Positions 1 to 64,000 of a DNA stretch of 64,000 nucleotides are shown here, in pieces. Where the stretch lies: contig CAKOSZ010000007.1 in NCBI GenBank assembly GCA_934119955.1, forward strand, positions 5,192 to 69,191. The letters run 5' to 3'. Positions within the stretch are counted from its first letter, which is position 1. Each line of letters opens with the position of its first letter. The notes beneath the pieces were generated by a model. That model saw only the letters and a program-made list of their open reading frames with translations. It searched no databases and was not told where the DNA came from. This stretch comes from an uncultured Bacilli bacterium. Lineage in GTDB: Bacteria > Bacillota_I > Bacilli_A > RF39 > UBA660. The position numbers and the translations under genes are program-made.

Positions 1-362
1 TTTAATTTAAAATAATCTTTGTCACTATTCATGAATTCTATTTTATTTTTAACTATTTTAGAACTACTATTAGTATTTATACAACCTTTATTATCTTGAA
101 TACTAGAATAAATTGTTTCATTATCCTTTACTATTTCAACACAAAAATCACTATTATATGATACTTTTTCAAGAGTTTCATATAGTTCATTACCACTTTG
201 TTTTTTTATTAAACTAATAGTATCATTTAATTCATTAGTTTTATAATACTCATAATACTTGTTTAACAAAATTATTTGAAATAACCAAATTAAAAATAAA
301 ATAATACAAGTAAATATACTTAAATAAATAAATATTTTTAATATTAAACTTTTACTTTTCAT
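1..362 (-). CDS. sensor histidine kinase, N-terminal fragment (runs off window start)
   Basis: Minus-strand ATG at 362-360 overlaps the response-regulator stop (ATGAAAAGTAA). My translation gives MKSKSLILKIFIYLSIFTCIILFLIWLFQ..., one TM helix followed by a hydrophilic sensor-like region, open to position 1. The call rests on operon context only; no kinase motifs are inside the window. Confidence 0.35.
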   Translation of the reverse strand, partial: MKSKSLILKIFIYLSIFTCIILFLIWLFQIILLNKYYEYYKTNELNDTISLIKKQSGNELYETLEKVSYNSDFCVEIVKDNETIYSSIQDNKGCINTNSSSKIVKNKIEFMNSDKDYFKL

Positions 363-1029
363 AAATAAACTTATATCCTATACCACGAATAGTAATAATT
401 AAATCTCGATAATTACCTAAGTTATTACGAAGTATTTTTATATGACTATCAATAGTTCTATCATCACCAAAATAATCATAACCCCATACTTTATTTAAAA
501 GTTCATCCCTAGTAATTGCTGTATTTGGATTTTTAACAAAGTAAGAAAGTAATTCAAATTCCTTAGGTGTTAAATAAACTTCTTTATCATCTATATATAA
601 TACTCTTCCTTTAAAATCTATTTTAAGTCCTTTATAAGTGAAAACATTATCATTTAAATTATTACATCTTTTTAAAATTGCTTTAATTCTAGCCATTAAT
701 TCTCGGGGTGAAAACGGTTTAGTTAAATAATCATCAATTCCGAGATCAAAACCTAATAACTTGTCATACTCATCACTTCTAGCACTAAGAATTATAGTTG
801 GAATATTTTCATGTTCCTTCATTTCTTTAAAAAAAGTATAACCATCCATTTTAGGCATCATAATATCTAATACTATTAAATTAATAGTATTATTTTCTAA
901 AACCTTTAAAGCATCAATTCCATTTTCAGCCTCATATACTTTATAATTTTCTTTTAAACAATATTCTCTAACAACATCTCTTAATAATTTTTCATCATCA
1001 ACAATTAAAATATTCATAAAAATCACCAA
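352..1029 (-). CDS. OmpR/PhoB-family two-component response regulator
   Basis: Receiver domain (MNILIVDDE...D...LSARSDE...K) plus a C-terminal winged-helix trans_reg_C domain (LTPKEFELLSYF...RIGYKF). The probable true start is the ATG at 1017 (MNILIV). Confidence 0.85.
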   Translation of the reverse strand: MVIFMNILIVDDEKLLRDVVREYCLKENYKVYEAENGIDALKVLENNTINLIVLDIMMPKMDGYTFFKEMKEHENIPTIILSARSDEYDKLLGFDLGIDDYLTKPFSPRELMARIKAILKRCNNLNDNVFTYKGLKIDFKGRVLYIDDKEVYLTPKEFELLSYFVKNPNTAITRDELLNKVWGYDYFGDDRTIDSHIKILRNNLGNYRDLIITIRGIGYKFIYEK

Positions 1030-1080
1030 GTATTATTATAACTTACTTTTATGAAATTTAAGTGAAAAACAAGAAAAAAA

Positions 1081-1437
1081 TTATTTTTCTTTCTTGTTTA
1101 TTCCAATCATACTACCAGTTGTAATAGTAACAATAACTATTAAATAATAAATAATGGTAATAAATTTAAATTTACTTATAAATAAATTACTAAGAAAAAA
1201 TATAAAAACAATAATTAAACTAAACTTTATTCCATTTAAATAACCCTTATTCTCACTATTATATCCTACATAAAAACCACTTATAATTGAACTTAATAAA
1301 ACAATAATAATTTTTAAATATTTCATAATATTGTTACTAAATATATCAAAATAATAAAAAGTATGAATAATTAATAAAAGAACAAAAAATGGGATAAAAA
1401 AGAAAAGTAATCCTTTTAATAAATATTTAATTTTCAT
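1081..1437 (-). CDS. small polytopic membrane protein (hypothetical)
   Basis: 118 aa, very hydrophobic, 3-4 predicted TM helices. Confidence 0.4.
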   Translation of the reverse strand: MKIKYLLKGLLFFFIPFFVLLLIIHTFYYFDIFSNNIMKYLKIIIVLLSSIISGFYVGYNSENKGYLNGIKFSLIIVFIFFLSNLFISKFKFITIIYYLIVIVTITTGSMIGINKKEK

Positions 1438-1546
1438 GTATCCTCCAATAAATTTTATTAATTAAATTCAAAAATATAATAAAATAATAAAAAAAACATA
1501 TATTTTAAAAGAAATATAATATATAATATTTGTAAATGGAGAATTT

Positions 1547-2140
1547 ATGAAAAATGAAATATTAAATGATATAAAAAATATTAAATCTAATTTTAAAACT
1601 AAAAATTATAAAAAAGAATTACCAAATATTTTAACAAGTATTAGGTTACTTGCACCTTTTATTTTAATACCCCTTTTTTACTATAATAAAATTACTCTTG
1701 CTATTATAATGATTGTTTTATTTTCTTTAACTGATACTTTTGATGGCTACTTTGCTCGTAAATATAATAATATTACTTTGTTTGGAGCATATTTAGATGC
1801 CTTAGTTGATAAAATATTTGCACTTACTATTATTATTTCTTTAATGATAAAAACAAGTATTAATTATAGTTTTTACTTACTTATAATAACTTGTTTTTTA
1901 GAACTATTAATTGGTACTATAAATATATATTCTTTTTTAAAAGATTTAAAACCTAGTTCAACTAAGATAGGTAAATTTAAAACTGTTATTTTATTTAGTT
2001 TTTTAAGTGTTTTATTTTTAAGTAAATTAGTTTTTATATCTTATAATGCTATTTTGATATTTAATATAGTGACAATTATTTTACAAATAATAACAATTAT
2101 ATCTTATTTTTTACAAATTAAAAAAAGAAAAAATATTTAA
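1547..2140 (+). CDS. CDP-alcohol phosphatidyltransferase (PgsA-like)
   Basis: DGYFARKYNNITLFGAYLDALVDK matches the CDP-OH-P-transferase signature D-G-x2-A-R-x8-G-x3-D-x3-D. Multi-TM. Confidence 0.7.
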   Translation: MKNEILNDIKNIKSNFKTKNYKKELPNILTSIRLLAPFILIPLFYYNKITLAIIMIVLFSLTDTFDGYFARKYNNITLFGAYLDALVDKIFALTIIISLMIKTSINYSFYLLIITCFLELLIGTINIYSFLKDLKPSSTKIGKFKTVILFSFLSVLFLSKLVFISYNAILIFNIVTIILQIITIISYFLQIKKRKNI

Positions 2141-2199
2141 AAAAGAAAAAAATGTGTTATTATATTTTTGTTTATGTATTTATGTATTAGGAGGAAAAT

Positions 2200-3495
2200 A
2201 TGAAATATTATTTAATTGGAATAAAAGGATCAGGAATGAGTGCTTTAGCATCTATTTTACATGATTTAGGAAATGTTGTAGTAGGATATGATGATAGTAG
2301 AGAAGAAAAATTTACAATGAAAGGTTTAAAAGAAAGAAATATTAAAATATATCATGATAATAGTTTTTTACCAACAAGTGATTTTTTAGTTTGTTATTCA
2401 AATGCTATAAATGAAAATCATAAAGAAATTCAAAGACTAAAAGGCTTAAATTTAGAAATGATTAAATATCAGGATTTAATAGGAAGTTTAACTAAAAAAT
2501 ATGAAACTATTTCTGTATCGGGTACCCATGGTAAAACAACAACAACATTAATGATAGCAAGTATTTTAGATGAATTCATGGGGGTTAATTACTTTGTTGG
2601 AGATGGAAGAGGACATGGAAATGTTAATAATAAAATATTAGTACTAGAATCATGTGAATATAATAAACATTTTTTAAGTTATTATCCAAAGAATTTAATT
2701 ATAACAAATATTGATTTAGAACATACTGAGTGTTACAAGGACATAGATGATATTATCTCTTGCTTTAATATATTAGCAAATAGAGCTAGTAATGTAATTT
2801 TATGTGGTGATGATTCAAATGTTTTAAAAATAAAAACTAATAATAACAGGTATTATTATGGATTTAATCCTAACAATGATTTAATTGCAACTAATTTAGA
2901 ATTAACTAGTACTTATTCAAGATTTGATGTTTATTACAAGGGTGAATACTTTGATACTTATACTTTAAAAGTATTTGGTCGTCATATGATTTTAGATAGT
3001 CTATCTTGTATAATGACTTGTATTTTATATAAAGTTGATAAAAATTTGATTAAAGAAAAACTAAATAATTTTAACGGTGCAACAAGAAGATTTAATGAAA
3101 CAATTATAAATGGTAAAATAATAATTGATGATTATGCTCATCATCCAACTGAAATAAAAACGGTTTTAGATGCTGCTAAGCAAAAATATCATGATAAAAA
3201 AATAATTGCTGTTTTTATGCCAAACACTTATTCAAGAACTAAGGACTTTTTAAATCAATTTATTGAGGTATTAAATGAATTTGATTATAGTTTTGTAACT
3301 GATATAAAATGTGATAGAGAAAATCCTGATGATTATAAAGGTATTACTAGTGATAGTATTATAGAAAAATTAAATAAAGGCGAAAAACTAACAAATCCAA
3401 AACAACTATTAAAATACCAAGATGATGTTATTTGTTTTATGAGTTGTGCTAATATAACTCCTATTATAAATGAATATAAGACTCTACTAAAATAA
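2200..3495 (+). CDS. murC: UDP-N-acetylmuramate--L-alanine ligase
   Basis: N-terminal GIKGSGMSALA Mur-ligase nucleotide fold, GTHGKTTTT P-loop and DDYAHHP motif. 431 aa. RBS AGGAGG upstream. Confidence 0.85.
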   Translation: MKYYLIGIKGSGMSALASILHDLGNVVVGYDDSREEKFTMKGLKERNIKIYHDNSFLPTSDFLVCYSNAINENHKEIQRLKGLNLEMIKYQDLIGSLTKKYETISVSGTHGKTTTTLMIASILDEFMGVNYFVGDGRGHGNVNNKILVLESCEYNKHFLSYYPKNLIITNIDLEHTECYKDIDDIISCFNILANRASNVILCGDDSNVLKIKTNNNRYYYGFNPNNDLIATNLELTSTYSRFDVYYKGEYFDTYTLKVFGRHMILDSLSCIMTCILYKVDKNLIKEKLNNFNGATRRFNETIINGKIIIDDYAHHPTEIKTVLDAAKQKYHDKKIIAVFMPNTYSRTKDFLNQFIEVLNEFDYSFVTDIKCDRENPDDYKGITSDSIIEKLNKGEKLTNPKQLLKYQDDVICFMSCANITPIINEYKTLLK

Positions 3496-3524
3496 ATATT
3501 TTCATATAATATCATGGTGGTTAA

Positions 3525-3983
3525 ATGAAAATAGAACTAACAAATGAGAAAATAGTAGTATATTTAAATAATTATTATTTTAATACTAGTGATAAAGATA
3601 AATTAATTCGTGAAATAAAAGATTTATTTATTAAATTAATTAAAATTTATAAATTGTCGTTTAGTGGAATATATAAAGTTAATTTATATGAAAATAAACT
3701 TTATGGAAGTATTTTAGAAATAATTAAACAAGAAGAATTATTATTTTCAAGTGATTTAATAGATATAAAAGTAAGTGTTAAAAAAAATAATGATATTTAT
3801 TTAAAAACTAGTGATTACTTTGTTTTTGAAGATTATCAAAATATATATTATAAAGATAATAATTATTATTTAAATATTTTAGATACTTCTAATTATTTAA
3901 AATTAATAGAATTTTGTAAAATAGTTTACAATATAGAAAAAAGTGATTTAAAACCACTTGCTAAAATGAAAAATATTTGCTAA
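3525..3983 (+). CDS. hypothetical protein
   Basis: 152-aa ORF with an RBS-like GGTGG upstream. No recognisable motif. Confidence 0.4.
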   Translation: MKIELTNEKIVVYLNNYYFNTSDKDKLIREIKDLFIKLIKIYKLSFSGIYKVNLYENKLYGSILEIIKQEELLFSSDLIDIKVSVKKNNDIYLKTSDYFVFEDYQNIYYKDNNYYLNILDTSNYLKLIEFCKIVYNIEKSDLKPLAKMKNIC

Positions 3984-4030
3984 AATTAAAGGGTAAAAAG
4001 GATAGAAAGAAAGGATAGGATGAAACTATT

Positions 4031-4792
4031 TCATATACTATCTTTTTTTAAATATTCATATATTATTCTTGTAACTAAGTATTTTTGTTCAAGATATGAG
4101 AAATGATAACAATTATTTAATTTAATTAAAGTAGAATTCTTAATTAATTTATTAATTAAAATACCATCATTTAAAGGAGTTATGTTATCTAATGTTCCCC
4201 AAAGTATTAAAGTTTCTTGTTTGATACTTTTATAATTATTTTTTAAATCAACTTTTATGATATTTTGAAAAGTTTTTTTTATATTTGGATTTAAATCTTT
4301 ATAGTCGTTTGAAGCGAATAAATTAAAGAGAAAATCCAGGTATTTCTTTTTTAGAGATTTTGGGAGTAAATATTTTAGTAATTTTAACGTTTTATATAGT
4401 CTGGTTTTTAAAATAATTTTTAAGTTTATTCTTTTAATACCAGCAACACTTATTAATAATAATTTTTTAACCTTTATTTCTTTAACGAGTAAACTTGTTA
4501 TTCTTCCTCCAAAGGAATGAGCAATTATAATTGGGTTTTTAATTTTTAATTTTTTTATAAATTTAATTATTAATTCTTTGTAGTCATATATAGTTAAATC
4601 TTTATCAGGAAACTTTGAATTACCAAAACCAGGATAATCCATTATATAGATAGTAAAATAATCTTTTAAATAATTAATTAGGTAGTAAAATGTTTTTCTA
4701 TTATCTCCCCAACCAGGTAGAATAATTATTTCTTGTTTTTTGTTTCCATGTTTTTCATAGTAAAGATTGATGTCATTTAGTTTTATATACAT
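4031..4792 (-). CDS. alpha/beta-fold hydrolase
   Basis: Nucleophile-elbow motif G-x-S-x-G (IIIAHSFGGRITS) and a GWGDN oxyanion region. 253 aa. Confidence 0.7.
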   Translation of the reverse strand: MYIKLNDINLYYEKHGNKKQEIIILPGWGDNRKTFYYLINYLKDYFTIYIMDYPGFGNSKFPDKDLTIYDYKELIIKFIKKLKIKNPIIIAHSFGGRITSLLVKEIKVKKLLLISVAGIKRINLKIILKTRLYKTLKLLKYLLPKSLKKKYLDFLFNLFASNDYKDLNPNIKKTFQNIIKVDLKNNYKSIKQETLILWGTLDNITPLNDGILINKLIKNSTLIKLNNCYHFSYLEQKYLVTRIIYEYLKKDSI

Positions 4793-4919
4793 ATTTTCAC
4801 CAATATAGTATATGCTTTTAAAAATTATTTGAAAATATATATTAATTATTGTTTAAGTGTAGTGTATGTGGTATATTATAATAAGTAATAATATACAATA
4901 AGGAGTATAGAGGTTGAGT

Positions 4920-5429
4920 ATGAAGGATACAAGAAAAGATAAATTTTATAAATTAGTTTTAATATTTTTAGTAGGATCATTAGCAGGGTTTTTATATGAA
5001 GAAATATTTTATTTAATAACTGATCATAAATTGTATTATCAAGGATTTTTATATGGACCATATTTACCTATTTATGGGTGGGGTTCTTTGTTATTACTTA
5101 GTTTAAAGAAATTTAAGAAAAATCCTGTTTTAGTATTTTTATTTGCTATTTTAATAACTGGTGTTTTAGAGTATTTTAGTGGTTATTTTATGTTTAAGAT
5201 ATTTAATAAAAGATGGTGGGATTATACAGGGTTATTTTTAAATATAGATGGATATGTGTGTTTAAGATCGGTTTTAACTTTTTCAGTAGGGGCGATTATT
5301 TTAATATATTGGTTAGAACCAATTATATCTAATTTTTGCATTAAAAATAAATTTAGTAAAAAGGTGGCAATTTCTTTTTTAGTAATTTATTTAATTGATA
5401 ATATATTAACTTTTACTTTACGTTATTGA
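4920..5429 (+). CDS. polytopic membrane protein (hypothetical)
   Basis: 4-5 TM helices. The ATG at 4920 is preceded by AGGAG...GAGG; the ORF track's start at 4914 is a TTG. Confidence 0.45.
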   Translation: MKDTRKDKFYKLVLIFLVGSLAGFLYEEIFYLITDHKLYYQGFLYGPYLPIYGWGSLLLLSLKKFKKNPVLVFLFAILITGVLEYFSGYFMFKIFNKRWWDYTGLFLNIDGYVCLRSVLTFSVGAIILIYWLEPIISNFCIKNKFSKKVAISFLVIYLIDNILTFTLRY

Positions 5430-5476
5430 CAACTTAATAAAAAAAATATAAGATAAATTAACCAGAGAGGTATTAT

Positions 5477-6280
5477 ATGGATAATGATGAAATAATTAAA
5501 AGTATAACTAAAAAGTATAAAAAAGAAATATGGTCAAGATTTAATAAAGCAATTAAAGAGTTTTCTTTAATAGATGAAAATGATAAGATAATGGTTTGTA
5601 TTAGTGGGGGAAAAGACTCAATGTTACTTGCTAAATGTTTAGAGGAGTTAAAACGTCATAGTTATTATAAGTTTAATTTAGAATATGTTGTAATGAATCC
5701 AGGATATAAAAAAGAAAATCTTGACTTATTAAAGAAAAATTTAAAAAAATTAAACATTAATGCTCATATATTTGATAGTGATATATTTTCAGTTTGTGAT
5801 AAAGTATCTAAGGATAATCCGTGTTATTTATGTGCTAGGATGAGAAGGGGATTTTTATATAGCAAGGCCAAAGAACTTGGTTGTAATAAAATAGCCTTAG
5901 GTCATCATTTTGATGATGTTATTGAAACAATTTTATTAAATGTTTTATATGCTGGGGAATATAAGGCAATGATGCCAAAACTTAAATCTACTAATTTTGA
6001 AGGATTAGAACTTATACGACCATTTTATTATGTTCACGAAAGTGATATTAAGTCTTGGGTAAATTATATAGGATTACATTTTTTAAATTGTGCTTGTTCA
6101 GTTACTGATGGAAGTGTTAGCAGTAAAAGAAAAGAAGTTAAGGAATTAATAAGTAATTTGAAGAAAAATAATAAAAATGTTGATATTAATATATTAAGAA
6201 GTAGTTATAATGTTAATTTAGATGCGGTTGTTGGCTTCAAAGAAAATGGTAAAACTGGTAGTTTTTTAGATAAATATTAG
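5477..6280 (+). CDS. PP-loop ATPase, tRNA 2-thiocytidine synthase (TtcA)-like
   Basis: SGGKDS PP-loop (VCISGGKDSM) and CxxC...C cysteine motifs (CYLCARMRRG, LNCACS). Confidence 0.65.
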   Translation: MDNDEIIKSITKKYKKEIWSRFNKAIKEFSLIDENDKIMVCISGGKDSMLLAKCLEELKRHSYYKFNLEYVVMNPGYKKENLDLLKKNLKKLNINAHIFDSDIFSVCDKVSKDNPCYLCARMRRGFLYSKAKELGCNKIALGHHFDDVIETILLNVLYAGEYKAMMPKLKSTNFEGLELIRPFYYVHESDIKSWVNYIGLHFLNCACSVTDGSVSSKRKEVKELISNLKKNNKNVDINILRSSYNVNLDAVVGFKENGKTGSFLDKY

Positions 6281-6374
6281 AAAAAATCTGTAAAAATTTA
6301 AAAAAATGATGTTTTTTTCTTGATTAGTTTTCTATTTTTTGGTAGAATAAATTTGATTTAGTTGTGAGGTAACT

Positions 6375-6722
6375 ATGAGTAAATATTATAAGAATGAGAT
6401 TGTTGAGGGTTGTGTAACAGGAATTGAAAAGTATGGAATTTTTGTAACTCTTGATGAATATTATAGTGGCCTTATTCATATATCTGAAATATCTGATAGT
6501 TTTGTTCGAGATATTAATAAATATGTTAATATTGGAGAAACTATTAAGGTTAGGGTTTTAGATACTGATGATGATTCTTTTCATGTTAAGTTAAGTATTA
6601 AGAATATTGATTATAGAATTATTAATAAACGTGATGCTATAAAAGAGACTGAAAAGGGTTTTACAACTTTAAATCGTGAACTACAAAAATGGATAGGTTT
6701 AAAAGAAAGTAAAAAAAACTAA
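6375..6722 (+). CDS. S1-domain RNA-binding protein
   Basis: EGCVTGIEKYGIFVTLD...GLIHISEIS...GETIKVRVLD is a typical S1 OB-fold. Confidence 0.7.
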   Translation: MSKYYKNEIVEGCVTGIEKYGIFVTLDEYYSGLIHISEISDSFVRDINKYVNIGETIKVRVLDTDDDSFHVKLSIKNIDYRIINKRDAIKETEKGFTTLNRELQKWIGLKESKKN

Positions 6723-6741
6723 AAAATTTGTAAATATTTAT

Positions 6742-6770
6742 TGACAATAAACTAATTAAATGTTATAGTT
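6742..6770 (+). promoter_or_regulatory. sigma-A promoter of the tRNA operon
   Basis: TTGACA, a 17-nt spacer, then TGT-TATAGT (extended -10), about 19 nt upstream of the first tRNA. Confidence 0.6.
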
Positions 6771-6788
6771 AATAACGTTGCCGGTAAT

Positions 6789-6865
6789 GGGCGATTAGCT
6801 CAGTTGGTTAGAGCACCTGCCTTACAAGCAGGGGGTCATAGGTTCGAGTCCTATATCGCCCACCA
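6789..6865 (+). tRNA. tRNA-Val(UAC)
   Basis: Hand-folded cloverleaf: acceptor GGGCGAT/ATCGCCC, anticodon loop CTTACAA, encoded CCA. Confidence 0.85.
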
Positions 6866-6873
6866 TTATTAAT

Positions 6874-6949
6874 GCCGAAATAGCTCAATTGGTAGAGCAA
6901 TTGATTTGTAATCAATAGGTTACGGGTTCGATTCCTGTTTTCGGCACCA
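6874..6949 (+). tRNA. tRNA-Thr(UGU)
   Basis: Acceptor GCCGAAA/TTTCGGC, anticodon stem ATTGA/TCAAT with loop TTTGTAA, CCA. Confidence 0.85.
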
Positions 6950-6953
6950 TGAT

Positions 6954-7037
6954 GGAGAGATAGCGAAGTGGCTAAACGCGACAGACTGTAAATCTGTTCC
7001 TTCGGGTTCGATGGTTCGAATCCATCTCTCTCCACCA
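6954..7037 (+). tRNA. tRNA-Tyr(GUA)
   Basis: Type II tRNA: acceptor GGAGAGA/TCTCTCC, anticodon loop CTGTAAA, long variable arm, CCA. Confidence 0.85.
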
Positions 7038-7043
7038 CGTTAT

Positions 7044-7118
7044 TGCCTCGTAGCCAAGTGGTAAGGCACGAGACTTTGACTCTCGCATGCGCTAGTTCGA
7101 ATCTAGCCGAGGCAACCA
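7044..7118 (+). tRNA. tRNA-Gln(UUG)
   Basis: U1:A72 acceptor TGCCTCG/CGAGGCA, anticodon loop CTTTGAC, CCA. Confidence 0.8.
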
Positions 7119-7130
7119 TTTTTGTATTAT

Positions 7131-7206
7131 GTCCCGTTAGCTCAGTAGGTAGAGCATTTGACTTTTAATCAAAGGGTCGTGAGTTCGAATCTCGCACGGG
7201 ACACCA
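7131..7206 (+). tRNA. tRNA-Lys(UUU)
   Basis: Acceptor GTCCCGT/ACGGGAC, anticodon loop CTTTTAA, CCA. Confidence 0.85.
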
Positions 7207-7215
7207 TTTATTTGT

Positions 7216-7662
7216 GCCTGAGTGGCGGAATAGGTAGACGCACAGGACTTAGAGCCAAAAAGGCTTTGAGCACTAGTGTTGGAAACACGCTAAGTGAATT
7301 TGCTCAAATTCGGGGAAACCTTCCAGATAACGCTGATGGCAATCCCGAGCCAAGATTTACGGAGGTAGTTGTTGGATTTTTCAAGTTGTATTAGCATTAT
7401 ACGTTTAAGTAAGTGTTTTATTGTTAAGATAGTCATTTGAAAAATTTGTTGCTATTATGTCCAAATTGTCATGCTATGACTGTTGGATATAAAAATCGTA
7501 AATAAGGTGTAGAGACTTAATGGGCAATACCTAAGGATTTATAATCTATGGTAAAGAGAAAGTCCGGACTACAAACACTTTTGTGGTAGTGAAAACTATG
7601 GTAGTAAGAAAATCCTGCGAGCATCAAAACTCGTGTCGGTTCAAGTCCGACCTTAGGCACCA
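7216..7662 (+). tRNA. tRNA-Leu(UAA), interrupted by a group I intron (exons 7216-7250 and 7609-7662)
   Basis: 5' exon GCCTGAGTGGCGGAATAGGTAGACGCACAGGACTT. 3' exon AAAATCCTG + variable arm CGAGCATCAAAACTCG + T-arm GTCGGTTCAAGTCCGAC + CTTAGGC-A-CCA. The joined anticodon loop is CTT|AAAA, giving anticodon UAA. Confidence 0.85.
7251..7608 (+). ncRNA. group I self-splicing intron (trnL-UAA type) at anticodon position U34|A35
   Basis: P1 pairing CTT|AGAGCC with GGCTTTGAG places a U.G wobble at the 5' splice site, and the terminal nucleotide is G. AATTCGGGGAAACC (P) and AATCCCGAGCC (Q) form P4. GGCAATCCCGAGCCAAG nearly matches the plastid/cyanobacterial trnL-intron motif GGCAATCCTGAGCCAA as I recall it. 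The 3' end TATGGTAGTAAG|AAAATCC resembles plastid TATAGTAAGAGG|AAAATCC. Confidence 0.8.
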
Positions 7663-7671
7663 TTTTTTATT

Positions 7672-7764
7672 GGAGGAATACCCAAGTCCGGTTGAAGGGA
7701 TCGGTCTTGAAAACCGAGAGGTCGTGCAAGCGGCGCAGGGGTTCGAATCCCTTTTCCTCCGCCA
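7672..7764 (+). tRNA. tRNA-Ser(UGA)
   Basis: Type II tRNA: acceptor GGAGGAA/TTCCTCC, anticodon loop CTTGAAA, long variable arm, CCA. Confidence 0.85.
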
Positions 7765-7781
7765 ATATATATTTTATTTAT

Positions 7782-7858
<77 letters not shown>

Positions 7859-7862
7859 ATTT

Positions 7863-7938
7863 GGTCTCGTAGTGCAGTGGTTACCACGTCTGCCTGTCAC
7901 GCAGAAGATCGCGGGTTCAATCCCCGTCGAGACCGCCA
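7863..7938 (+). tRNA. tRNA-Asp(GUC)
   Basis: Acceptor GGTCTCG/CGAGACC, anticodon loop CTGTCAC, CCA. Confidence 0.85.
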
Positions 7939-7946
7939 TTTTTTTT

Positions 7947-8022
7947 GGCTCTGTAGCTCAGTCGGTAGAGCAAGGGACTGAAAATCCCTGTGTCGGTGGT
8001 TCGATTCCACTCGGAGCCACCA
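7947..8022 (+). tRNA. tRNA-Phe(GAA)
   Basis: Acceptor GGCTCTG/CGGAGCC, anticodon loop CTGAAAA, CCA. Confidence 0.85.
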
Positions 8023-8038
8023 TTTATTTTTAGTTTTT

Positions 8039-8115
8039 GCGCTCATAGCTCAATTGGATAGAGCGTTTGGCTACGGACCAAAAGGTTATGGGTTCGACTC
8101 CTATTGGGCGCACCA
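8039..8115 (+). tRNA. tRNA-Arg(ACG)
   Basis: Acceptor GCGCTCA/TGGGCGC, anticodon stem TTTGG/CCAAA with loop CTACGGA, CCA. Confidence 0.8.
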
Positions 8116-8126
8116 TTTTATAAGTT

Positions 8127-8203
8127 CGGGAAGTGGCTCAATTTGGTAGAGCACTTGGTTTGGGACCAAGGGGTTGCAGGTTCAAATCCTGTCTTCCCGA
8201 CCA
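8127..8203 (+). tRNA. tRNA-Pro(UGG)
   Basis: Acceptor CGGGAAG/CTTCCCG, anticodon loop TTTGGGA, CCA. Confidence 0.85.
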
Positions 8204-8216
8204 TTTTATGTTAGAT

Positions 8217-8240
8217 ACAGTCAAATGACTGTTTTTTTAT
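8217..8240 (+). terminator. rho-independent terminator of the tRNA operon
   Basis: Hairpin ACAGTCA-AA-TGACTGT followed by TTTTTTT. Confidence 0.7.
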
Positions 8241-8290
8241 TTTCTTTTGTTAGAAATTTTTGTATAATATCTTTGTTAGGAAGTGATTAA

Positions 8291-9625
8291 ATGATAAATG
8301 AGGCTTTTGAATTATGCCCACTTGATGGTCGTTACAAAGATATTAAAGAATTAGTATCACCTTACTTTGCTGAATATACATATTTTCAAAAAAGGGTATT
8401 TGTTGAAATACAATGGTTATTATATTTAATTAAAACAGATGTTGTTAATTATAAAGGTGATGTTTTTAAAATTGAAGAAATATCATCTAAATATGATCTT
8501 AATTCTTATCTTGAAATAAAAAAATATGAAAATATTACTAAGCACGATGTAAAAGCAGTTGAATACTTTATTGATCAAAAATTAAAGGAAAGTAATTTGA
8601 CTGAACTTATTTCTTATGTTCATTTTACTTTAACAAGTGAAGATATTAATAATGTCTCTTATGCTTTAATGATAAAACAATTTTTAAATGAGGTATATTA
8701 TCCCAAAATAGAAAAACTTTTGAATTATTTAACTATTTTATCTAAGAAATATAAAAATACAGTTGTTCTTGCTCATACTCATGGTCAACCAGCAACTCCA
8801 ACTACTTTTGGAAAAGAATTCAAAGTATATATTTATAGAATAAAAAACGAACTTCAAAAACTAAAAAAAGTAAAAATAATGGCTAAATTTAATGGAGCAA
8901 CTGGAAATTATAGTGCAATAAAAGTAGCCTTACCAGAAATAGATGTCATATCTTTTTCTAAAAACTTTATTGAATCTTTAAATCTTGCTTTTAATCCTTT
9001 AACAACTCAAATAGAAAATCATGATTATATAGTAACAATTTTAGATATTGTAAGACATATAAATAATATTATTCTAGATATGGATATTGATATGTGGTTA
9101 TATATTAGTAAATCATATTTTAAACTAGAAGTAGTTAAAAATGAAGTAGGTAGTAGTACTATGCCACATAAGGTAAATCCTATTAATTTTGAAAATAGTG
9201 AATCAAATTTAGAAGTTTCAAATGGTTTATTAGTAACTTTGTCCAATAAATTACCGCGTTCAAGAATGCAAAGAGATTTGTCAGATTCTTCAACAATGCG
9301 TAATTTAGGAATATCATTTGGATATTCACTTCAAGGAATAAAAGAAACTTTAAAAGGTTTAAAGAAAGTGACTATCAATAAAGAACAAATTAAATTAGAA
9401 CTTGCTGATGAATGGGAACTATTAGCCGAACCAATTCAAACAATTCTAAGAAAATACAAAATTCAAGATGCCTATAATAAACTAAAAGAACTAACTCGTG
9501 GTAAAAAAGTAACTAAAAAAATAATAGAAGATTTTATTAATAGTTTAGAAATTGCTGATTGTGATAAAAAAATATTACTAGATTTAACTCCTAGTAATTA
9601 TATAGGTCTTGCCAATAAATTATAA
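8291..9625 (+). CDS. purB: adenylosuccinate lyase
   Basis: Fumarate-lyase signature GSSTMPHKVNPINFE. N-terminal CPLDGRYKD is typical of PurB. 444 aa. Confidence 0.8.
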   Translation: MINEAFELCPLDGRYKDIKELVSPYFAEYTYFQKRVFVEIQWLLYLIKTDVVNYKGDVFKIEEISSKYDLNSYLEIKKYENITKHDVKAVEYFIDQKLKESNLTELISYVHFTLTSEDINNVSYALMIKQFLNEVYYPKIEKLLNYLTILSKKYKNTVVLAHTHGQPATPTTFGKEFKVYIYRIKNELQKLKKVKIMAKFNGATGNYSAIKVALPEIDVISFSKNFIESLNLAFNPLTTQIENHDYIVTILDIVRHINNIILDMDIDMWLYISKSYFKLEVVKNEVGSSTMPHKVNPINFENSESNLEVSNGLLVTLSNKLPRSRMQRDLSDSSTMRNLGISFGYSLQGIKETLKGLKKVTINKEQIKLELADEWELLAEPIQTILRKYKIQDAYNKLKELTRGKKVTKKIIEDFINSLEIADCDKKILLDLTPSNYIGLANKL

Positions 9626-9641
9626 TTTTATTAAATAAAAA

Positions 9642-9673
9642 ACTAAGTAAGATAAGAAAAATTTTACTTAGTT
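9642..9673. terminator. bidirectional terminator hairpin between purB and the XRE gene
   Basis: ACTAAGTAA...TTACTTAGT gives a 9-bp stem, A/T-rich on both sides. Confidence 0.5.
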
Positions 9674-10134
9674 TAATTATATATATAATTTTTATTTTTA
9701 GTGCGTCCACATAACTTGTCAACAGATAAATTAAATTTTACTGCAAGTGAATAAATGAATACTGTTAGTACTAAGGTTTTACCATTTTCATAAGCACTTA
9801 CAGTTGATTGAGAAGTATTAAACATTTCAGCAAGTTCTTTTTGAGTTATCTTGTTTTTTCTTCTTATAATTTGAACATTTTTTCCAATTACTTTTTTATT
9901 CATTTCCTTAGAATAACGATAATTAAAATAAAAATTATTATCAGTTAAATTTAGAAGATAATCCATAGTAACCTTGAAATGCTTGCAATAATTATTTAAA
10001 TGGTTAAGCGGAATAATTTCTTCCATTGTTTCCCATCTAGCATAGGTTGATTTAGACACTCCTAAAATTTTAGCAACTTGTCTTTGAGAAAGCTCTCTTT
10101 TTTCTCTAATTATTGCTAATCTTGAAAAATCCAT
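9673..10134 (-). CDS. XRE-family transcriptional regulator with two HTH domains
   Basis: First HTH: LSQRQVAKILGVSKSTYARWE. Second HTH: ITQKELAEMFNTSQSTVSAYENGK. Confidence 0.7.
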   Translation of the reverse strand: MDFSRLAIIREKRELSQRQVAKILGVSKSTYARWETMEEIIPLNHLNNYCKHFKVTMDYLLNLTDNNFYFNYRYSKEMNKKVIGKNVQIIRRKNKITQKELAEMFNTSQSTVSAYENGKTLVLTVFIYSLAVKFNLSVDKLCGRTKNKNYIYN

Positions 10135-10233
10135 ATTTTACCACCAATATAATTTTCTCATTATATTGTAAAATTGTTCAGTTTTGCCCCTAAAATACGA
10201 TTTTTGTGATATAATTTTTTAGGTGTTATTGAT

Positions 10234-10482
10234 ATGGAAAATAAAAAATTAAACTATAATCTAGAAAATGATTTTTTAGAAATAAAAAGAAATACAGAAT
10301 ATTTCATTAATTACTTGATAAAAGAATTATATTATTATCAACAAGTTTATCATGCTATGATTAAAACTGCACCATGTAGTTTATTTAAGAAAAAATATAA
10401 AAAATGGGAAGATAATTTAAATGATTTAAAAATAAAAATAACAAAAACTGAAAAAATAATTAATAATATCATTGATTGTTAA
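10234..10482 (+). CDS. small hypothetical protein, divergent from the XRE regulator
   Basis: 82-aa ORF with an extended -10 TGTGATATAAT about 30 nt upstream. Confidence 0.3.
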   Translation: MENKKLNYNLENDFLEIKRNTEYFINYLIKELYYYQQVYHAMIKTAPCSLFKKKYKKWEDNLNDLKIKITKTEKIINNIIDC

Positions 10483-10521
10483 ATTTTATTTGTGATAAAA
10501 TTAAAGTATAGGAGGATTACT

Positions 10522-11325
10522 ATGGATAAAATATTAGATAAAATAGTAGAAGGTGGAATTGACTTATTAATTAGACTAGTTCTTGCTTGCTTAATTATTT
10601 TTATAGGTTTTAAATTAATAAAGATTTTAATTAATCGTTTAAGGAAAGGAAAATTATTTTTAAAGATTGAAAAAAGTTCCCAGACATTTCTTGCAAGTTG
10701 TTTGAATATTGGCTTAAAAATAATAGTTTTCATAATAGCAATAACTATTTTAGGAATACCTACAACAACAATTATTACTATATTAGGTTCTTTTGGTCTT
10801 GCACTTGGTCTTGCTTTACAAGGTGGACTTAGTAATATTGCAGGTGGTTTAATGATTATGATTTTTAAACCATTTAAAGTAGGAGATTTTATAGATACAC
10901 ATGCTGATATAGGTACTGTTAAAGAAATTAATATTTTTAATACAGTTCTAGTAACACCAGATAATAAAGTTATTGTTTTACCAAATGGAACTTTATCAAA
11001 TTCAACAATTGTTAATTACAGTTCTATGAAAGAAAGAAGATTAGATTTAAAAATAGCAACTTCTTATAATGATGATACTAAGAAAGTTAAAAAAACATTA
11101 GAAGAAGTTATTCTTAAAAATAATAAGGTTATAAAAGATAAAGGAATTTTGATTGCCTTAGATGAATGTGGAGATGATTCTTTAAATTATATTATTCAGT
11201 TATGGGTAAAAGCAAGTGATTATTTATCTACTAAATATGAACTGTTAGAAAATATTAAAAATAAATTTGATGAAGAGGGAATAAGCATTCCATATAAACA
11301 ATTAGATGTACATCTAATTAAATAA
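10522..11325 (+). CDS. mscS: small-conductance mechanosensitive channel (MscS family)
   Basis: Three N-terminal TM helices, then the MscS beta-domain (GDFIDTHADIGTVKEINIFNTVLVTPDNKVIVLPNGTLSNSTIVNYS). RBS TAGGAGGA before the ATG at 10522. Confidence 0.8.
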   Translation: MDKILDKIVEGGIDLLIRLVLACLIIFIGFKLIKILINRLRKGKLFLKIEKSSQTFLASCLNIGLKIIVFIIAITILGIPTTTIITILGSFGLALGLALQGGLSNIAGGLMIMIFKPFKVGDFIDTHADIGTVKEINIFNTVLVTPDNKVIVLPNGTLSNSTIVNYSSMKERRLDLKIATSYNDDTKKVKKTLEEVILKNNKVIKDKGILIALDECGDDSLNYIIQLWVKASDYLSTKYELLENIKNKFDEEGISIPYKQLDVHLIK

Positions 11326-11350
11326 TTAAAATTTGTTTAATATATGAAAA

Positions 11351-11376
11351 AAATAGACATTCGGTCTATTTTTTAT
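11351..11376 (+). terminator. rho-independent terminator after mscS
   Basis: AAATAGAC-ATTCG-GTCTATTT followed by a T-run. Confidence 0.65.
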
Positions 11377-11417
11377 AAAATAAAAACTATTAGCAAAATA
11401 GTTTTATAATACATATA

Positions 11418-11491
11418 TGGCAGGGAATGAGAGAATCGAACTCCCATCAAAGGTTTTGGAGACCCCTATTTTACCATTAAACTAATTCCCT
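11418..11491 (-). tRNA. tRNA-Trp(CCA)
   Basis: Reverse complement folds as AGGGAAT...anticodon loop CTCCAAA...ATTCCCT-G-CCA. A minus-strand promoter (TTGACA, 17 nt, TAAAAT; 11503-11531) sits just upstream, and a terminator hairpin (11381-11404) just downstream. Confidence 0.8.
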
Positions 11492-11524
11492 AAAACAAAT
11501 TTATTTTAACATTATTTATATTAC

Positions 11525-11553
11525 TTGTCAATTAATATTTTTTATTCTATAAT
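11525..11553 (+). promoter_or_regulatory. sigma-A promoter of the K/N-rich protein gene; its -35 overlaps the tRNA-Trp promoter
   Basis: TTGTCA (11525-11530), 17 nt, TATAAT (11548-11553). The palindromic CTTGTCAA also supplies TTGACA for the opposite strand. Confidence 0.5.
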
Positions 11554-11574
11554 ATATACGTGTTAGGAGGATGT

Positions 11575-12708
11575 ATGGCAAATAAAACTAAAAAGCAAAT
11601 TAATGTTCAAAAAGAATTAAATAAAGGTAAAAATAACAAGGATTCTAAGGTAAGTAATTCAAATATTAAAAAAAATAATATTAAAAAGACAACTATTAAA
11701 AATACTCCTAGTACAAAGAAAAAAAGTAATTATCAAAAAATTCAAAAAAGAGTTCAAACTGAAAATCAAAAAGAAATAACAAGAAAAGAAGAAAATAAAA
11801 CTTTGAAAATAGATAATAAAGAGAGTAAAAATACAATTACAGAAATAAATTCAAAAACAGATAAAATTAAAAATAAAAATAATGTAAAAACTGAAAAAAT
11901 AAAAATAAAATCAAAAAAAGATAAAAGTGAAGTAAGTAGTAATAAAAAAAATAAAATAAAAAGAGTTAAAATTATATTTAAAAATATATTTAAACGTATT
12001 TTTCTAGTATTTAAAAAAGTTTTTTTGGCACTTAAAAAAGTCTTCTTTGTAATAATGAATTTCTTCAAGAATTTATTAATTAAAATAGCAAGATTTCTTA
12101 AAAAAGAATTTACATCTTTTATTAACTTCTTAAAAAATAAAATTAGAAATATTAAAAACAGACGAGATGTTGATAATAAAGAAAATGTTAAATTAACCAA
12201 AATTGATAAAAAGAAAAATAAAGAATTATTAAAACTAGAAAGGAAAAATAAAAGATTACTTAAATTAGAAAATAAAAAGAATAATAAAAATAAAAAAGGA
12301 ATTAAAAAAGATATAGAAATTCAAAATGATATTAATAATAAAAATATAGATAATAAAATTAAAGATAGTAATTTAGATAGTTTAAGCAATACAGTTATAA
12401 TTAAGAGTATAACAGGTAGAATATTACCTTTATCTCTTACAAAGTGGGATAGAAAAAGAAGAAAAAATATTTATTTAAAAGAATCATTGTTGTTTTCTAT
12501 TATCTTTACTTTAATTGATACAATTTGTTTTTATAAGTTTTCGTTTGCAAATTTATTAACTATTTTTGATAATAGTATGTGGAATTTAATAGTAACTATT
12601 TCTTTAACTTTACTTGTTTTATTGATTGCAACATATATAGTTGACTATGTAATGACTGAAATAATGATTAAAAAATATAATAAGAAAATTCTAGATACAG
12701 CAAAATAA
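11575..12708 (+). CDS. highly basic Lys/Asn-rich protein with C-terminal TM helices (hypothetical)
   Basis: N-terminal ~290 aa are dominated by K/N/I and include amphipathic repeats (FKKVFLALKKVFFV). Two TM helices at the C-terminus. AGGAGG lies before the ATG at 11575. Confidence 0.4.
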   Translation: MANKTKKQINVQKELNKGKNNKDSKVSNSNIKKNNIKKTTIKNTPSTKKKSNYQKIQKRVQTENQKEITRKEENKTLKIDNKESKNTITEINSKTDKIKNKNNVKTEKIKIKSKKDKSEVSSNKKNKIKRVKIIFKNIFKRIFLVFKKVFLALKKVFFVIMNFFKNLLIKIARFLKKEFTSFINFLKNKIRNIKNRRDVDNKENVKLTKIDKKKNKELLKLERKNKRLLKLENKKNNKNKKGIKKDIEIQNDINNKNIDNKIKDSNLDSLSNTVIIKSITGRILPLSLTKWDRKRRKNIYLKESLLFSIIFTLIDTICFYKFSFANLLTIFDNSMWNLIVTISLTLLVLLIATYIVDYVMTEIMIKKYNKKILDTAK

Positions 12709-12767
12709 TAATTGATGAATAATAAATAAATAATTAATAATTACATTTAAATAATACAGTATAGGAG

Positions 12768-14084
12768 ATGATTAAAATAGAAATTCGAGGTTTAAATTTA
12801 GAAAAAATTAAAAAAATATCTTCCTTAAAACATGAAGAAGATTATTTTCTAAATTATAGGATTAAAAGTTATGAAATATTTAAAGAACTAAGTGAACCTG
12901 ATTTTGGAGTTAAGTGTCATATTGATTATGACAAAATAATTTACTATAAATCTATTCAAGATGATATAAAAAATGATTGGAAGGATGTTGCTTCTAATGT
13001 TCAAGATGAATTTAAAAATTTAGGAGTAATTGAAAGTGAAAGTAAATTAGATGGAATAGGGGTTCAGTATGAAAGTGAAGTAATATATCATAATATGTTA
13101 CACGAACTTGAAGAAAAAAAAGTTATATTTACCTCAATTGATGAAGCAATTAGGAAATACCCGGATTTGGTTAAAAAATATTTTGGTAAATTAGTTTCTA
13201 ATCGTGATAATAAATTTGCTGCTCTAAATTCTTGTGTTTTTTCGGGAGGTAGTTTTATTTATGTTCCTGATAATACTAAGTTAGATAGACCTTTACAAAG
13301 TTATTTTAGAATTAATAGTAAAGAAATGGGGCAATTTGAAAGAAGTTTAATAATTGTTGGAGATAATAGTGAACTACATTATATAGAAGGTTGTACAGCA
13401 CCTACTTATAGTGAATCTAGTTTACATGCAGCCGTTGTAGAAATTTTTGTTGGTAAAAATAGTAAATGTCGTTATTCAACTATTCAAAATTGGGCTCATA
13501 ATGTTAATAATTTAGTAACTAAACGTGCTTTGGTAGAAGAAAATGGTACAATGGAATGGATTGACGGAAATATAGGAAGTTTTAATACAATGAAATATCC
13601 TGCTTGTATATTAAAAGGTGATAATTCATCTGGAACTTGTATTACAATTAGTGTAGCATCTAAAAATCAATTTCAAGATACTGGTAGTAGAATGATTCAT
13701 ATAGGAAAAAATACTAAGAGTAAAATCATATCTAAAAGTATTGCTATGAATGGTGGTAATGCTACATATAGGGGTAAAATAGATATTAAAGAAAGTGCTA
13801 TTAATAGTGAAGCAAGTTTAAAATGTGATACTTTAATTTTAGATAATTTAAGTAAAAGTGATACTTATCCAGTTAATATTAATAGGAATAAAACTAGTAA
13901 TTTATTTCATGAAGCAACTGTTTCTAAGATAAGTGAAGAAAATTTATGTTATTTAATGAGCAGGGGAATAACAAGAGAAAGAGCAATGGAATTAATTATT
14001 TTAGGTTTTATTGATGAATTTAAGAAAGAATTACCTGTTGAATATGCAGTTGAGTTAAATCAATTAATTAAGAAAAATTTGTAA
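12768..14084 (+). CDS. sufB: Fe-S cluster assembly protein, SufB/SufD family
   Basis: SufB-type C-terminal beta-helix region (GDNSELHYIEGCTAPTY...GKNSKCRYSTIQNW...). No sufC or sufS is adjacent in this window. Confidence 0.7.
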   Translation: MIKIEIRGLNLEKIKKISSLKHEEDYFLNYRIKSYEIFKELSEPDFGVKCHIDYDKIIYYKSIQDDIKNDWKDVASNVQDEFKNLGVIESESKLDGIGVQYESEVIYHNMLHELEEKKVIFTSIDEAIRKYPDLVKKYFGKLVSNRDNKFAALNSCVFSGGSFIYVPDNTKLDRPLQSYFRINSKEMGQFERSLIIVGDNSELHYIEGCTAPTYSESSLHAAVVEIFVGKNSKCRYSTIQNWAHNVNNLVTKRALVEENGTMEWIDGNIGSFNTMKYPACILKGDNSSGTCITISVASKNQFQDTGSRMIHIGKNTKSKIISKSIAMNGGNATYRGKIDIKESAINSEASLKCDTLILDNLSKSDTYPVNINRNKTSNLFHEATVSKISEENLCYLMSRGITRERAMELIILGFIDEFKKELPVEYAVELNQLIKKNL

Positions 14085-14293
14085 AAATGTAATTTTTTAA
14101 TAAATTTGAAAAAAAATTAAAAAAGTGTGATTTTTGAAATTGGACTTTTTTTTCTGGCAAAATTTGATCGAATTTGGGGTAATTTTGAATTTTGACGGGG
14201 TTATTGGTGTCTTAGGGCTGGGCAAATTCAAAAATTACCTTTTTGACGTTATTTTTATTGTTTGATATAGTGCTTTTTGAAAGGAGGTTTTAT

Positions 14294-14641
14294 ATGGTTA
14301 ATACAGTTATGTTAATTGGAAGATTAACAAAAGATCCGGAGATTGTTGAAACCGAAAAGGGTACTAAGGTATCAAGAATAACGTTAGCAATTGGAAGAAA
14401 GTTTAAAAGTTCTGATGGAACGTATCGTACTGATTATATTGATTGTATACTTTGGAATAATTTTGCTAAAAATGTTAGTACTTATTGTGTAAAAGGTGAT
14501 TTAATAGGAATTCGTGGTAGACTTCAAGTTGAAACATATGAAAAAGATGGAGTTAAGAAAAAAGTAACTGATGTTATTGCTGAAAGTATTACGTTTTTAT
14601 CATCTAAAAGTAAAGAAGAAATTACTATAAGTGAAAATTAA
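14294..14641 (+). CDS. ssb: single-stranded DNA-binding protein (short form, no acidic tail)
   Basis: OB-fold MLIGRLTKDPE...RITLAIGR...YIDCILWNNFAKNV...GDLIGIRGRLQ. AAGGAGG RBS before the ATG at 14294. The protein ends ...TISEN without a DDDIPF-type tail. Confidence 0.7.
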   Translation: MVNTVMLIGRLTKDPEIVETEKGTKVSRITLAIGRKFKSSDGTYRTDYIDCILWNNFAKNVSTYCVKGDLIGIRGRLQVETYEKDGVKKKVTDVIAESITFLSSKSKEEITISEN

Positions 14642-14671
14642 AATTAATTAGATTACTATTTAGTAATCTAT

Positions 14672-14792
14672 ATTGGGAACTATTCAAACGATTCTAAAAC
14701 ATTTACTCCTTTAAAATTATATATTATTCTAGCACTTTTTCTTAAATGTTTAAAAATTTATCACGGATGTTGTAGTTTGAATAGTTCCCAAT
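14672..14792. repeat. perfect 18-bp inverted repeat pair separated by 85 bp
   Basis: ATTGGGAACTATTCAAAC at 14672-14689 and its exact reverse complement GTTTGAATAGTTCCCAAT at 14775-14792. An additional 8-bp palindrome GATTACTA/TAGTAATC lies at 14651-14668. Confidence 0.8.
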
Positions 14793-14881
14793 GTAAAGAA
14801 TAAAAAGATTAAATTAAAAGGTACTAAATTACTAAAAAAAATAAAAAAGTGTTAAATTGAAGAAAAAAATGTTAAATTAAA

Positions 14882-14910
14882 TTGACAACTAGTCTAAGTT
14901 TTGTTATTAT
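14882..14910 (+). promoter_or_regulatory. sigma-A promoter of tRNA-Ser(GCU)
   Basis: TTGACA, 17 nt, then TGT-TATTAT (extended -10), 14 nt before the tRNA 5' end. Confidence 0.6.
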
Positions 14911-14924
14911 ATATTTAGTCATTT

Positions 14925-15017
14925 GGAGTAGTACTCAAGAGGCTGAAGAGGCTCCCCTGCTAAGGGAGTAGATCGGGTTAAACTGGTGCGAGGGTTCAAA
15001 TCCCTCCTGCTCCGCCA
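14925..15017 (+). tRNA. tRNA-Ser(GCU)
   Basis: Type II tRNA: acceptor GGAGTAG/CTGCTCC, anticodon stem CTCCC/GGGAG with loop CTGCTAA, long variable arm, CCA. Confidence 0.85.
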
Positions 15018-15132
15018 TAAATGATAATAAACTCTTAGTAAATAAGGGTTTTATTTTTTACCTAAAATATATTTAAAATGATTGTTATTTAATTTATTTT
15101 ATTGTATAATAACAAAGGAAAAGGAGAAGTTT

Positions 15133-16314
15133 ATGAAAATATTATCAGTAAATGCAGGTAGTTCATCTTTAAAGTTTCAAATGTATGAAATGCCTGATGA
15201 AGTTGTATTAATTAGTGGCGTTTTTGAACGCATTGGTATGGAAGGTAGTTTCTATACTATTAAATTAAATGGAGAAAAAAAAGAAAAAAAAGTAGAACTT
15301 AAAGATCATAAAACAGCATTTGAGTTATTAGTTAAAGAATTAATTGATAATAAGATAGTTGATAGTTTAGATGATATAGCAGGAATTGGGCATAGAATAG
15401 TTCAAGGTGGTTCATATTTTGATAGAAGTGTTATAGCAAGTGAAGAAGTTATTCAAAAAATTGATGAATTATCACCTCTTGCACCTTTACATAATCCAGC
15501 AGCAATAGTAGGTATTCGTGCTGCTCAAACAGTAGTTCCAGGTGCTGTACAAACAGTTGTTTTCGATACAGCATATCATCAAACTATGCCGGAAGAAAAT
15601 TATTTATATGCACTTCCATATGATTTATGCAAAGATAATTTAATAAGAAGATATGGGGCTCATGGGACAAGTCATAGATATGTTGCTAATAAAATGAATG
15701 AAATATTAGGAAGAGAAGATACTAAATTAATTACTTGTCATATAGGTAATGGTGCAAGTATAAGTGCAATTTTAAATGGAAAATGTTTAAATACTTCAAT
15801 GGGATTAACTCCAAATGCTGGTTTAATTATGGGAACACGTTGTGGGGATATTGATGCTACAATTTTACCTTACTTAATGGAAAAGCAAAACATTTCATGC
15901 AAGGAAATGGATAGAATTATGAACAAAGAAAGTGGATTACTTGGTATAAGTGGTGTTAGTAGTGATTCAAGAGATATTGAAAATGGAATAAAAGAAGGAA
16001 ACAAACGTTGTGAATTGGCTCAAAAAATGTATGTAAGAAGAATTATTGATTACATTGCTAAGTATTATGTTGAACTAGGTGGCTGTGATGGTATAGTATT
16101 TACTGCTGGTGTTGGTGAAAATAGTGTTTCAGTTCGTAAAGCAATTATGGAAGGTTTAGAAGTTTTAGGTATTAAATTAGATGAAGAAAAAAATAATATA
16201 AGAGGTAGTTTACAAAAAATTAGTGCTAATGATTCAAGTGTTTTAGTTTATGTAATACCAACAGATGAAGAATTAATGATAGCACGTGATACTTTAAATT
16301 TAATAAATAGTTAG
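15133..16314 (+). CDS. ackA: acetate kinase
   Basis: MKILSVNAGSSSLKFQ N-terminus, GHRIVQGG, and DTAYHQTMP motifs. 394 aa. RBS AAAGGAG. Confidence 0.9.
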   Translation: MKILSVNAGSSSLKFQMYEMPDEVVLISGVFERIGMEGSFYTIKLNGEKKEKKVELKDHKTAFELLVKELIDNKIVDSLDDIAGIGHRIVQGGSYFDRSVIASEEVIQKIDELSPLAPLHNPAAIVGIRAAQTVVPGAVQTVVFDTAYHQTMPEENYLYALPYDLCKDNLIRRYGAHGTSHRYVANKMNEILGREDTKLITCHIGNGASISAILNGKCLNTSMGLTPNAGLIMGTRCGDIDATILPYLMEKQNISCKEMDRIMNKESGLLGISGVSSDSRDIENGIKEGNKRCELAQKMYVRRIIDYIAKYYVELGGCDGIVFTAGVGENSVSVRKAIMEGLEVLGIKLDEEKNNIRGSLQKISANDSSVLVYVIPTDEELMIARDTLNLINS

Positions 16315-16323
16315 GATGATTGT

Positions 16324-17301
16324 ATGTTTAGTAATATTTATGAATTAATAAAAGAGTTTGAAACAATTGTACTTGCCAGACATGTTGGGGTTGATCCTGA
16401 TGCAATGGCTAGTACAATGGCTTTAAAAGATAGTATTCTTTTAACTTTTACTAATAAAAAAGTTTATTGTGTAGGAGGAGGAAGTAATAGATTTTCTTAT
16501 TTTGGTAAATTAGATAAAATAGACAAACCAGAAAATGCACTTTTAATAGTACTTGATACTCCTGATATAAGAAGAATAGATGGAATCGATCTTCAAGATT
16601 ATAAAAAAGTAATAAAGATTGATCATCATCCGTTTGTTGAAAAGTATGCTGATATTGAATGTATTAATGACGCATCAAGTAGTGCCTCAGAACTTGTTTT
16701 GGATTTAATTAACGAAACTCCTTTATTGATGAATAAAATTATTGCTTCAAAAATATACCTTGGAATTGTTAGTGATACTAATCGTTTTATGTTTAATAAT
16801 TCAACAGGTTCTACTTTTAAAAAGGTATCTAAGTTAATTGATGATTATGATTTAGAAATTGATAAATTATATGTTCCATTATATTTAAGACCAATTAATG
16901 AAGTAAGATTAGAAGGATACATTGGCCTTAACTTAAATGTTACTGAAAATGGTGTAGGATATATAAAATTAACCAAAGATTTATTAGATAAATATGGAGT
17001 TGATGCTGCTGCACCTGGTAATATGGTTAATAATTTTAATTATATTAACGAAGTATTAGTTTGGGCATTTTTTACAGAAGATGTTAAAAATGAAAATATA
17101 AGAGTTTCAGTTAGATCACGTGGTCCTATTATTAATACTTCCCTTGCAAAATATAATGGTGGAGGCCATAAATATGCTAGTGGGGCTAGAATTAAAACAA
17201 TGGCTGATGTAGAACCAATTGTTGAAGATTTGGATTATTTATGTAAAAAATATAATGAAGAAGTAGGTGATACTAATGAAAGTAAACAAATGCTTGCTTG
17301 A
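16324..17301 (+). CDS. nrnA: DHH/DHHA1 phosphoesterase (NrnA-like oligoribonuclease / pAp phosphatase)
   Basis: Has the DHH motif (IKIDHHP), the DHHA1 GGGH motif (KYNGGGHKYASGA), and HVGVDPDAM. Confidence 0.7.
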   Translation: MFSNIYELIKEFETIVLARHVGVDPDAMASTMALKDSILLTFTNKKVYCVGGGSNRFSYFGKLDKIDKPENALLIVLDTPDIRRIDGIDLQDYKKVIKIDHHPFVEKYADIECINDASSSASELVLDLINETPLLMNKIIASKIYLGIVSDTNRFMFNNSTGSTFKKVSKLIDDYDLEIDKLYVPLYLRPINEVRLEGYIGLNLNVTENGVGYIKLTKDLLDKYGVDAAAPGNMVNNFNYINEVLVWAFFTEDVKNENIRVSVRSRGPIINTSLAKYNGGGHKYASGARIKTMADVEPIVEDLDYLCKKYNEEVGDTNESKQMLA

Positions 17302-17869
17302 TGTTGTTGCAGTTAGACGTAGTCAATATCCAACTGATGGGAAAGCAGAATTTTTATTAGTTGGTCGTAGTAATGTTGGTAAAAGTAGTTTTATTAATAC
17401 AATTATAAATCAAAAAAACTTGGCTAGAACCTCATCTCGTCCAGGAAAAACTCAAACTTTAAATTTTTATCTTGTAAATGATTTATTTTATTTAGTTGAC
17501 GTTCCAGGATATGGTTATGCCTCAGTAAACCAAGAGACTCAAAAGAAAATGGGATTAATGATAGAAGAGTATTTAGAAAAAAGAGAAGAAATGAAAAGAG
17601 TTTTTATGTTGGTTGATTTTCGTATTAAGCCAACTGAAAATGATGTTATGATGTATGAATTTTTAAAGTATTATAACATACCAGTAACATTAGTTTTAAC
17701 AAAAGCTGATAAAGTCTCACCATCTAAAAAAGAAAAGTGTTTAAAGACAATTAAAAATACAATTGATCTTAAAGTTGGCGATGATTTAGTTATTTTTTCT
17801 AGTGTTTCTAAAACTGGTAGGGATGAAATACTTAAAATTATAGAAAATTTAGTAATTGAAACAATTTAG
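17267..17869 (+). CDS. engB: ribosome-biogenesis GTPase YsxC/EngB
   Basis: G1 GRSNVGKSS, G3 DVPGYG, G4 TKADK. Overlaps the 3' end of the nrnA-like gene. Confidence 0.8.
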   Translation: MILMKVNKCLLDVVAVRRSQYPTDGKAEFLLVGRSNVGKSSFINTIINQKNLARTSSRPGKTQTLNFYLVNDLFYLVDVPGYGYASVNQETQKKMGLMIEEYLEKREEMKRVFMLVDFRIKPTENDVMMYEFLKYYNIPVTLVLTKADKVSPSKKEKCLKTIKNTIDLKVGDDLVIFSSVSKTGRDEILKIIENLVIETI

Positions 17870-17968
17870 AATACTTGATAAGTTTAAGTATTCTTTTAAA
17901 TTTCTTTAAAGAGATTGACAAAACCATTATTTTATCTTAAAATTATATTGACAATAGGAGGAATATAG

Positions 17969-18397
17969 ATGGGAATGGAAAAATTAAAAGGTTTTTTTGG
18001 GGGATCAAACGAAGAAGTTAAAGATAATCGTAATATAAATGAAGATGAATACTATGAAATTGATGCAAAGGCATTTGCAGATAGCAGTAGTTCAAGTAAA
18101 ATGATTTTATTTGAACCACGTGCATATTCAGAAAGTCAACAAATAGCGGACTATTTAAAAAAAAGAAGTGCTGTTGTAGTTAATTTAAAAAGAGTTACTC
18201 CTGATCAAGCAAAAAGAATAGTTGATTTTTTAAGTGGAACTTTATATGCAATTAATGGAGGCTTACAAAAACTTGGAACAGGGATATTTTTGTGTACTCC
18301 AAATAACGTTAATGTAGAGGGTTCTATAAGCGATGAAGCAAAAAATAGTACTGTAAAAAAAGAAGTTAAAAATGATGAAGAAGAGGTTGACTGGTAA
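17969..18397 (+). CDS. sepF: cell-division protein SepF
   Basis: DUF552-type C-terminal domain ([32 protein letters not shown]...[23 protein letters not shown]). Confidence 0.7.
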
Positions 18398-18407
18398 CCT
18401 CTTTTTT
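18383..18407 (+). terminator. rho-independent terminator of sepF
   Basis: GAGGTT-GACTGGT-AACCTC followed by TTTTTT, overlapping the stop codon. Confidence 0.65.
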
Positions 18408-18987
18408 ATGAAAATTTGAAAAGATAAAAAAAATAATTTTTTTTTAAAAAAAAGTGTTGACATTTGTCACATATTATGGTAAATTATAATTGCTTGGTAA
18501 GATAACAAACTTGATAATAATTGTTTGACTATATAATATTTATTCATTGGAGTATTTATTATATTTATGGACTCATATTTATTCTTATAGAATATTTATT
18601 GATAGTCTTATAAGTTAATTGAGTTTAACTTATTTGTAGGCTTTATGCCTTATAGAATAATTGACTTTATTCTTTAACCTTTTTAGGTTTTTTGTATTAT
18701 TGATTTAATACTAATTTTATGAAAACAATTATTTGGTTGAGTGTTATGTTGGTATGAAAAGGTATATGGAAATATACTCATTATCGCCACCAAGTAGGAC
18801 AATTGTTTTGAGAGGAGAAAACTCAAAGATAAGTTAGTTGTAATAAACACTGATAATGTTTATTAAATATTAATATTATCTAAACAATAATATTAATTGC
18901 TACAACTATTTTCAAAACTCGCATAAATAGTTTTATCAGAACTATTTATTTTTTTTGGTTTATTAACATATACTTTACTGGTGGTAT

Positions 18988-19680
18988 ATGTTTTTAAGTA
19001 TTATAAATTTTTTAAAAGAATTATTCTTTTTTACAGGTAGTTATTCTAATAATATTTTTCCAGATCCCCTAACTGATGAAGAAGAGGAAAAATGTATTAA
19101 AAAAATGCAAAATGGAGATAAGGAAGCAAGAAATAAGTTAATAGAACACAATTTAAGATTGGTTGCCCATATTGTAAAGAAGTTTGAACATGATATAAAT
19201 ATTCAAGATGATTTAATAAGTATAGGTACAATAGGACTTATTAAAGGAATAGATACATATTCAAGTAATAAAAATGTTAAATTAACTACATACTGTGCTA
19301 GGTGTATTCAAAATGAAATCTTGATGTATTATAGAAGTAATAATAAATATAATAAAAATATTTCTATAAATGATAGTATAGGTTATGATAAAGATGGAAA
19401 TGAAATAACTATAATTGATGTTTTAAAGTCTGATAAACCAGATTTTGCTCTTGATTTGTATGAAAAAGAAAATATTAGATTACTAAGTGAATATGTAAAA
19501 GTTTTAAATAAAAGAGAAAAAGAAATAATAACTTACCGTTATGGTTTAAATAATAATGATGAATTAACACAAAAAGAGATTGCTAAGAAATTACATATTT
19601 CAAGAAGTTATGTTTCAAGGATTGAGAAAAGAGCACTTACAAAGATGTTAAGAGAATTTATAAAAAATAAACAAGATTAA
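18988..19680 (+). CDS. sigK: sporulation sigma factor SigK (pro-sigma-K, uninterrupted)
   Basis: Near-identical blocks to B. subtilis SigK: pro-sequence ...NNIFPDPLT, then ARNKLIEHNLRLVAHIVKKFE, LISIGTIGLIKGIDTY and HISRSYVSRIEKRALTKM. A CATATACT -10-like element sits ~17 nt upstream, consistent with a SigE/SigK-type promoter. Confidence 0.85.
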   Translation: MFLSIINFLKELFFFTGSYSNNIFPDPLTDEEEEKCIKKMQNGDKEARNKLIEHNLRLVAHIVKKFEHDINIQDDLISIGTIGLIKGIDTYSSNKNVKLTTYCARCIQNEILMYYRSNNKYNKNISINDSIGYDKDGNEITIIDVLKSDKPDFALDLYEKENIRLLSEYVKVLNKREKEIITYRYGLNNNDELTQKEIAKKLHISRSYVSRIEKRALTKMLREFIKNKQD

Positions 19681-19715
19681 TATATAAATGATTAAAAAGA
19701 CGTATTAAAAAGAAT

Positions 19716-19746
19716 AAAACTATTGAAATAAAATAGTTTTTTTTGT
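19716..19746 (+). terminator. rho-independent terminator of sigK
   Basis: AAAACTATT-GAAATAA-AATAGTTTT followed by a T-run. Confidence 0.7.
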
Positions 19747-19763
19747 ATAATTTAGGTATAAGT

Positions 19764-19792
19764 TTGACAAAAAGTGTAAAATATGATAAAAT
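19764..19792 (+). promoter_or_regulatory. sigma-A promoter of the first gene of the T4SS-like block
   Basis: TTGACA, 17 nt, then TGA-TAAAAT (extended -10). AAAGGAG lies 9 nt before the ATG at 19821. Confidence 0.55.
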
Positions 19793-19820
19793 ATGGCCAA
19801 TTAAAAAGGAGTGGGATAGT

Positions 19821-21575
19821 ATGGAAGAACAATTAAAAATGTATGATGAAATATTTAGAGTAGTAGGGGAGAGTTTAGAAGAAAAACTTACTAAACTTAA
19901 TTATGAGAATTATGAAAAATTAGATTCAACAGACCTAGGCAAGGAAAAAAAGAAGAAATTTAATGAAAAAATAGAAGAATATTTTTCTATGTATAGGGAT
20001 ACAACTCGTCGTGATAGTACAGAACCAGGTTATGTTGCTTTTAAGGAAAAATTAAGCTATTTAAATAAAAAGCTAAAAGATGAAGGAAAAGATCAAATTG
20101 AAAATGCAGAGGACTTCTTCAATTTTAAAAAGAAATTAGAAGAAGAAAAAGAAAAAGAAAAACATGATACACCTAATGATGAAAGTAAGAGTGATGATGC
20201 ACCAAAACACGTGGATACTGAACCTAGTAAAAAAATGCCTGATAAAAAAGGAAAAGTAAATAGTTGGTGGGCTGAAAATATCAAGCCAACTGTAAAACGT
20301 TGGATGAAGTTTGTTGGCGGTGTTGCTGGAGTTGCACTTCTTGCTTCTAGTATTGCTGCTCCTGGGAATATACCATTATTGTTACTTTTGTCCGGTGTTG
20401 TAGAAGGAGTATTACTAGGTGTAAAAGAATTACCAACTGTTATTAAATTTGTTACGTTGCTTCCACGTAAAGGAATAGATTTTATTAAGTCGTTAAAAGA
20501 AAAGAGCAAGGAAAAACAAAAAGGAAAGAAAAAGAATAAAAAAAGAAAAAAACAAAAAAGTAATTCTAGTTCAAGAGAATCAGTTGAAGATTATGAGAAA
20601 ACATTATCTGAAGGTATGATACATGATGATGAAAAAAAAGAAAATGATATATCTGTTGACGAAAAAACAGAAGAAGATATGACCACTGCTTTAGATAATA
20701 TACCTACCGATGAAAAATCGGAAGAAGATAAAGCAGAAGAAGATATGACTACTGCTTTAGATAATATGCTTACTGATGAAAAATCAGAAGAAGATAAAGT
20801 AGATGATATATCTACTGATGATAAATCAAAAAGTGATGTAACTCCAGACTTGCCAGTTAGCAATGCAGATATCAAAGAACAAAGAGAACAAAAAATACAA
20901 AGATTAAAGAATACAAAACAACGATTAGTTGAAGCAAAGGAAAGACTAAGAAAACAAAAAGAAGAGCAAACAAAGCAAGAAAATGGTGTTCAAGATAAAA
21001 GCGATGTTGTGACTCATTCTAGTGGAACACATGAAAATATTATTGATCGACAATTAAATGCGCTTGCTGACAATCATGTAGGGTATACAGGTAATTATGA
21101 TGAAACTGATTTAGAAAAACGTATTATAGTAGAAGATGAACTGAAAAAGCTTAATGAACAAATTGCACAACTTTCAAATTCAAGAAATTATGATGGTAAT
21201 TATGACGAGACAGAAATTGAAAAACAAGCATTGATAGAGCGTAAAAATCAATTGGAAAAATTTATTATGTCTAAAAAGAGTCCTGCAATGCAAACAGCTG
21301 TAATAGATGATGTTCGTACGCAGTCACGAATTTCAAAATTACCTTCTCAAAGTGATGATGTTGAAAAGATAAATTCAAAAATAAATGAGCTTTCAAGTTT
21401 GTTAGGTAAGTCTAATTATGTTCCAGAAGCAGAAAAAAATAAAGATAAAGAATATATTGAATTGTCAAGAGAATTAGAAGAATTAAAAAAAACAAGAGAA
21501 AAAATAATACAACAAAAAAATATTGAAAGCATACAACAATCAGAAAATCAAGAAGAATTTAGTAGGAAAATGTGA
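19821..21575 (+). CDS. membrane-anchored coiled-coil protein with a lysine-rich linker and acidic tandem repeats (T4SS-associated, unknown function)
   Basis: Central TM helix (VGGVAGVALLASSIAAPGNIPLLLLLSGVV), a KKKNKKRKKQK stretch, two 22-aa EEDMTTALDN... repeats, and a long heptad-rich C-terminal region. The ORF track's start at 19743 lies upstream of the promoter, so the start is taken at 19821. Confidence 0.45.
   Translation: MEEQLKMYDEIFRVVGESLEEKLTKLNYENYEKLDSTDLGKEKKKKFNEKIEEYFSMYRDTTRRDSTEPGYVAFKEKLSYLNKKLKDEGKDQIENAEDFFNFKKKLEEEKEKEKHDTPNDESKSDDAPKHVDTEPSKKMPDKKGKVNSWWAENIKPTVKRWMKFVGGVAGVALLASSIAAPGNIPLLLLLSGVVEGVLLGVKELPTVIKFVTLLPRKGIDFIKSLKEKSKEKQKGKKKNKKRKKQKSNSSSRESVEDYEKTLSEGMIHDDEKKENDISVDEKTEEDMTTALDNIPTDEKSEEDKAEEDMTTALDNMLTDEKSEEDKVDDISTDDKSKSDVTPDLPVSNADIKEQREQKIQRLKNTKQRLVEAKERLRKQKEEQTKQENGVQDKSDVVTHSSGTHENIIDRQLNALADNHVGYTGNYDETDLEKRIIVEDELKKLNEQIAQLSNSRNYDGNYDETEIEKQALIERKNQLEKFIMSKKSPAMQTAVIDDVRTQSRISKLPSQSDDVEKINSKINELSSLLGKSNYVPEAEKNKDKEYIELSRELEELKKTREKIIQQKNIESIQQSENQEEFSRKM
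20669..20800 (+). repeat. 2 x 66-bp in-frame tandem repeat inside the coiled-coil protein gene
   Basis: GAAGAAGATATGAC(C/T)ACTGCTTTAGATAATAT...GATGAAAAATC(G/A)GAAGAAGATAAAG(C/T)A is repeated head-to-tail. Confidence 0.8.
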
Positions 21576-21912
21576 ATCTAGAACATAGTAGTTATTGATA
21601 CTTACTAATGTATTGAGGTAAAATACATAGAATAATAATTAGTACAAAAATAATTAATTTGAGGGAGGTCAAATAATATTTGACTTCCTTTAATATTGCA
21701 AAAATTATCGTTGCTATAAAAATGATTTATTTATGAAGATTAATGTGTAGTGAAAAGTAGTTTAGTTGAATTATAAAATTATGATTTTTACTTTACAAAT
21801 GAAGAAAAATTTAGTAATATATTTGTGTATTTATTTAAAAAAGTTTACATTTTTGAATTGAAATGTTATACTTAAATATATAGTAATTAAATCTTTTTGT
21901 TTGGAGGTATTT

Positions 21913-24093
21913 ATGCTAATATTATCAATTTTCGATGGATTAATAGAAGGTCTTAATGATGCTTTGCGTGCTTTTTTTATGACAATTGATCAAATAGTGT
22001 ATTGGTTTATAGAAATTATTTTTCAATTAATTATGGATTTAGCAAATACAGAAATATTTACACAAACTACTATTGATGTATTTGCTAAGCGTATATATGT
22101 AATACTGGGATTAGTAATGGTATTTAAAATGATGATATCGTTTGTTCAAATTCTAATTGATCCAGATACAATGACTGATAAAGAAAAAGGTGTAGGAGCA
22201 GTTTTAAAAAGAGTTGTAATCTCATTAATCTTGATAGTCTTAGTTCCATCAATATTTTCTCTTGCAAGGGAGGTCCAATCGTATATTTTACCTGTTATCC
22301 CGAGAGTTATAATGGGAGTTAATACTCCTGATCAAGAGGAAGTAATAGAATCAAGGGTTGGAAGAATTATGGCTTGGTATTCTTTTTTGCCGTTTTTTGG
22401 TTACGAAGGAACATGTAATGATGGTTCAATTATTTCATATTATTCTGATGATGGTTCTGATATGACTTCATCTGATGTTGTTATTTCTTCTGTAAATGAT
22501 GCATATATAAACATTAATCGTAAAGATAACGAATGTGGCGGAGGAGCTTTTCATTATGTGTATAGTTATAAGTGGATTATTTCAACTATTGTAGGAGCGT
22601 ATTTATTATATACATTGGTTACCGTTGCAGTTCTTACTGCAAAAAGAGCAATTAAACTTGGAATTTGTGAATTCATTGCGCCAATTCCAATAGCAAGTTA
22701 TATCGATCCTAAAACATCTAAATCAACTTTTGATAAATGGGTAAGTACTAGTATAAAAGTATATCTTGATTTGTTTATACAGTTAATAGTAGTATACTTT
22801 GTTGCTTTTGTTTTTACTGTTATTGCAAAGAAAGAAAATGTAGCGATTATTGTTGCTAATACTGGTAGCTTTTTTAGAGCTACACTTGTTATATTATTTA
22901 TTATTGTAGGATTAGTAAATTTTGTTAGAGAATTTCCTAAATTTTTATCTGATTTATTAGGACTTGGTACAAACGGAGATATTGCCAGTATATTTAAAGG
23001 TGCTGGTTGGAAACAGGTTGGTGGAACCTTGGCTGCGCCTGCAGCTGCTATAAGTGCTGGGCTTTCAGCATCTAACTATTCTAGAAGAAAAGGTGAACCT
23101 GCTCTTAAAGCAGTCGGTAGAGGATTAAGTGCAGGATTTAGAGGTGCGTCGGCATCATTTGGGGCAGCAAGTAGTGGCAAAGGGTTAAAAGAAGTTTATG
23201 GAACTCGTGAAAAGGTTCATGGTGCTTCAATGAGAAGAATTAATAGAGCATATGCAAAAAGTCAACAAAAAGATGATTATAAAAAACATATGAAAATTTA
23301 TCAAGAAGCACAACCAGAATTAGAAAATGCAAGAAGTAATCTTCTTGAAAGTAGACAAGCTGCAGCAGAGTCTTGGAGTAAATATATAGAAGCGAGAGAA
23401 AGAGGGGATAATAACGCAGCGAATATACATAAAATGGATTATGATAATTTTAAATCTGCGGAAGCTCGTTATCAAAAGGAAGTTGAAAAATTGGAGGCAA
23501 TAAAAAAACCTATTCGTCCTACTTCATATGGCATTGGAAAAGCATCTGCAATGGCTAAAAGTTTTGTAGGAACACCTGTTCCAGATTCTAAAACGTATAC
23601 AGAAGCCGCTAAAATTATGATGAGCGGAAAGAAAATATTTAACGATGCTAAAGTGAAAGTTACTGACGATCCTACTTTAATTCGAGATCGATTTGAAATT
23701 AAGGATAAAAATGGTAGAAGTTATGGGGTGCATTCGTTTGCTGAGGTTTATGCAGCACATAATCAGGCAGGAATTAGTGGAAGTGCTGAACTTGATGGGG
23801 AATCATATACTTCTGCTGAATTAGAAACGATTTATGGCGAGGCCTTAAAGAAAGCAGCAACGTTATATGTTAATGGTGTACAGGAAGGAACAGTTGATAA
23901 TGGTACTATGAAGCAGGATATTAATATTTTTGAAAAGTCACTTGCAAATGAAATGATAATTGATTCTACCGATAGAGGACTTATTACTTACGATGAAAAT
24001 AGACCTGGTGAATTCCTTAAGGGTGCCGATGAAGTTGCTAGAACTTTCGATTCGCGTGCTCAAGATTTAAGAGCAGTTGAAGAAAATAAATGA
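21913..24093 (+). CDS. VirB6/TrbL-like polytopic membrane protein (PrgH/TcpH/Tn916-Orf15 class)
   Basis: At least 6 TM helices in the N-terminal two-thirds, an extracytoplasmic Cys-containing loop, and a long hydrophilic C-terminal domain. It sits immediately upstream of the VirB3/VirB4 homologues. GGAGG lies before the ATG at 21913. Confidence 0.5.
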   Translation: MLILSIFDGLIEGLNDALRAFFMTIDQIVYWFIEIIFQLIMDLANTEIFTQTTIDVFAKRIYVILGLVMVFKMMISFVQILIDPDTMTDKEKGVGAVLKRVVISLILIVLVPSIFSLAREVQSYILPVIPRVIMGVNTPDQEEVIESRVGRIMAWYSFLPFFGYEGTCNDGSIISYYSDDGSDMTSSDVVISSVNDAYININRKDNECGGGAFHYVYSYKWIISTIVGAYLLYTLVTVAVLTAKRAIKLGICEFIAPIPIASYIDPKTSKSTFDKWVSTSIKVYLDLFIQLIVVYFVAFVFTVIAKKENVAIIVANTGSFFRATLVILFIIVGLVNFVREFPKFLSDLLGLGTNGDIASIFKGAGWKQVGGTLAAPAAAISAGLSASNYSRRKGEPALKAVGRGLSAGFRGASASFGAASSGKGLKEVYGTREKVHGASMRRINRAYAKSQQKDDYKKHMKIYQEAQPELENARSNLLESRQAAAESWSKYIEARERGDNNAANIHKMDYDNFKSAEARYQKEVEKLEAIKKPIRPTSYGIGKASAMAKSFVGTPVPDSKTYTEAAKIMMSGKKIFNDAKVKVTDDPTLIRDRFEIKDKNGRSYGVHSFAEVYAAHNQAGISGSAELDGESYTSAELETIYGEALKKAATLYVNGVQEGTVDNGTMKQDINIFEKSLANEMIIDSTDRGLITYDENRPGEFLKGADEVARTFDSRAQDLRAVEENK

Positions 24094-24126
24094 TTATATA
24101 TAATTTTAGGAGTGTGATATTAGAAT

Positions 24127-24450
24127 ATGAACAATCAATATTTAATACCTGCGAATACAAAAAGGGGTCAGTTGATATTTGGTATATTTATGCTAAATGA
24201 TCTTATAATTTTTGGAATAGGAATAGGAATTACTTTACTTGCCTTAGTTATAATGTCCTTAACCGATACAATGAGTAATATTACTTCTATTTTGGCAATT
24301 CTTCCTGGATTAGTTGCGGTATTTCTTGTTTTTCCGTTTCCAAATTATCATAATATTAGAACAGCAATTGGAGAATTAATAGCCTTTTATACTAATAGGC
24401 AAAAATATAAATGGAGAGGATGGTGTGCAAGTTATGAATTCAAAGACTAA
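24127..24450 (+). CDS. small two-TM protein, VirB3/PrgI/TcpE-like
   Basis: 107 aa with two hydrophobic helices. It is placed directly before VirB4, as in Gram-positive T4SS operons. Confidence 0.35.
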   Translation: MNNQYLIPANTKRGQLIFGIFMLNDLIIFGIGIGITLLALVIMSLTDTMSNITSILAILPGLVAVFLVFPFPNYHNIRTAIGELIAFYTNRQKYKWRGWCASYEFKD

Positions 24451-25033
24451 TTTAGTTAATAACAATCAAAATAGAAATCAAAGTACTAAAAAAACAACGT
24501 CGCCTTATACAGAAGATTGGGTAAATGTTAAAGGAATTAAAGATGGAGTAATATTATTACCAAATCGTGATATGGTTACGGGTGTTAAAATTTATCCTAG
24601 AAATATATTTATTTTAGACCCAATTCAGCAAGAAAGTGTTTTAAATGCAATGAGAAATTTTTACAATTTGATGAATTTTGAATTTTGGTTAATTGTTGCT
24701 GATAGACCTGTTGATATATCAGTTTATCAATCACAACTTCAAATAATGCTTCAAAATGCAACAAATCCTGCACAAATAAAAATAATCGCTCAGGATATAG
24801 AAAAAGCCAATATGTTTATTAATAATCAAGTTGTTGATACAGAGTACTATATTTTATTTAAAGAAAAAAAACAAGATGAAATTGAACGCAAAATTCGTTT
24901 AATTATAAATGGTCTTGCAGGATGTGGACTTAATTCTAGTCAGACATCAAATGATGATTTAAGAACAATTTTAGATAATTTCTTAAATGGTGGTGTGAGA
25001 ACTGATTTTGGAACGGTGGTGTTAGAAAAATGA
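24434..25033 (+). CDS. VirB4-family ATPase, N-terminal domain encoded as a separate ORF
   Basis: Resembles a VirB4/TrbE N-terminal domain (VKIYPRNIFILDPIQQESVLNAMRNFYNLMNFEFWLIV). Its stop overlaps the next ATG as ATGA (25030-25033). Confidence 0.5.
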   Translation: MNSKTNLVNNNQNRNQSTKKTTSPYTEDWVNVKGIKDGVILLPNRDMVTGVKIYPRNIFILDPIQQESVLNAMRNFYNLMNFEFWLIVADRPVDISVYQSQLQIMLQNATNPAQIKIIAQDIEKANMFINNQVVDTEYYILFKEKKQDEIERKIRLIINGLAGCGLNSSQTSNDDLRTILDNFLNGGVRTDFGTVVLEK

Positions 25034-26817
25034 GTATATTTAAAAGTGAAATTGCTCCTAAGGGGTTACAGTTTAATTCAGGTGATTTTAGAATTAGCGA
25101 TAAGTATGCAACTATATTAACTGCCATATCTTATCCAAAATTTATTACACCAGGCTATCTTGCTGATTTAACTAATATTTCAGGTGTTAAGGTTGTAATT
25201 AAGCATATACCTGTTCCTTTTTCATTGATGCAAAAAATGATAAATAAACAAATTGCTGATTATAGACAACGTTATCAAGATGAAAAAGACAAAACTATGC
25301 AAGAAAGATATCGTCAAGAATATGAATCACTTGAGTATTTTGTTTCTATGCTTGCTGCTAATCAATCAACAATATTTGATTTTCAAATGCATATTATGAT
25401 AACTGCTGATAGCAAAGAAGAATTAGAACTAAAAAAGACAAATGTTAAAAATTATTTAGATTCTATGGAATTAAGAGCAGTTTCTCTTAGATTTGAACAA
25501 GAAACTATATTTAAATCAATGTTGCCAATTTTTCCAAAACAAAAAGTTGAGCAAAGGATTGGTACAATCATTCCATCAGTCACCGTTGCTGGAATGTATC
25601 CGTTTGTTTTTGATTCAATTAAAGATCCAGGATTATCAAATTTGATAGGCGTTGACTTTTCTGGGGGAGTAATTTTATTCAATCAGTTTTTATACAAATA
25701 TAGAAAAGAAATGAACAGAAATAATGCTAATATGATTATTCTTGGTGGATCTGGTTCTGGTAAGTCAACAGCAGCTAAATTATTACTTCGTGGCCATATT
25801 AGAAATGGTTGTCAAATAGTTGCAATTGATCCAGAAAACGAACTTGAAGATATGACAAGACTTTATGGTGGCGATGTTGTTGATCTTGGAAAAGGCGGAG
25901 CATATGGTATGATAAATCCACTTGAAGTTGTATTAGATGCTGATGAAGAAGATATTAAGCAAGGCCTTGGACATACTGTTTTAACAAGAACTCTTCAATT
26001 CTTAAAGGCATTCATGCGCTATTATTATCCTGATATTGAAGATGATGTTCAAACATTATTTAGCGAAATTGTTCAAGATACATATAGACGTTTTGAAATT
26101 GATTTTACAAGCGACTTTACTAATAAAACAAGTGAGGATTTTCCTACTTTTTCAGATGTTTATGCAACGATAAGAGGACGTTTAACATCCATGACTGAAA
26201 AAACTCATGAACGTGATATTATGGAACGTCTTGAACTTAAAATAAGACCATTTGTTCGTGAACTTAGTTATTATTTTAATGGTCATACAACAATTAGAAA
26301 AGATAGTAATTACATAGTATTCAATATAAAAGAATTAATGAATCAAGATACAAATATTAAAAATGCTTTATTTTTTAACATTTTAAAATTTGCTTGGGGA
26401 TTATGCTTAGATAGAAGTCGTGATACTATTTTAATGGTAGATGAAGCGCATGTTCTTTTAGCAGGCAAAAATGTTTTAGGTGCTGATTTCTTGGCACAGG
26501 TTCAAAGAAGAAGTCGTAAGTATAATACAGGAACCATTATTATTACTCAACAACCTACTGACTTTTCAGATCCAGAAGTTATTACACAAGGAAAAGCAAT
26601 TTTTGATAATGCATCATATTACTTAATAATGCAACTTAGAAAACAAGCGGTTGAAGATTTATCACATTTAGTTGATTTAAATGAAAATGAAATAGAAAGT
26701 ATAAAGAGATACTCGCAGGGGCAAGCATTGTTTGTATGTGGTGCAAGACGTATGCAAATAGACGTTGTTGCAACACAAGATGAACTTGATTCGTTTGGTT
26801 CAGGTGGAGGATTATAG
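25030..26817 (+). CDS. VirB4-family conjugative ATPase (C-terminal ATPase part)
   Basis: Walker A MIILGGSGSGKST, Walker B/DExD ILMVDEAH, and a CagE/TrbE/VirB4-like YPKFITPGYLADL segment. Confidence 0.8.
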   Translation: MSIFKSEIAPKGLQFNSGDFRISDKYATILTAISYPKFITPGYLADLTNISGVKVVIKHIPVPFSLMQKMINKQIADYRQRYQDEKDKTMQERYRQEYESLEYFVSMLAANQSTIFDFQMHIMITADSKEELELKKTNVKNYLDSMELRAVSLRFEQETIFKSMLPIFPKQKVEQRIGTIIPSVTVAGMYPFVFDSIKDPGLSNLIGVDFSGGVILFNQFLYKYRKEMNRNNANMIILGGSGSGKSTAAKLLLRGHIRNGCQIVAIDPENELEDMTRLYGGDVVDLGKGGAYGMINPLEVVLDADEEDIKQGLGHTVLTRTLQFLKAFMRYYYPDIEDDVQTLFSEIVQDTYRRFEIDFTSDFTNKTSEDFPTFSDVYATIRGRLTSMTEKTHERDIMERLELKIRPFVRELSYYFNGHTTIRKDSNYIVFNIKELMNQDTNIKNALFFNILKFAWGLCLDRSRDTILMVDEAHVLLAGKNVLGADFLAQVQRRSRKYNTGTIIITQQPTDFSDPEVITQGKAIFDNASYYLIMQLRKQAVEDLSHLVDLNENEIESIKRYSQGQALFVCGARRMQIDVVATQDELDSFGSGGGL

Positions 26818-26826
26818 AAGTAAAGG

Positions 26827-29397
26827 ATGGTGAGTCGTATGACAGAAAATTTTGAAAGCAAGCAACAGAATAAACAAGATATGCAAGATGCTGGTGCTAA
26901 AACGGCTCACGTTGCTGGTAAGGTAGCTGCAAGTTATTTTGGTGGAACCTTGGGAAATGTTGCTTATGATAAAATTTTTCAGACTAAACTAGGACAAAAA
27001 ATAGAACAAGGAGCTGGAAAAGTTATTTCAAGAGTTCCTGGCGTAAATAAATTAAATAAAAAATTGAATGATACAGGTGCGGTTGATGCTGCTGATAAAG
27101 CAGTTGATTTAGTTGGAGGAAAAGGAGCGGCAAAGGCTGGTAAAAGTGTGAATTCACTTCCAAAATCTGGAATTGGTGCTGCCAGTAAAACGACTAAACC
27201 ACTTGGTAGAGGCGGAAGAAAAACAACCGGTGATGGTTCAACTCCAAAAGCATTAGAAAATCGCAAAAAAGGTGGTTATGCAAAAGATTTCTTATCAAGA
27301 AATAAGACAAATAGTACCAGTAGCACAACAAGTACTGAAGAAACTTCTTCTGATACAAATAACGAAGAAGAAGAAAATGAAACAAACGAATTAGGTGAAA
27401 GTAAAGATATATTTAGTTTTGGTTTTTCTAAATTTAAGTTAAAAATTTTGCTAATTTTTGGTTGTGGTGGTTTTATTATTTTATTGTTATTAGTGCTTAT
27501 GGTAACTACTAGTATGTTTGCAACTACTGATACATCACTTGCTCCAATTTCAAGTATAAATTCTGATGAAACTCAAAATCATTATTATGATAATGAAAAA
27601 TATCCTGAATTATATGAACAGGAAATTAAATTTAATAATTCGATTGGTAATAAAGAATCATCTAGTGGAATAATTGGTGAATACCAAGATAAGTATGGGG
27701 TAACACTGGATGTTTATATGTTAGAAGCAACTTTACTTTATAGAGATTATGCTTATTATTTAGTACGACTTGATAATATAAGCGAAGAAGAATATAAAAA
27801 ATTAACGGAATCTGATCCAGGTTATCATCAAAAAATATATAATTTTGAGGAAGCAGCAAAATATATTAACACAGTTGCTGAATTGATGATATCATCAACT
27901 GGAGAAGGTGAATATGTAAATTATTACACTGATATAACTAAAAATGGTGAATATTATAATAAATTATTGAATAGTTCTTTTTTTACTGAGTATTATTCAA
28001 AAGTATTAGCATATGAAAAATATAGTGATCAGACAAAATTAGTTGATGAAATATTTGATTATGCTGAATTTATGCGTTATGCAGTGGAAGGAGAAAAAGT
28101 ATCTTCATATATAATTAGTGACTCTATGAAAGTTCATTTGCAAACATGTGCAAAGTATAAATATAAAATAATTAATAATATAAGTATATATGATAATCCA
28201 GCGGCAACAAATAATGAAGCAGAAGCACCTTCAATAGTTTCTTTGGTTGATTACGGGGTAGGAGTTCTTTATGGAGAACTTAGTAGTTATACAAAGAGTT
28301 ATGCTAATGGACAAGGTGATAATATGAAAGAAGGGTTAAAAGCTCTTTTAGTTGCTTCTTATAGTTTTATGCTTGGTCAAAGATCATATGGACATACTGG
28401 TCTTGATTTAAAACAGCCTGATTTGTATTATCCGACTGGTAATTGTCGAATGGTATGCTGTAATCCTAATACAAATTCTCATTATGCCAAGTATAATGGT
28501 GATAAACATGGAACTTGTATGTCAACAACTAGTTCGTCTGCTAATCATCCGGCTTTAAGTCAGGATCAATTAACTAAGCTTCGGGAACTAGTATCAGAGG
28601 TTTTTGGTGAAGTTATGGTAGAAAAAGGAGTAACTACAAGTACATTTTCTGGTTATAAAGATATTAAATATGGAAATTATTATGATTCTATAAATAATTC
28701 TGATTGTGGTGCTAATTGTTTAGGTCAAGAAGAGGCAATACAAGATTCCAAAAATGGAATGACATATCGTGAAATACTTGCTAAATACTATGATTCTACT
28801 AAATATGACATCATTAATATAAAAGAAGGATTATATGTTGAAAATGCAAATTATAGTAATGCTTCATATGATGGAAATGTTATATTTTATGATCAAGGAG
28901 ATTATAGCAAGGTTAATTTCTGTGGTCAAAGTAATAAACATATATCATCATCTGGATGTGGTGTTACATCTATGGCAATCGTTGCTTCTTCGTTTACAGG
29001 AAATAAAACTTATGATCCAGTATATATGATGAATTTGGCTTATAGTATGGGAGATTGTGGCTCAGGAATACGAGGTACAAATGCTTCTTTCTTTAAAAAA
29101 GCAGCTCAAAAACTTGGCTTTGGTTATAAGTATATTGGTAAAAAAAATGCTAGTCAAGTTGTAGATGTACTTAAAACCGGAAAATCAATGGTTATTGCTC
29201 ATATGGATAAAGGACATTTTACAGATAATGGTCATTACATAGTTTTGACGGCTGTTAATGAAAATGGTAAAGTATATGTTCATGATCCTAATAATAGAGG
29301 AAATAGTAAAAACAAGAAAACTGGAAATGGTTGGTATGATTTAGATATGATAGCAGGGGAACTCAAAAGTGGTTTTTACGTTATAACGAAAGGGTGA
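26827..29397 (+). CDS. T4SS-associated cell-wall hydrolase with a C-terminal C39-like (papain-fold) peptidase domain
   Basis: Disordered G/A/K-rich N-terminus, one TM helix (LLIFGCGGFIILLLLVLMV), a large extracytoplasmic region, then catalytic-type Cys (SSSGCGVTSMAIVASSF) and His (GHYIVLTAVNENGKVYVHDPNN) motifs. Confidence 0.5.
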   Translation: MVSRMTENFESKQQNKQDMQDAGAKTAHVAGKVAASYFGGTLGNVAYDKIFQTKLGQKIEQGAGKVISRVPGVNKLNKKLNDTGAVDAADKAVDLVGGKGAAKAGKSVNSLPKSGIGAASKTTKPLGRGGRKTTGDGSTPKALENRKKGGYAKDFLSRNKTNSTSSTTSTEETSSDTNNEEEENETNELGESKDIFSFGFSKFKLKILLIFGCGGFIILLLLVLMVTTSMFATTDTSLAPISSINSDETQNHYYDNEKYPELYEQEIKFNNSIGNKESSSGIIGEYQDKYGVTLDVYMLEATLLYRDYAYYLVRLDNISEEEYKKLTESDPGYHQKIYNFEEAAKYINTVAELMISSTGEGEYVNYYTDITKNGEYYNKLLNSSFFTEYYSKVLAYEKYSDQTKLVDEIFDYAEFMRYAVEGEKVSSYIISDSMKVHLQTCAKYKYKIINNISIYDNPAATNNEAEAPSIVSLVDYGVGVLYGELSSYTKSYANGQGDNMKEGLKALLVASYSFMLGQRSYGHTGLDLKQPDLYYPTGNCRMVCCNPNTNSHYAKYNGDKHGTCMSTTSSSANHPALSQDQLTKLRELVSEVFGEVMVEKGVTTSTFSGYKDIKYGNYYDSINNSDCGANCLGQEEAIQDSKNGMTYREILAKYYDSTKYDIINIKEGLYVENANYSNASYDGNVIFYDQGDYSKVNFCGQSNKHISSSGCGVTSMAIVASSFTGNKTYDPVYMMNLAYSMGDCGSGIRGTNASFFKKAAQKLGFGYKYIGKKNASQVVDVLKTGKSMVIAHMDKGHFTDNGHYIVLTAVNENGKVYVHDPNNRGNSKNKKTGNGWYDLDMIAGELKSGFYVITKG

Positions 29398-30089
29398 ATA
29401 TGAAAAAAATATTATTTTTGCTTCCTTTGATTTTTTTAATAACAGGTTGTAGAGTTAATTATAAACTTGAAATTAATAAAGATTTAACTGTTACAGAGAA
29501 AATTAATATGAGCGAGTCAGCAGAATTTTTTTCTAATAGATATAAAGAATTACCAAAAACAGTAATTGACTCGTTATTTAATTCGGGAAATCGTAAACAA
29601 ACTTTAATTGATAACAATTACGAGTATGAAGATTCTAAAATGAATAATTATCCTGCTATTTTAGCAACTAAGCATTATTCTTCTTTAGAAGATTTTTCTA
29701 AAAATACTATTTTTAAGAAAGAATTTTTTAATTCAGTAACAACTAAAATTGATAATAATTTGGTTACTTTTGAAGCAACTGATTTGGTTGAATATGATAC
29801 AGAAGATGTTGATTTATATGAGGTATCAGGTTGTAATATTTCAATAAAAGTTCCATTCGTTGTTACAAGTAACAATGCAGATAGTTATGATGCTAAGACT
29901 AATACTTATACATGGAAAATATCAAGCGAAAAACCAAAAGAAATTAAAATAACATTTGATAAAAATAAGATATATGTGTATAATATTGTCATGTATATTT
30001 CTATGTTTATATTAGCATTAATTATTTTGATAATAATAATACTTACTTTAAAAATGCGAAATAAAAATAAGATAAATAATAATTTTTAG
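29394..30089 (+). CDS. lipoprotein with a C-terminal TM anchor (possible VirB8/PrgL-class component)
   Basis: Lipobox LITGC after the signal peptide and a C-terminal TM (LALIILIIIILTL). Translationally coupled to the hydrolase (ATGA overlap at 29394). Confidence 0.45.
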   Translation: MNMKKILFLLPLIFLITGCRVNYKLEINKDLTVTEKINMSESAEFFSNRYKELPKTVIDSLFNSGNRKQTLIDNNYEYEDSKMNNYPAILATKHYSSLEDFSKNTIFKKEFFNSVTTKIDNNLVTFEATDLVEYDTEDVDLYEVSGCNISIKVPFVVTSNNADSYDAKTNTYTWKISSEKPKEIKITFDKNKIYVYNIVMYISMFILALIILIIIILTLKMRNKNKINNNF

Positions 30090-30111
30090 ATAAATGTTTT
30101 AGGAGGCATGA

Positions 30112-32463
30112 ATGAAATTAAAAATGCGTTTTGATGCAGATGATATGAAAAAATTTTTACTTATATGTTTAGTACTTTTATATATTGTTTGTATTGCTAT
30201 TTCAAATTTGTCATCAGTAACCTCAACTGGTGAATTTACTGGTTTAAATCCTCTACCAGCGTTTAGTGCTGATATGATTACGGCAACTCTTGCTTTTTAT
30301 GTAATTGCTCTTGTTGCATTATTACTTAGTTGCAAAAGTTATTTCTTTGATTTTGAAAAAGGAATAGGTTTTACAACTGAAAAAAAAGCAAGTGATGGTT
30401 ATAGTAAATGGTGTGATGCCAAGGAAATGAAAAAAGAATTAAAATTAGTTTATCCAACAGATGTTAAAACTGATGCGGCTGGTGTTGCTTTAATAAATGA
30501 TGGTAAAAAAATTTATGTTGATAATAGTGAGTATCATAATTTAGTAATAGGAGCAACTGGTTCTGGTAAAACAACTGCTATAATTTTTCCTATGATAGAA
30601 CTTCTTGCTAAGCATGGAGAGTCAATGATTTTAACCGATCCCAAGGGTGAATTATATGAAAAAAAGAGCAATATGTTACGCTCTAAGGGTTATAATATTG
30701 TACTTTTAAACTTTCGTGATCCTGGTAAAGGAAATTCATGGAATCCTCTTAGTTTACCATATAAATTATGGAAAGAAGGAAATCAAGATAAGGCAACTGA
30801 GTTACTAGAAGACTTATCAGCTAATATCTTGTATGATGAAAATAATAAAAATGGCGATCCCTTCTGGGAAAAAACATCTGCCGATTATTTTTCTGGATTA
30901 GCACTTAGTTTATTTGAAGATGCTAATGAAGATGAAGTTAATTTAAATAGCATAAGTTTAATGACAACTATTGGGGAAGATAAAATAGGTGGTAGTACTT
31001 ATATAAAAGAGTATTTTAAAGATAAAGATCCTAATAGTGCTGCTTATATAAGCGCCTCTTCTACAATTCTTGCCCCTAATGAAACTAAAATGAGTATTAT
31101 AGCAGTTTTTAAACAAAAAATTAAATTATTTGCTTCCCGTGTTAACTTGTCTGAAATGCTATCACATAGTGATTTTGATATTGGTGACATAGGTAGAAAA
31201 AAAACAGCAGTATTTATAATTATTCAAGATGAAAAGAAAACATATCATTCATTAGTTACAATTTTTATTAAACAAGTTTATGAAACTTTAATAGATGTTG
31301 CTCAGAGTAATAATGGTAAACTTCCAATAAGAACTAATTTTTTAATGGATGAATTTGCAAATATGCCGCCTTTAAAAGATGTAACTACGATGATTACAGC
31401 TGCTCGTAGCCGTTTAATGCGTTTTACTATGATTATTCAAAACTTTGCCCAATTAAATGAAGTATATGGGGAATCCAATGCTGAAACTATAAAAAGTAAC
31501 TGTGGTAATTTAATATATTTGATATCAACAGAATTGAGAGCACTTGAAGAAATTAGTAAAATGTGTGGTGAAATTAAAGTTAAAACGGGAAAAGATGAAA
31601 AAGAAAAAGAAGAAACAAGACCACTTGTTACAATAAGTGATTTACAAAAATTAAAAATGAATGAAGTTATAATTAGAAGATTTCGTATGGCTCCATTCAA
31701 AACTAAACTTACTCCCGATTATAAAATGAATTGGGGACGTACTTATAAGGAAGTGTCAACTCAAAACATAAAAGAAAGACCTAGACGTGAAGTAAAAGTA
31801 TTTAATCTTAAAGGTTACGTTGAAGCTAAGAAAAAAGAAAATAATCCATTTGGTGGGGGATTTCCATCTGGATTTGGTGGATCACCATCATTTGGTGGAG
31901 GATTTGGCTCTGATTTTTCAGATATGTTTGGAGGCATGAAAAATGATTTTCCAGCTACATCTAGACCAAGTAATGAATCTAAAATTGATGTTGATAGAAT
32001 ACTAAAAAATATTGATGCTAAAATAGCAGAACTTGAAGAAGAAGAGAAAAGATTAGATCAAGAAGATAATAAAGAAAATGATAATTCTATTTTAACAGCA
32101 CTTGAAGATGAAGATAATCAAGTTCAAAGTGTTGATAATGATATTGAAAATACTAAAAGCCAAACAAATAATAATTCTGAAATACTTCCTGATAATGAAT
32201 TTAAAAATCTTATTTCAAGCTTTGATAACGACGAATTCATTAAAAAAGAGGATAACGATAAGTTAGAGACTACGGATACTCCTCAAAATATCGATGAATT
32301 GATTGATAAAATTAAAGAACAAAGTGGTGATGAATTACTTAACAAAGTTAAAGAAGAAAATCATAATGTTAAAGAAAATATTAAACCAAACATGAATTTA
32401 GTAGAAGAAAACAAGTATAAAGAAGTAAGTGATGATGAATTTTTTGATGACTTTTTTGATTAA
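30112..32463 (+). CDS. VirD4/TraG-family type IV coupling protein
   Basis: Two N-terminal TM helices, Walker A GATGSGKTT, the family motif DPKGELY, and a Walker B region (FLMDEFAN). A Gly-rich, acidic disordered C-terminal tail. Confidence 0.8.
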   Translation: MKLKMRFDADDMKKFLLICLVLLYIVCIAISNLSSVTSTGEFTGLNPLPAFSADMITATLAFYVIALVALLLSCKSYFFDFEKGIGFTTEKKASDGYSKWCDAKEMKKELKLVYPTDVKTDAAGVALINDGKKIYVDNSEYHNLVIGATGSGKTTAIIFPMIELLAKHGESMILTDPKGELYEKKSNMLRSKGYNIVLLNFRDPGKGNSWNPLSLPYKLWKEGNQDKATELLEDLSANILYDENNKNGDPFWEKTSADYFSGLALSLFEDANEDEVNLNSISLMTTIGEDKIGGSTYIKEYFKDKDPNSAAYISASSTILAPNETKMSIIAVFKQKIKLFASRVNLSEMLSHSDFDIGDIGRKKTAVFIIIQDEKKTYHSLVTIFIKQVYETLIDVAQSNNGKLPIRTNFLMDEFANMPPLKDVTTMITAARSRLMRFTMIIQNFAQLNEVYGESNAETIKSNCGNLIYLISTELRALEEISKMCGEIKVKTGKDEKEKEETRPLVTISDLQKLKMNEVIIRRFRMAPFKTKLTPDYKMNWGRTYKEVSTQNIKERPRREVKVFNLKGYVEAKKKENNPFGGGFPSGFGGSPSFGGGFGSDFSDMFGGMKNDFPATSRPSNESKIDVDRILKNIDAKIAELEEEEKRLDQEDNKENDNSILTALEDEDNQVQSVDNDIENTKSQTNNNSEILPDNEFKNLISSFDNDEFIKKEDNDKLETTDTPQNIDELIDKIKEQSGDELLNKVKEENHNVKENIKPNMNLVEENKYKEVSDDEFFDDFFD

Positions 32464-32498
32464 AACTAATAGATTTTGCAATTTATTAGTTTTTTTCT
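32464..32498 (+). terminator. rho-independent terminator after the coupling-protein gene
   Basis: AACTAATA-(12-nt loop)-TATTAGTT followed by TTTTTTT. Confidence 0.65.
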
Positions 32499-32566
32499 AT
32501 ATAACAGTCTTGATAATGAATAGATAATTTGCTATAATGAATATATATTATAGAGGTGTTTAAGAA

Positions 32567-33994
32567 ATGAATATGAAAAAGTTTAAAAAGCTTTTATTAC
32601 TACTATTAATAAGTGGTATATATGTTAATGTATGGGCAGAAAATGAAAATACAGGTGAAACTAAAAATGAAACTGAGGAAGTTATAACTAAAAAAAGTAA
32701 TGATACAACTTTAAAAGATGTATATTTTAATGATGAAAAAGTAGTTTGTTCTAATTATGTTTGTGAGAAAATAATAGAAAATAATGATATTAATAAAGTA
32801 ACAATTACTTATAAGACAAATGATGCAAAAGCAACAGTATCAGCTGAAAAACTAGAAAAAGAATTAAAGAATGGTTTAAATGAATTTAAGGTAACAGTAA
32901 CTGCTGAGGATGGTACAAGTAAAGATTATACTTTTAAAATAACTAAAAAAGTTTTATCAACTGATAGTTCTTTAAAAAAAATAACAGCAAATGGTAAAGA
33001 AGTAACTTTAAAAAAAGATGTTACTAAATATAATGTTAGTGTTAGTTTTGCTGCTAAAAAAATAGAAATTGAAGCAACGCCAAATTCTAGTACTGCTAAA
33101 ATTGATGGATTTAAAAGCAATAAAATATCATATGATTTCTTTGATACAGAAAAAGAAATTAAAATTAAAGTAATATCAGAAGCAGGAGATATGACAACTT
33201 ACGTTTTAAATGTTACTAAGCGTGAAGAACAAGTTGTAACTTTAAAAAATATTACTATTAAAAATGCTAAAATTAATTTTGAAAGTGGTGTCTATGATTA
33301 TGAATTATCAGTTCCTAAGAGTGTTGAAAAACTAGAAATAGATGCTACACCAACCAATCAAGATGCCAAAGTTACTATAACTGGTGCTGATAAATTACAA
33401 ATAGGTGAAAACACAATAACAATTGAGGTTGAAAATGATGGTAATACTAAAACTTATACAATCAAAGTTACAAGACTTGAAAGTGATGATAAAAGTTTAG
33501 CCAACCTAAAAAGTATTGAAATAGAAAAATATAAATTAGATTTTAAAGAAGATAAATATGAATATGATTTAAAAATAGGCGATGATAATTACTTGGTTAT
33601 TAAGGCACTTCCAAAAGTAGATACAAGTGATGTACAAATAACAGGTAATTTAGATTTAGAAAATGGTAGTATTATTAAAATTAAAGTTCAATATAACGAT
33701 GAAACAACAAGTATTTATAAAATTAATATAATTAAAGAAGCAGTAACTGAAAAGAAAAATAATACTTCTAAATTAATAATTATAATTGTTATAACTTTAA
33801 TTATAATTGCCATTGTTGTAATTTTAATTATGCAACTTAAAAATAAGAAAAACAAAAATGATGTAAATAAAAACGAAAAAAAAGAGAAAAAAGAAATAGA
33901 TAAAAAAGAAACAGAAATAGAAAGTGAAAATAAAAATAAAAAACAAAGTATTATTACTCTTAGCGATGATGAAGAAATAGAAGATATTATTTAA
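32567..33994 (+). CDS. surface protein with four cadherin-like beta-sandwich repeats and a C-terminal TM anchor
   Basis: Signal peptide, then 4 x ~85-aa repeats ((T/S)LK.I...Y...V....(K/E)IEI(E/D)ATP...AK(V/I)...). Hydrophobic anchor LIIIIVITLIIIAIVVILIM and a charged tail. Confidence 0.55.
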   Translation: MNMKKFKKLLLLLLISGIYVNVWAENENTGETKNETEEVITKKSNDTTLKDVYFNDEKVVCSNYVCEKIIENNDINKVTITYKTNDAKATVSAEKLEKELKNGLNEFKVTVTAEDGTSKDYTFKITKKVLSTDSSLKKITANGKEVTLKKDVTKYNVSVSFAAKKIEIEATPNSSTAKIDGFKSNKISYDFFDTEKEIKIKVISEAGDMTTYVLNVTKREEQVVTLKNITIKNAKINFESGVYDYELSVPKSVEKLEIDATPTNQDAKVTITGADKLQIGENTITIEVENDGNTKTYTIKVTRLESDDKSLANLKSIEIEKYKLDFKEDKYEYDLKIGDDNYLVIKALPKVDTSDVQITGNLDLENGSIIKIKVQYNDETTSIYKINIIKEAVTEKKNNTSKLIIIIVITLIIIAIVVILIMQLKNKKNKNDVNKNEKKEKKEIDKKETEIESENKNKKQSIITLSDDEEIEDII

Positions 33995-34009
33995 CAAGGG
34001 AATGATTTT

Positions 34010-35125
34010 ATGCTAAAAAAGATGGATAAATGTTTAGTTATATGTACTTTTATATTATTGGTAATTGGACTAGTTATGATTTTTTCAGCTAGCAATGTTA
34101 CTAGTTATATGAAATATTTAAAAAGTCCATATTACTATTTTCTAAAACAATCCATCTTTTTTGTTATTAGTTTAATTTTATCTTTTTTTATTTTAAAAAT
34201 TGATACTAAAAAATATCATTACATTAGTTTTCCTTTAATAATAATTATTATAACTCTTTTAGTAATAGTTTTATTTAATGGTAAAGTAAGTAACCAAGCA
34301 AGAAGTTGGTTTAGTATATTTGGAATATTTACTGTACAACCAAGTGAATTTGCTAAAATATTTACAATTATGTGGTTTGCATCTTATTACAGTATTAACA
34401 AAAATTGCTTGGATGTAAAAAAAGTAATATTTCCTCTAATTATTTCTGTTGGAATTGCTTTTTTAATTGCTTTACAACCAGACTTAGGAACAACTTTACT
34501 TTATTGTGGCTTAGTATTTTTTATGTTTTTAAGTTTACCGATAAGTAAAAAAATTAAAAGAAATAGTATTATAGTACTAATTGCTATTATCTGTATAGGC
34601 TTATTATTATTGTTAAATAATGGAGTTAAACTAGTATTTGAAAGACAAATTCAAAGATTTAACTTTTTAAATCCTTGTGAGAGAATATATAGTGATGGAA
34701 ATCAAGTTTGTAATGGGTATATTGCAATTAATAATGGTGGTTTATTTGGCAAAGGTCTTGGTAATAGTACTCAAAAGTATTTATATTTACCAGAAGCATA
34801 TACAGATTTTATATTTGCAATAGTAGTTGAAGAATTAGGATTAATTATCTCGGTTGTTATTTTGCTTCTAATGTTTTTAGTATTATGGCGAATATTTATA
34901 ATTGCTAAAAAGAGTACAACAACAAGAGGAATGCTTTTATGTTACGGTGTGTTTTTCTATATATTGTTGCATATAATTATAAATTTAGGTGGCCTTTTAG
35001 GATTAATTCCTTTAACTGGGGTACCACTTCCATTTTTAAGCTATGGAGGAAGTTATTTAATGTGCTTAGTTTCTAGTATTGCAATCGTTCTTAGAGTTGA
35101 TCTTGAAAATAAAAAAATTAAATGA
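34010..35125 (+). CDS. SEDS-family peptidoglycan polymerase (FtsW/RodA/SpoVE)
   Basis: 10-TM topology and the conserved C-terminal motif GLIPLTGVPLPFLSYGGSYL. Confidence 0.8.
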   Translation: MLKKMDKCLVICTFILLVIGLVMIFSASNVTSYMKYLKSPYYYFLKQSIFFVISLILSFFILKIDTKKYHYISFPLIIIIITLLVIVLFNGKVSNQARSWFSIFGIFTVQPSEFAKIFTIMWFASYYSINKNCLDVKKVIFPLIISVGIAFLIALQPDLGTTLLYCGLVFFMFLSLPISKKIKRNSIIVLIAIICIGLLLLLNNGVKLVFERQIQRFNFLNPCERIYSDGNQVCNGYIAINNGGLFGKGLGNSTQKYLYLPEAYTDFIFAIVVEELGLIISVVILLLMFLVLWRIFIIAKKSTTTRGMLLCYGVFFYILLHIIINLGGLLGLIPLTGVPLPFLSYGGSYLMCLVSSIAIVLRVDLENKKIK

Positions 35126-35184
35126 GAATACTTGTCTAAAATAAATTTAAATGCTATAATTAAAATGAAAATAGGAGAGGATTT

Positions 35185-37794
35185 ATGAAAAATAAAAATA
35201 ATAGAAAAATATATATGACTGCAATTATTTTAACGTTTGTTACAACTTTTGTTTTAATGAATGTATTTCATGATAAGTCATATTCTTATAATCCAGATCA
35301 AGATGCTTCTCAAACTGTTATACCTGATGGAACATCTTATACTTTAAGTGGGAAAAATATGTATTCTCATTTTACAATTAAAAACACAGGATTTAGGCTT
35401 AATTATAATGCTTATGGAACTAAAAAATTAAGTAGTTCTAGTGGAGATGCTGTTGTTTATTGTGCTGAGGTTGGTAAAGGACTAGGTAGTGCAGGAAGAA
35501 AGCTTACAAGATATTCATTAAGTAGAAGTGGATTAAATGCAACTGCTCAACAACAATTATATAATATGATGCAATATGCGTATCCCTATATAACATTAAG
35601 TACTTTAAGAGAAGAAATGAAATACTATAATAATGAATATAATGTTGAATTTGAAAAAATTACAGCCCAAGAAGCAATTACAGCAACCCAAGCAGTTATT
35701 TGGGATATTATAAAGGGTAGAAATGGAGATTATTATATAACAACAGGAATTATTCCTTACCAATCAACAGCAGGTTTAAATAAGTTCCAAGGATGTAGTG
35801 GCTATAAAAATAGAATTTTAACTACGGAAGAAGAAAAATGGTTAAATGATTCTGGTTGTGATACTAATGGTTTATTCTACCAAAATGTAGTTAAAACTCC
35901 ATCAAGAGGATCAAGTGAAGAAAAAGTATCAATTAATAGAATAAATAGTTTATATAAAAAATTAAGAGAAATTTCTAAAAAAACTCCTACAAGTAGTGAG
36001 TATGAATCTTATAGTATAGGTTCTAAAAATTTTAATTGTGATGAAACTAATACTTGTAAATTAACAGTTACTATAAATACAAATGTTACTACTTATACAG
36101 CAACTTTTAAAAAAACAGATGGAACTATTTTAAAAACATTTGAAAATACAACTGATAAAACCTTTGTTTTAGAAAATATTCCAGCAACTGAAAAGAATAT
36201 AAATGTAACTTTATCTTCAAATCGTGGTAAATTAAATGTTTTCTATTATAATTCAGGAAATAGTAAACAAGATTTTATTGGTGCTGAGAAGAATACAACT
36301 TATACTACTTTGCAAATTACAAAAGATCCAGGAAAAATAATAATTTATAAAGTATCAGGTTTAAAAGATCAAACAGGAAAAAGTACAAATGTTAATATAA
36401 GTTATGATTATAACGAGGCAACAGATGCTTTATGTACTTTAAATGGTGCAAGTGGTTGTTTAAATGATGCTAAATTTGCTATATATTATAGTGAAGTAAA
36501 TAATAGTAATTTCATTCAAAATTTAACTCCTGTATATTATGAGTCCTTAGTTGAAGAAAATAGAAATATTAATTTAACTCAAACTTCATCAAAATATAAC
36601 TTTACAACAGCAACTTTATCAAATTTATCCCCAGGTATTTACTATATTAAAGAAGTTCGTTCGCCAATAGGATATGATACATATGATTATGGAGTTAGTC
36701 CAGTAGATGCAAATGGATTTATAAAAGTTGAAGTTAAGGAAGGAAAAACAACATCAATTATTGTTAATAATGAACCATCTAAAATTTGTTTTAGAAAAGT
36801 TGAAAAGGGAAATCAATCTAAATTACTAGAAGGAGCAACTTTAAACATTTATGATACTTTTGATGAAGCAATGTACGTAAGTTTTAATACCGAAGAAAAA
36901 GAATATTGTATTGATACTCTTCAATTTGGAACCTATTATTTACTAGAAGAAAAATCTCCTGCAAATTATATAAAACCTAATATTTTGTATAGATTTAATT
37001 ATGCAAGTAAAGATGATTTAATAAATTCAAATAATAGTCAAGCAGAAGAAAATACAATTGCCCCAGGTTATAAAATTGTTGATTTACAAGTAAAAGATAA
37101 TATTGTTTACATAGAAAATGTACCGGGAGCCTATATTACTAAATCAGATCTTGCAACGGGAGAGTGTGTTGAAGGTGCTAAATTAACAATTAAGGATGAA
37201 AAAGGTGAAGTTAAAGACTCTTGGACTTCTAATTGTGATAATGCTTATCAAATAAAAGTAAATTTAACAGGTGATACATCAAGTGATGGTTTAACTCCTG
37301 GAAAATATACTTTAACTGAGGAAATAGCTCCAAGTGGCTATGCAACTGCTGAGACAATTGAATTTACCATAGATGAAAATGGTAAAGTAGATAAATCTCT
37401 TGATATGAAAGATGCTCCAATTGAAGCATGTATTAAAAAAGTAGATAAAAATGGAGAATATGTAACGGGTGCTGAATTTGAAATATATGATGAATTTGAT
37501 AATCTTGTAGATAAATTCACTTCAACTGATGCTCCATATTGTAAAAAATATATGGCTGTTGGAACTTATAAAATTAAAGAAACAAAAGCTCCAAGTGGTT
37601 ATAAAGCCTTAGAAGATGTTGTTACTATAAATGTAATTGATACAAATAACACTCAAACATTTGAAATTGAAAATGAAGTAGATGTTCCAAAAACATCATT
37701 AGATGCTTCCAAAGTTATTACAATGATAGCTTCTGTATTCATTATATTTGGTATAGGATCGGTTGGTTACTATGTTTACCAAAAAAAACATTAA
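35185..37794 (+). CDS. sortase-anchored adhesin with Cna-B/prealbumin-like repeats
   Basis: Signal peptide. Four or more repeats of the G-A-x-F/L-x-I-Y/K...G.Y.L.E...P.GY type (GAKFAIYYSE, GATLNIYDTFDE, GAKLTIKDEKGE, GAEFEIYDEFDN, each with a downstream P-S/A-GY). C-terminal sorting signal VPKTS, a hydrophobic helix and a YQKKH tail. Confidence 0.6.
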   Translation: MKNKNNRKIYMTAIILTFVTTFVLMNVFHDKSYSYNPDQDASQTVIPDGTSYTLSGKNMYSHFTIKNTGFRLNYNAYGTKKLSSSSGDAVVYCAEVGKGLGSAGRKLTRYSLSRSGLNATAQQQLYNMMQYAYPYITLSTLREEMKYYNNEYNVEFEKITAQEAITATQAVIWDIIKGRNGDYYITTGIIPYQSTAGLNKFQGCSGYKNRILTTEEEKWLNDSGCDTNGLFYQNVVKTPSRGSSEEKVSINRINSLYKKLREISKKTPTSSEYESYSIGSKNFNCDETNTCKLTVTINTNVTTYTATFKKTDGTILKTFENTTDKTFVLENIPATEKNINVTLSSNRGKLNVFYYNSGNSKQDFIGAEKNTTYTTLQITKDPGKIIIYKVSGLKDQTGKSTNVNISYDYNEATDALCTLNGASGCLNDAKFAIYYSEVNNSNFIQNLTPVYYESLVEENRNINLTQTSSKYNFTTATLSNLSPGIYYIKEVRSPIGYDTYDYGVSPVDANGFIKVEVKEGKTTSIIVNNEPSKICFRKVEKGNQSKLLEGATLNIYDTFDEAMYVSFNTEEKEYCIDTLQFGTYYLLEEKSPANYIKPNILYRFNYASKDDLINSNNSQAEENTIAPGYKIVDLQVKDNIVYIENVPGAYITKSDLATGECVEGAKLTIKDEKGEVKDSWTSNCDNAYQIKVNLTGDTSSDGLTPGKYTLTEEIAPSGYATAETIEFTIDENGKVDKSLDMKDAPIEACIKKVDKNGEYVTGAEFEIYDEFDNLVDKFTSTDAPYCKKYMAVGTYKIKETKAPSGYKALEDVVTINVIDTNNTQTFEIENEVDVPKTSLDASKVITMIASVFIIFGIGSVGYYVYQKKH

Positions 37795-38428
37795 AAAAGA
37801 AGAGGCCATGCTTATAGTAGGGTCTCTCTTATTAATAATAGCTCTTATACTTTTAAATTACGATAAAATATTAGAAGTTAATAATGAAATCTACAATGAA
37901 ATTCAAGCAAATATATATAAAGAACAAATGAAAAATGATAATATATCAGTTAATATAGATGTAGACTATGTTGAAAAAGATAATTTAGAAGTACCAAAAC
38001 CTGAAAATAACAATTCTGTAAAATACCTTGCTTTTATTGAAATACCAAAAATTAATCTAAATCAAGGAATACTTCCCAAAACATCATATTATAATAATGT
38101 TAACTATCATGTAGAAGTATTAGATATTGCTGATTATCCTGATAAAATAAATGGTAATTTTATTCTAGCAGCCCACTCTGGTACTAGTAACATTGCTTAT
38201 TTTAAATATCTTTATAAATTAAATAAAGGTGATATTGCAAATATTATTTATAATAATAAAAAATATATTTATCAAATAACAAATATTTATACCCAAGAGA
38301 AAAAAGGAAGTTTGACATTATATAGAAATACATCTAAAACAACATTAACATTAATTACTTGTACCAAAAATGATAAAACAAGTCAAACTGTATATATTTT
38401 AGAACTTATTGGAGTAGAAACTTATTAA
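37763..38428 (+). CDS. sortase (class B-like)
   Basis: Catalytic TLITC cysteine motif, a His in LAAHSG and a downstream Arg. N-terminal signal anchor. An alternative start at ATG 37808 avoids the overlap with the adhesin gene. Confidence 0.7.
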   Translation: MVTMFTKKNIKKEEAMLIVGSLLLIIALILLNYDKILEVNNEIYNEIQANIYKEQMKNDNISVNIDVDYVEKDNLEVPKPENNNSVKYLAFIEIPKINLNQGILPKTSYYNNVNYHVEVLDIADYPDKINGNFILAAHSGTSNIAYFKYLYKLNKGDIANIIYNNKKYIYQITNIYTQEKKGSLTLYRNTSKTTLTLITCTKNDKTSQTVYILELIGVETY

Positions 38429-38437
38429 GGAGGTTGT

Positions 38438-38929
38438 ATGAAAGATCCTTTTATAATTAGTAGCATTATATTAGCACTTACATTTATGTTTTTACTAATA
38501 TATAATGATACTTTAAAAAATAAAATAATTAAAATAATATTTTTAATTTTAAGTTTTATTTACTTAACTTTAATTGTTATTTTTGATAATAAATATATCT
38601 ATGATTTTCTAAAATTTTTAATTACCTACATTTGGTATCCTCCATATTTATTATTTGTAACAACTATTTTATTTAGTATAATTAACTTTATTTATACTAT
38701 GTTTAAAAAATTAAGTAGTAAAAGAAAAATAATAAATTACCTCCTTTTTTGTTTAAACTTCTCATGTTATATAACATTTTTAAGATTAAATATAGATTTA
38801 AATTCTTATACAAGTTACTATGCTAGTAATAGTTTAACTGTATTAAGAATAACATCTATATCATTATTAGTATGGTTAATTTTAACAATTATCTTTATAT
38901 TAATAGATAGGAGTAAAAATGAAAAGTAG
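38438..38929 (+). CDS. polytopic membrane protein (hypothetical)
   Basis: 163 aa with 4 TM helices. RBS GGAGG. Confidence 0.35.
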   Translation: MKDPFIISSIILALTFMFLLIYNDTLKNKIIKIIFLILSFIYLTLIVIFDNKYIYDFLKFLITYIWYPPYLLFVTTILFSIINFIYTMFKKLSSKRKIINYLLFCLNFSCYITFLRLNIDLNSYTSYYASNSLTVLRITSISLLVWLILTIIFILIDRSKNEK

Positions 38930-39323
38930 ATATTTATATATGAAATTTTTAGCTTTATTATTAGTAATTGTTGGTTTTAGTTATTCACTTACCAGTTTTA
39001 ATAATTTTTTTGAATATATTTTTGGTTATAAAATATATTATCAAGATGTAAATATTTATTTAATGATTATAGGTTTAATTATACCAGTTTATACTTTTAT
39101 ATATGGAATTTATTTCTATTTTTATACAGATTTTAATATAACTAAACCTAGTAAATTATTAATTACAAATAATATTTTTATGTTGTTAGTTAGTTTATTA
39201 ATCATTTATTTTAAAGAAAAAAATTATTTATGTATATTTGAATTTATTCATATTTCATTCAGTTATTGTTTATTTATTTTAGCAATTATGGGAATATATG
39301 GATGTTTTAAATATAAATATTAA
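38919..39323 (+). CDS. polytopic membrane protein (hypothetical)
   Basis: 134 aa with 4 TM helices. Overlaps the previous ORF. Confidence 0.35.
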   Translation: MKSRYLYMKFLALLLVIVGFSYSLTSFNNFFEYIFGYKIYYQDVNIYLMIIGLIIPVYTFIYGIYFYFYTDFNITKPSKLLITNNIFMLLVSLLIIYFKEKNYLCIFEFIHISFSYCLFILAIMGIYGCFKYKY

Positions 39324-39428
39324 TGTTTACAATTTTAGACAAATTATGTTTGACTTAACAATTTTCTTTTGATATTATTGATAATGTGCGTAAAAATTGG
39401 TACACATATAAGAGGTGTAAATTTAATA

Positions 39429-40394
39429 ATGAAAACAGAAAATAAGTTAAGTTATCCCCTGTTTAGTAACTTAATTATTAGTTTTTTATCTTTAAATTTT
39501 CTTATTTTTAATAATTCAAGACAGTTAGTTTCAGTTAATTTAGATAGTAATAATTTAAAACCTATTTATGAAATGGTAACAAATAAAGAGAGTTTAGTGG
39601 AAAATATGACTATTACAGTTTCTCAAAAAGAAGTAATGAGTCAAAATACTTATAAGAATTATTATGTAAAACCAAGTTATAATAGTGTAACTGGTATGAA
39701 CTTAGTTAATTATGCTAAAAATTACATAGGACTTCCTTATGTTCCAGCAGGTTCTTCTTTGTCAACTGGAACAGATTGTAGTGGTTTTACTAGACTTATT
39801 TATATGGAATTTGGAATTCAACTTGGTAGAACAGTTAATAGTCAACTTTATAGTGGTTCTTATGTTTCCAAAGAAGATTTACAACCAGGTGATTTAGTCT
39901 TTTATGGATATTATCAAGGATATTCGAGTCATGTTGCCATTTATATAGGAGATGGTTTGATTATTCATGAATCTAATCCAAGTGATGGTGTTAAAATTAG
40001 TTCAGTTAATATAATGGTCTATCAAACTGCTAGAAGATTAATAACTTCAAATGTTAATGTATCAAAATCACTTGAAGAAACTAAAACAGAAGATAAAAAT
40101 GAAGAAGATATTAAAGATATTCAAGAAGTTAGTAGTGATATTAATAGTGATAATAATACAGAATTAGAAAATAAAGAAGAAACAATTACAGAAGTTGATG
40201 AGAAAATAAAAAATGATAAAAAACAAACAGAAAATAAACAGGATCATGATAATTTAATAGAAACACCTAATGAATCAGAAGAAGTAAAAGATAATAATCA
40301 AGATTTAAGTGATACAGAAGAAAGTAAAAATATTCAAGAAGAAAACACTCTACTTGAAAAAAATACACAATTAGAAGAAAATCTTGAAAACTAA
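39429..40394 (+). CDS. NlpC/P60-family cell-wall peptidase with an acidic C-terminal tail
   Basis: Catalytic triad context GTDCSGFTRLIY...HVAIYIGDGLIIHES. N-terminal signal/TM. The C-terminal ~110 aa are E/D/N/K-rich. Confidence 0.75.
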   Translation: MKTENKLSYPLFSNLIISFLSLNFLIFNNSRQLVSVNLDSNNLKPIYEMVTNKESLVENMTITVSQKEVMSQNTYKNYYVKPSYNSVTGMNLVNYAKNYIGLPYVPAGSSLSTGTDCSGFTRLIYMEFGIQLGRTVNSQLYSGSYVSKEDLQPGDLVFYGYYQGYSSHVAIYIGDGLIIHESNPSDGVKISSVNIMVYQTARRLITSNVNVSKSLEETKTEDKNEEDIKDIQEVSSDINSDNNTELENKEETITEVDEKIKNDKKQTENKQDHDNLIETPNESEEVKDNNQDLSDTEESKNIQEENTLLEKNTQLEENLEN

Positions 40395-40463
40395 AATTAT
40401 AAAAAAATTAAGCAAAAGGTATTGTCAAAACAAAAATGTTGTTGTATAATATCCTTGTTATTT

Positions 40464-40540
<77 letters not shown>

Positions 40541-40680
40541 TAATGTAATTTAACCCTTTTTTATAAGGGTTTTATTATGAAAAAAATATGTAATTAAAAA
40601 AATTAAATTATTTAAATAAAAATAAATGTAATTCAATTTTCTAGTACTTTTTACTAGTTTTTTTTTTTATTTCATGATAA

Positions 40681-42855
<2,175 letters not shown>

Positions 42856-42859
<4 letters not shown>

Positions 42860-43590
42860 AAATAATAAAATATATAAAAGTTTCTAAATCTAAATATAAA
42901 ATAGTTTTAGAAAATAACGAAACTATTACTTTATATGAAGATGTAATTTTAAAATATGAATTATTATTAAAAAAAGAAATACTTGATTTAAATAGTATCT
43001 TAGAATTTAATAAAAAATATGAATTATATGATAAAGTACTTGGTTATATAAATAAAAAAATTAGATGTGAAAGAGAAATAATAACTTATTTAAAAAAATA
43101 TACAAATGATAATAATTTAATAAATGAAATTATTTTAAAATTAAAAAGTAATAATATTTTAAATAAAGAAACCTATATTGTAAGTTTTATTCACGATAAA
43201 ATATATCTTAGTTTAGATGGACCAGTTAAAATAAAAAATGATTTACTTAATTTAGATTTTGATGAAGACATGATAATTGATAATTTAAAAATATTTGATT
43301 TAGATTTAATAGATGAAAGAATAAATAAATATTTAAATAAACAAATAAAAACTAATAAAAAAAGTAATTATATTTTTAAAAATAAAATGCTTCTTAATTT
43401 ACTTAATTTAGGTTATTCAAAAGAAGATATTACTAGATGTTTAGATAATATTAGTTTAGATGATACTTCAACTTATGAGAAAGAAAAAGAAAAGTTATAT
43501 AAAAAGTATGAGAAGAAGTATTCAGGTTATGAACTTGATATGATAGTAAAAAGAAAATTATATGAAAAAGGGTATTTTAAAGAAATATAG
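42856..43590 (+). CDS. recX: RecX-like regulatory protein
   Basis: K-rich helical repeats with a RecX-like pattern (KYELYDKVLGYINKKIRCEREIITYLKK; IINEIILKLKSNNILNKETYIVSFIHDKI). Weak, composition-biased evidence. Confidence 0.4.
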
Positions 43591-43763
43591 ATTTATAAAT
43601 AAAATTATGAATTTATATTTTTTTTTAAATGTGAACAAGTTTCACATTTTATCCCTTGCAAAGCCTTATAAAATAAGGGTAAAAAAAGTAAAAAAATTTT
43701 TTCAATAAATATGATATTTTCTTATATTATATTTAGGACGAGAAAAGATCCTAGAAAGGAGGT

Positions 43764-44693
43764 TTGGGTATGTTAGAGTTAAAAACTTTAAAAGATCATA
43801 AAAATAATCCAGATGCTTTTATCTATATGGCTTATGATGATATTTTTAAACTTTTAGGAACTAAGAAACATATAAAATTAACAACTTATTTAATCAGTGC
43901 TCTATGTTCTTTAAATTACAAAGATTTAGTTAATAAAGTAATAGTTGCTGATGTTAAAAATAATTCGAGAATGATTGATACTAAACTTGAAAAAGATTTA
44001 TTGTATTTAGTTAATACTCCTAATAAATTTAAAATATCAATTGAAATGAATAGAATATCTAGTTTAAATAAAAATATCATAGATAGAAACTTAGCTTATC
44101 TTGCAGATGCTTATACAACTGGTATTCAAACTAAGGATAATTATAAAGATTTAATACCAACTATTCAATTTAATTTAAATATGTGTGATGTTAAAAAGCA
44201 AAAGCATGTTAAAAATTGTTATTTAGTTCAAGATGATAGTTTAAAATCATTAACAGATAAGTTAAAAATATATCATGTAAATATTTTAAAACTTTATAAA
44301 ATGTGGTATGATGAAAGTATCAAGAAAGAAGATTTATATTTTAAAAAGTTATGTTTTATGGGAGCCTTATTACTTGAAAATGAGTGGACAAAATTCTATG
44401 AATTATTAGATAATGCTCCAAGTGACTTTGATGATGAATTAAAAAATGAAGTAAAGGAGATGTTAGAGTATATGAACGATGATAGTTTATTAGTTGCAAG
44501 ATTTTATGATCCAGATAAAAGAAGAGAATTCTACATGGAAGGTTTTCGTGAAGAAGGACGGGAAGAAGGACGTAAGGAAGAAAGTTTTAAAATTGTTTTT
44601 AATATGTTAAAAAATAAATTTAAAATCAATGATATTATAAAAGTAACTGGATTATCCAAAGAAGAAATTATTAAACTTAAAGAGGAAAATTAA
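43764..44693 (+). CDS. Rpn/YhgA-like (PD-(D/E)XK family) recombination-promoting nuclease / putative transposase
   Basis: C-terminal EG-repeats FREEGREEGRKEESFKIVFNMLKNKFKINDIIKVTGLSKEEIIKLKEE are characteristic of the Rpn C-terminus. The N-terminal nuclease motifs are not clearly visible. Confidence 0.4.
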   Translation: MGMLELKTLKDHKNNPDAFIYMAYDDIFKLLGTKKHIKLTTYLISALCSLNYKDLVNKVIVADVKNNSRMIDTKLEKDLLYLVNTPNKFKISIEMNRISSLNKNIIDRNLAYLADAYTTGIQTKDNYKDLIPTIQFNLNMCDVKKQKHVKNCYLVQDDSLKSLTDKLKIYHVNILKLYKMWYDESIKKEDLYFKKLCFMGALLLENEWTKFYELLDNAPSDFDDELKNEVKEMLEYMNDDSLLVARFYDPDKRREFYMEGFREEGREEGRKEESFKIVFNMLKNKFKINDIIKVTGLSKEEIIKLKEEN

Positions 44694-44777
44694 AAACTAT
44701 TTTCTTCTTTTCTTTTTTCTATAATCTTTTTATTTCTTTTTTTTCTTTTTTTTGATAAAATATATTCAGGTGGTTTT

Positions 44778-46226
44778 ATGGATGACTTAACTATTATAAA
44801 AAGAAAATATGGTGAAGGTATGATGCATCTTTGCCGAGAGTTATTTCCAACTATTTTAGATAAAAAAGGTGTCTTGTCTAAAATATTATTAGATAGTTTT
44901 TATCCAAGTAGAGAAATAATAAAAGATTTATTATCAAATGATTTAATATATGATTTTAGAAACTTTATTTTAAGTAAATATAATAAGTTATATAATGTAC
45001 TTCCTTCTTCCTACAAAACAAATAAAACACCTCAGGAACTTTTAGATGAGGCCGGATATATATTATATGAATGTAAAACTAATTCAGAGATTTTAAAGTT
45101 TAAAAAATATTATCAAAAGAAAGAAGAAATATGTACTTTTAAAGAAAATAGATTATTTACACATCATGTTTTCTTTGCTGTAAAAAAAAATGTTAAAGAA
45201 ATTAAAAGAGAAGATTTTTCAAATCCTAAAAGACAAGATTTATATGGAACAAGTGTTATAAGTATTCAATTCACAAAAGATGATAATCATACTTTATCAA
45301 TTAAAAATAGATACAATCATGTAGTTAATAACCCAGATGCAACATTTTCAAATAATTTAGATAATATTATTCCAGGTCTTACTTATAGTTTTTCTAAACA
45401 CTATGGTTTAAATCAATTAAATCCAACCTATAATTTTTCTATTCCAAATTATATTTTAATAAAAGATAAATATTATAAATACAATTTATCAGTTGAGGAA
45501 ACTTATTATTGTCCAGATAACATAGTGATAATTAATGGGGAAGTTAAACAACTAGAAAAAGAAAGATATTTATTTCTTGATAATTCAATTATTAATCTTG
45601 CTAAACATGAATTTATTCATTTTCAAGATGATTATTTAAAAGAACTACTTGGCAAGATAAAAAAAATAGAAATTAGACTTCTAAATGAAAAAAAGCAAGT
45701 TTATATTGTAAATGAAAAACAAGAAGAAACATTTATAACCTTAAATTCTAATAATGAAATAATTGCTTTAAAAAATAATTATGTTAAAGAACTACCTAAT
45801 GATTTTTTATATTATAATAAAAATTTAGAAGTATTAGAACTATTAAATGTTGAAAGAATTGGTAATAATTTCTTGTACCATAACAATGCTTTAAAACATT
45901 TAAGTATACCAAAGGTAAAAAGTATAGGTAATAACTTTTTATATAATAATACTTGTTTGGAAAGTATAGATTTAGAATTTGTTAATAAAATAGGTCACAA
46001 TTTTATTTGGTTAAATAAAATATTAAATGATGTTAGTTTACCTAATTTAGTTCAAGTAGGAGATAATTTTTTATATAGTAATACAAGTCTTAGAACTTTA
46101 AATTTACCTAATTTATTAAAATTTGGTTCTTGTTTTATGATTTCAAATACCGATTTAGAAAATGTTAATATTCCAAAACTTGGGTTTAATTTTCTTAGTA
46201 AAAGTAAAGTATTTAAAAAGTGGTGA
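44778..46226 (+). CDS. BspA-type leucine-rich-repeat protein
   Basis: The C-terminal half has 7 or more ~23-aa repeats of the form ...IGNNFLY.N..L..L.LP.L... (NNFLYHNNALKHLSIPKV / IGNNFLYNNTCLESIDLEFV / GDNFLYSNTSLRTLNLPNL). Confidence 0.6.
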   Translation: MDDLTIIKRKYGEGMMHLCRELFPTILDKKGVLSKILLDSFYPSREIIKDLLSNDLIYDFRNFILSKYNKLYNVLPSSYKTNKTPQELLDEAGYILYECKTNSEILKFKKYYQKKEEICTFKENRLFTHHVFFAVKKNVKEIKREDFSNPKRQDLYGTSVISIQFTKDDNHTLSIKNRYNHVVNNPDATFSNNLDNIIPGLTYSFSKHYGLNQLNPTYNFSIPNYILIKDKYYKYNLSVEETYYCPDNIVIINGEVKQLEKERYLFLDNSIINLAKHEFIHFQDDYLKELLGKIKKIEIRLLNEKKQVYIVNEKQEETFITLNSNNEIIALKNNYVKELPNDFLYYNKNLEVLELLNVERIGNNFLYHNNALKHLSIPKVKSIGNNFLYNNTCLESIDLEFVNKIGHNFIWLNKILNDVSLPNLVQVGDNFLYSNTSLRTLNLPNLLKFGSCFMISNTDLENVNIPKLGFNFLSKSKVFKKW

Positions 46227-46231
46227 TAAAA

Positions 46232-47989
46232 GTGAGTAAAATAAAAATAATGGATACAAATCTTGCTAATAAAATAGCTGCTGGGGAAGTTGTTGAAAAA
46301 ACAATGAATGTTGTAAAAGAATTAGTAGAAAACTCAATTGATGCAGGTAGTAAAACCATTAAAATAGAATTAATTGATAGTGGTGTTAAAGAAATAAAAG
46401 TAACAGATGATGGTTGTGGTATGGATAAAAATGATGCCACTCTGGCATTTTCAAGACATGCAACTAGTAAACTTAAAACCTTAGATGATTTATTTAATAT
46501 TAATTCCTTAGGTTTTAGAGGAGAAGCCTTACCATCAATTGCTAGTGTTTCTAATGTTGTTTTAAAAACAAGTGATACTAAAACTGGAACAATTGTAGTA
46601 ATTAACGGGGGTAACATTGAAAGTGTTAAATCATGTGATTTAAAAAAAGGTACAACTATTACGGTTAAAGATTTATTTTACAATACCCCAGTAAGACTTA
46701 AATATTTAAAAAGTTTATACACAGAACTTGCTAATATTAGTGATTATGTTAATAAAATGGCTTTAAGTTATCCTAATATTAAATTTATATTAATAAATAA
46801 TGAAAAAGAATTATTAAATACAAATGGATCTGGTGATTTATTAAAAACTATTTTTGATATTTATGGAGTAGTAGTTGCTAATAAAATGATGTATATAGAA
46901 AATATGAACAACGATTATAAAATAAGTGGTTATATTTCTTATCCTGAACTTACTAAGAGTAACCGAGGAAGTATTACCTTACTTGTAAATAATCGGGTTG
47001 TTAAAAATTATGAAATAGTTTCATCAATACTAGAAGCCTATCATACATTTATTCCCAAAGATAGATTTCCATATATTGTTTTAAATATAGAAGTTGATCC
47101 TTTCTTAGTAGATGTTAATGTTCATCCAACTAAAATGGAAGTAAAATTTTCCAAAGAGGATAGTTTAACCTCTTTAATAATAGAAACAATTGATAATAAA
47201 CTAAATAAAAAGACTTTAATTCCAAAGGCTAATCCTTTAAATATTGAAGATAAATACTATGAAGATGATTTAAAAGTAAATGAAGATTTGTTTTCTTATA
47301 AAGAAGAGAAAAATGAAGAAACAATAGAAAAACCTAAATTAGAAGAATTAACTTTTGATTTTTCAGTTAAGGAAGATATAGATGAATATGAAAGTGAAGT
47401 AAATCCAAGAATTAAAGAATTAACCCCTATTGGAATAGTTCATGGAACCTATATTATCTGTGAAAACGAGGATGGGATGTTTATAATTGATCAACATGCC
47501 GCTGCGGAAAGAATTAACTATGAAAAATATTATCATGCTCTAAGTACTCATTCTAAAAATACCACAGATGTTTTAATTCCTTATAAAATAGAACTTCCTT
47601 CAAATGAGTATATTATCCTAGAAAAAAACTTTAATATACTAGATAATTTAGGCTTTAAATATGAAGAATTTGGTAATAATACTATAATTATAAGAACTCA
47701 TCCAACTTGGTTACCTAAATATGCCCCAGTTGAAGCAATTAGAAAAATAATTGATATAATAGTAAAAGAAGAAGACTTTAATGAAGACAAATTTAATGAA
47801 AAAGTATCAATTACCTTAGCTTGCAAAATGAGTATAAAAGCAGGCGATGTTATAACTATGCCAGATATTACTTATTTAATAAATGAACTAAGGCATACTA
47901 AAAATCCATTTACTTGTCCGCATGGTAGACCAACAATTATAACTTACACCAAATATGATTTAGAAAAATTATTTAAAAGAGCAATGTAG
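46232..47989 (+). CDS. mutL: DNA mismatch repair protein MutL
   Basis: GHKL ATPase motifs: NKIAAGEVVE, ELVENSIDAG, and DDGCGM. Confidence 0.85.
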   Translation: MSKIKIMDTNLANKIAAGEVVEKTMNVVKELVENSIDAGSKTIKIELIDSGVKEIKVTDDGCGMDKNDATLAFSRHATSKLKTLDDLFNINSLGFRGEALPSIASVSNVVLKTSDTKTGTIVVINGGNIESVKSCDLKKGTTITVKDLFYNTPVRLKYLKSLYTELANISDYVNKMALSYPNIKFILINNEKELLNTNGSGDLLKTIFDIYGVVVANKMMYIENMNNDYKISGYISYPELTKSNRGSITLLVNNRVVKNYEIVSSILEAYHTFIPKDRFPYIVLNIEVDPFLVDVNVHPTKMEVKFSKEDSLTSLIIETIDNKLNKKTLIPKANPLNIEDKYYEDDLKVNEDLFSYKEEKNEETIEKPKLEELTFDFSVKEDIDEYESEVNPRIKELTPIGIVHGTYIICENEDGMFIIDQHAAAERINYEKYYHALSTHSKNTTDVLIPYKIELPSNEYIILEKNFNILDNLGFKYEEFGNNTIIIRTHPTWLPKYAPVEAIRKIIDIIVKEEDFNEDKFNEKVSITLACKMSIKAGDVITMPDITYLINELRHTKNPFTCPHGRPTIITYTKYDLEKLFKRAM

Positions 47990-47998
47990 GAGGTAATA

Positions 47999-48502
47999 AT
48001 GATATTTGTACCTAAAATGTACCAAAAAAATATTTTTACAATTAACTATAATATTTTAAAAGAAAAAGGAATCGAATTATTAATTTTTGATTTAGATAAT
48101 ACAATTGGTCATATTCATGAAGATAAAATAAATGAAGAAACTTTTAATTTTCTAACTAATTTAAAAAAATCATTTAAAATAGTAATAGCAAGTAATAGTC
48201 CTAAAAAAAGAGTTAGTAATTTTTTTCTTGATTCTAACCTAGACTATTTCTCATTTTGCTTTAAACCTAGTTTAATAAGTTTTAAAAAAATAAAAAGAAA
48301 ATATAAAATATCTTATAAAAAAACAGCAATTATAGGTGATCAGATATTAACTGATATCTTTGGTGGAAATAGATTAGGTTTATATACTATTTTAGTAGAT
48401 CCGATTAGTATTGATTTTAAAGTAACTAAATTTAATAGAAAAATAGAAACGATAATTAAAAAAAGAAATAATATAATTAAAGGAGCTTATTATGAGAAGT
48501 AA
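47999..48502 (+). CDS. yqeG: HAD-superfamily phosphatase YqeG
   Basis: HAD motif I (FDLDNTI), 167 aa, in the conserved position immediately before yqeH. Confidence 0.7.
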   Translation: MIFVPKMYQKNIFTINYNILKEKGIELLIFDLDNTIGHIHEDKINEETFNFLTNLKKSFKIVIASNSPKKRVSNFFLDSNLDYFSFCFKPSLISFKKIKRKYKISYKKTAIIGDQILTDIFGGNRLGLYTILVDPISIDFKVTKFNRKIETIIKKRNNIIKGAYYEK

Positions 48503-49490
48503 AAAATGTATTGGTTGTGGAGTTAAATTACAAAGTGATAATGTCTTAACTCCTGGTTATACTCCAAATATTTTAAATGATTATTGTATGCGTTGTTTTA
48601 AACTTAAAAATTATGGAGAATCCATGGTTGTAAATAACAAGACAGATGATTATCTTAAAATATTAAAAAGTGTAGCAAGAACCAAAGATTTAGTTTTATA
48701 CATTGTAGATATTTTAAATATTCCAGCCAATTTAGAAACTATAACAAATTATTTAAACCAAGATATTATCTTAGTTTTAAATAAAAGAGATATTTTACCA
48801 AAAAGTGTTAAAGATGAGAAAATAATTAATTATTTAAAAGAAAGATATAAATTTAAAGATTATGTAATTGTTAGTACTTTAAGTAATTATAACTTTGATG
48901 AACTTTATAAAAAAATACTTAAATATAAAAAGACAAATGATGTTTACTTAGTTGGAGAAACAAATGCAGGGAAAAGTAGTATTATAAATAAAATAATAGA
49001 AAATTATTCCAATAAAGAAGCAATTTTAACAACTTCTAATATGCCTGAAACTACTCTTGCTAAAATAAATTTAGAAATAAATTCTAAATTAACTTTAATA
49101 GATACCCCAGGTATTGTTGAATATCAAAATATTATTCATACTTTGGGAAGTAAATATTATAAAGTTTTAAATATTAAAAAAGAGATTAAACCAAAAACTT
49201 ATCAAATAAATAAAAATACAAGTTTATTAATAGGTGACTTTTTAAGAATTGATTATCTTGAAGGTGATAAAAATAGTTTAACTTTATATATACCAAATTC
49301 TGTAAATGTTAAAAGAATAAATCCTAAAAGAAATAATTTACAAGATTTATCTTATCAAGAAATTGAATTTAAATTTAATGAAGACTTATGTATATATGGT
49401 CTTGGTTTTATTAAAATTGTTTTACCTTGTAAACTTGGAATTAATTTAAATAAAAATGTTTTAACTTTTAAAAGAGATAATTTAATTTAA
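48492..49490 (+). CDS. yqeH: ribosome-biogenesis GTPase YqeH (circularly permuted)
   Basis: N-terminal zinc ribbon CIGCGV...CMRCF. Permuted G4-G1-G3 order (LNKRDIL...GETNAGKSS...DTPG). Confidence 0.75.
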   Translation: MRSKKCIGCGVKLQSDNVLTPGYTPNILNDYCMRCFKLKNYGESMVVNNKTDDYLKILKSVARTKDLVLYIVDILNIPANLETITNYLNQDIILVLNKRDILPKSVKDEKIINYLKERYKFKDYVIVSTLSNYNFDELYKKILKYKKTNDVYLVGETNAGKSSIINKIIENYSNKEAILTTSNMPETTLAKINLEINSKLTLIDTPGIVEYQNIIHTLGSKYYKVLNIKKEIKPKTYQINKNTSLLIGDFLRIDYLEGDKNSLTLYIPNSVNVKRINPKRNNLQDLSYQEIEFKFNEDLCIYGLGFIKIVLPCKLGINLNKNVLTFKRDNLI

Positions 49491-49655
49491 ATATTTAATA
49501 ATAATTTATTAATAGAAAATTCAATTGTAACTAAATTCAATTGGATTTTTTTTAGGTTTAAAAAATAAAAATAAATTATATATTAAAAAGAAAAAATATT
49601 GATAATATTTGTTTTGTATGATAACATTATAGTGTAATAATAAGGGTTGTAAGGA

Positions 49656-52256
49656 GTGTTTATGTTAAAAAAAATATTAAGTTTATTAGTAGTGTTTTTT
49701 AGTTTTTTAGTAATTAATGTTAAGGCTGAAATTTATGATTTAAATAGTATTCCAAATAGATCTTATGTTATAGGAAAACATTTATATACAAGAGATTCCT
49801 TAGATGGAAATGCTTTTAATGGAGAATATCAGGGAGTACTTGAAACTAGGTGGTTAATATTTGGTTCTTCTTCTATTGAAAGTACTAATCTTTTAGATAT
49901 GATAGTTTATTATAAAAATCCAGAAGGAGTTTTTCTAGATGCAGCCAATGATTTAGTAATAGATGAAAATAAGTTACCAAAATATTTTGAAATAGAATAT
50001 TTAAATGGTAATAAAATAGAAAATAGTTTTAAAACAAGTATTGTACCTAATAAATTAACAGAAAACAATTATTTATCTCTTGCAACAAAAAGTGTTAATA
50101 TAGAAAAATATGCTGGTTATGATGTTTTTAAAAATTATATTGAAGATGATAATACTATTAATCGTGGTAATAGTAAATTAACTTTTAAAGTTGCAAAAGA
50201 CTTTATTGGTGATAAAGATAATTACTATGATATTACAATTAAATATTTTGATGCAGGACTTGGGACAATTCTTTTACAAGTATCAAATGACTATGATAAT
50301 ACAATTAATTATAGTAAAACTGGCTATGGTGGTTATGTAGAGGAGCCTTGGTGGACTTGGGGAAATGGATATTATTTTAAAAATATGAGTATATGTTTAA
50401 CTAATACTAATACTTGGAAAACTTATACTTTTAGAGTAACTGATACTTTTTTTGAAAAGAATATTGATAATTATCTTCATTTCTATTTTGGAACTAATAA
50501 TAAAAATACAAGTGGAGAAGTTATAAATATTAGAGAAGTAATAGTTACTAAAAAAGTTACTAAAATTTTATCTATTGATAAAAATACTAATAATAATGAA
50601 GCGGTTGTTGGTAATATATATACAGATAGTGATTTTGGTTTAGGATTTAAAGTTTTAAATATTTATGATGAGAATAAAACTTTTAATATTTCTTATAAAA
50701 TACTAGATGATGATGAAAAAACAGTAAGTGAAAAAAATCTTGGTCTTGTAACTATTCCTGCTAATAATCAGGAAATGTTTTACTTAGATAATTCTTTAAA
50801 ATATGGTGTATATAAATTAATTGTATCTGTTAATTATAATGGTATTGTTGAAAATGAGAAAATAGAATTTAGTAAAATGATAAAAGATTTAAGTAATCAA
50901 AAAAATGATTTTTTAGGTGTTTCTAGTCTTTTTGGTTATAGCACGTATTTTCCTGATTCAATTATTCGTGATACAAAAAATGTTTATCAAAAATTAGGAG
51001 TAAGCATAATTAGAAATGGAATAAATGGAAATTTTGTTGCTTCAAATAATAATACCTTAGCAAGTTACATTCCTTTATATGATATTTTAACAAATGAAGA
51101 GGAAGATATGCTTATGAATGTTTGGAATATTGACTCAAATGTTGAAGTTACAAGTGATGGTATTATTACAGATAGTAGTTTTGAAAAATTAAAAACAAGA
51201 ACAATTGAACTTTATAAAATGCTTGCTAATAAATATAAGGGTAAAATAAAATATTATGAAACTTTATGCGAATGGAATAGATTTAGTCCTAAAAATGCTA
51301 TTACTCCTGAACAATATGCTATACTTGTAATAGAAATTAGTAAAGCAGTTAAATCAATTGATAAAAATGCTAAGATAGTTGCTATGAATACAAATAAATT
51401 TCCTATTTATGATGATGCTTATTATGAAGATTATAATCTAGAACATGTAAATGATTATACAAATTATTTAGAAAATTCATGGTTAGTAAGAGCCTTAAAG
51501 ACTAGCATTGATATAGATTTTGACGGGGATGGAACAGTAGAAACTGTAAATGTCTGTGATGTAATAGATGCAATATCAATTCATCCTTATACTATGTCAG
51601 CCACTACTTCCCCAGAAACTAAAATCTCATTAATGAGTTTAACAAAAGAATTAAGAAAATTAATTCAGGATCATACTGATAAAAATATTCCTATCTGGTT
51701 TACTGAATTAGGTCATCCAACTCATGCTTTTGGAGCATCTTTAAAACTACAAGCCGCATTTCTTACAAGAACACTTGTTCTAAGTCAAGCAATGAACGAG
51801 ACAACAAACGTAGAAAAAGCAATTATTTATGAATTACAAAATCAAGGAGCATCTAATTTAAATAGTGAAGCAAATTATGGATTAGTAAATAATTTTAAAG
51901 ATAATAGTTCAAAACCATTTACAAGAGATATTAGTATGTCGGCTAAAAATAGTTATATTGCCATAAATATGTATAGTTATATTTTAAATAATGCTAAATA
52001 TCTTGCTAGTAACGAAAATACCTATGAAACTGATAATTATTTATGGTATAAATTTAAAACAAATGACAATAAAGAAGTAATTGTTACTTGGATAGATGAA
52101 AAAGAAAATATAAGTAAAAATATTAATTTAAATGTTAATATGGGAAAAATAACAATTTATGATATTTATGGAAATACCTTAAATTCATTTGTTAATAATA
52201 AAAATACTATTAATGTTGATGTTAGTTATGAACCAATTTATATTGTTACTACATAA
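49656..52256 (+). CDS. large secreted protein with a C-terminal clan GH-A-like (TIM-barrel glycoside hydrolase) domain
   Basis: Signal peptide. The N-terminal ~450 aa look like beta-rich accessory domains. The C-terminal region has a nucleophile-like motif (WFTELGHPTH) and a possible acid/base motif (CEWNRF). Weak. Confidence 0.4.
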   Translation: MFMLKKILSLLVVFFSFLVINVKAEIYDLNSIPNRSYVIGKHLYTRDSLDGNAFNGEYQGVLETRWLIFGSSSIESTNLLDMIVYYKNPEGVFLDAANDLVIDENKLPKYFEIEYLNGNKIENSFKTSIVPNKLTENNYLSLATKSVNIEKYAGYDVFKNYIEDDNTINRGNSKLTFKVAKDFIGDKDNYYDITIKYFDAGLGTILLQVSNDYDNTINYSKTGYGGYVEEPWWTWGNGYYFKNMSICLTNTNTWKTYTFRVTDTFFEKNIDNYLHFYFGTNNKNTSGEVINIREVIVTKKVTKILSIDKNTNNNEAVVGNIYTDSDFGLGFKVLNIYDENKTFNISYKILDDDEKTVSEKNLGLVTIPANNQEMFYLDNSLKYGVYKLIVSVNYNGIVENEKIEFSKMIKDLSNQKNDFLGVSSLFGYSTYFPDSIIRDTKNVYQKLGVSIIRNGINGNFVASNNNTLASYIPLYDILTNEEEDMLMNVWNIDSNVEVTSDGIITDSSFEKLKTRTIELYKMLANKYKGKIKYYETLCEWNRFSPKNAITPEQYAILVIEISKAVKSIDKNAKIVAMNTNKFPIYDDAYYEDYNLEHVNDYTNYLENSWLVRALKTSIDIDFDGDGTVETVNVCDVIDAISIHPYTMSATTSPETKISLMSLTKELRKLIQDHTDKNIPIWFTELGHPTHAFGASLKLQAAFLTRTLVLSQAMNETTNVEKAIIYELQNQGASNLNSEANYGLVNNFKDNSSKPFTRDISMSAKNSYIAINMYSYILNNAKYLASNENTYETDNYLWYKFKTNDNKEVIVTWIDEKENISKNINLNVNMGKITIYDIYGNTLNSFVNNKNTINVDVSYEPIYIVTT

Positions 52257-52318
52257 TTTATTATAATTAATTGTTTATTTCAAATATTTATGCTAAAATA
52301 AATTTAGAAAGGAATTTT

Positions 52319-52864
52319 ATGGAAACAGAGATTATAAATGAATTTGAAGAAAGTTTAAAAAAAGTTTTAGTTAGTTTAGAAGAAAGATTCAAACATATTA
52401 ATGCAGGAAGAGCTAATCCTTCTATGTTAGATGGGGTTATGGTTAATTACTATGGATCTATGACTCCTCTTAAAAGTTTAGTAACAATATCAGTACCAGA
52501 GGCTCGTCAACTTTTAATTAAACCATTTGATAGATCTTGTCTAAGTGCTATTGAAAAAGGAATATTTGAAGCAGATTTAGGTTTTACTCCTAATAATGAC
52601 GGAGAAACAATTAGAATAATTATTCCAATTTTAACTGAGGATAGAAGAAAAGAATTAGTAAGACAAGCCAAGACATTATCAGATGAAAACAAGGTTAGTA
52701 TTAGAAATCAAAGACGTGATACCTTAGAACTTTTAAAAGAAGAAAAATTACCTGAGGATACTTTAAAGGCCTTAGAAGAAAAAGTACAAACCTTAGTAGA
52801 AAAATACAATAAACTTGTTGATAATATGTTAGAGGCTAAAACAAAAGACTTAATGAGTGTTTAA
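52319..52864 (+). CDS. frr: ribosome recycling factor
   Basis: 182 aa from the ATG at 52319 (METEIINEFE...). Typical RRF blocks: INAGRANPSMLD, RRKELVRQAK. Confidence 0.85.
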   Translation: METEIINEFEESLKKVLVSLEERFKHINAGRANPSMLDGVMVNYYGSMTPLKSLVTISVPEARQLLIKPFDRSCLSAIEKGIFEADLGFTPNNDGETIRIIIPILTEDRRKELVRQAKTLSDENKVSIRNQRRDTLELLKEEKLPEDTLKALEEKVQTLVEKYNKLVDNMLEAKTKDLMSV

Positions 52865-52882
52865 AACTCACTAAGTCTTTTA

Positions 52883-53284
52883 TTATTTTAAATATCCTTG
52901 TTCTTGTAGTTCATTTTTTAAAGCATCACTTGAAATATAAGTATTATCTATTCTTGTTAAAATACTATTTTCTATACCATTTTTAATAAATACTATGATG
53001 TTACTGTCAGTAAAAGTAATTTTACTTTGTAATTCTTCTTTTTCACTACTACTAAGCTTATCAGTACTTAAATAAAAACATTTAAGATTATTTTCTTTAC
53101 TAACTTTTTTTAAAGTGTTTTTTAAAGTATTACCATTATCTGTATTATCAGTTAATAATAATACAAAAGTTTCTTTCTTATCGAGTTTATTATTTAAACT
53201 TTTATAACTTAATCTACTAAGTCCATTACTACTACAAGCAGTTAGCATAAACAATGCTATTAAAACAACAAATATTTTCTTCAT
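52883..53284 (-). CDS. small lipoprotein (hypothetical)
   Basis: Signal peptide ending in lipobox LTACS. 133 aa. Convergent with frr; a shared hairpin lies at 52845-52882. Confidence 0.5.
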   Translation of the reverse strand: MKKIFVVLIALFMLTACSSNGLSRLSYKSLNNKLDKKETFVLLLTDNTDNGNTLKNTLKKVSKENNLKCFYLSTDKLSSSEKEELQSKITFTDSNIIVFIKNGIENSILTRIDNTYISSDALKNELQEQGYLK

Positions 53285-53375
53285 GTCTTCACCTCAAAAT
53301 AATCATAACATATTTAAAATTACTTGTAAATGAAAAAAGTATTTGTTATAATTATTACGTATAATAAGGAGCGTT

Positions 53376-54035
53376 ATGAAAAGATTAAAGATAATATTAA
53401 TGATAGTTCTATTTTTTATAACTACAAATGTTTTTGCAATAGACAATTGTACAAATGATGAAATGAAAAGATTAAGAGAACTTGCTAATAATGTAAAAAT
53501 TAATTATGAATATACTGTTGATGATGAAATTATAGAAGAAGAAACAGTATATGTTCATTATAATATTAAAGTAATAAATTTAAGTGATGATTTAAAAATA
53601 TATTATAATGGAGAAGATAATAATTTAAGATTATATTCAAAAGAAGAAATAGAAAATATGGAGTTTTCATCAGGAACAACTCATAAATTTTATTTGTATT
53701 CTTATACTAATAATTTATGTACTGATGAATTAATAAAAACAATTTCAGTTAAATTCCCAGTTGTAAATTCTTATTATTACTTTAATAAAGAAAAGTGTTT
53801 GAACAATCAAGATTTTAAATATTGTAAAGAATTTTCTAATGAAGAAAATTATAGTTTTGAAGAAATTGATAAAATGTTTGATGATTATTTAAATAAGGGT
53901 AATTCAAATAATGGTAATCAAATTAATAAATATTTAACTAAATATATTTATTATATTATAGGAATAATAATTTTGATTTTAGTTATAGTGATTGTAATAA
54001 TTAAAGTCAAAAAAAATAAAAAAGAAGATATTTAG
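53376..54035 (+). CDS. Cys-rich secreted protein with a C-terminal TM anchor (module copy 1, small subunit)
   Basis: Signal peptide MKRLKIILMIVLFFITTNVFA, conserved Cys (CTN...LCT...KC...YC), C-terminal helix IIGIIILILVIVIVII and a KNKKEDI tail. Paralogue at 56544. Confidence 0.5.
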   Translation: MKRLKIILMIVLFFITTNVFAIDNCTNDEMKRLRELANNVKINYEYTVDDEIIEEETVYVHYNIKVINLSDDLKIYYNGEDNNLRLYSKEEIENMEFSSGTTHKFYLYSYTNNLCTDELIKTISVKFPVVNSYYYFNKEKCLNNQDFKYCKEFSNEENYSFEEIDKMFDDYLNKGNSNNGNQINKYLTKYIYYIIGIIILILVIVIVIIKVKKNKKEDI

Positions 54036-54043
54036 AGGTTTAT

Positions 54044-56470
54044 ATGAAAAAAGTATATAAAGTATTATTATTAACTTTGCTATTTTTTATATTTTCTCTT
54101 AATGGAAATGCTGATGAAGTAACTAATAAAAAAGGTGATTTAAGGTGTAATCCAGAAAATAAAACTTCTTGTGAGGAGATAAAAAATAGTAATGGAGAAG
54201 TTATTCAAGTAAATGTAGCAACTGATGTTATTAAAAATGATGGTGATATTCAAGTTATTAAACATGTAAAAAAAACTAATATACTAGGTGAATTAGAAAT
54301 ATGGTTTACTATAAAAGGAAAAAATATTGAAATTATTCAATCAGGTAAAGATGCATATGTCATTGTAGTTTTTGATACATCTTCAACTATGAAAAGTGGT
54401 TCTCAACTAGAAAGTGCTAAATCTGCTATTAAAACATTTAGCAAAGTGTTATATTCGAATAAACCAGAAGGAGTTAATTATTATTTAGCTGCTATTCAAT
54501 TCGCTGAATATTCAAAAATTATTAGAAATTTTGCAAATAAAGATTTTAGTGATATGAGTTTTTCTAGTAGAAGTAGTTTAGGTTCAAAATCTGAATTAGG
54601 TTATGCCTACCATGATGTATATAACTTATTAGCAAAAGTTCCTGTTGAAGATAAAAAATATGTAGTTTTATTTGGCGATGGAAGATATTATAATGGATAT
54701 AATTGTTCAGTTTATTCCCATAAAGGTAAAAATAATAAATATGATACTCACTGTGATGTTTTAGATGCAAATTATGCTAAAATTCGAGATAGTTATAAAG
54801 AATATATTAGTATTTATGGTATTCTTTATAGTGGTGGTAGTTTACATAATGTATTAGATAATAAAATAAATAAGAAAAAGACTGTTTGTTATGATAAATA
54901 TCGTGGCGATTGTGATAAAATGTTTATGCAAAAGTATACAGATACTTATCTTGATGCAAGAGAATGTAATAGTAAATATAGTAGTTGTAAAAAAGATCCG
55001 AATTACGAAGATTACTTTAAAGAAATTGCTAAAATAATTAATTCTGATAAAACTTATCCTGTAAATATATCGGCTAGTTTAGAAGATAGAATAGGTTCTT
55101 CATTTGATATTATAGGTTCTAGTGATAAAAGTAAAAAAATTACAATTAAAAATATAACTGAAAATGGAGTAGAAACAGAACACTTTAAAATAAAAATAAA
55201 TGATAATGCTCTTGATGGTTGGAATGATACTAACAATGGTTTTAATTTAACTTATGATAAAAAAGTAATAAGTAATAATAATAATCCTCAAATGTATTGG
55301 AAAGAAATGATTTGCACAGATAGTATAACTGATGAAAAAGAAAAAGTAATTAAATCATGTAGTGGTACAGAAAGTATAGATTTAGAAATAAAATCAAATT
55401 GTCAAAGTGAAAAGAAAATATATTATGATATATCATGTGATGAAAAAATAACTGCTGGTATTAAAATAAATAATTTAAAAGATGGGGTTAAGAAATTTAG
55501 TATAGATAAAGGTTTAGGTTTTCCTGCTAATTTAAACTTAAAAACTGATTTAGAATGTAATTACGTATTTTATAAAGGTTTATATGATAATGATTATAAT
55601 AAGTTAACTCTTGAAATTTCTAAGGAAACTGATGAGAAAATAATTCATAGTAAAACTAAAAAACTTAATGAAATGAAATCATATTTAGAAACTTATAATA
55701 GTTATTTAAATAATTTAAATGATTATAAAACTAATGTATTCTCAAATCAAGCAGCAACTTTAAAAGTTAAAGTTTTAGATAATTCCTATGATTATCAAGA
55801 TTTCATTAATTCAAAATTTAAAATAAATGAAGATAATTGTAAGGATACAGAAAACTATCAAGATGGATTTAAAGTTACAACGAAAACTTGTTCTTTAAAG
55901 ATGGAAAAAGATATGATTTTGACTGAAAAATGCTTGAATATGAAAGATGGAAGTGTTGAAAACTGTACTAATTCGAATAAACAAATAAAAGGAGGAAATA
56001 AATATTATACAAGCATAAATAAAAATTCAGGAAGTGTCTTTGTAGAAATTAATTCACTTGGATATGCCTCAGTTGTAAATAATAAATCTAATATAAGTAT
56101 TAAATTAGAAGACTGTGAATATGAAACAGGTAAATTATATAAAGATAAAATATCATTTAGACAAATAGAATTATCTGATCCTTTCTTAAAATCTTATACT
56201 AATTCAAAAAGAGAAATAGGTAAGAATTATCTAAATACCAAATATGACTTTGTAAGTATTATAAAACCAGATATTTGGTCTTTATCTACTAGTGACTATA
56301 AATTTTCATTAAGTAAAATAAATGTAAGTAATATAAGGCATGATACAAATAATTTAGGCATTTCATCTTATCTTGGAAGTGATTGTTATATTAGTAATAC
56401 TAATAAATATGTTTGTAAATTCTTTGAGGATAGTGAAAAAAACAATTTCTTTACAAATACATCAAAATAA
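54044..56470 (+). CDS. large secreted Cys-rich VWA-domain protein (module copy 1)
   Basis: Signal peptide, N-terminal conserved block KKGDLRCNPENKTSCEEIKNSNGEVIQ...IQVIKHVKKT, a VWA MIDAS-like motif (YVIVVFDTSSTMK), more than 20 Cys and no C-terminal anchor. Paralogue at 57200. Confidence 0.55.
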   Translation: MKKVYKVLLLTLLFFIFSLNGNADEVTNKKGDLRCNPENKTSCEEIKNSNGEVIQVNVATDVIKNDGDIQVIKHVKKTNILGELEIWFTIKGKNIEIIQSGKDAYVIVVFDTSSTMKSGSQLESAKSAIKTFSKVLYSNKPEGVNYYLAAIQFAEYSKIIRNFANKDFSDMSFSSRSSLGSKSELGYAYHDVYNLLAKVPVEDKKYVVLFGDGRYYNGYNCSVYSHKGKNNKYDTHCDVLDANYAKIRDSYKEYISIYGILYSGGSLHNVLDNKINKKKTVCYDKYRGDCDKMFMQKYTDTYLDARECNSKYSSCKKDPNYEDYFKEIAKIINSDKTYPVNISASLEDRIGSSFDIIGSSDKSKKITIKNITENGVETEHFKIKINDNALDGWNDTNNGFNLTYDKKVISNNNNPQMYWKEMICTDSITDEKEKVIKSCSGTESIDLEIKSNCQSEKKIYYDISCDEKITAGIKINNLKDGVKKFSIDKGLGFPANLNLKTDLECNYVFYKGLYDNDYNKLTLEISKETDEKIIHSKTKKLNEMKSYLETYNSYLNNLNDYKTNVFSNQAATLKVKVLDNSYDYQDFINSKFKINEDNCKDTENYQDGFKVTTKTCSLKMEKDMILTEKCLNMKDGSVENCTNSNKQIKGGNKYYTSINKNSGSVFVEINSLGYASVVNNKSNISIKLEDCEYETGKLYKDKISFRQIELSDPFLKSYTNSKREIGKNYLNTKYDFVSIIKPDIWSLSTSDYKFSLSKINVSNIRHDTNNLGISSYLGSDCYISNTNKYVCKFFEDSEKNNFFTNTSK

Positions 56471-56543
56471 AAAAAATAAAGGAGTTTAATTGCTCTTTTA
56501 TTTTTTCTATGCTATAATTTTTCTAGATATAATAAGGAGCAAT

Positions 56544-57191
56544 ATGAAGTATAAAAGTATTTTATTGATTGGTTTATTTTTTATAACCACAAATGTTTTT
56601 GCAATTAATGATTGTACAAATTCTGAGATGAAAAGATTAAATGAACTTGCTAATAATGTTAAAATAACTTATGATTATGTTATTGATGAAGAAATAGAAA
56701 AAAGAACAATAGCAGGATTTTTTTATGTACAAATTAATAATTTAAGTGATGATTTACAAATATATCTTAAAGATATGTCAGGTAATTTAAAATTATATTC
56801 AAAGGATGAAATAGAAGAAAATGATTTTAATTTTAATACAACAGAAAAATTTTATATTTATTCATATACTGATAATTTATGTACTAATAAATTAATAAAA
56901 ACAATTACAATTAAATTTCCAAGTGTAAATCCTTATTACTATTACAATAAAGAAAAATGTATAGAACATACTGATTTTAAATATTGTCAAGAATTTTTAA
57001 ATCATGATTTAGATCTTGATGAAATAGATGAGATGTATAATGAATACATAAATAAAAATAATATTAATGATCAAAAAACAAAAACATTTAATAAAAATTA
57101 TATATATATAATAACTGCAAGTTTTTTAATAATATGTATAATTATATTTATTGTAATTAAAATAAGAAAAAATAAAAAAGAAGATATTTAG
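56544..57191 (+). CDS. Cys-rich secreted protein with a C-terminal TM anchor (module copy 2, small subunit)
   Basis: Paralogue of 53376-54035 with the same Cys spacing, the same C-terminal anchor and the same KNKKEDI tail. RBS AAGGAG before the ATG at 56544. Confidence 0.5.
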   Translation: MKYKSILLIGLFFITTNVFAINDCTNSEMKRLNELANNVKITYDYVIDEEIEKRTIAGFFYVQINNLSDDLQIYLKDMSGNLKLYSKDEIEENDFNFNTTEKFYIYSYTDNLCTNKLIKTITIKFPSVNPYYYYNKEKCIEHTDFKYCQEFLNHDLDLDEIDEMYNEYINKNNINDQKTKTFNKNYIYIITASFLIICIIIFIVIKIRKNKKEDI

Positions 57192-57199
57192 AGGTTAGT

Positions 57200-59620
57200 A
57201 TGAAAAAGATATTTACATTAGTAATATTGTTATTAATTATAGTTCCTTATTCAGTTGGTGCTAGTAAAAAAGGTGATTTAAGATGTAATCCTGATAATAA
57301 AACTTCATGTAAAGAAATAAAAAACTCTAATGGAGAAGTAATTCAAACAGATGTAACAAGTGGAAGTTTAGATAAAGAAGGCGATATTCAAATTATCAAA
57401 CATGTTAAAAAAACTGAAACAATTGGAGAATTTAAGGTGTGGTTTACAATTAAAGGAAAAGGAATAAAGTCTCAAAACAAGTATAAAAAAACTAAGATTG
57501 TTTTAATATTAGATATGTCACATACAGTAGAAGATTCTATTAGGGAAATAACATCAGCAACTAAAAAATTTTATAATTCCTTTAAAGATATTGATGAAAT
57601 ACAAATTTCTATTATCCAGTTTGCTACTAATGCCAAAAAAATTAATATAAATAATGGAAATTTTGAATTATGTGGATATAATGATACAAAAAGTGGATGT
57701 AAATTAAAAACAAAGTCTCATGTTGAAAAAGCCTTGAAAATTGCTAATAATGAATTAAGTGGTGAAGATCAAAAATATATTGTTCTTTTAGGAGATGGGC
57801 AATATTGGTCAGAAAATGACACAGAAACAGATGATGCGGTTAATTGGTTTAAAAATTTAAACAACAATGGAGTTAAATTTTTTATGATTCAATATGAGGG
57901 GGGAGAAAGTGAATATTCTGAAATGAGAAAATGCGCCAAAGGTTCAAAGGCAAGTAAAAGGCGTTTTGATTTAGGTTGTAAAAGTGGTTATTCTAATAAA
58001 AATCCAGTTCAATATAATGGTGCCTACATATCTACATATATAAAGCCTGTAAAATGGTGGTGTAAATATGATATAGGAAGCGGTTCTTTTCGTGATAGAT
58101 ATTGGTGCACTAATAATAGTGTAATAAATAGTTATGAAGAAGTTTTCAATAGTGTAGTTAATGAAATTAAAGAAAATGTTAAAAATGATAATGCTGTTGA
58201 TGCAACATTAAGCGATAGATTAGGTGAAGAATTTACTATTTTGGATACTACTTTAAAAGAAAAAAATATGAAGATAGATAAAATAACTGAAAGTGGTATA
58301 GATACACCTGCGTTTAATGTTGTAATTGATTCTATGGCTGAATCTGATAAATGGCATGACACTAACAATGGTTTTACTTTATCATTGCCAAATGACAATA
58401 ACATTGGTTGTAACGATAATCCCGAAGTATATTGGATTCAAACTAAATTAAGTTGTGAAAATGCAATTAATGAACCAGTTGTTAATGAAATTAAGGGTTG
58501 TAGTGGCCAATCTCCATCAATCAATAATACAATAACTACTAATTGTGGGGCTAATGATTTACATTATACAATTACGTGTTTAGAAGGATATCAAGATAAT
58601 GGAAAAGACATACCAGGTTATACTGCTAATATAAATATAAATAATATAACAAAAAATGAAAATAAATTTAATATAAAATCTGGTCTTGGCTTTCCAATAA
58701 ATATTTCTTTAAATACAAATATTTATTGTAAATATGAATTTAATGAAACTAATTTTAACAAAGATTATCAATATGTTTTAAATAGTATAAATATTACGAA
58801 GGATTCTAAAAAAAGATATAGTTTAGAACAACTTAAAATTAATTTAGAAAATGAATTAATTTCTTATCAAGAAAAATTAAAAAATTTAGAAGATTATCAG
58901 AATAGATTTAATGAACAAACAGCAACTTTAAAAGTTAATTATAATGAAAAAATAACTGATATTCAACAATTTAAAAATAAAAGCGTGAGTGATAGTGAAA
59001 TTAAATGTGTAACTACTAAAAAAAGTACTGTAAATTCCCAAGAAATTGAATCAAAAGAGTGTTATTTATCAATGAATAAGAAAATGGAATTAGAAAGTGT
59101 TTGCCTAGATATAAAAACAGGAAAAGTTGAAAAATGTACTTCATCTAATACACAGTTGTCAGGAGGAAATAAGTATTATACTAGTTTAACTGAAAAAGAG
59201 GGCTCAGTTTTTGTAAATATTTCTGATGCAGGATATGATAATAATTTAACAATTAATTTAACGGGGTGTACTACATCAAGTGACAAAACAGGTTTTAATG
59301 TAGTACTTAGACAAATAGAATTATCTGATCCTTTCTTAAAATCTTATACTAATTCAAAAAGAGAAATAGGTAAGAATTATCTAAATACCAAATATGACTT
59401 TGTAAGTATTATAAAACCAGATATTTGGTCTTTATCTACTGGTGACTATAAATTTTCATTAAGTAAAATAAATGTAAGTAATATAAGGCATGATACAGAT
59501 AATTTAGGTGTTTCATCTTATCTTGGAAGTGATTGTTATATTAATAATTTGAATAAATATGTTTGCAATTTCTTTGAGGATAGTGAAAAAAACAATTTCT
59601 TTACAAATATAGAAAAATAA
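57200..59620 (+). CDS. large secreted Cys-rich VWA-domain protein (module copy 2)
   Basis: Paralogue of 54044-56470. N-terminal KKGDLRCNPDNKTSCKEIKNSNGEVIQ, MIDAS-like IVLILDMSHTVED, and a C-terminal ~105 aa almost identical to copy 1. Confidence 0.55.
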   Translation: MKKIFTLVILLLIIVPYSVGASKKGDLRCNPDNKTSCKEIKNSNGEVIQTDVTSGSLDKEGDIQIIKHVKKTETIGEFKVWFTIKGKGIKSQNKYKKTKIVLILDMSHTVEDSIREITSATKKFYNSFKDIDEIQISIIQFATNAKKININNGNFELCGYNDTKSGCKLKTKSHVEKALKIANNELSGEDQKYIVLLGDGQYWSENDTETDDAVNWFKNLNNNGVKFFMIQYEGGESEYSEMRKCAKGSKASKRRFDLGCKSGYSNKNPVQYNGAYISTYIKPVKWWCKYDIGSGSFRDRYWCTNNSVINSYEEVFNSVVNEIKENVKNDNAVDATLSDRLGEEFTILDTTLKEKNMKIDKITESGIDTPAFNVVIDSMAESDKWHDTNNGFTLSLPNDNNIGCNDNPEVYWIQTKLSCENAINEPVVNEIKGCSGQSPSINNTITTNCGANDLHYTITCLEGYQDNGKDIPGYTANININNITKNENKFNIKSGLGFPINISLNTNIYCKYEFNETNFNKDYQYVLNSINITKDSKKRYSLEQLKINLENELISYQEKLKNLEDYQNRFNEQTATLKVNYNEKITDIQQFKNKSVSDSEIKCVTTKKSTVNSQEIESKECYLSMNKKMELESVCLDIKTGKVEKCTSSNTQLSGGNKYYTSLTEKEGSVFVNISDAGYDNNLTINLTGCTTSSDKTGFNVVLRQIELSDPFLKSYTNSKREIGKNYLNTKYDFVSIIKPDIWSLSTGDYKFSLSKINVSNIRHDTDNLGVSSYLGSDCYINNLNKYVCNFFEDSEKNNFFTNIEK

Positions 59621-59632
59621 AAATATATTTTC

Positions 59633-59661
59633 TTGATTAATATATTAAGTCGTTGTATAAT
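59633..59661 (+). promoter_or_regulatory. sigma-A promoter of the Tad-like operon
   Basis: TTGATT, 17 nt, then TG-TATAAT (extended -10), followed by TAGGAGG. Confidence 0.5.
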
Positions 59662-59681
59662 AAAAATATAAATAATAGGAG

Positions 59682-60239
59682 GTGGCTTTGAAATCAGCGA
59701 TGTGGATGGTGTTTATTTTTGTTCTTGGAGTTATTGGAATAGTTTTAATTAATGTTTTTGGTAATATTACAACAACTAATCAACAAGATTATACTTTAAT
59801 TAAAAATACAGTTGAAGCAGCAATGTATGATTCAATTGATGTAGCATCATATCGATCAGGTTTTTATCTTTGTACTAATGCCTCAGCAAGTGATAAAATA
59901 ACTTTTACTTCTAAAAATGATTATGCAATTCTTTTAAATAATGATATTACTCAAAGTAATTTAGACAATTATAAAAAATGTGATTTTTTAGTAGGAGAAG
60001 TTAAGTTAAAAGCCGATGTATTTGCTGAAAGTTTTTTAAGAAGATTTTCAAGTGATGTGAACAATAACAAAAGTTATCAAATAACTATTCAAGAAGTAAT
60101 AGAATATCCACCTAAGGTAAGTGTTAGAATTGACACATATAATTCATATAATAATAAAATTGAAACTTCACAAGAGTTTCAAACAGGGGATTTTAAAATT
60201 CGTAATCAAATAGATGCAATATTTGAAGAAAAAAATTAG
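59682..60239 (+). CDS. N-terminally membrane-anchored protein (possible TadE/TadG-class pilus accessory protein)
   Basis: Single N-terminal TM (WMVFIFVLGVIGIVLINVFG) with the rest extracytoplasmic. It is the first gene of the Tad-like operon. No G/xxxxE prepilin motif. The start is ambiguous among GTG 59682, TTG 59688 and ATG 59700. Confidence 0.3.
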   Translation: MALKSAMWMVFIFVLGVIGIVLINVFGNITTTNQQDYTLIKNTVEAAMYDSIDVASYRSGFYLCTNASASDKITFTSKNDYAILLNNDITQSNLDNYKKCDFLVGEVKLKADVFAESFLRRFSSDVNNNKSYQITIQEVIEYPPKVSVRIDTYNSYNNKIETSQEFQTGDFKIRNQIDAIFEEKN

Positions 60240-60257
60240 AAATAAAAAGGAGAGTTT

Positions 60258-61052
60258 ATGAAAAAATTAAAACAAATTTTATCAAACAAAAATACAGTTA
60301 CATTTATAGCAGCCATATTAATTGTGCTAGTTCTATATATATTCTATAATTGGAGAGTTAGTCAAGCAACTAGTCCAATTCGTATACCTTATGCTAATCA
60401 AACCATTAATCCAAGAACAAAGATTACAAATGAAATGATATCATACTTAGAAATGCCATCAACTGCTGTTAAAGGTAATGTTGTAACAAATGCTAATAAT
60501 ATTGTTGGAATGTACACTAATGTAAACGGAGTAATTCCAGCAGGAAGTTTATTTTATAGTAGTCAAATAGTAAGACAAGAAGAACTACCAGACTCATTTC
60601 TTTTAAATATTCAAGATGGATATATTCCTTATAACTTTGATGTTAATATGAAATCAACTTATGGTAATTCAATTTATCCAGGTAATTATGTTGATGTTTA
60701 TTTTAAAGGAGTTCAAAATGGTAAATTAATGATTGGTAAACTTCTTGAAAATGTTAAAGTATTATCAGTTAAAGATGCAAGTGGTCGTCCTGTATTTGAA
60801 ACAAGTGACAATGATAGAGTACCTAGTCAAATTATATTTGCTGTAACACCTGAAATACATTTATTACTTAGAAAAGCAGAGTATTTAAGTGCTGTTAAAA
60901 TAATTATTGTACCTAATAATACATCTTTAAAACTTGAAGATGGTGAAGAAGATGTAGCAGTTACTGTTAAAAGCGAAACAATTAAAAACTTTATTGAAGA
61001 ACAATCAGTATACGTTGATGAAACTGAATCAATTGATGATACTAATAATTAG
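60258..61052 (+). CDS. cpaB: Flp-pilus assembly protein CpaB/RcpC-like (SAF-domain)
   Basis: N-terminal TM (VTFIAAILIVLVLYIF), then a SAF-like segment (IPYANQTINPRTKITNEMISYLEMP). Size and position match CpaB immediately upstream of the CpaF ATPase. Confidence 0.5.
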   Translation: MKKLKQILSNKNTVTFIAAILIVLVLYIFYNWRVSQATSPIRIPYANQTINPRTKITNEMISYLEMPSTAVKGNVVTNANNIVGMYTNVNGVIPAGSLFYSSQIVRQEELPDSFLLNIQDGYIPYNFDVNMKSTYGNSIYPGNYVDVYFKGVQNGKLMIGKLLENVKVLSVKDASGRPVFETSDNDRVPSQIIFAVTPEIHLLLRKAEYLSAVKIIIVPNNTSLKLEDGEEDVAVTVKSETIKNFIEEQSVYVDETESIDDTNN

Positions 61053-61060
61053 AGGTTACA

Positions 61061-62512
61061 ATGAATCAAGGTATAAATGCATATGATTTAACTTCAAATA
61101 ATCAAGAAAAAACTAATACCGAGATAAATGCTGATTTATTTTCTAGTATTGACTTTGGTCCTTTAAAACCATTTTTAGATGATGATAATATAACTGATAT
61201 TTCATATAGTAATAATGGTCAAGTATGGTTAAAATCACTTGATAGAGGAGTTTACCGAGTAGAAAATACTGGAATTAATAACGAATTAATAGAAAAAATT
61301 GCTTTTCAGTGTGCTAATATCATGGGTAAAACGTTTAACATGGCAAGTCCTCTTTTAGATAGTGAATCAACTGAACTTCGTATGAATTTTATCCACGATT
61401 CAATTGCTAGAAATGGAATTGCTGCTGTGTTTAGAAAAACACCAGCCAAGATTAGATTGAAGAAAGAAAAAATAATAAGTGATAAATACATAACCTTAGG
61501 AATACATGACTTTTTAATCGAATGTGTTCATGGTCATTGTAATATAATTGTATCCGGTGAAACTGGATCTGGTAAAACTGAGCTTGTTAAATACTTAGCA
61601 AGCCATACTAAGGAAAATGAAAAAATTATAACTATTGAAGATACTTTGGAACTACACTTAGATGTAATATTTCCACATCGAGATATTGTTGCTATGAAAA
61701 CTAATAATATTGCTTCATATAGTGACGTTTTAATAGGATGTATGAGGCAAAACCCTAAATGGATATTATTATCAGAAGTAAGATCCGCAGAAGCAGTTAC
61801 AGCAGTTCGTAACTCTATCTCATCAGGACACAATATTTTGTCAACAATTCATGCTGATAAAGCATCAAGTATTCCGTATCGTTTGTATAGTTTGCTTGAA
61901 AGCAACATTGATGTTGAACAATTTATGACAACTATTTATAGATATATTCAATTAGGTGTTCATGTAAGAGCAAGATATGATAAAGTAACAGGTAAATTTA
62001 TGAGAGAAGTTTGTGAAGTATGCGAATTTCATGTAAATAAAGATAATAAACCAGAGAGTAATATAATATATAGAAAAAATATTGATGGAACGGAAATACT
62101 TAATTCTCCAAGTCCATATCTAATAGATTATTTAGAAGGACAAGGAATTGATTTAGCAAATAAAAACTTTGATAATTTAAAAATAGATTTACCATTTAAT
62201 AATCAAGTTGATACTACTAGTCAAGGTTCAAATAATACAAGTGTTAATACTAATATTAATACTACTAATGTTAATCAAAATATGAATAATACTTTAACTA
62301 ATAATGTAACTAATACGGTTAGTAATGATGTAGTTAATAATACAAATAATACAGTTAATAATCATAATATTAATAATAATGTTAATAATTCGACTGATAC
62401 ATTACTAGTTGATGAACCAACTTTAAGTACTCAAAGTAATGTAGCAACTAATGTGGTAAATCAAAATAATATAAATAATAATCCAATAATTGATAATGAT
62501 GAAATTTTATAG
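61061..62512 (+). CDS. tadA: CpaF/TadA-family type IV pilus (Tad) secretion ATPase with an Asn/Thr-rich C-terminal extension
   Basis: Walker A VSGETGSGKTEL, Walker B/Asp box ILLSEVRSAEA, and His box GHNILSTIHA. The last ~110 aa are low-complexity N/T/V. Confidence 0.8.
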   Translation: MNQGINAYDLTSNNQEKTNTEINADLFSSIDFGPLKPFLDDDNITDISYSNNGQVWLKSLDRGVYRVENTGINNELIEKIAFQCANIMGKTFNMASPLLDSESTELRMNFIHDSIARNGIAAVFRKTPAKIRLKKEKIISDKYITLGIHDFLIECVHGHCNIIVSGETGSGKTELVKYLASHTKENEKIITIEDTLELHLDVIFPHRDIVAMKTNNIASYSDVLIGCMRQNPKWILLSEVRSAEAVTAVRNSISSGHNILSTIHADKASSIPYRLYSLLESNIDVEQFMTTIYRYIQLGVHVRARYDKVTGKFMREVCEVCEFHVNKDNKPESNIIYRKNIDGTEILNSPSPYLIDYLEGQGIDLANKNFDNLKIDLPFNNQVDTTSQGSNNTSVNTNINTTNVNQNMNNTLTNNVTNTVSNDVVNNTNNTVNNHNINNNVNNSTDTLLVDEPTLSTQSNVATNVVNQNNINNNPIIDNDEIL

Positions 62513-62523
62513 GGAGGTGTGAG

Positions 62524-63420
62524 ATGGAATTTATAATAATACTTTTTATTGTATTCTTTGTTGTTTTATATCGAAAAAGCAATGGTGAATCTTTGTATAA
62601 ATTTGTAACAACTAGTATAGGTAATGTCTATGATAAATATGCTCCCTATTCATTTAAAAATATAAGAGAAAGATGTAAAGAAATGGGACTTGAATATACT
62701 AAAAAACAGTATACTGTTCAAGTAATAGTATTTACTTTAATTGCCTTTATTATATCTTATTTATATTTTTATAATGTAGTAGTTGCTTTCTTTTATGTTG
62801 TGTTAGTAGATGCTTTTATACCATATCTTGCATATTTAAGGTGTAAAAGATTATATAGTGAATTTATTTTTGAACAAGTTCAAGTATATGTAACAAATAC
62901 AATAATGGAATTTCAAACAACTCAAAGTTTTGTTAAAGCCTTAGAAGGTGTATATGAGTCAGGTGTATTAGAAGAACCACTAAAAACAGATGTAAAAGTT
63001 ATGATTGATCTTGCTTATCATAATGGTGATGTAGGTGAATCAATTGATTATATGAATAGTAAGTATGACTTTTATATGACAAGAAATATGCATCAATTAT
63101 TCTTGCAAGTTACAAGAGAAGGTGCACATGATACAGTTGAAGTATTAGATAATATGCTTTTAGATGTTGACCAATTAGTAGAAGGTGTTTATCAAGATAG
63201 AATGAATAGAAGTGCCTTTCATCAAGCATTTATTAGATATGGATTACTATTATATTTAATGGTAATGCTTGTACAATGGTTGATTGGGAAAGAAACCTAT
63301 ATCGAAATGGTAAACTCGAACATAATTCTTCAAATAGGACTTCATATTGTAATACTATTTAATAGTTATTTCCTATTATCAGGAGAAAAATATTATAATG
63401 AGAATGTGGGGGCTGAATAA
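62524..63420 (+). CDS. tadB: TadB-like inner-membrane platform protein (T2SS-F domain)
   Basis: Polytopic, with a GspF-like cytoplasmic domain between TM helices. Translationally coupled (TAATG) to the next gene. Confidence 0.5.
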   Translation: MEFIIILFIVFFVVLYRKSNGESLYKFVTTSIGNVYDKYAPYSFKNIRERCKEMGLEYTKKQYTVQVIVFTLIAFIISYLYFYNVVVAFFYVVLVDAFIPYLAYLRCKRLYSEFIFEQVQVYVTNTIMEFQTTQSFVKALEGVYESGVLEEPLKTDVKVMIDLAYHNGDVGESIDYMNSKYDFYMTRNMHQLFLQVTREGAHDTVEVLDNMLLDVDQLVEGVYQDRMNRSAFHQAFIRYGLLLYLMVMLVQWLIGKETYIEMVNSNIILQIGLHIVILFNSYFLLSGEKYYNENVGAE

Positions 63421-64000
63421 TGGAATTTGCAATTGTTGTTTTAATTATGATTTTTGCTTTAACCTATGGAGGAGCAATTAATACTAAAAAATTATATGAA
63501 GATAATGAAAAGTTCTTTGCTATGCTAAAAGAAAAGGACTATGATTTTTTGGTAAAATCAAAGTATAGGGGAGAGGTTGATCCAAATGTTCTTTTTGAAA
63601 AAAGAATTAAACAATTAACAATAGCAGTTGTTGCTATTCTTGCAATCTTGTTATTTAATTTTAGCTGGATTAATTTAATAATTGGTATTATAATAGTAAT
63701 CGTTATTTACAAAAACCAATATAGTAGTTTAAAAAGTTATTACAAAAAACATTTAACTGAGATAGATCAAACTTTACCATACTATTTAAAAAGTATTGAA
63801 ATCCTTGCTCAACATTATACAATACCAGTTGCAATTTCTAGATCAATTGAAACTGCTCCAACCATGTTTAAAGAAGGATTAAGAGAAATGGTTAGAAAAA
63901 TAGACGCTGGGGATTCTTCAATTGAACCATATATTGCTTTTGCCGAAGAGTATCCTGTTCGTGATTCTTTAAGAATGATGCGTTTATTGTATCGTTTAAG
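63420..64000 (+). CDS. tadC: TadC-like inner-membrane platform protein (partial, runs off window end)
   Basis: N-terminal TM (FAIVVLIMIFALTY), a second TM, then a T2SS-F-like cytoplasmic domain. The ORF is open to 64000. Confidence 0.45.
   Translation, partial: MEFAIVVLIMIFALTYGGAINTKKLYEDNEKFFAMLKEKDYDFLVKSKYRGEVDPNVLFEKRIKQLTIAVVAILAILLFNFSWINLIIGIIIVIVIYKNQYSSLKSYYKKHLTEIDQTLPYYLKSIEILAQHYTIPVAISRSIETAPTMFKEGLREMVRKIDAGDSSIEPYIAFAEEYPVRDSLRMMRLLYRL

Follow-up and report, generated by a model that had tools for sequence, protein, structure and literature searches.

The five genes at the 3' end of the analysed stretch of 64,000 nucleotides (the window) are probably the first five genes of an operon of about 11 kb encoding a type IV filament machine of monoderm bacteria that is Tad-like (type IVc-like) and highly divergent. 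The host belongs to an uncultured gut 'Bacilli' lineage of very low G+C content. The genes, named A to E here, are real, and the operon is very divergent from Tad-type pilus operons. For all members of this module family, the filament is a prediction.

Organisation of the operon

Five tightly packed open reading frames, separated by 18, 8, 11 and -1 nt, were found on the + strand where the original prediction had placed a five-gene operon. The start of gene E overlaps the stop of gene D by 1 nt, and E is cut by the window edge at position 64000; its full length was seen in the related locus L092. The features are as follows.

59633..59661, + strand: promoter-like site TTGATT-17-TATAAT in the 61-nt gap 5' of gene A
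59688..60239 (alternative start 59682), + strand: gene A, DUF5411 protein (Pfam DUF5411, 9.8e-35)
60258..61052, + strand: gene B, CpaB/RcpC-like N-anchored protein with SAF and RcpC domains (Pfam RcpC, 34.7 bits, cut-off 28.8)
61061..62155, + strand: gene C, core, hexameric secretion-superfamily ATPase of the CpaF/VirB11/FlaI class (T2SSE, 6e-27)
62156..62512, + strand: gene C, tail, N/T/V-rich low-complexity linker of 118 aa beyond the conserved core, with the end DNDEIL
62524..63420, + strand: gene D, predicted TadB-type polytopic platform protein, divergent T2SSF (profile-profile comparison)
63420..64000, + strand: gene E, predicted TadC-type platform protein, 193 of 261 aa in the window (profile-profile comparison)

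The promoter that had been proposed in front of gene A is present as a site, and such sites show no enrichment over shuffled sequence (98 found, 100.8 expected). As matches of this kind occur at chance frequency in this AT-rich DNA, the site is plausible by its position only.

The operon is chromosomal here and lies between frr and ppdK. Its continuation past position 64000 was taken from conspecific contigs, which encode exactly the same D protein and share 96.3% nucleotide identity with positions 59307-64000 of the window. The order in these contigs is E, F, G, H, I-K and then ppdK:

past 64000: F, 61-aa major-pilin candidate
past 64000: G, 140-aa minor-pilin-like protein with the MKEAxG leader seen in F
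past 64000: H, two-domain TadZ-like ParA/MinD protein
past 64000: I, J and K, three VirB2-like paralogues

The median identity among relatives decreases from 74% for C to 61% for D, 53% for E, 45% for F and about 30% for A and G, a gradient consistent with a cytoplasmic motor that is conserved and exposed parts that evolve fast.

Proteins A and B

Gene A starts with TTG at 59688, 5 nt 3' of GGAGG, and the gene callers give a protein of 183 aa in the conspecific contigs. A very short hydrophilic N-terminus (MKSAMW; MKESxWG in most relatives), a single hydrophobic helix and a globular domain suggest that A is a pilin-like accessory protein. The search for a TadE match to A was negative.

B was expected to be a CpaB-like SAF-domain protein, and this was borne out: its RcpC domain scores above the Pfam cut-off, with a weak SAF match. 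The match to TIGR03177 (8e-12) is below the family cut-off. The profile of the B family matches the SAF proteins of Bacillus and Priestia plasmids at 5e-47 and 7e-44, and the hhalign comparison with Ralstonia CpaB gave 78%. B thus represents the CpaB/RcpC component of a Tad system.

The ATPase and its tail

The complete C reading frame (61061-62512) encodes a protein with the Walker A motif GETGSGKT. Its best PDB matches are nearly equal: CpaF (1e-18), FlaI (1e-17) and VirB11 (3e-16). All NCBIfam scores are far under their cut-offs; the highest belongs to the VirB11 model TIGR02788, whose cut-off it does not reach (104.5 bits, cut-off 249.95). As judged from these comparisons, ATPase C is as near to VirB11 and FlaI as to CpaF.

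The core of C is 72-92% identical across 80 related genomes. The Asn/Thr/Val tail, predicted at about 110 aa, exists and extends for 118 aa past the conserved core (N 34%, T 14%, V 11%). It had been called unusual for CpaF proteins. The tail length ranges from 7 to 441 aa across related strains and species and varies even between conspecific strains, whose C proteins of 477, 479 and 483 aa differ in the tail and keep IIDNDEIL. The tail is a variable low-complexity linker and no special feature of this protein. An acidic-hydrophobic C-terminal motif ends 31 of 69 C tails (2.5 expected). The tail could serve as a flexible tether whose conserved acidic-hydrophobic end peptide would dock on a partner, possibly the TadZ-like protein H.

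Platform proteins D and E

The TadB and TadC proteins named in the original prediction have no sequence match in Pfam, NCBIfam or the PDB, and it was the profile-profile comparison that recovered them. The broadened profile of D matched a set of eight TadB sequences at 94.3% (E 1e-7, 212 columns), and that of E matched the combined TadB and TadC reference at 87.7% (E 3e-6). In the controls, TadB against TadC gave 93.8% and the negatives gave at most 0.4%. The profile of the D family also matched a Priestia 'type II secretion system F family protein' (1.4e-15), through which D and E gain transitive support as TadB/TadC-like. Modelling gave D a structure of low confidence (pLDDT 63.6), and the fold search with it was uninformative. 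D and E are of TadB and TadC type, as far as sequence profiles can tell, and are identifiable by profile-profile comparison only; with them, two separate T2SSF-type platform proteins lie 3' of the ATPase.

Pilin-like, TadZ-like and VirB2-like genes

A pilin and TadZ had been reported as lacking. Both gene types lie directly 3' of E in the conspecific contigs, and their absence from the window is mostly an effect of its edge. F and G are otherwise unrelated and have the leader M[KR][ED][AS]xG in common, after which come about 22 hydrophobic residues, a pattern that holds in 37 members of the F family and 60 of the G family. F is Flp-sized and occupies the Flp position. Its N-terminus, MKEA[ST]G/E[LV][NS]MT, has a 6-residue leader and Glu at +1; the Flp motif G/xxxxEY is missing from it, with neither Glu at +5 nor Tyr at +6. 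F has no Flp match in Pfam, and hhalign against seven Flp sequences gave 4%. This candidate pilin agrees with the suggestion of a non-canonical fibre. G has a pilin-like N-terminus, no TadE match and a weak likeness to DUF4320.

For H, no match was found at the sequence level. Its structure model (pLDDT 80) was searched with Foldseek, and of the top hits 3fkq alone covered both domains. The P-loop is without the GK[ST] lysine, like that of Ralstonia and Streptomyces TadZ. The modelled combination of a receiver-like domain with a ParA/MinD domain and an atypical P-loop points to a protein of TadZ/CpaE type, encoded outside the window. A canonical flp-tadV-tadZ set just downstream would have made this an ordinary Gram-positive Tad operon, and this refuting condition held by half: flp-like and tadZ-like genes are there, neither of them canonical, and tadV was not found.

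The TadV peptidase, already missing in the original prediction, stayed missing: scanning for motifs and running phmmer with the candidate peptidase of the plasmids revealed no A24 peptidase (TadV/CpaA), either in the 64-kb window or in the 80 related loci, which were covered with up to 10 kb of DNA on either side (up to 21 kb in all).

Surface-protein cassettes upstream of the operon

Two paralogous cassettes precede gene A:

53376..54035, + strand: U1, cassette 1, 219 aa, N-terminal Sec-type signal, C-terminal membrane anchor and basic tail
54044..56470, + strand: V1, cassette 1, 808-aa secreted surface protein, candidate adhesin
56544..57191, + strand: U2, cassette 2, paralogue of U1
57200..59620, + strand: V2, cassette 2, 806-aa paralogue of V1

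U1 and U2 are 56% identical. V1 and V2 are 41% identical, with near-identical N- and C-termini and a divergent middle. The duplication of modules noticed earlier is real, and their description as VWA modules was confirmed less well: V1 alone has a weak, sub-threshold VWA_2 match (E 1.2e-4), and V2 has no Pfam match of its own. Counterparts of V1 in the related loci L001 and L092 match PF00092 VWA.

The T4SS core

Genes of a type IV secretion system (T4SS) associated with the operon lie elsewhere in the window (21901..32463, + strand), a link that the original prediction had not made:

21901-24093, + strand: VirB6-like
24127-24450, + strand: PrgI/VirB3-like
24425-25033 and 25030-26817, + strand: VirB4, split in two reading frames
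26827-29397, + strand: 856-aa protein with a C39_2 papain-like domain
29394-30089, + strand: LppM-like
30112-32463, + strand: VirD4, which passes the NCBIfam cut-off of the CD1115 family

The core and the operon are about 33 kb apart in this genome. No relaxase or integrase was found among the part of the reading frames that was scanned, and the flanks consist of the chromosomal housekeeping genes frr, ppdK, mutL, tgt and ftsW; this setting is unlike that of a conjugative element, which carries a relaxase and replication or integration genes.

Comparison with known systems

The reference Tad systems were Caulobacter Cpa, Aggregatibacter Tad and the actinobacterial plasmid Tad loci. The operon shares with monoderm Tad loci the order SAF/CpaB, ATPase, TadB, TadC, short pilin and minor pilins; in the actinobacterial plasmid loci this order is SAF, ATPase, TadB, TadC, small pilin and TadE-like. 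An RcpC-family protein, two separate T2SSF-type platform proteins and a two-domain TadZ-like protein with a lysine-less P-loop are further features in common. Unlike in Tad systems, the pilin has the MKEAxG leader with Glu at +1 in place of G/xxxxEY, no TadV was found in the window and the 80 loci, and the TadB/C, TadZ and pilin counterparts are too divergent for Pfam and NCBIfam. Moreover, the TadZ-like gene follows the pilins instead of preceding the ATPase, the ATPase is no nearer to CpaF than to VirB11 or FlaI, and a DUF5411 protein and the U/V cassettes are added.

Hundreds of Bacillus plasmids have the module, and a homologous one is carried by plasmids of Priestia, B. thuringiensis and E. 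faecium. The Priestia and B. thuringiensis plasmid proteins showed significant homology for B, C, D and E and weaker homology for A and H (family profiles: B 5e-47, C 1.5e-43, D 1.9e-15, E 4e-13, H 1.3e-5), while on the E. faecium plasmid C alone was strongly matched and E weakly. The Bacillus/Priestia module reads DUF5411-SAF-ParA-ATPase-T2SSF-DUF4320. Genes 34-41 of pLS20 and CDS 19-26 of pAW63 have the same layout as the operon (PMC8557374, PMC1196294), a correspondence of gene order and size drawn from the gene tables, with pLS20 unaligned. In this 'VirB11' block of the pLS20/pAW63/pXO2 type, as in the plasmid module and here, a large surface protein, a small N-anchored protein and the ATPase come first; next in order are two polytopic proteins (about 250-300 aa), a DUF4320-like protein (about 120-140 aa) and single-helix proteins (50-90 aa). 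VirB2-like, VirB4, VirB6-like and VirD4 (CD1115 family) genes are linked to the block in the pLS20/pAW63-type operons and also here. Unlike these blocks and modules, the operon is chromosomal and conserved across the whole lineage, and relaxase and integrase were not recognised among the scanned reading frames. Further differences are that the ParA-like gene is displaced, the MKEAxG leader is specific to this lineage, and the candidate small peptidase of the plasmid versions (motif SPGDTKM) was not found.

A secretion-related operon predicted in Roseburia, Ruminococcus and Eubacterium (Miller et al. 2022, PMC9523054) likewise combines CpaF, a PilC/GspF-type protein and DUF5411 in 8-9 genes of gut Firmicutes. 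It is known from gene-context prediction only, was compared here by its description, and has an internalin-like protein in place of the U/V cassettes. Patescibacteria (PMC12102498; review PMC12857230) are also uncultured monoderm bacteria with reduced genomes, a chromosomal MPF-FATA-like T4SS, tandem divergent VirB2-like genes and no evident relaxase. They belong to a different phylum, and the T4SS of the lineage studied here is joined by a Tad-like module of ATPase and platform.

Proposed function and alternative explanations

In the mechanism we propose, ATPase C would be the motor docking on the membrane platform of TadB/TadC type formed by D and E, with B as a wall-side scaffold and A as an N-anchored pilin-like protein. 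By turning the platform, C would assemble F subunits into a polymer, a short pilus or pseudopilus for which A and G act as primers. The fibre would cross the wall and present, or cooperate with, the variable Sec-exported U/V proteins, leading to a cell-cell contact that would serve the neighbouring T4SS (VirB4, VirB6, VirD4). The operon and the T4SS may be coupled, for which gene linkage is the only evidence.

An ordinary Gram-positive Tad operon, that is, a stand-alone adhesion pilus binding mucus, host cells or bacteria, whose linkage to the T4SS is a historical accident, is rather unlikely. It would suit the location of the operon, which is flanked by frr and ppdK and separated from the T4SS by 33 kb. 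It would also suit the plasmid modules of Priestia and B. thuringiensis, around which the 22-25 kb fetched hold no T4SS genes, and the clostridial DUF5411/CpaF/PilC operon, for which the T4SS is unmentioned (PMC9523054). However, of 50 related loci, 34 have the T4SS core directly after the operon, the VirB2-like genes stay with the operon also where the core lies elsewhere, and the equivalent block is part of the conjugation operons on pLS20, pAW63 and the E. faecium plasmid. A pseudopilus-type machine pushing the U/V (VWA) proteins through the cell wall, as suggested in the original prediction, is improbable. U/V cassettes lie directly 5' of the operon, where U-like genes are found in most related loci, and the conserved ends of the two V proteins might function in recognition or docking; against this, U and V have ordinary Sec-type signals and U has its own anchor, so that their membrane export needs no special machine. 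The cassettes also occupy the adhesin-gene position of pLS20-type operons, and Tie, the pLS20 adhesin at that position, is described as an adhesion protein and not as a secretion substrate.

It is improbable that C is a true VirB11 energising the T4SS channel, with D-G as T4SS-specific membrane subunits and no type IV filament. VirB11 is the name of the homologue in the pLS20/pAW63 literature and the model with the top NCBIfam score for C, but that score is far under its cut-off, and the PDB search places CpaF and FlaI level with VirB11 or above it. Furthermore, D and E match TadB and TadC, and the genes of CpaB-like and TadZ-like type belong to the accessory set of Tad systems and not to the T4SS. 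We know of no T2SSF platform partners of VirB11 proteins.

For the Tad-like filament machine, a wider reading is possible and put forward tentatively: a whole lineage of reduced-genome gut bacteria would have fixed on the chromosome a conjugation-type T4SS (split VirB4, VirD4, VirB6-like, VirB2-like array) joined to a Tad-type filament motor, and the 'VirB11' of Firmicute conjugation systems would really drive a pilus, served by pilins and a TadB/TadC platform of its own. If this is true, monoderm T4SSs of this class would have a partner-finding pilus. In this lineage the machine may be a vertically inherited organelle for cell-cell contact, DNA exchange or nutrient acquisition and might be indispensable, a situation that would resemble that of Patescibacteria, where the T4SS and pilin array are essential.

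Gene organisation of the operon

The window, with a G + C content of about 24%, is chromosomal; housekeeping genes and tRNA clusters are found along it. Twelve tRNA genes clustered on the + strand at 6789-8200 explain a local rise in G + C. A 382-aa protein encoded at 11560-12708 is mostly Lys/Asn-rich and of low complexity, with a hydrophobic C-terminal part, and a PD-(D/E)XK-family transposase-like gene (43764-44693) is the only gene of mobile-element type among the window ORFs scanned.

Five ORFs, designated A to E, run on the + strand from 59.6 kb to the window end and are spaced by 18, 8, 11 and -1 nt.

Genes of the operon within the window
59682/59688-60239, + strand: A, Pfam DUF5411 (1e-34)
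60258-61052, + strand: B, CpaB/RcpC-like, RcpC 34.7 bits (cut-off 28.8), SAF weak
61061-62512, + strand: C, ATPase, T2SSE domain (6e-27)
62524-63420, + strand: D, TadB-type protein, no match in Pfam, NCBIfam or PDB sequences
63420 to past 64000, + strand: E, TadC-type protein, no match in Pfam, NCBIfam or PDB sequences

The start codon of A is likely the TTG at 59688, because a GGAGG sequence overlaps the GTG at 59682 and a protein of 183 aa is called in sister strains. The promoter proposed upstream of A has a recognisable site, but such sites occur at chance frequency in this DNA. Compared with PDB sequences, C was almost equally close to CpaF (1e-18), FlaI (1e-17) and VirB11 (3e-16), and it stayed under every NCBIfam family cut-off.

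At least 582 species genomes matched the ATPase, and in the 80 closest its identity was 72-92%. The relatives detected in this way are gut metagenome-assembled 'Bacilli', including Acholeplasma sp. CAG:878, Clostridium sp. CAG:302 and Firmicutes bacterium CAG:321, which we take to belong to the RF39 group. The median identity formed a gradient from C (74%) through D (61%), E (53%), F (45%), B (43%) and H (36%) to A and G (about 30%), where F, G and H are genes located past the window edge.

Identification of the platform proteins

D and E matched no family in Pfam or NCBIfam, individual scans of all 45 E family members were equally negative, and the D, E and H profiles returned nothing from the PDB sequences at E up to 10. 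One homologue search with the D profile gave close unannotated relatives only. An exhaustive representative search of 1.84 billion proteins yielded only 310 relatives, mostly fragments, and the full-length distant ones among them had no T2SSF match in Pfam. For D, the predicted structure was of insufficient quality to be used (pLDDT 63.6).

The D family profile matched a Priestia plasmid protein (1.4e-15) named 'type II secretion system F family protein' by NCBI, whose own Pfam T2SSF match (3.4e-5) is slightly under the cut-off, and the E profile matched the next gene on the same plasmid (1.3e-18). The hhalign comparison of the family profiles with single canonical Tad proteins was unsuccessful; success required a query broadened with distant relatives and reference TadB and TadC alignments built from eight Tad loci (proteobacterial and actinobacterial plasmids). 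The broadened D profile then aligned with reference TadB at a probability of 94.3% (E 1e-7, 212 columns) and the broadened E profile with TadB plus TadC at 87.7% (E 3e-6, 166 columns). The positive control, TadB versus TadC, reached 93.8% (E 1.8e-7, 139 columns), and the negative control with three unrelated families at most 0.4%. Based on the two Priestia matches and the broadened-profile comparison, D and E were accepted as divergent TadB/TadC-type platform proteins.

Genes past the window edge

The exact D protein was found in four human gut contigs, whose 96.3% identity to window 59307-64000 places them in the same species. In these contigs D is followed by E (261 aa), F (61 aa), G (140 aa) and H (334 aa); next come the three small paralogues I, J and K, each with two helices, and then ppdK. 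About 80 species-level relatives share this gene order. The N-terminus of F reads MKEASGELSMTLIVIIAAGVILAIF and that of G MREAVGGSILFYIILGFLAVYIVF. The similarity between the two is confined to this end, where a leader M[KR][ED][AS]xG precedes about 22 hydrophobic residues (37 F and 60 G family members). An ultrashort leader ending in Gly right before a hydrophobic helix is a type IV pilin-like signature, and its presence in both proteins suggests that F and G are processed alike. In length and location F corresponds to Flp; it carries Glu at +1, lacks Glu5 and Tyr6 and shows no similarity to Flp.

No sequence-level match was obtained for H. Its model is confident (pLDDT 80) and consists of two alpha/beta domains, and TadZ was the sole structure among the top Foldseek matches that covers both. 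The P-loop of H, G-x-K-N-V-T-x-x-A-G-A-T-T, is devoid of the GK[ST] lysine, a feature shared with Ralstonia TadZ (GARPGVGTTT) and a Streptomyces counterpart.

The original prediction had listed the pilin, TadZ and the prepilin peptidase as missing from the window. The first two are present in the species past the window edge, as the pilin-like F and the TadZ-like H, so that two of the three components were concealed by the edge and by divergence. No A24-type peptidase was detected in the window or in the 80 related loci, either by a GxGDxK-type motif scan or by phmmer with a candidate from Priestia. This candidate (172 aa, L081 4518-5036, on a Priestia plasmid) and a 183-aa protein of a B. thuringiensis plasmid (L091 5549-6100) are polytopic, are encoded several kb ahead of the module homologous to this operon, and have in common an N-terminal T-D and a 'SPGDTKM' motif (phmmer 1.7e-11 for the pair). 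Both resemble a small TadV-type aspartic peptidase and are candidates for this role, a reading that for the Priestia protein is based on its two Asp motifs; neither of them had a match in Pfam or NCBIfam.

C-terminal extension of the ATPase

In the 80 relatives, the tail past the conserved core of the ATPase is 7-441 aa long (median about 55) and enriched in N, Q, S, T, P and V, and conspecific ATPases of 477, 479 and 483 aa differ through indels. Given this range and these indels, the tail is a fast-evolving low-complexity linker. The idea that it is special to the window protein was rejected, as tails also occur in the relatives. The Asn/Thr-rich tail, initially considered unusual, is thus of low complexity and variable, as the refuting case of the original prediction had foreseen, but it is not featureless, because its end is conserved. 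An acidic-hydrophobic C-terminal peptide (DEIL, EEFL, ETLI, ESLF) terminates 31 of the 69 tails of at least 20 aa, compared with 2.5 expected and a maximum of 12 in 1000 shuffles, and IIDNDEIL is retained across conspecific strains. This suggests that the tail may act as a flexible tether with a terminal docking peptide at the end of a disordered linker. As to its partner, our guess would be the TadZ-like protein H.

Linkage to a type IV secretion system

In distant relatives the operon is directly followed by VirB2-like genes, a VirB6-like gene, a PrgI-like gene and a split VirB4 (about 185 + 595 aa). A VirB6-like gene lies at most 6 kb from H in 34 of the 50 loci with sufficient downstream sequence. 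In the window, the T4SS genes are located at 21.9-26.8 kb, with a VirB4 72% identical to that of a related locus (L040). Downstream of them are encoded an 856-aa protein carrying a papain-like C39_2 domain, then an LppM-like protein, and finally a VirD4 that exceeds the CD1115-family cut-off (298.7 bits vs 250).

T4SS genes and neighbouring features of the window
18772-18863: Rfam 'PGK RNA' motif, 58.2 bits, over the gathering score
18988-19680: sigma-factor-like gene just downstream of this motif, ahead of the T4SS cluster
21901-32463: complete monoderm T4SS core (VirB6-like, PrgI/VirB3-like, split VirB4, Peptidase_C39_2 protein, LppM-like, VirD4)
24425-25033 and 25030-26817: split VirB4 ORFs, both conserved
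32567-33994 and 35185-40394: surface/wall genes by the T4SS, a cadherin-like-domain protein among them
34010-35125: ftsW, between the two surface/wall gene stretches
35185-37794: SpaA-type pilin with thioester domain
37763-38428: sortase
39369-40394: NlpC/P60 hydrolase

As the split recurs in distant relatives, the split VirB4 is not a pseudogene. Its best named relative is the Mycoplasma ICE ATPase Mbov_0397, and J and K weakly resemble the pilin-like and membrane proteins Mbov_0395 and Mbov_0396. Neither a relaxase nor an integrase was found among the window ORFs scanned, and the flanks consist of housekeeping genes. The chromosomal T4SSs of Patescibacteria are likewise relaxase-poor and have VirB2-like arrays (PMC12102498; PMC12857230).

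The genes I/J/K are tandem and divergent, with weak T4SS_pilin/VirB2 resemblance (conspecific contig L092, 13475-14656, just past the window end; related locus L001, 14715-15966). Even in genomes whose T4SS core has relocated, they remain with the Tad-like operon, and in some relatives the same domain forms the C-terminus of 350-420-aa proteins. I/J/K were also considered as peptidases, which was rejected on account of the two helices and the weak VirB2/T4SS_pilin resemblance.

Related modules on plasmids

The best plasmid matches of the ATPase were 'CpaF/VirB11 family' genes of Priestia, Enterococcus and Bacillus. Homologues of B were present on 365 plasmids, 358 of them from Bacillus, and tblastn of D against plasmids gave no match on any. 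On the Priestia and B. thuringiensis plasmids the module recurs with, in order, a large surface protein, a DUF5411-like protein, SAF, ParA-like, ATPase, T2SSF-like, a second membrane protein, a small protein and DUF4320. The family profiles matched this module for B (5e-47), C (1.5e-43), D (1.9e-15), E (4e-13), H (1.3e-5) and A (4e-3 to 6e-7). An E. faecium conjugative plasmid carries a reduced module followed by TrbC/VirB2, VirD4 (CD1115 family), a pLS20_p028-family VirB6-like gene and DUF5592.

The same succession surrounds a gene named VirB11, with neighbours given as unknown, in pLS20 (genes 34-41; PMC8557374) and pAW63 (CDS 19-26; PMC1196294). For Roseburia, Ruminococcus and Eubacterium, a study of gene context has predicted an operon, termed 'secretion-related', that contains CpaF, PilC/GspF and DUF5411 (PMC9523054). 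According to a 2025 review, Gram-positive T4SSs universally lack VirB11 homologues and, Patescibacteria excepted, VirB2 pilins (PMC12857230). The literature search found no paper interpreting the pLS20/pAW63-type block as a Tad-like filament module and nothing relevant on RF39 together with pili or type IV secretion. The operon is a member of a widespread, experimentally untouched Firmicute module.

Surface-protein cassettes

Directly upstream of A lie two paralogous cassettes, each of a U and a V gene (window 53376-59620; L092 1028-7115). U has a signal peptide and a C-terminal anchor, and V a signal peptide only. V1 and V2 are near-identical over about the first 100 and the last 125 residues and divergent in the middle. 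The cassettes are reshuffled between strains, the first one of the window being the second of L092, whose own first differs. This pattern looks like cassette-type adhesin variation. Across the lineage U persists, while V is too variable to be detected by BLAST. In pLS20, the adhesin gene Tie occupies the position of U/V. We regard U/V as probable surface adhesins that are variable, exported by Sec and accompanied by a partner anchored in the membrane.

An 866-aa secreted protein is encoded elsewhere in the window (49656-52256), between frr and a gene for a yqeH-like GTPase. L001 lacks it at this site, but another comparison locus (L095) has a similar gene of 864 aa.

Proposed function

The gene set, the homologies, the conservation gradient and the linkage to the T4SS are established. 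In the mechanism we propose, the ATPase would power the D/E platform, and F, with A and G as primers, would polymerise into a short fibre that crosses the wall, with B serving as a scaffold for assembly and H positioning or licensing it. The fibre and the U/V proteins would then establish the cell-cell contact needed by the T4SS. The main rival explanation is a stand-alone adhesion pilus.

The original observation of a Tad/Flp-like assembly operon was largely right. What was most striking in it, the lack of several parts, is mainly an edge effect, and the tail is a variable linker whose end is conserved. The real interest of the locus is its tie to a conjugation-type T4SS kept on the chromosome by a genome-reduced gut lineage. 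Here a monoderm T4SS is linked to a CpaF/VirB11-class ATPase and, with it, to a recognisable TadB/TadC platform, to pilin-, CpaB- and TadZ-like proteins and to VirB2-like genes. Should the module build a filament, this would account for a set of genes listed as unknown (pLS20 36-41 and the pAW63/pXO2 equivalents), and Gram-positive conjugation would gain a pilus. Conservation of the ATPase, combined with fast evolution of the adhesin cassettes and of the exposed parts, suggests an organelle for cell contact that is central to how this uncultured, genome-reduced lineage of the human and animal gut lives.
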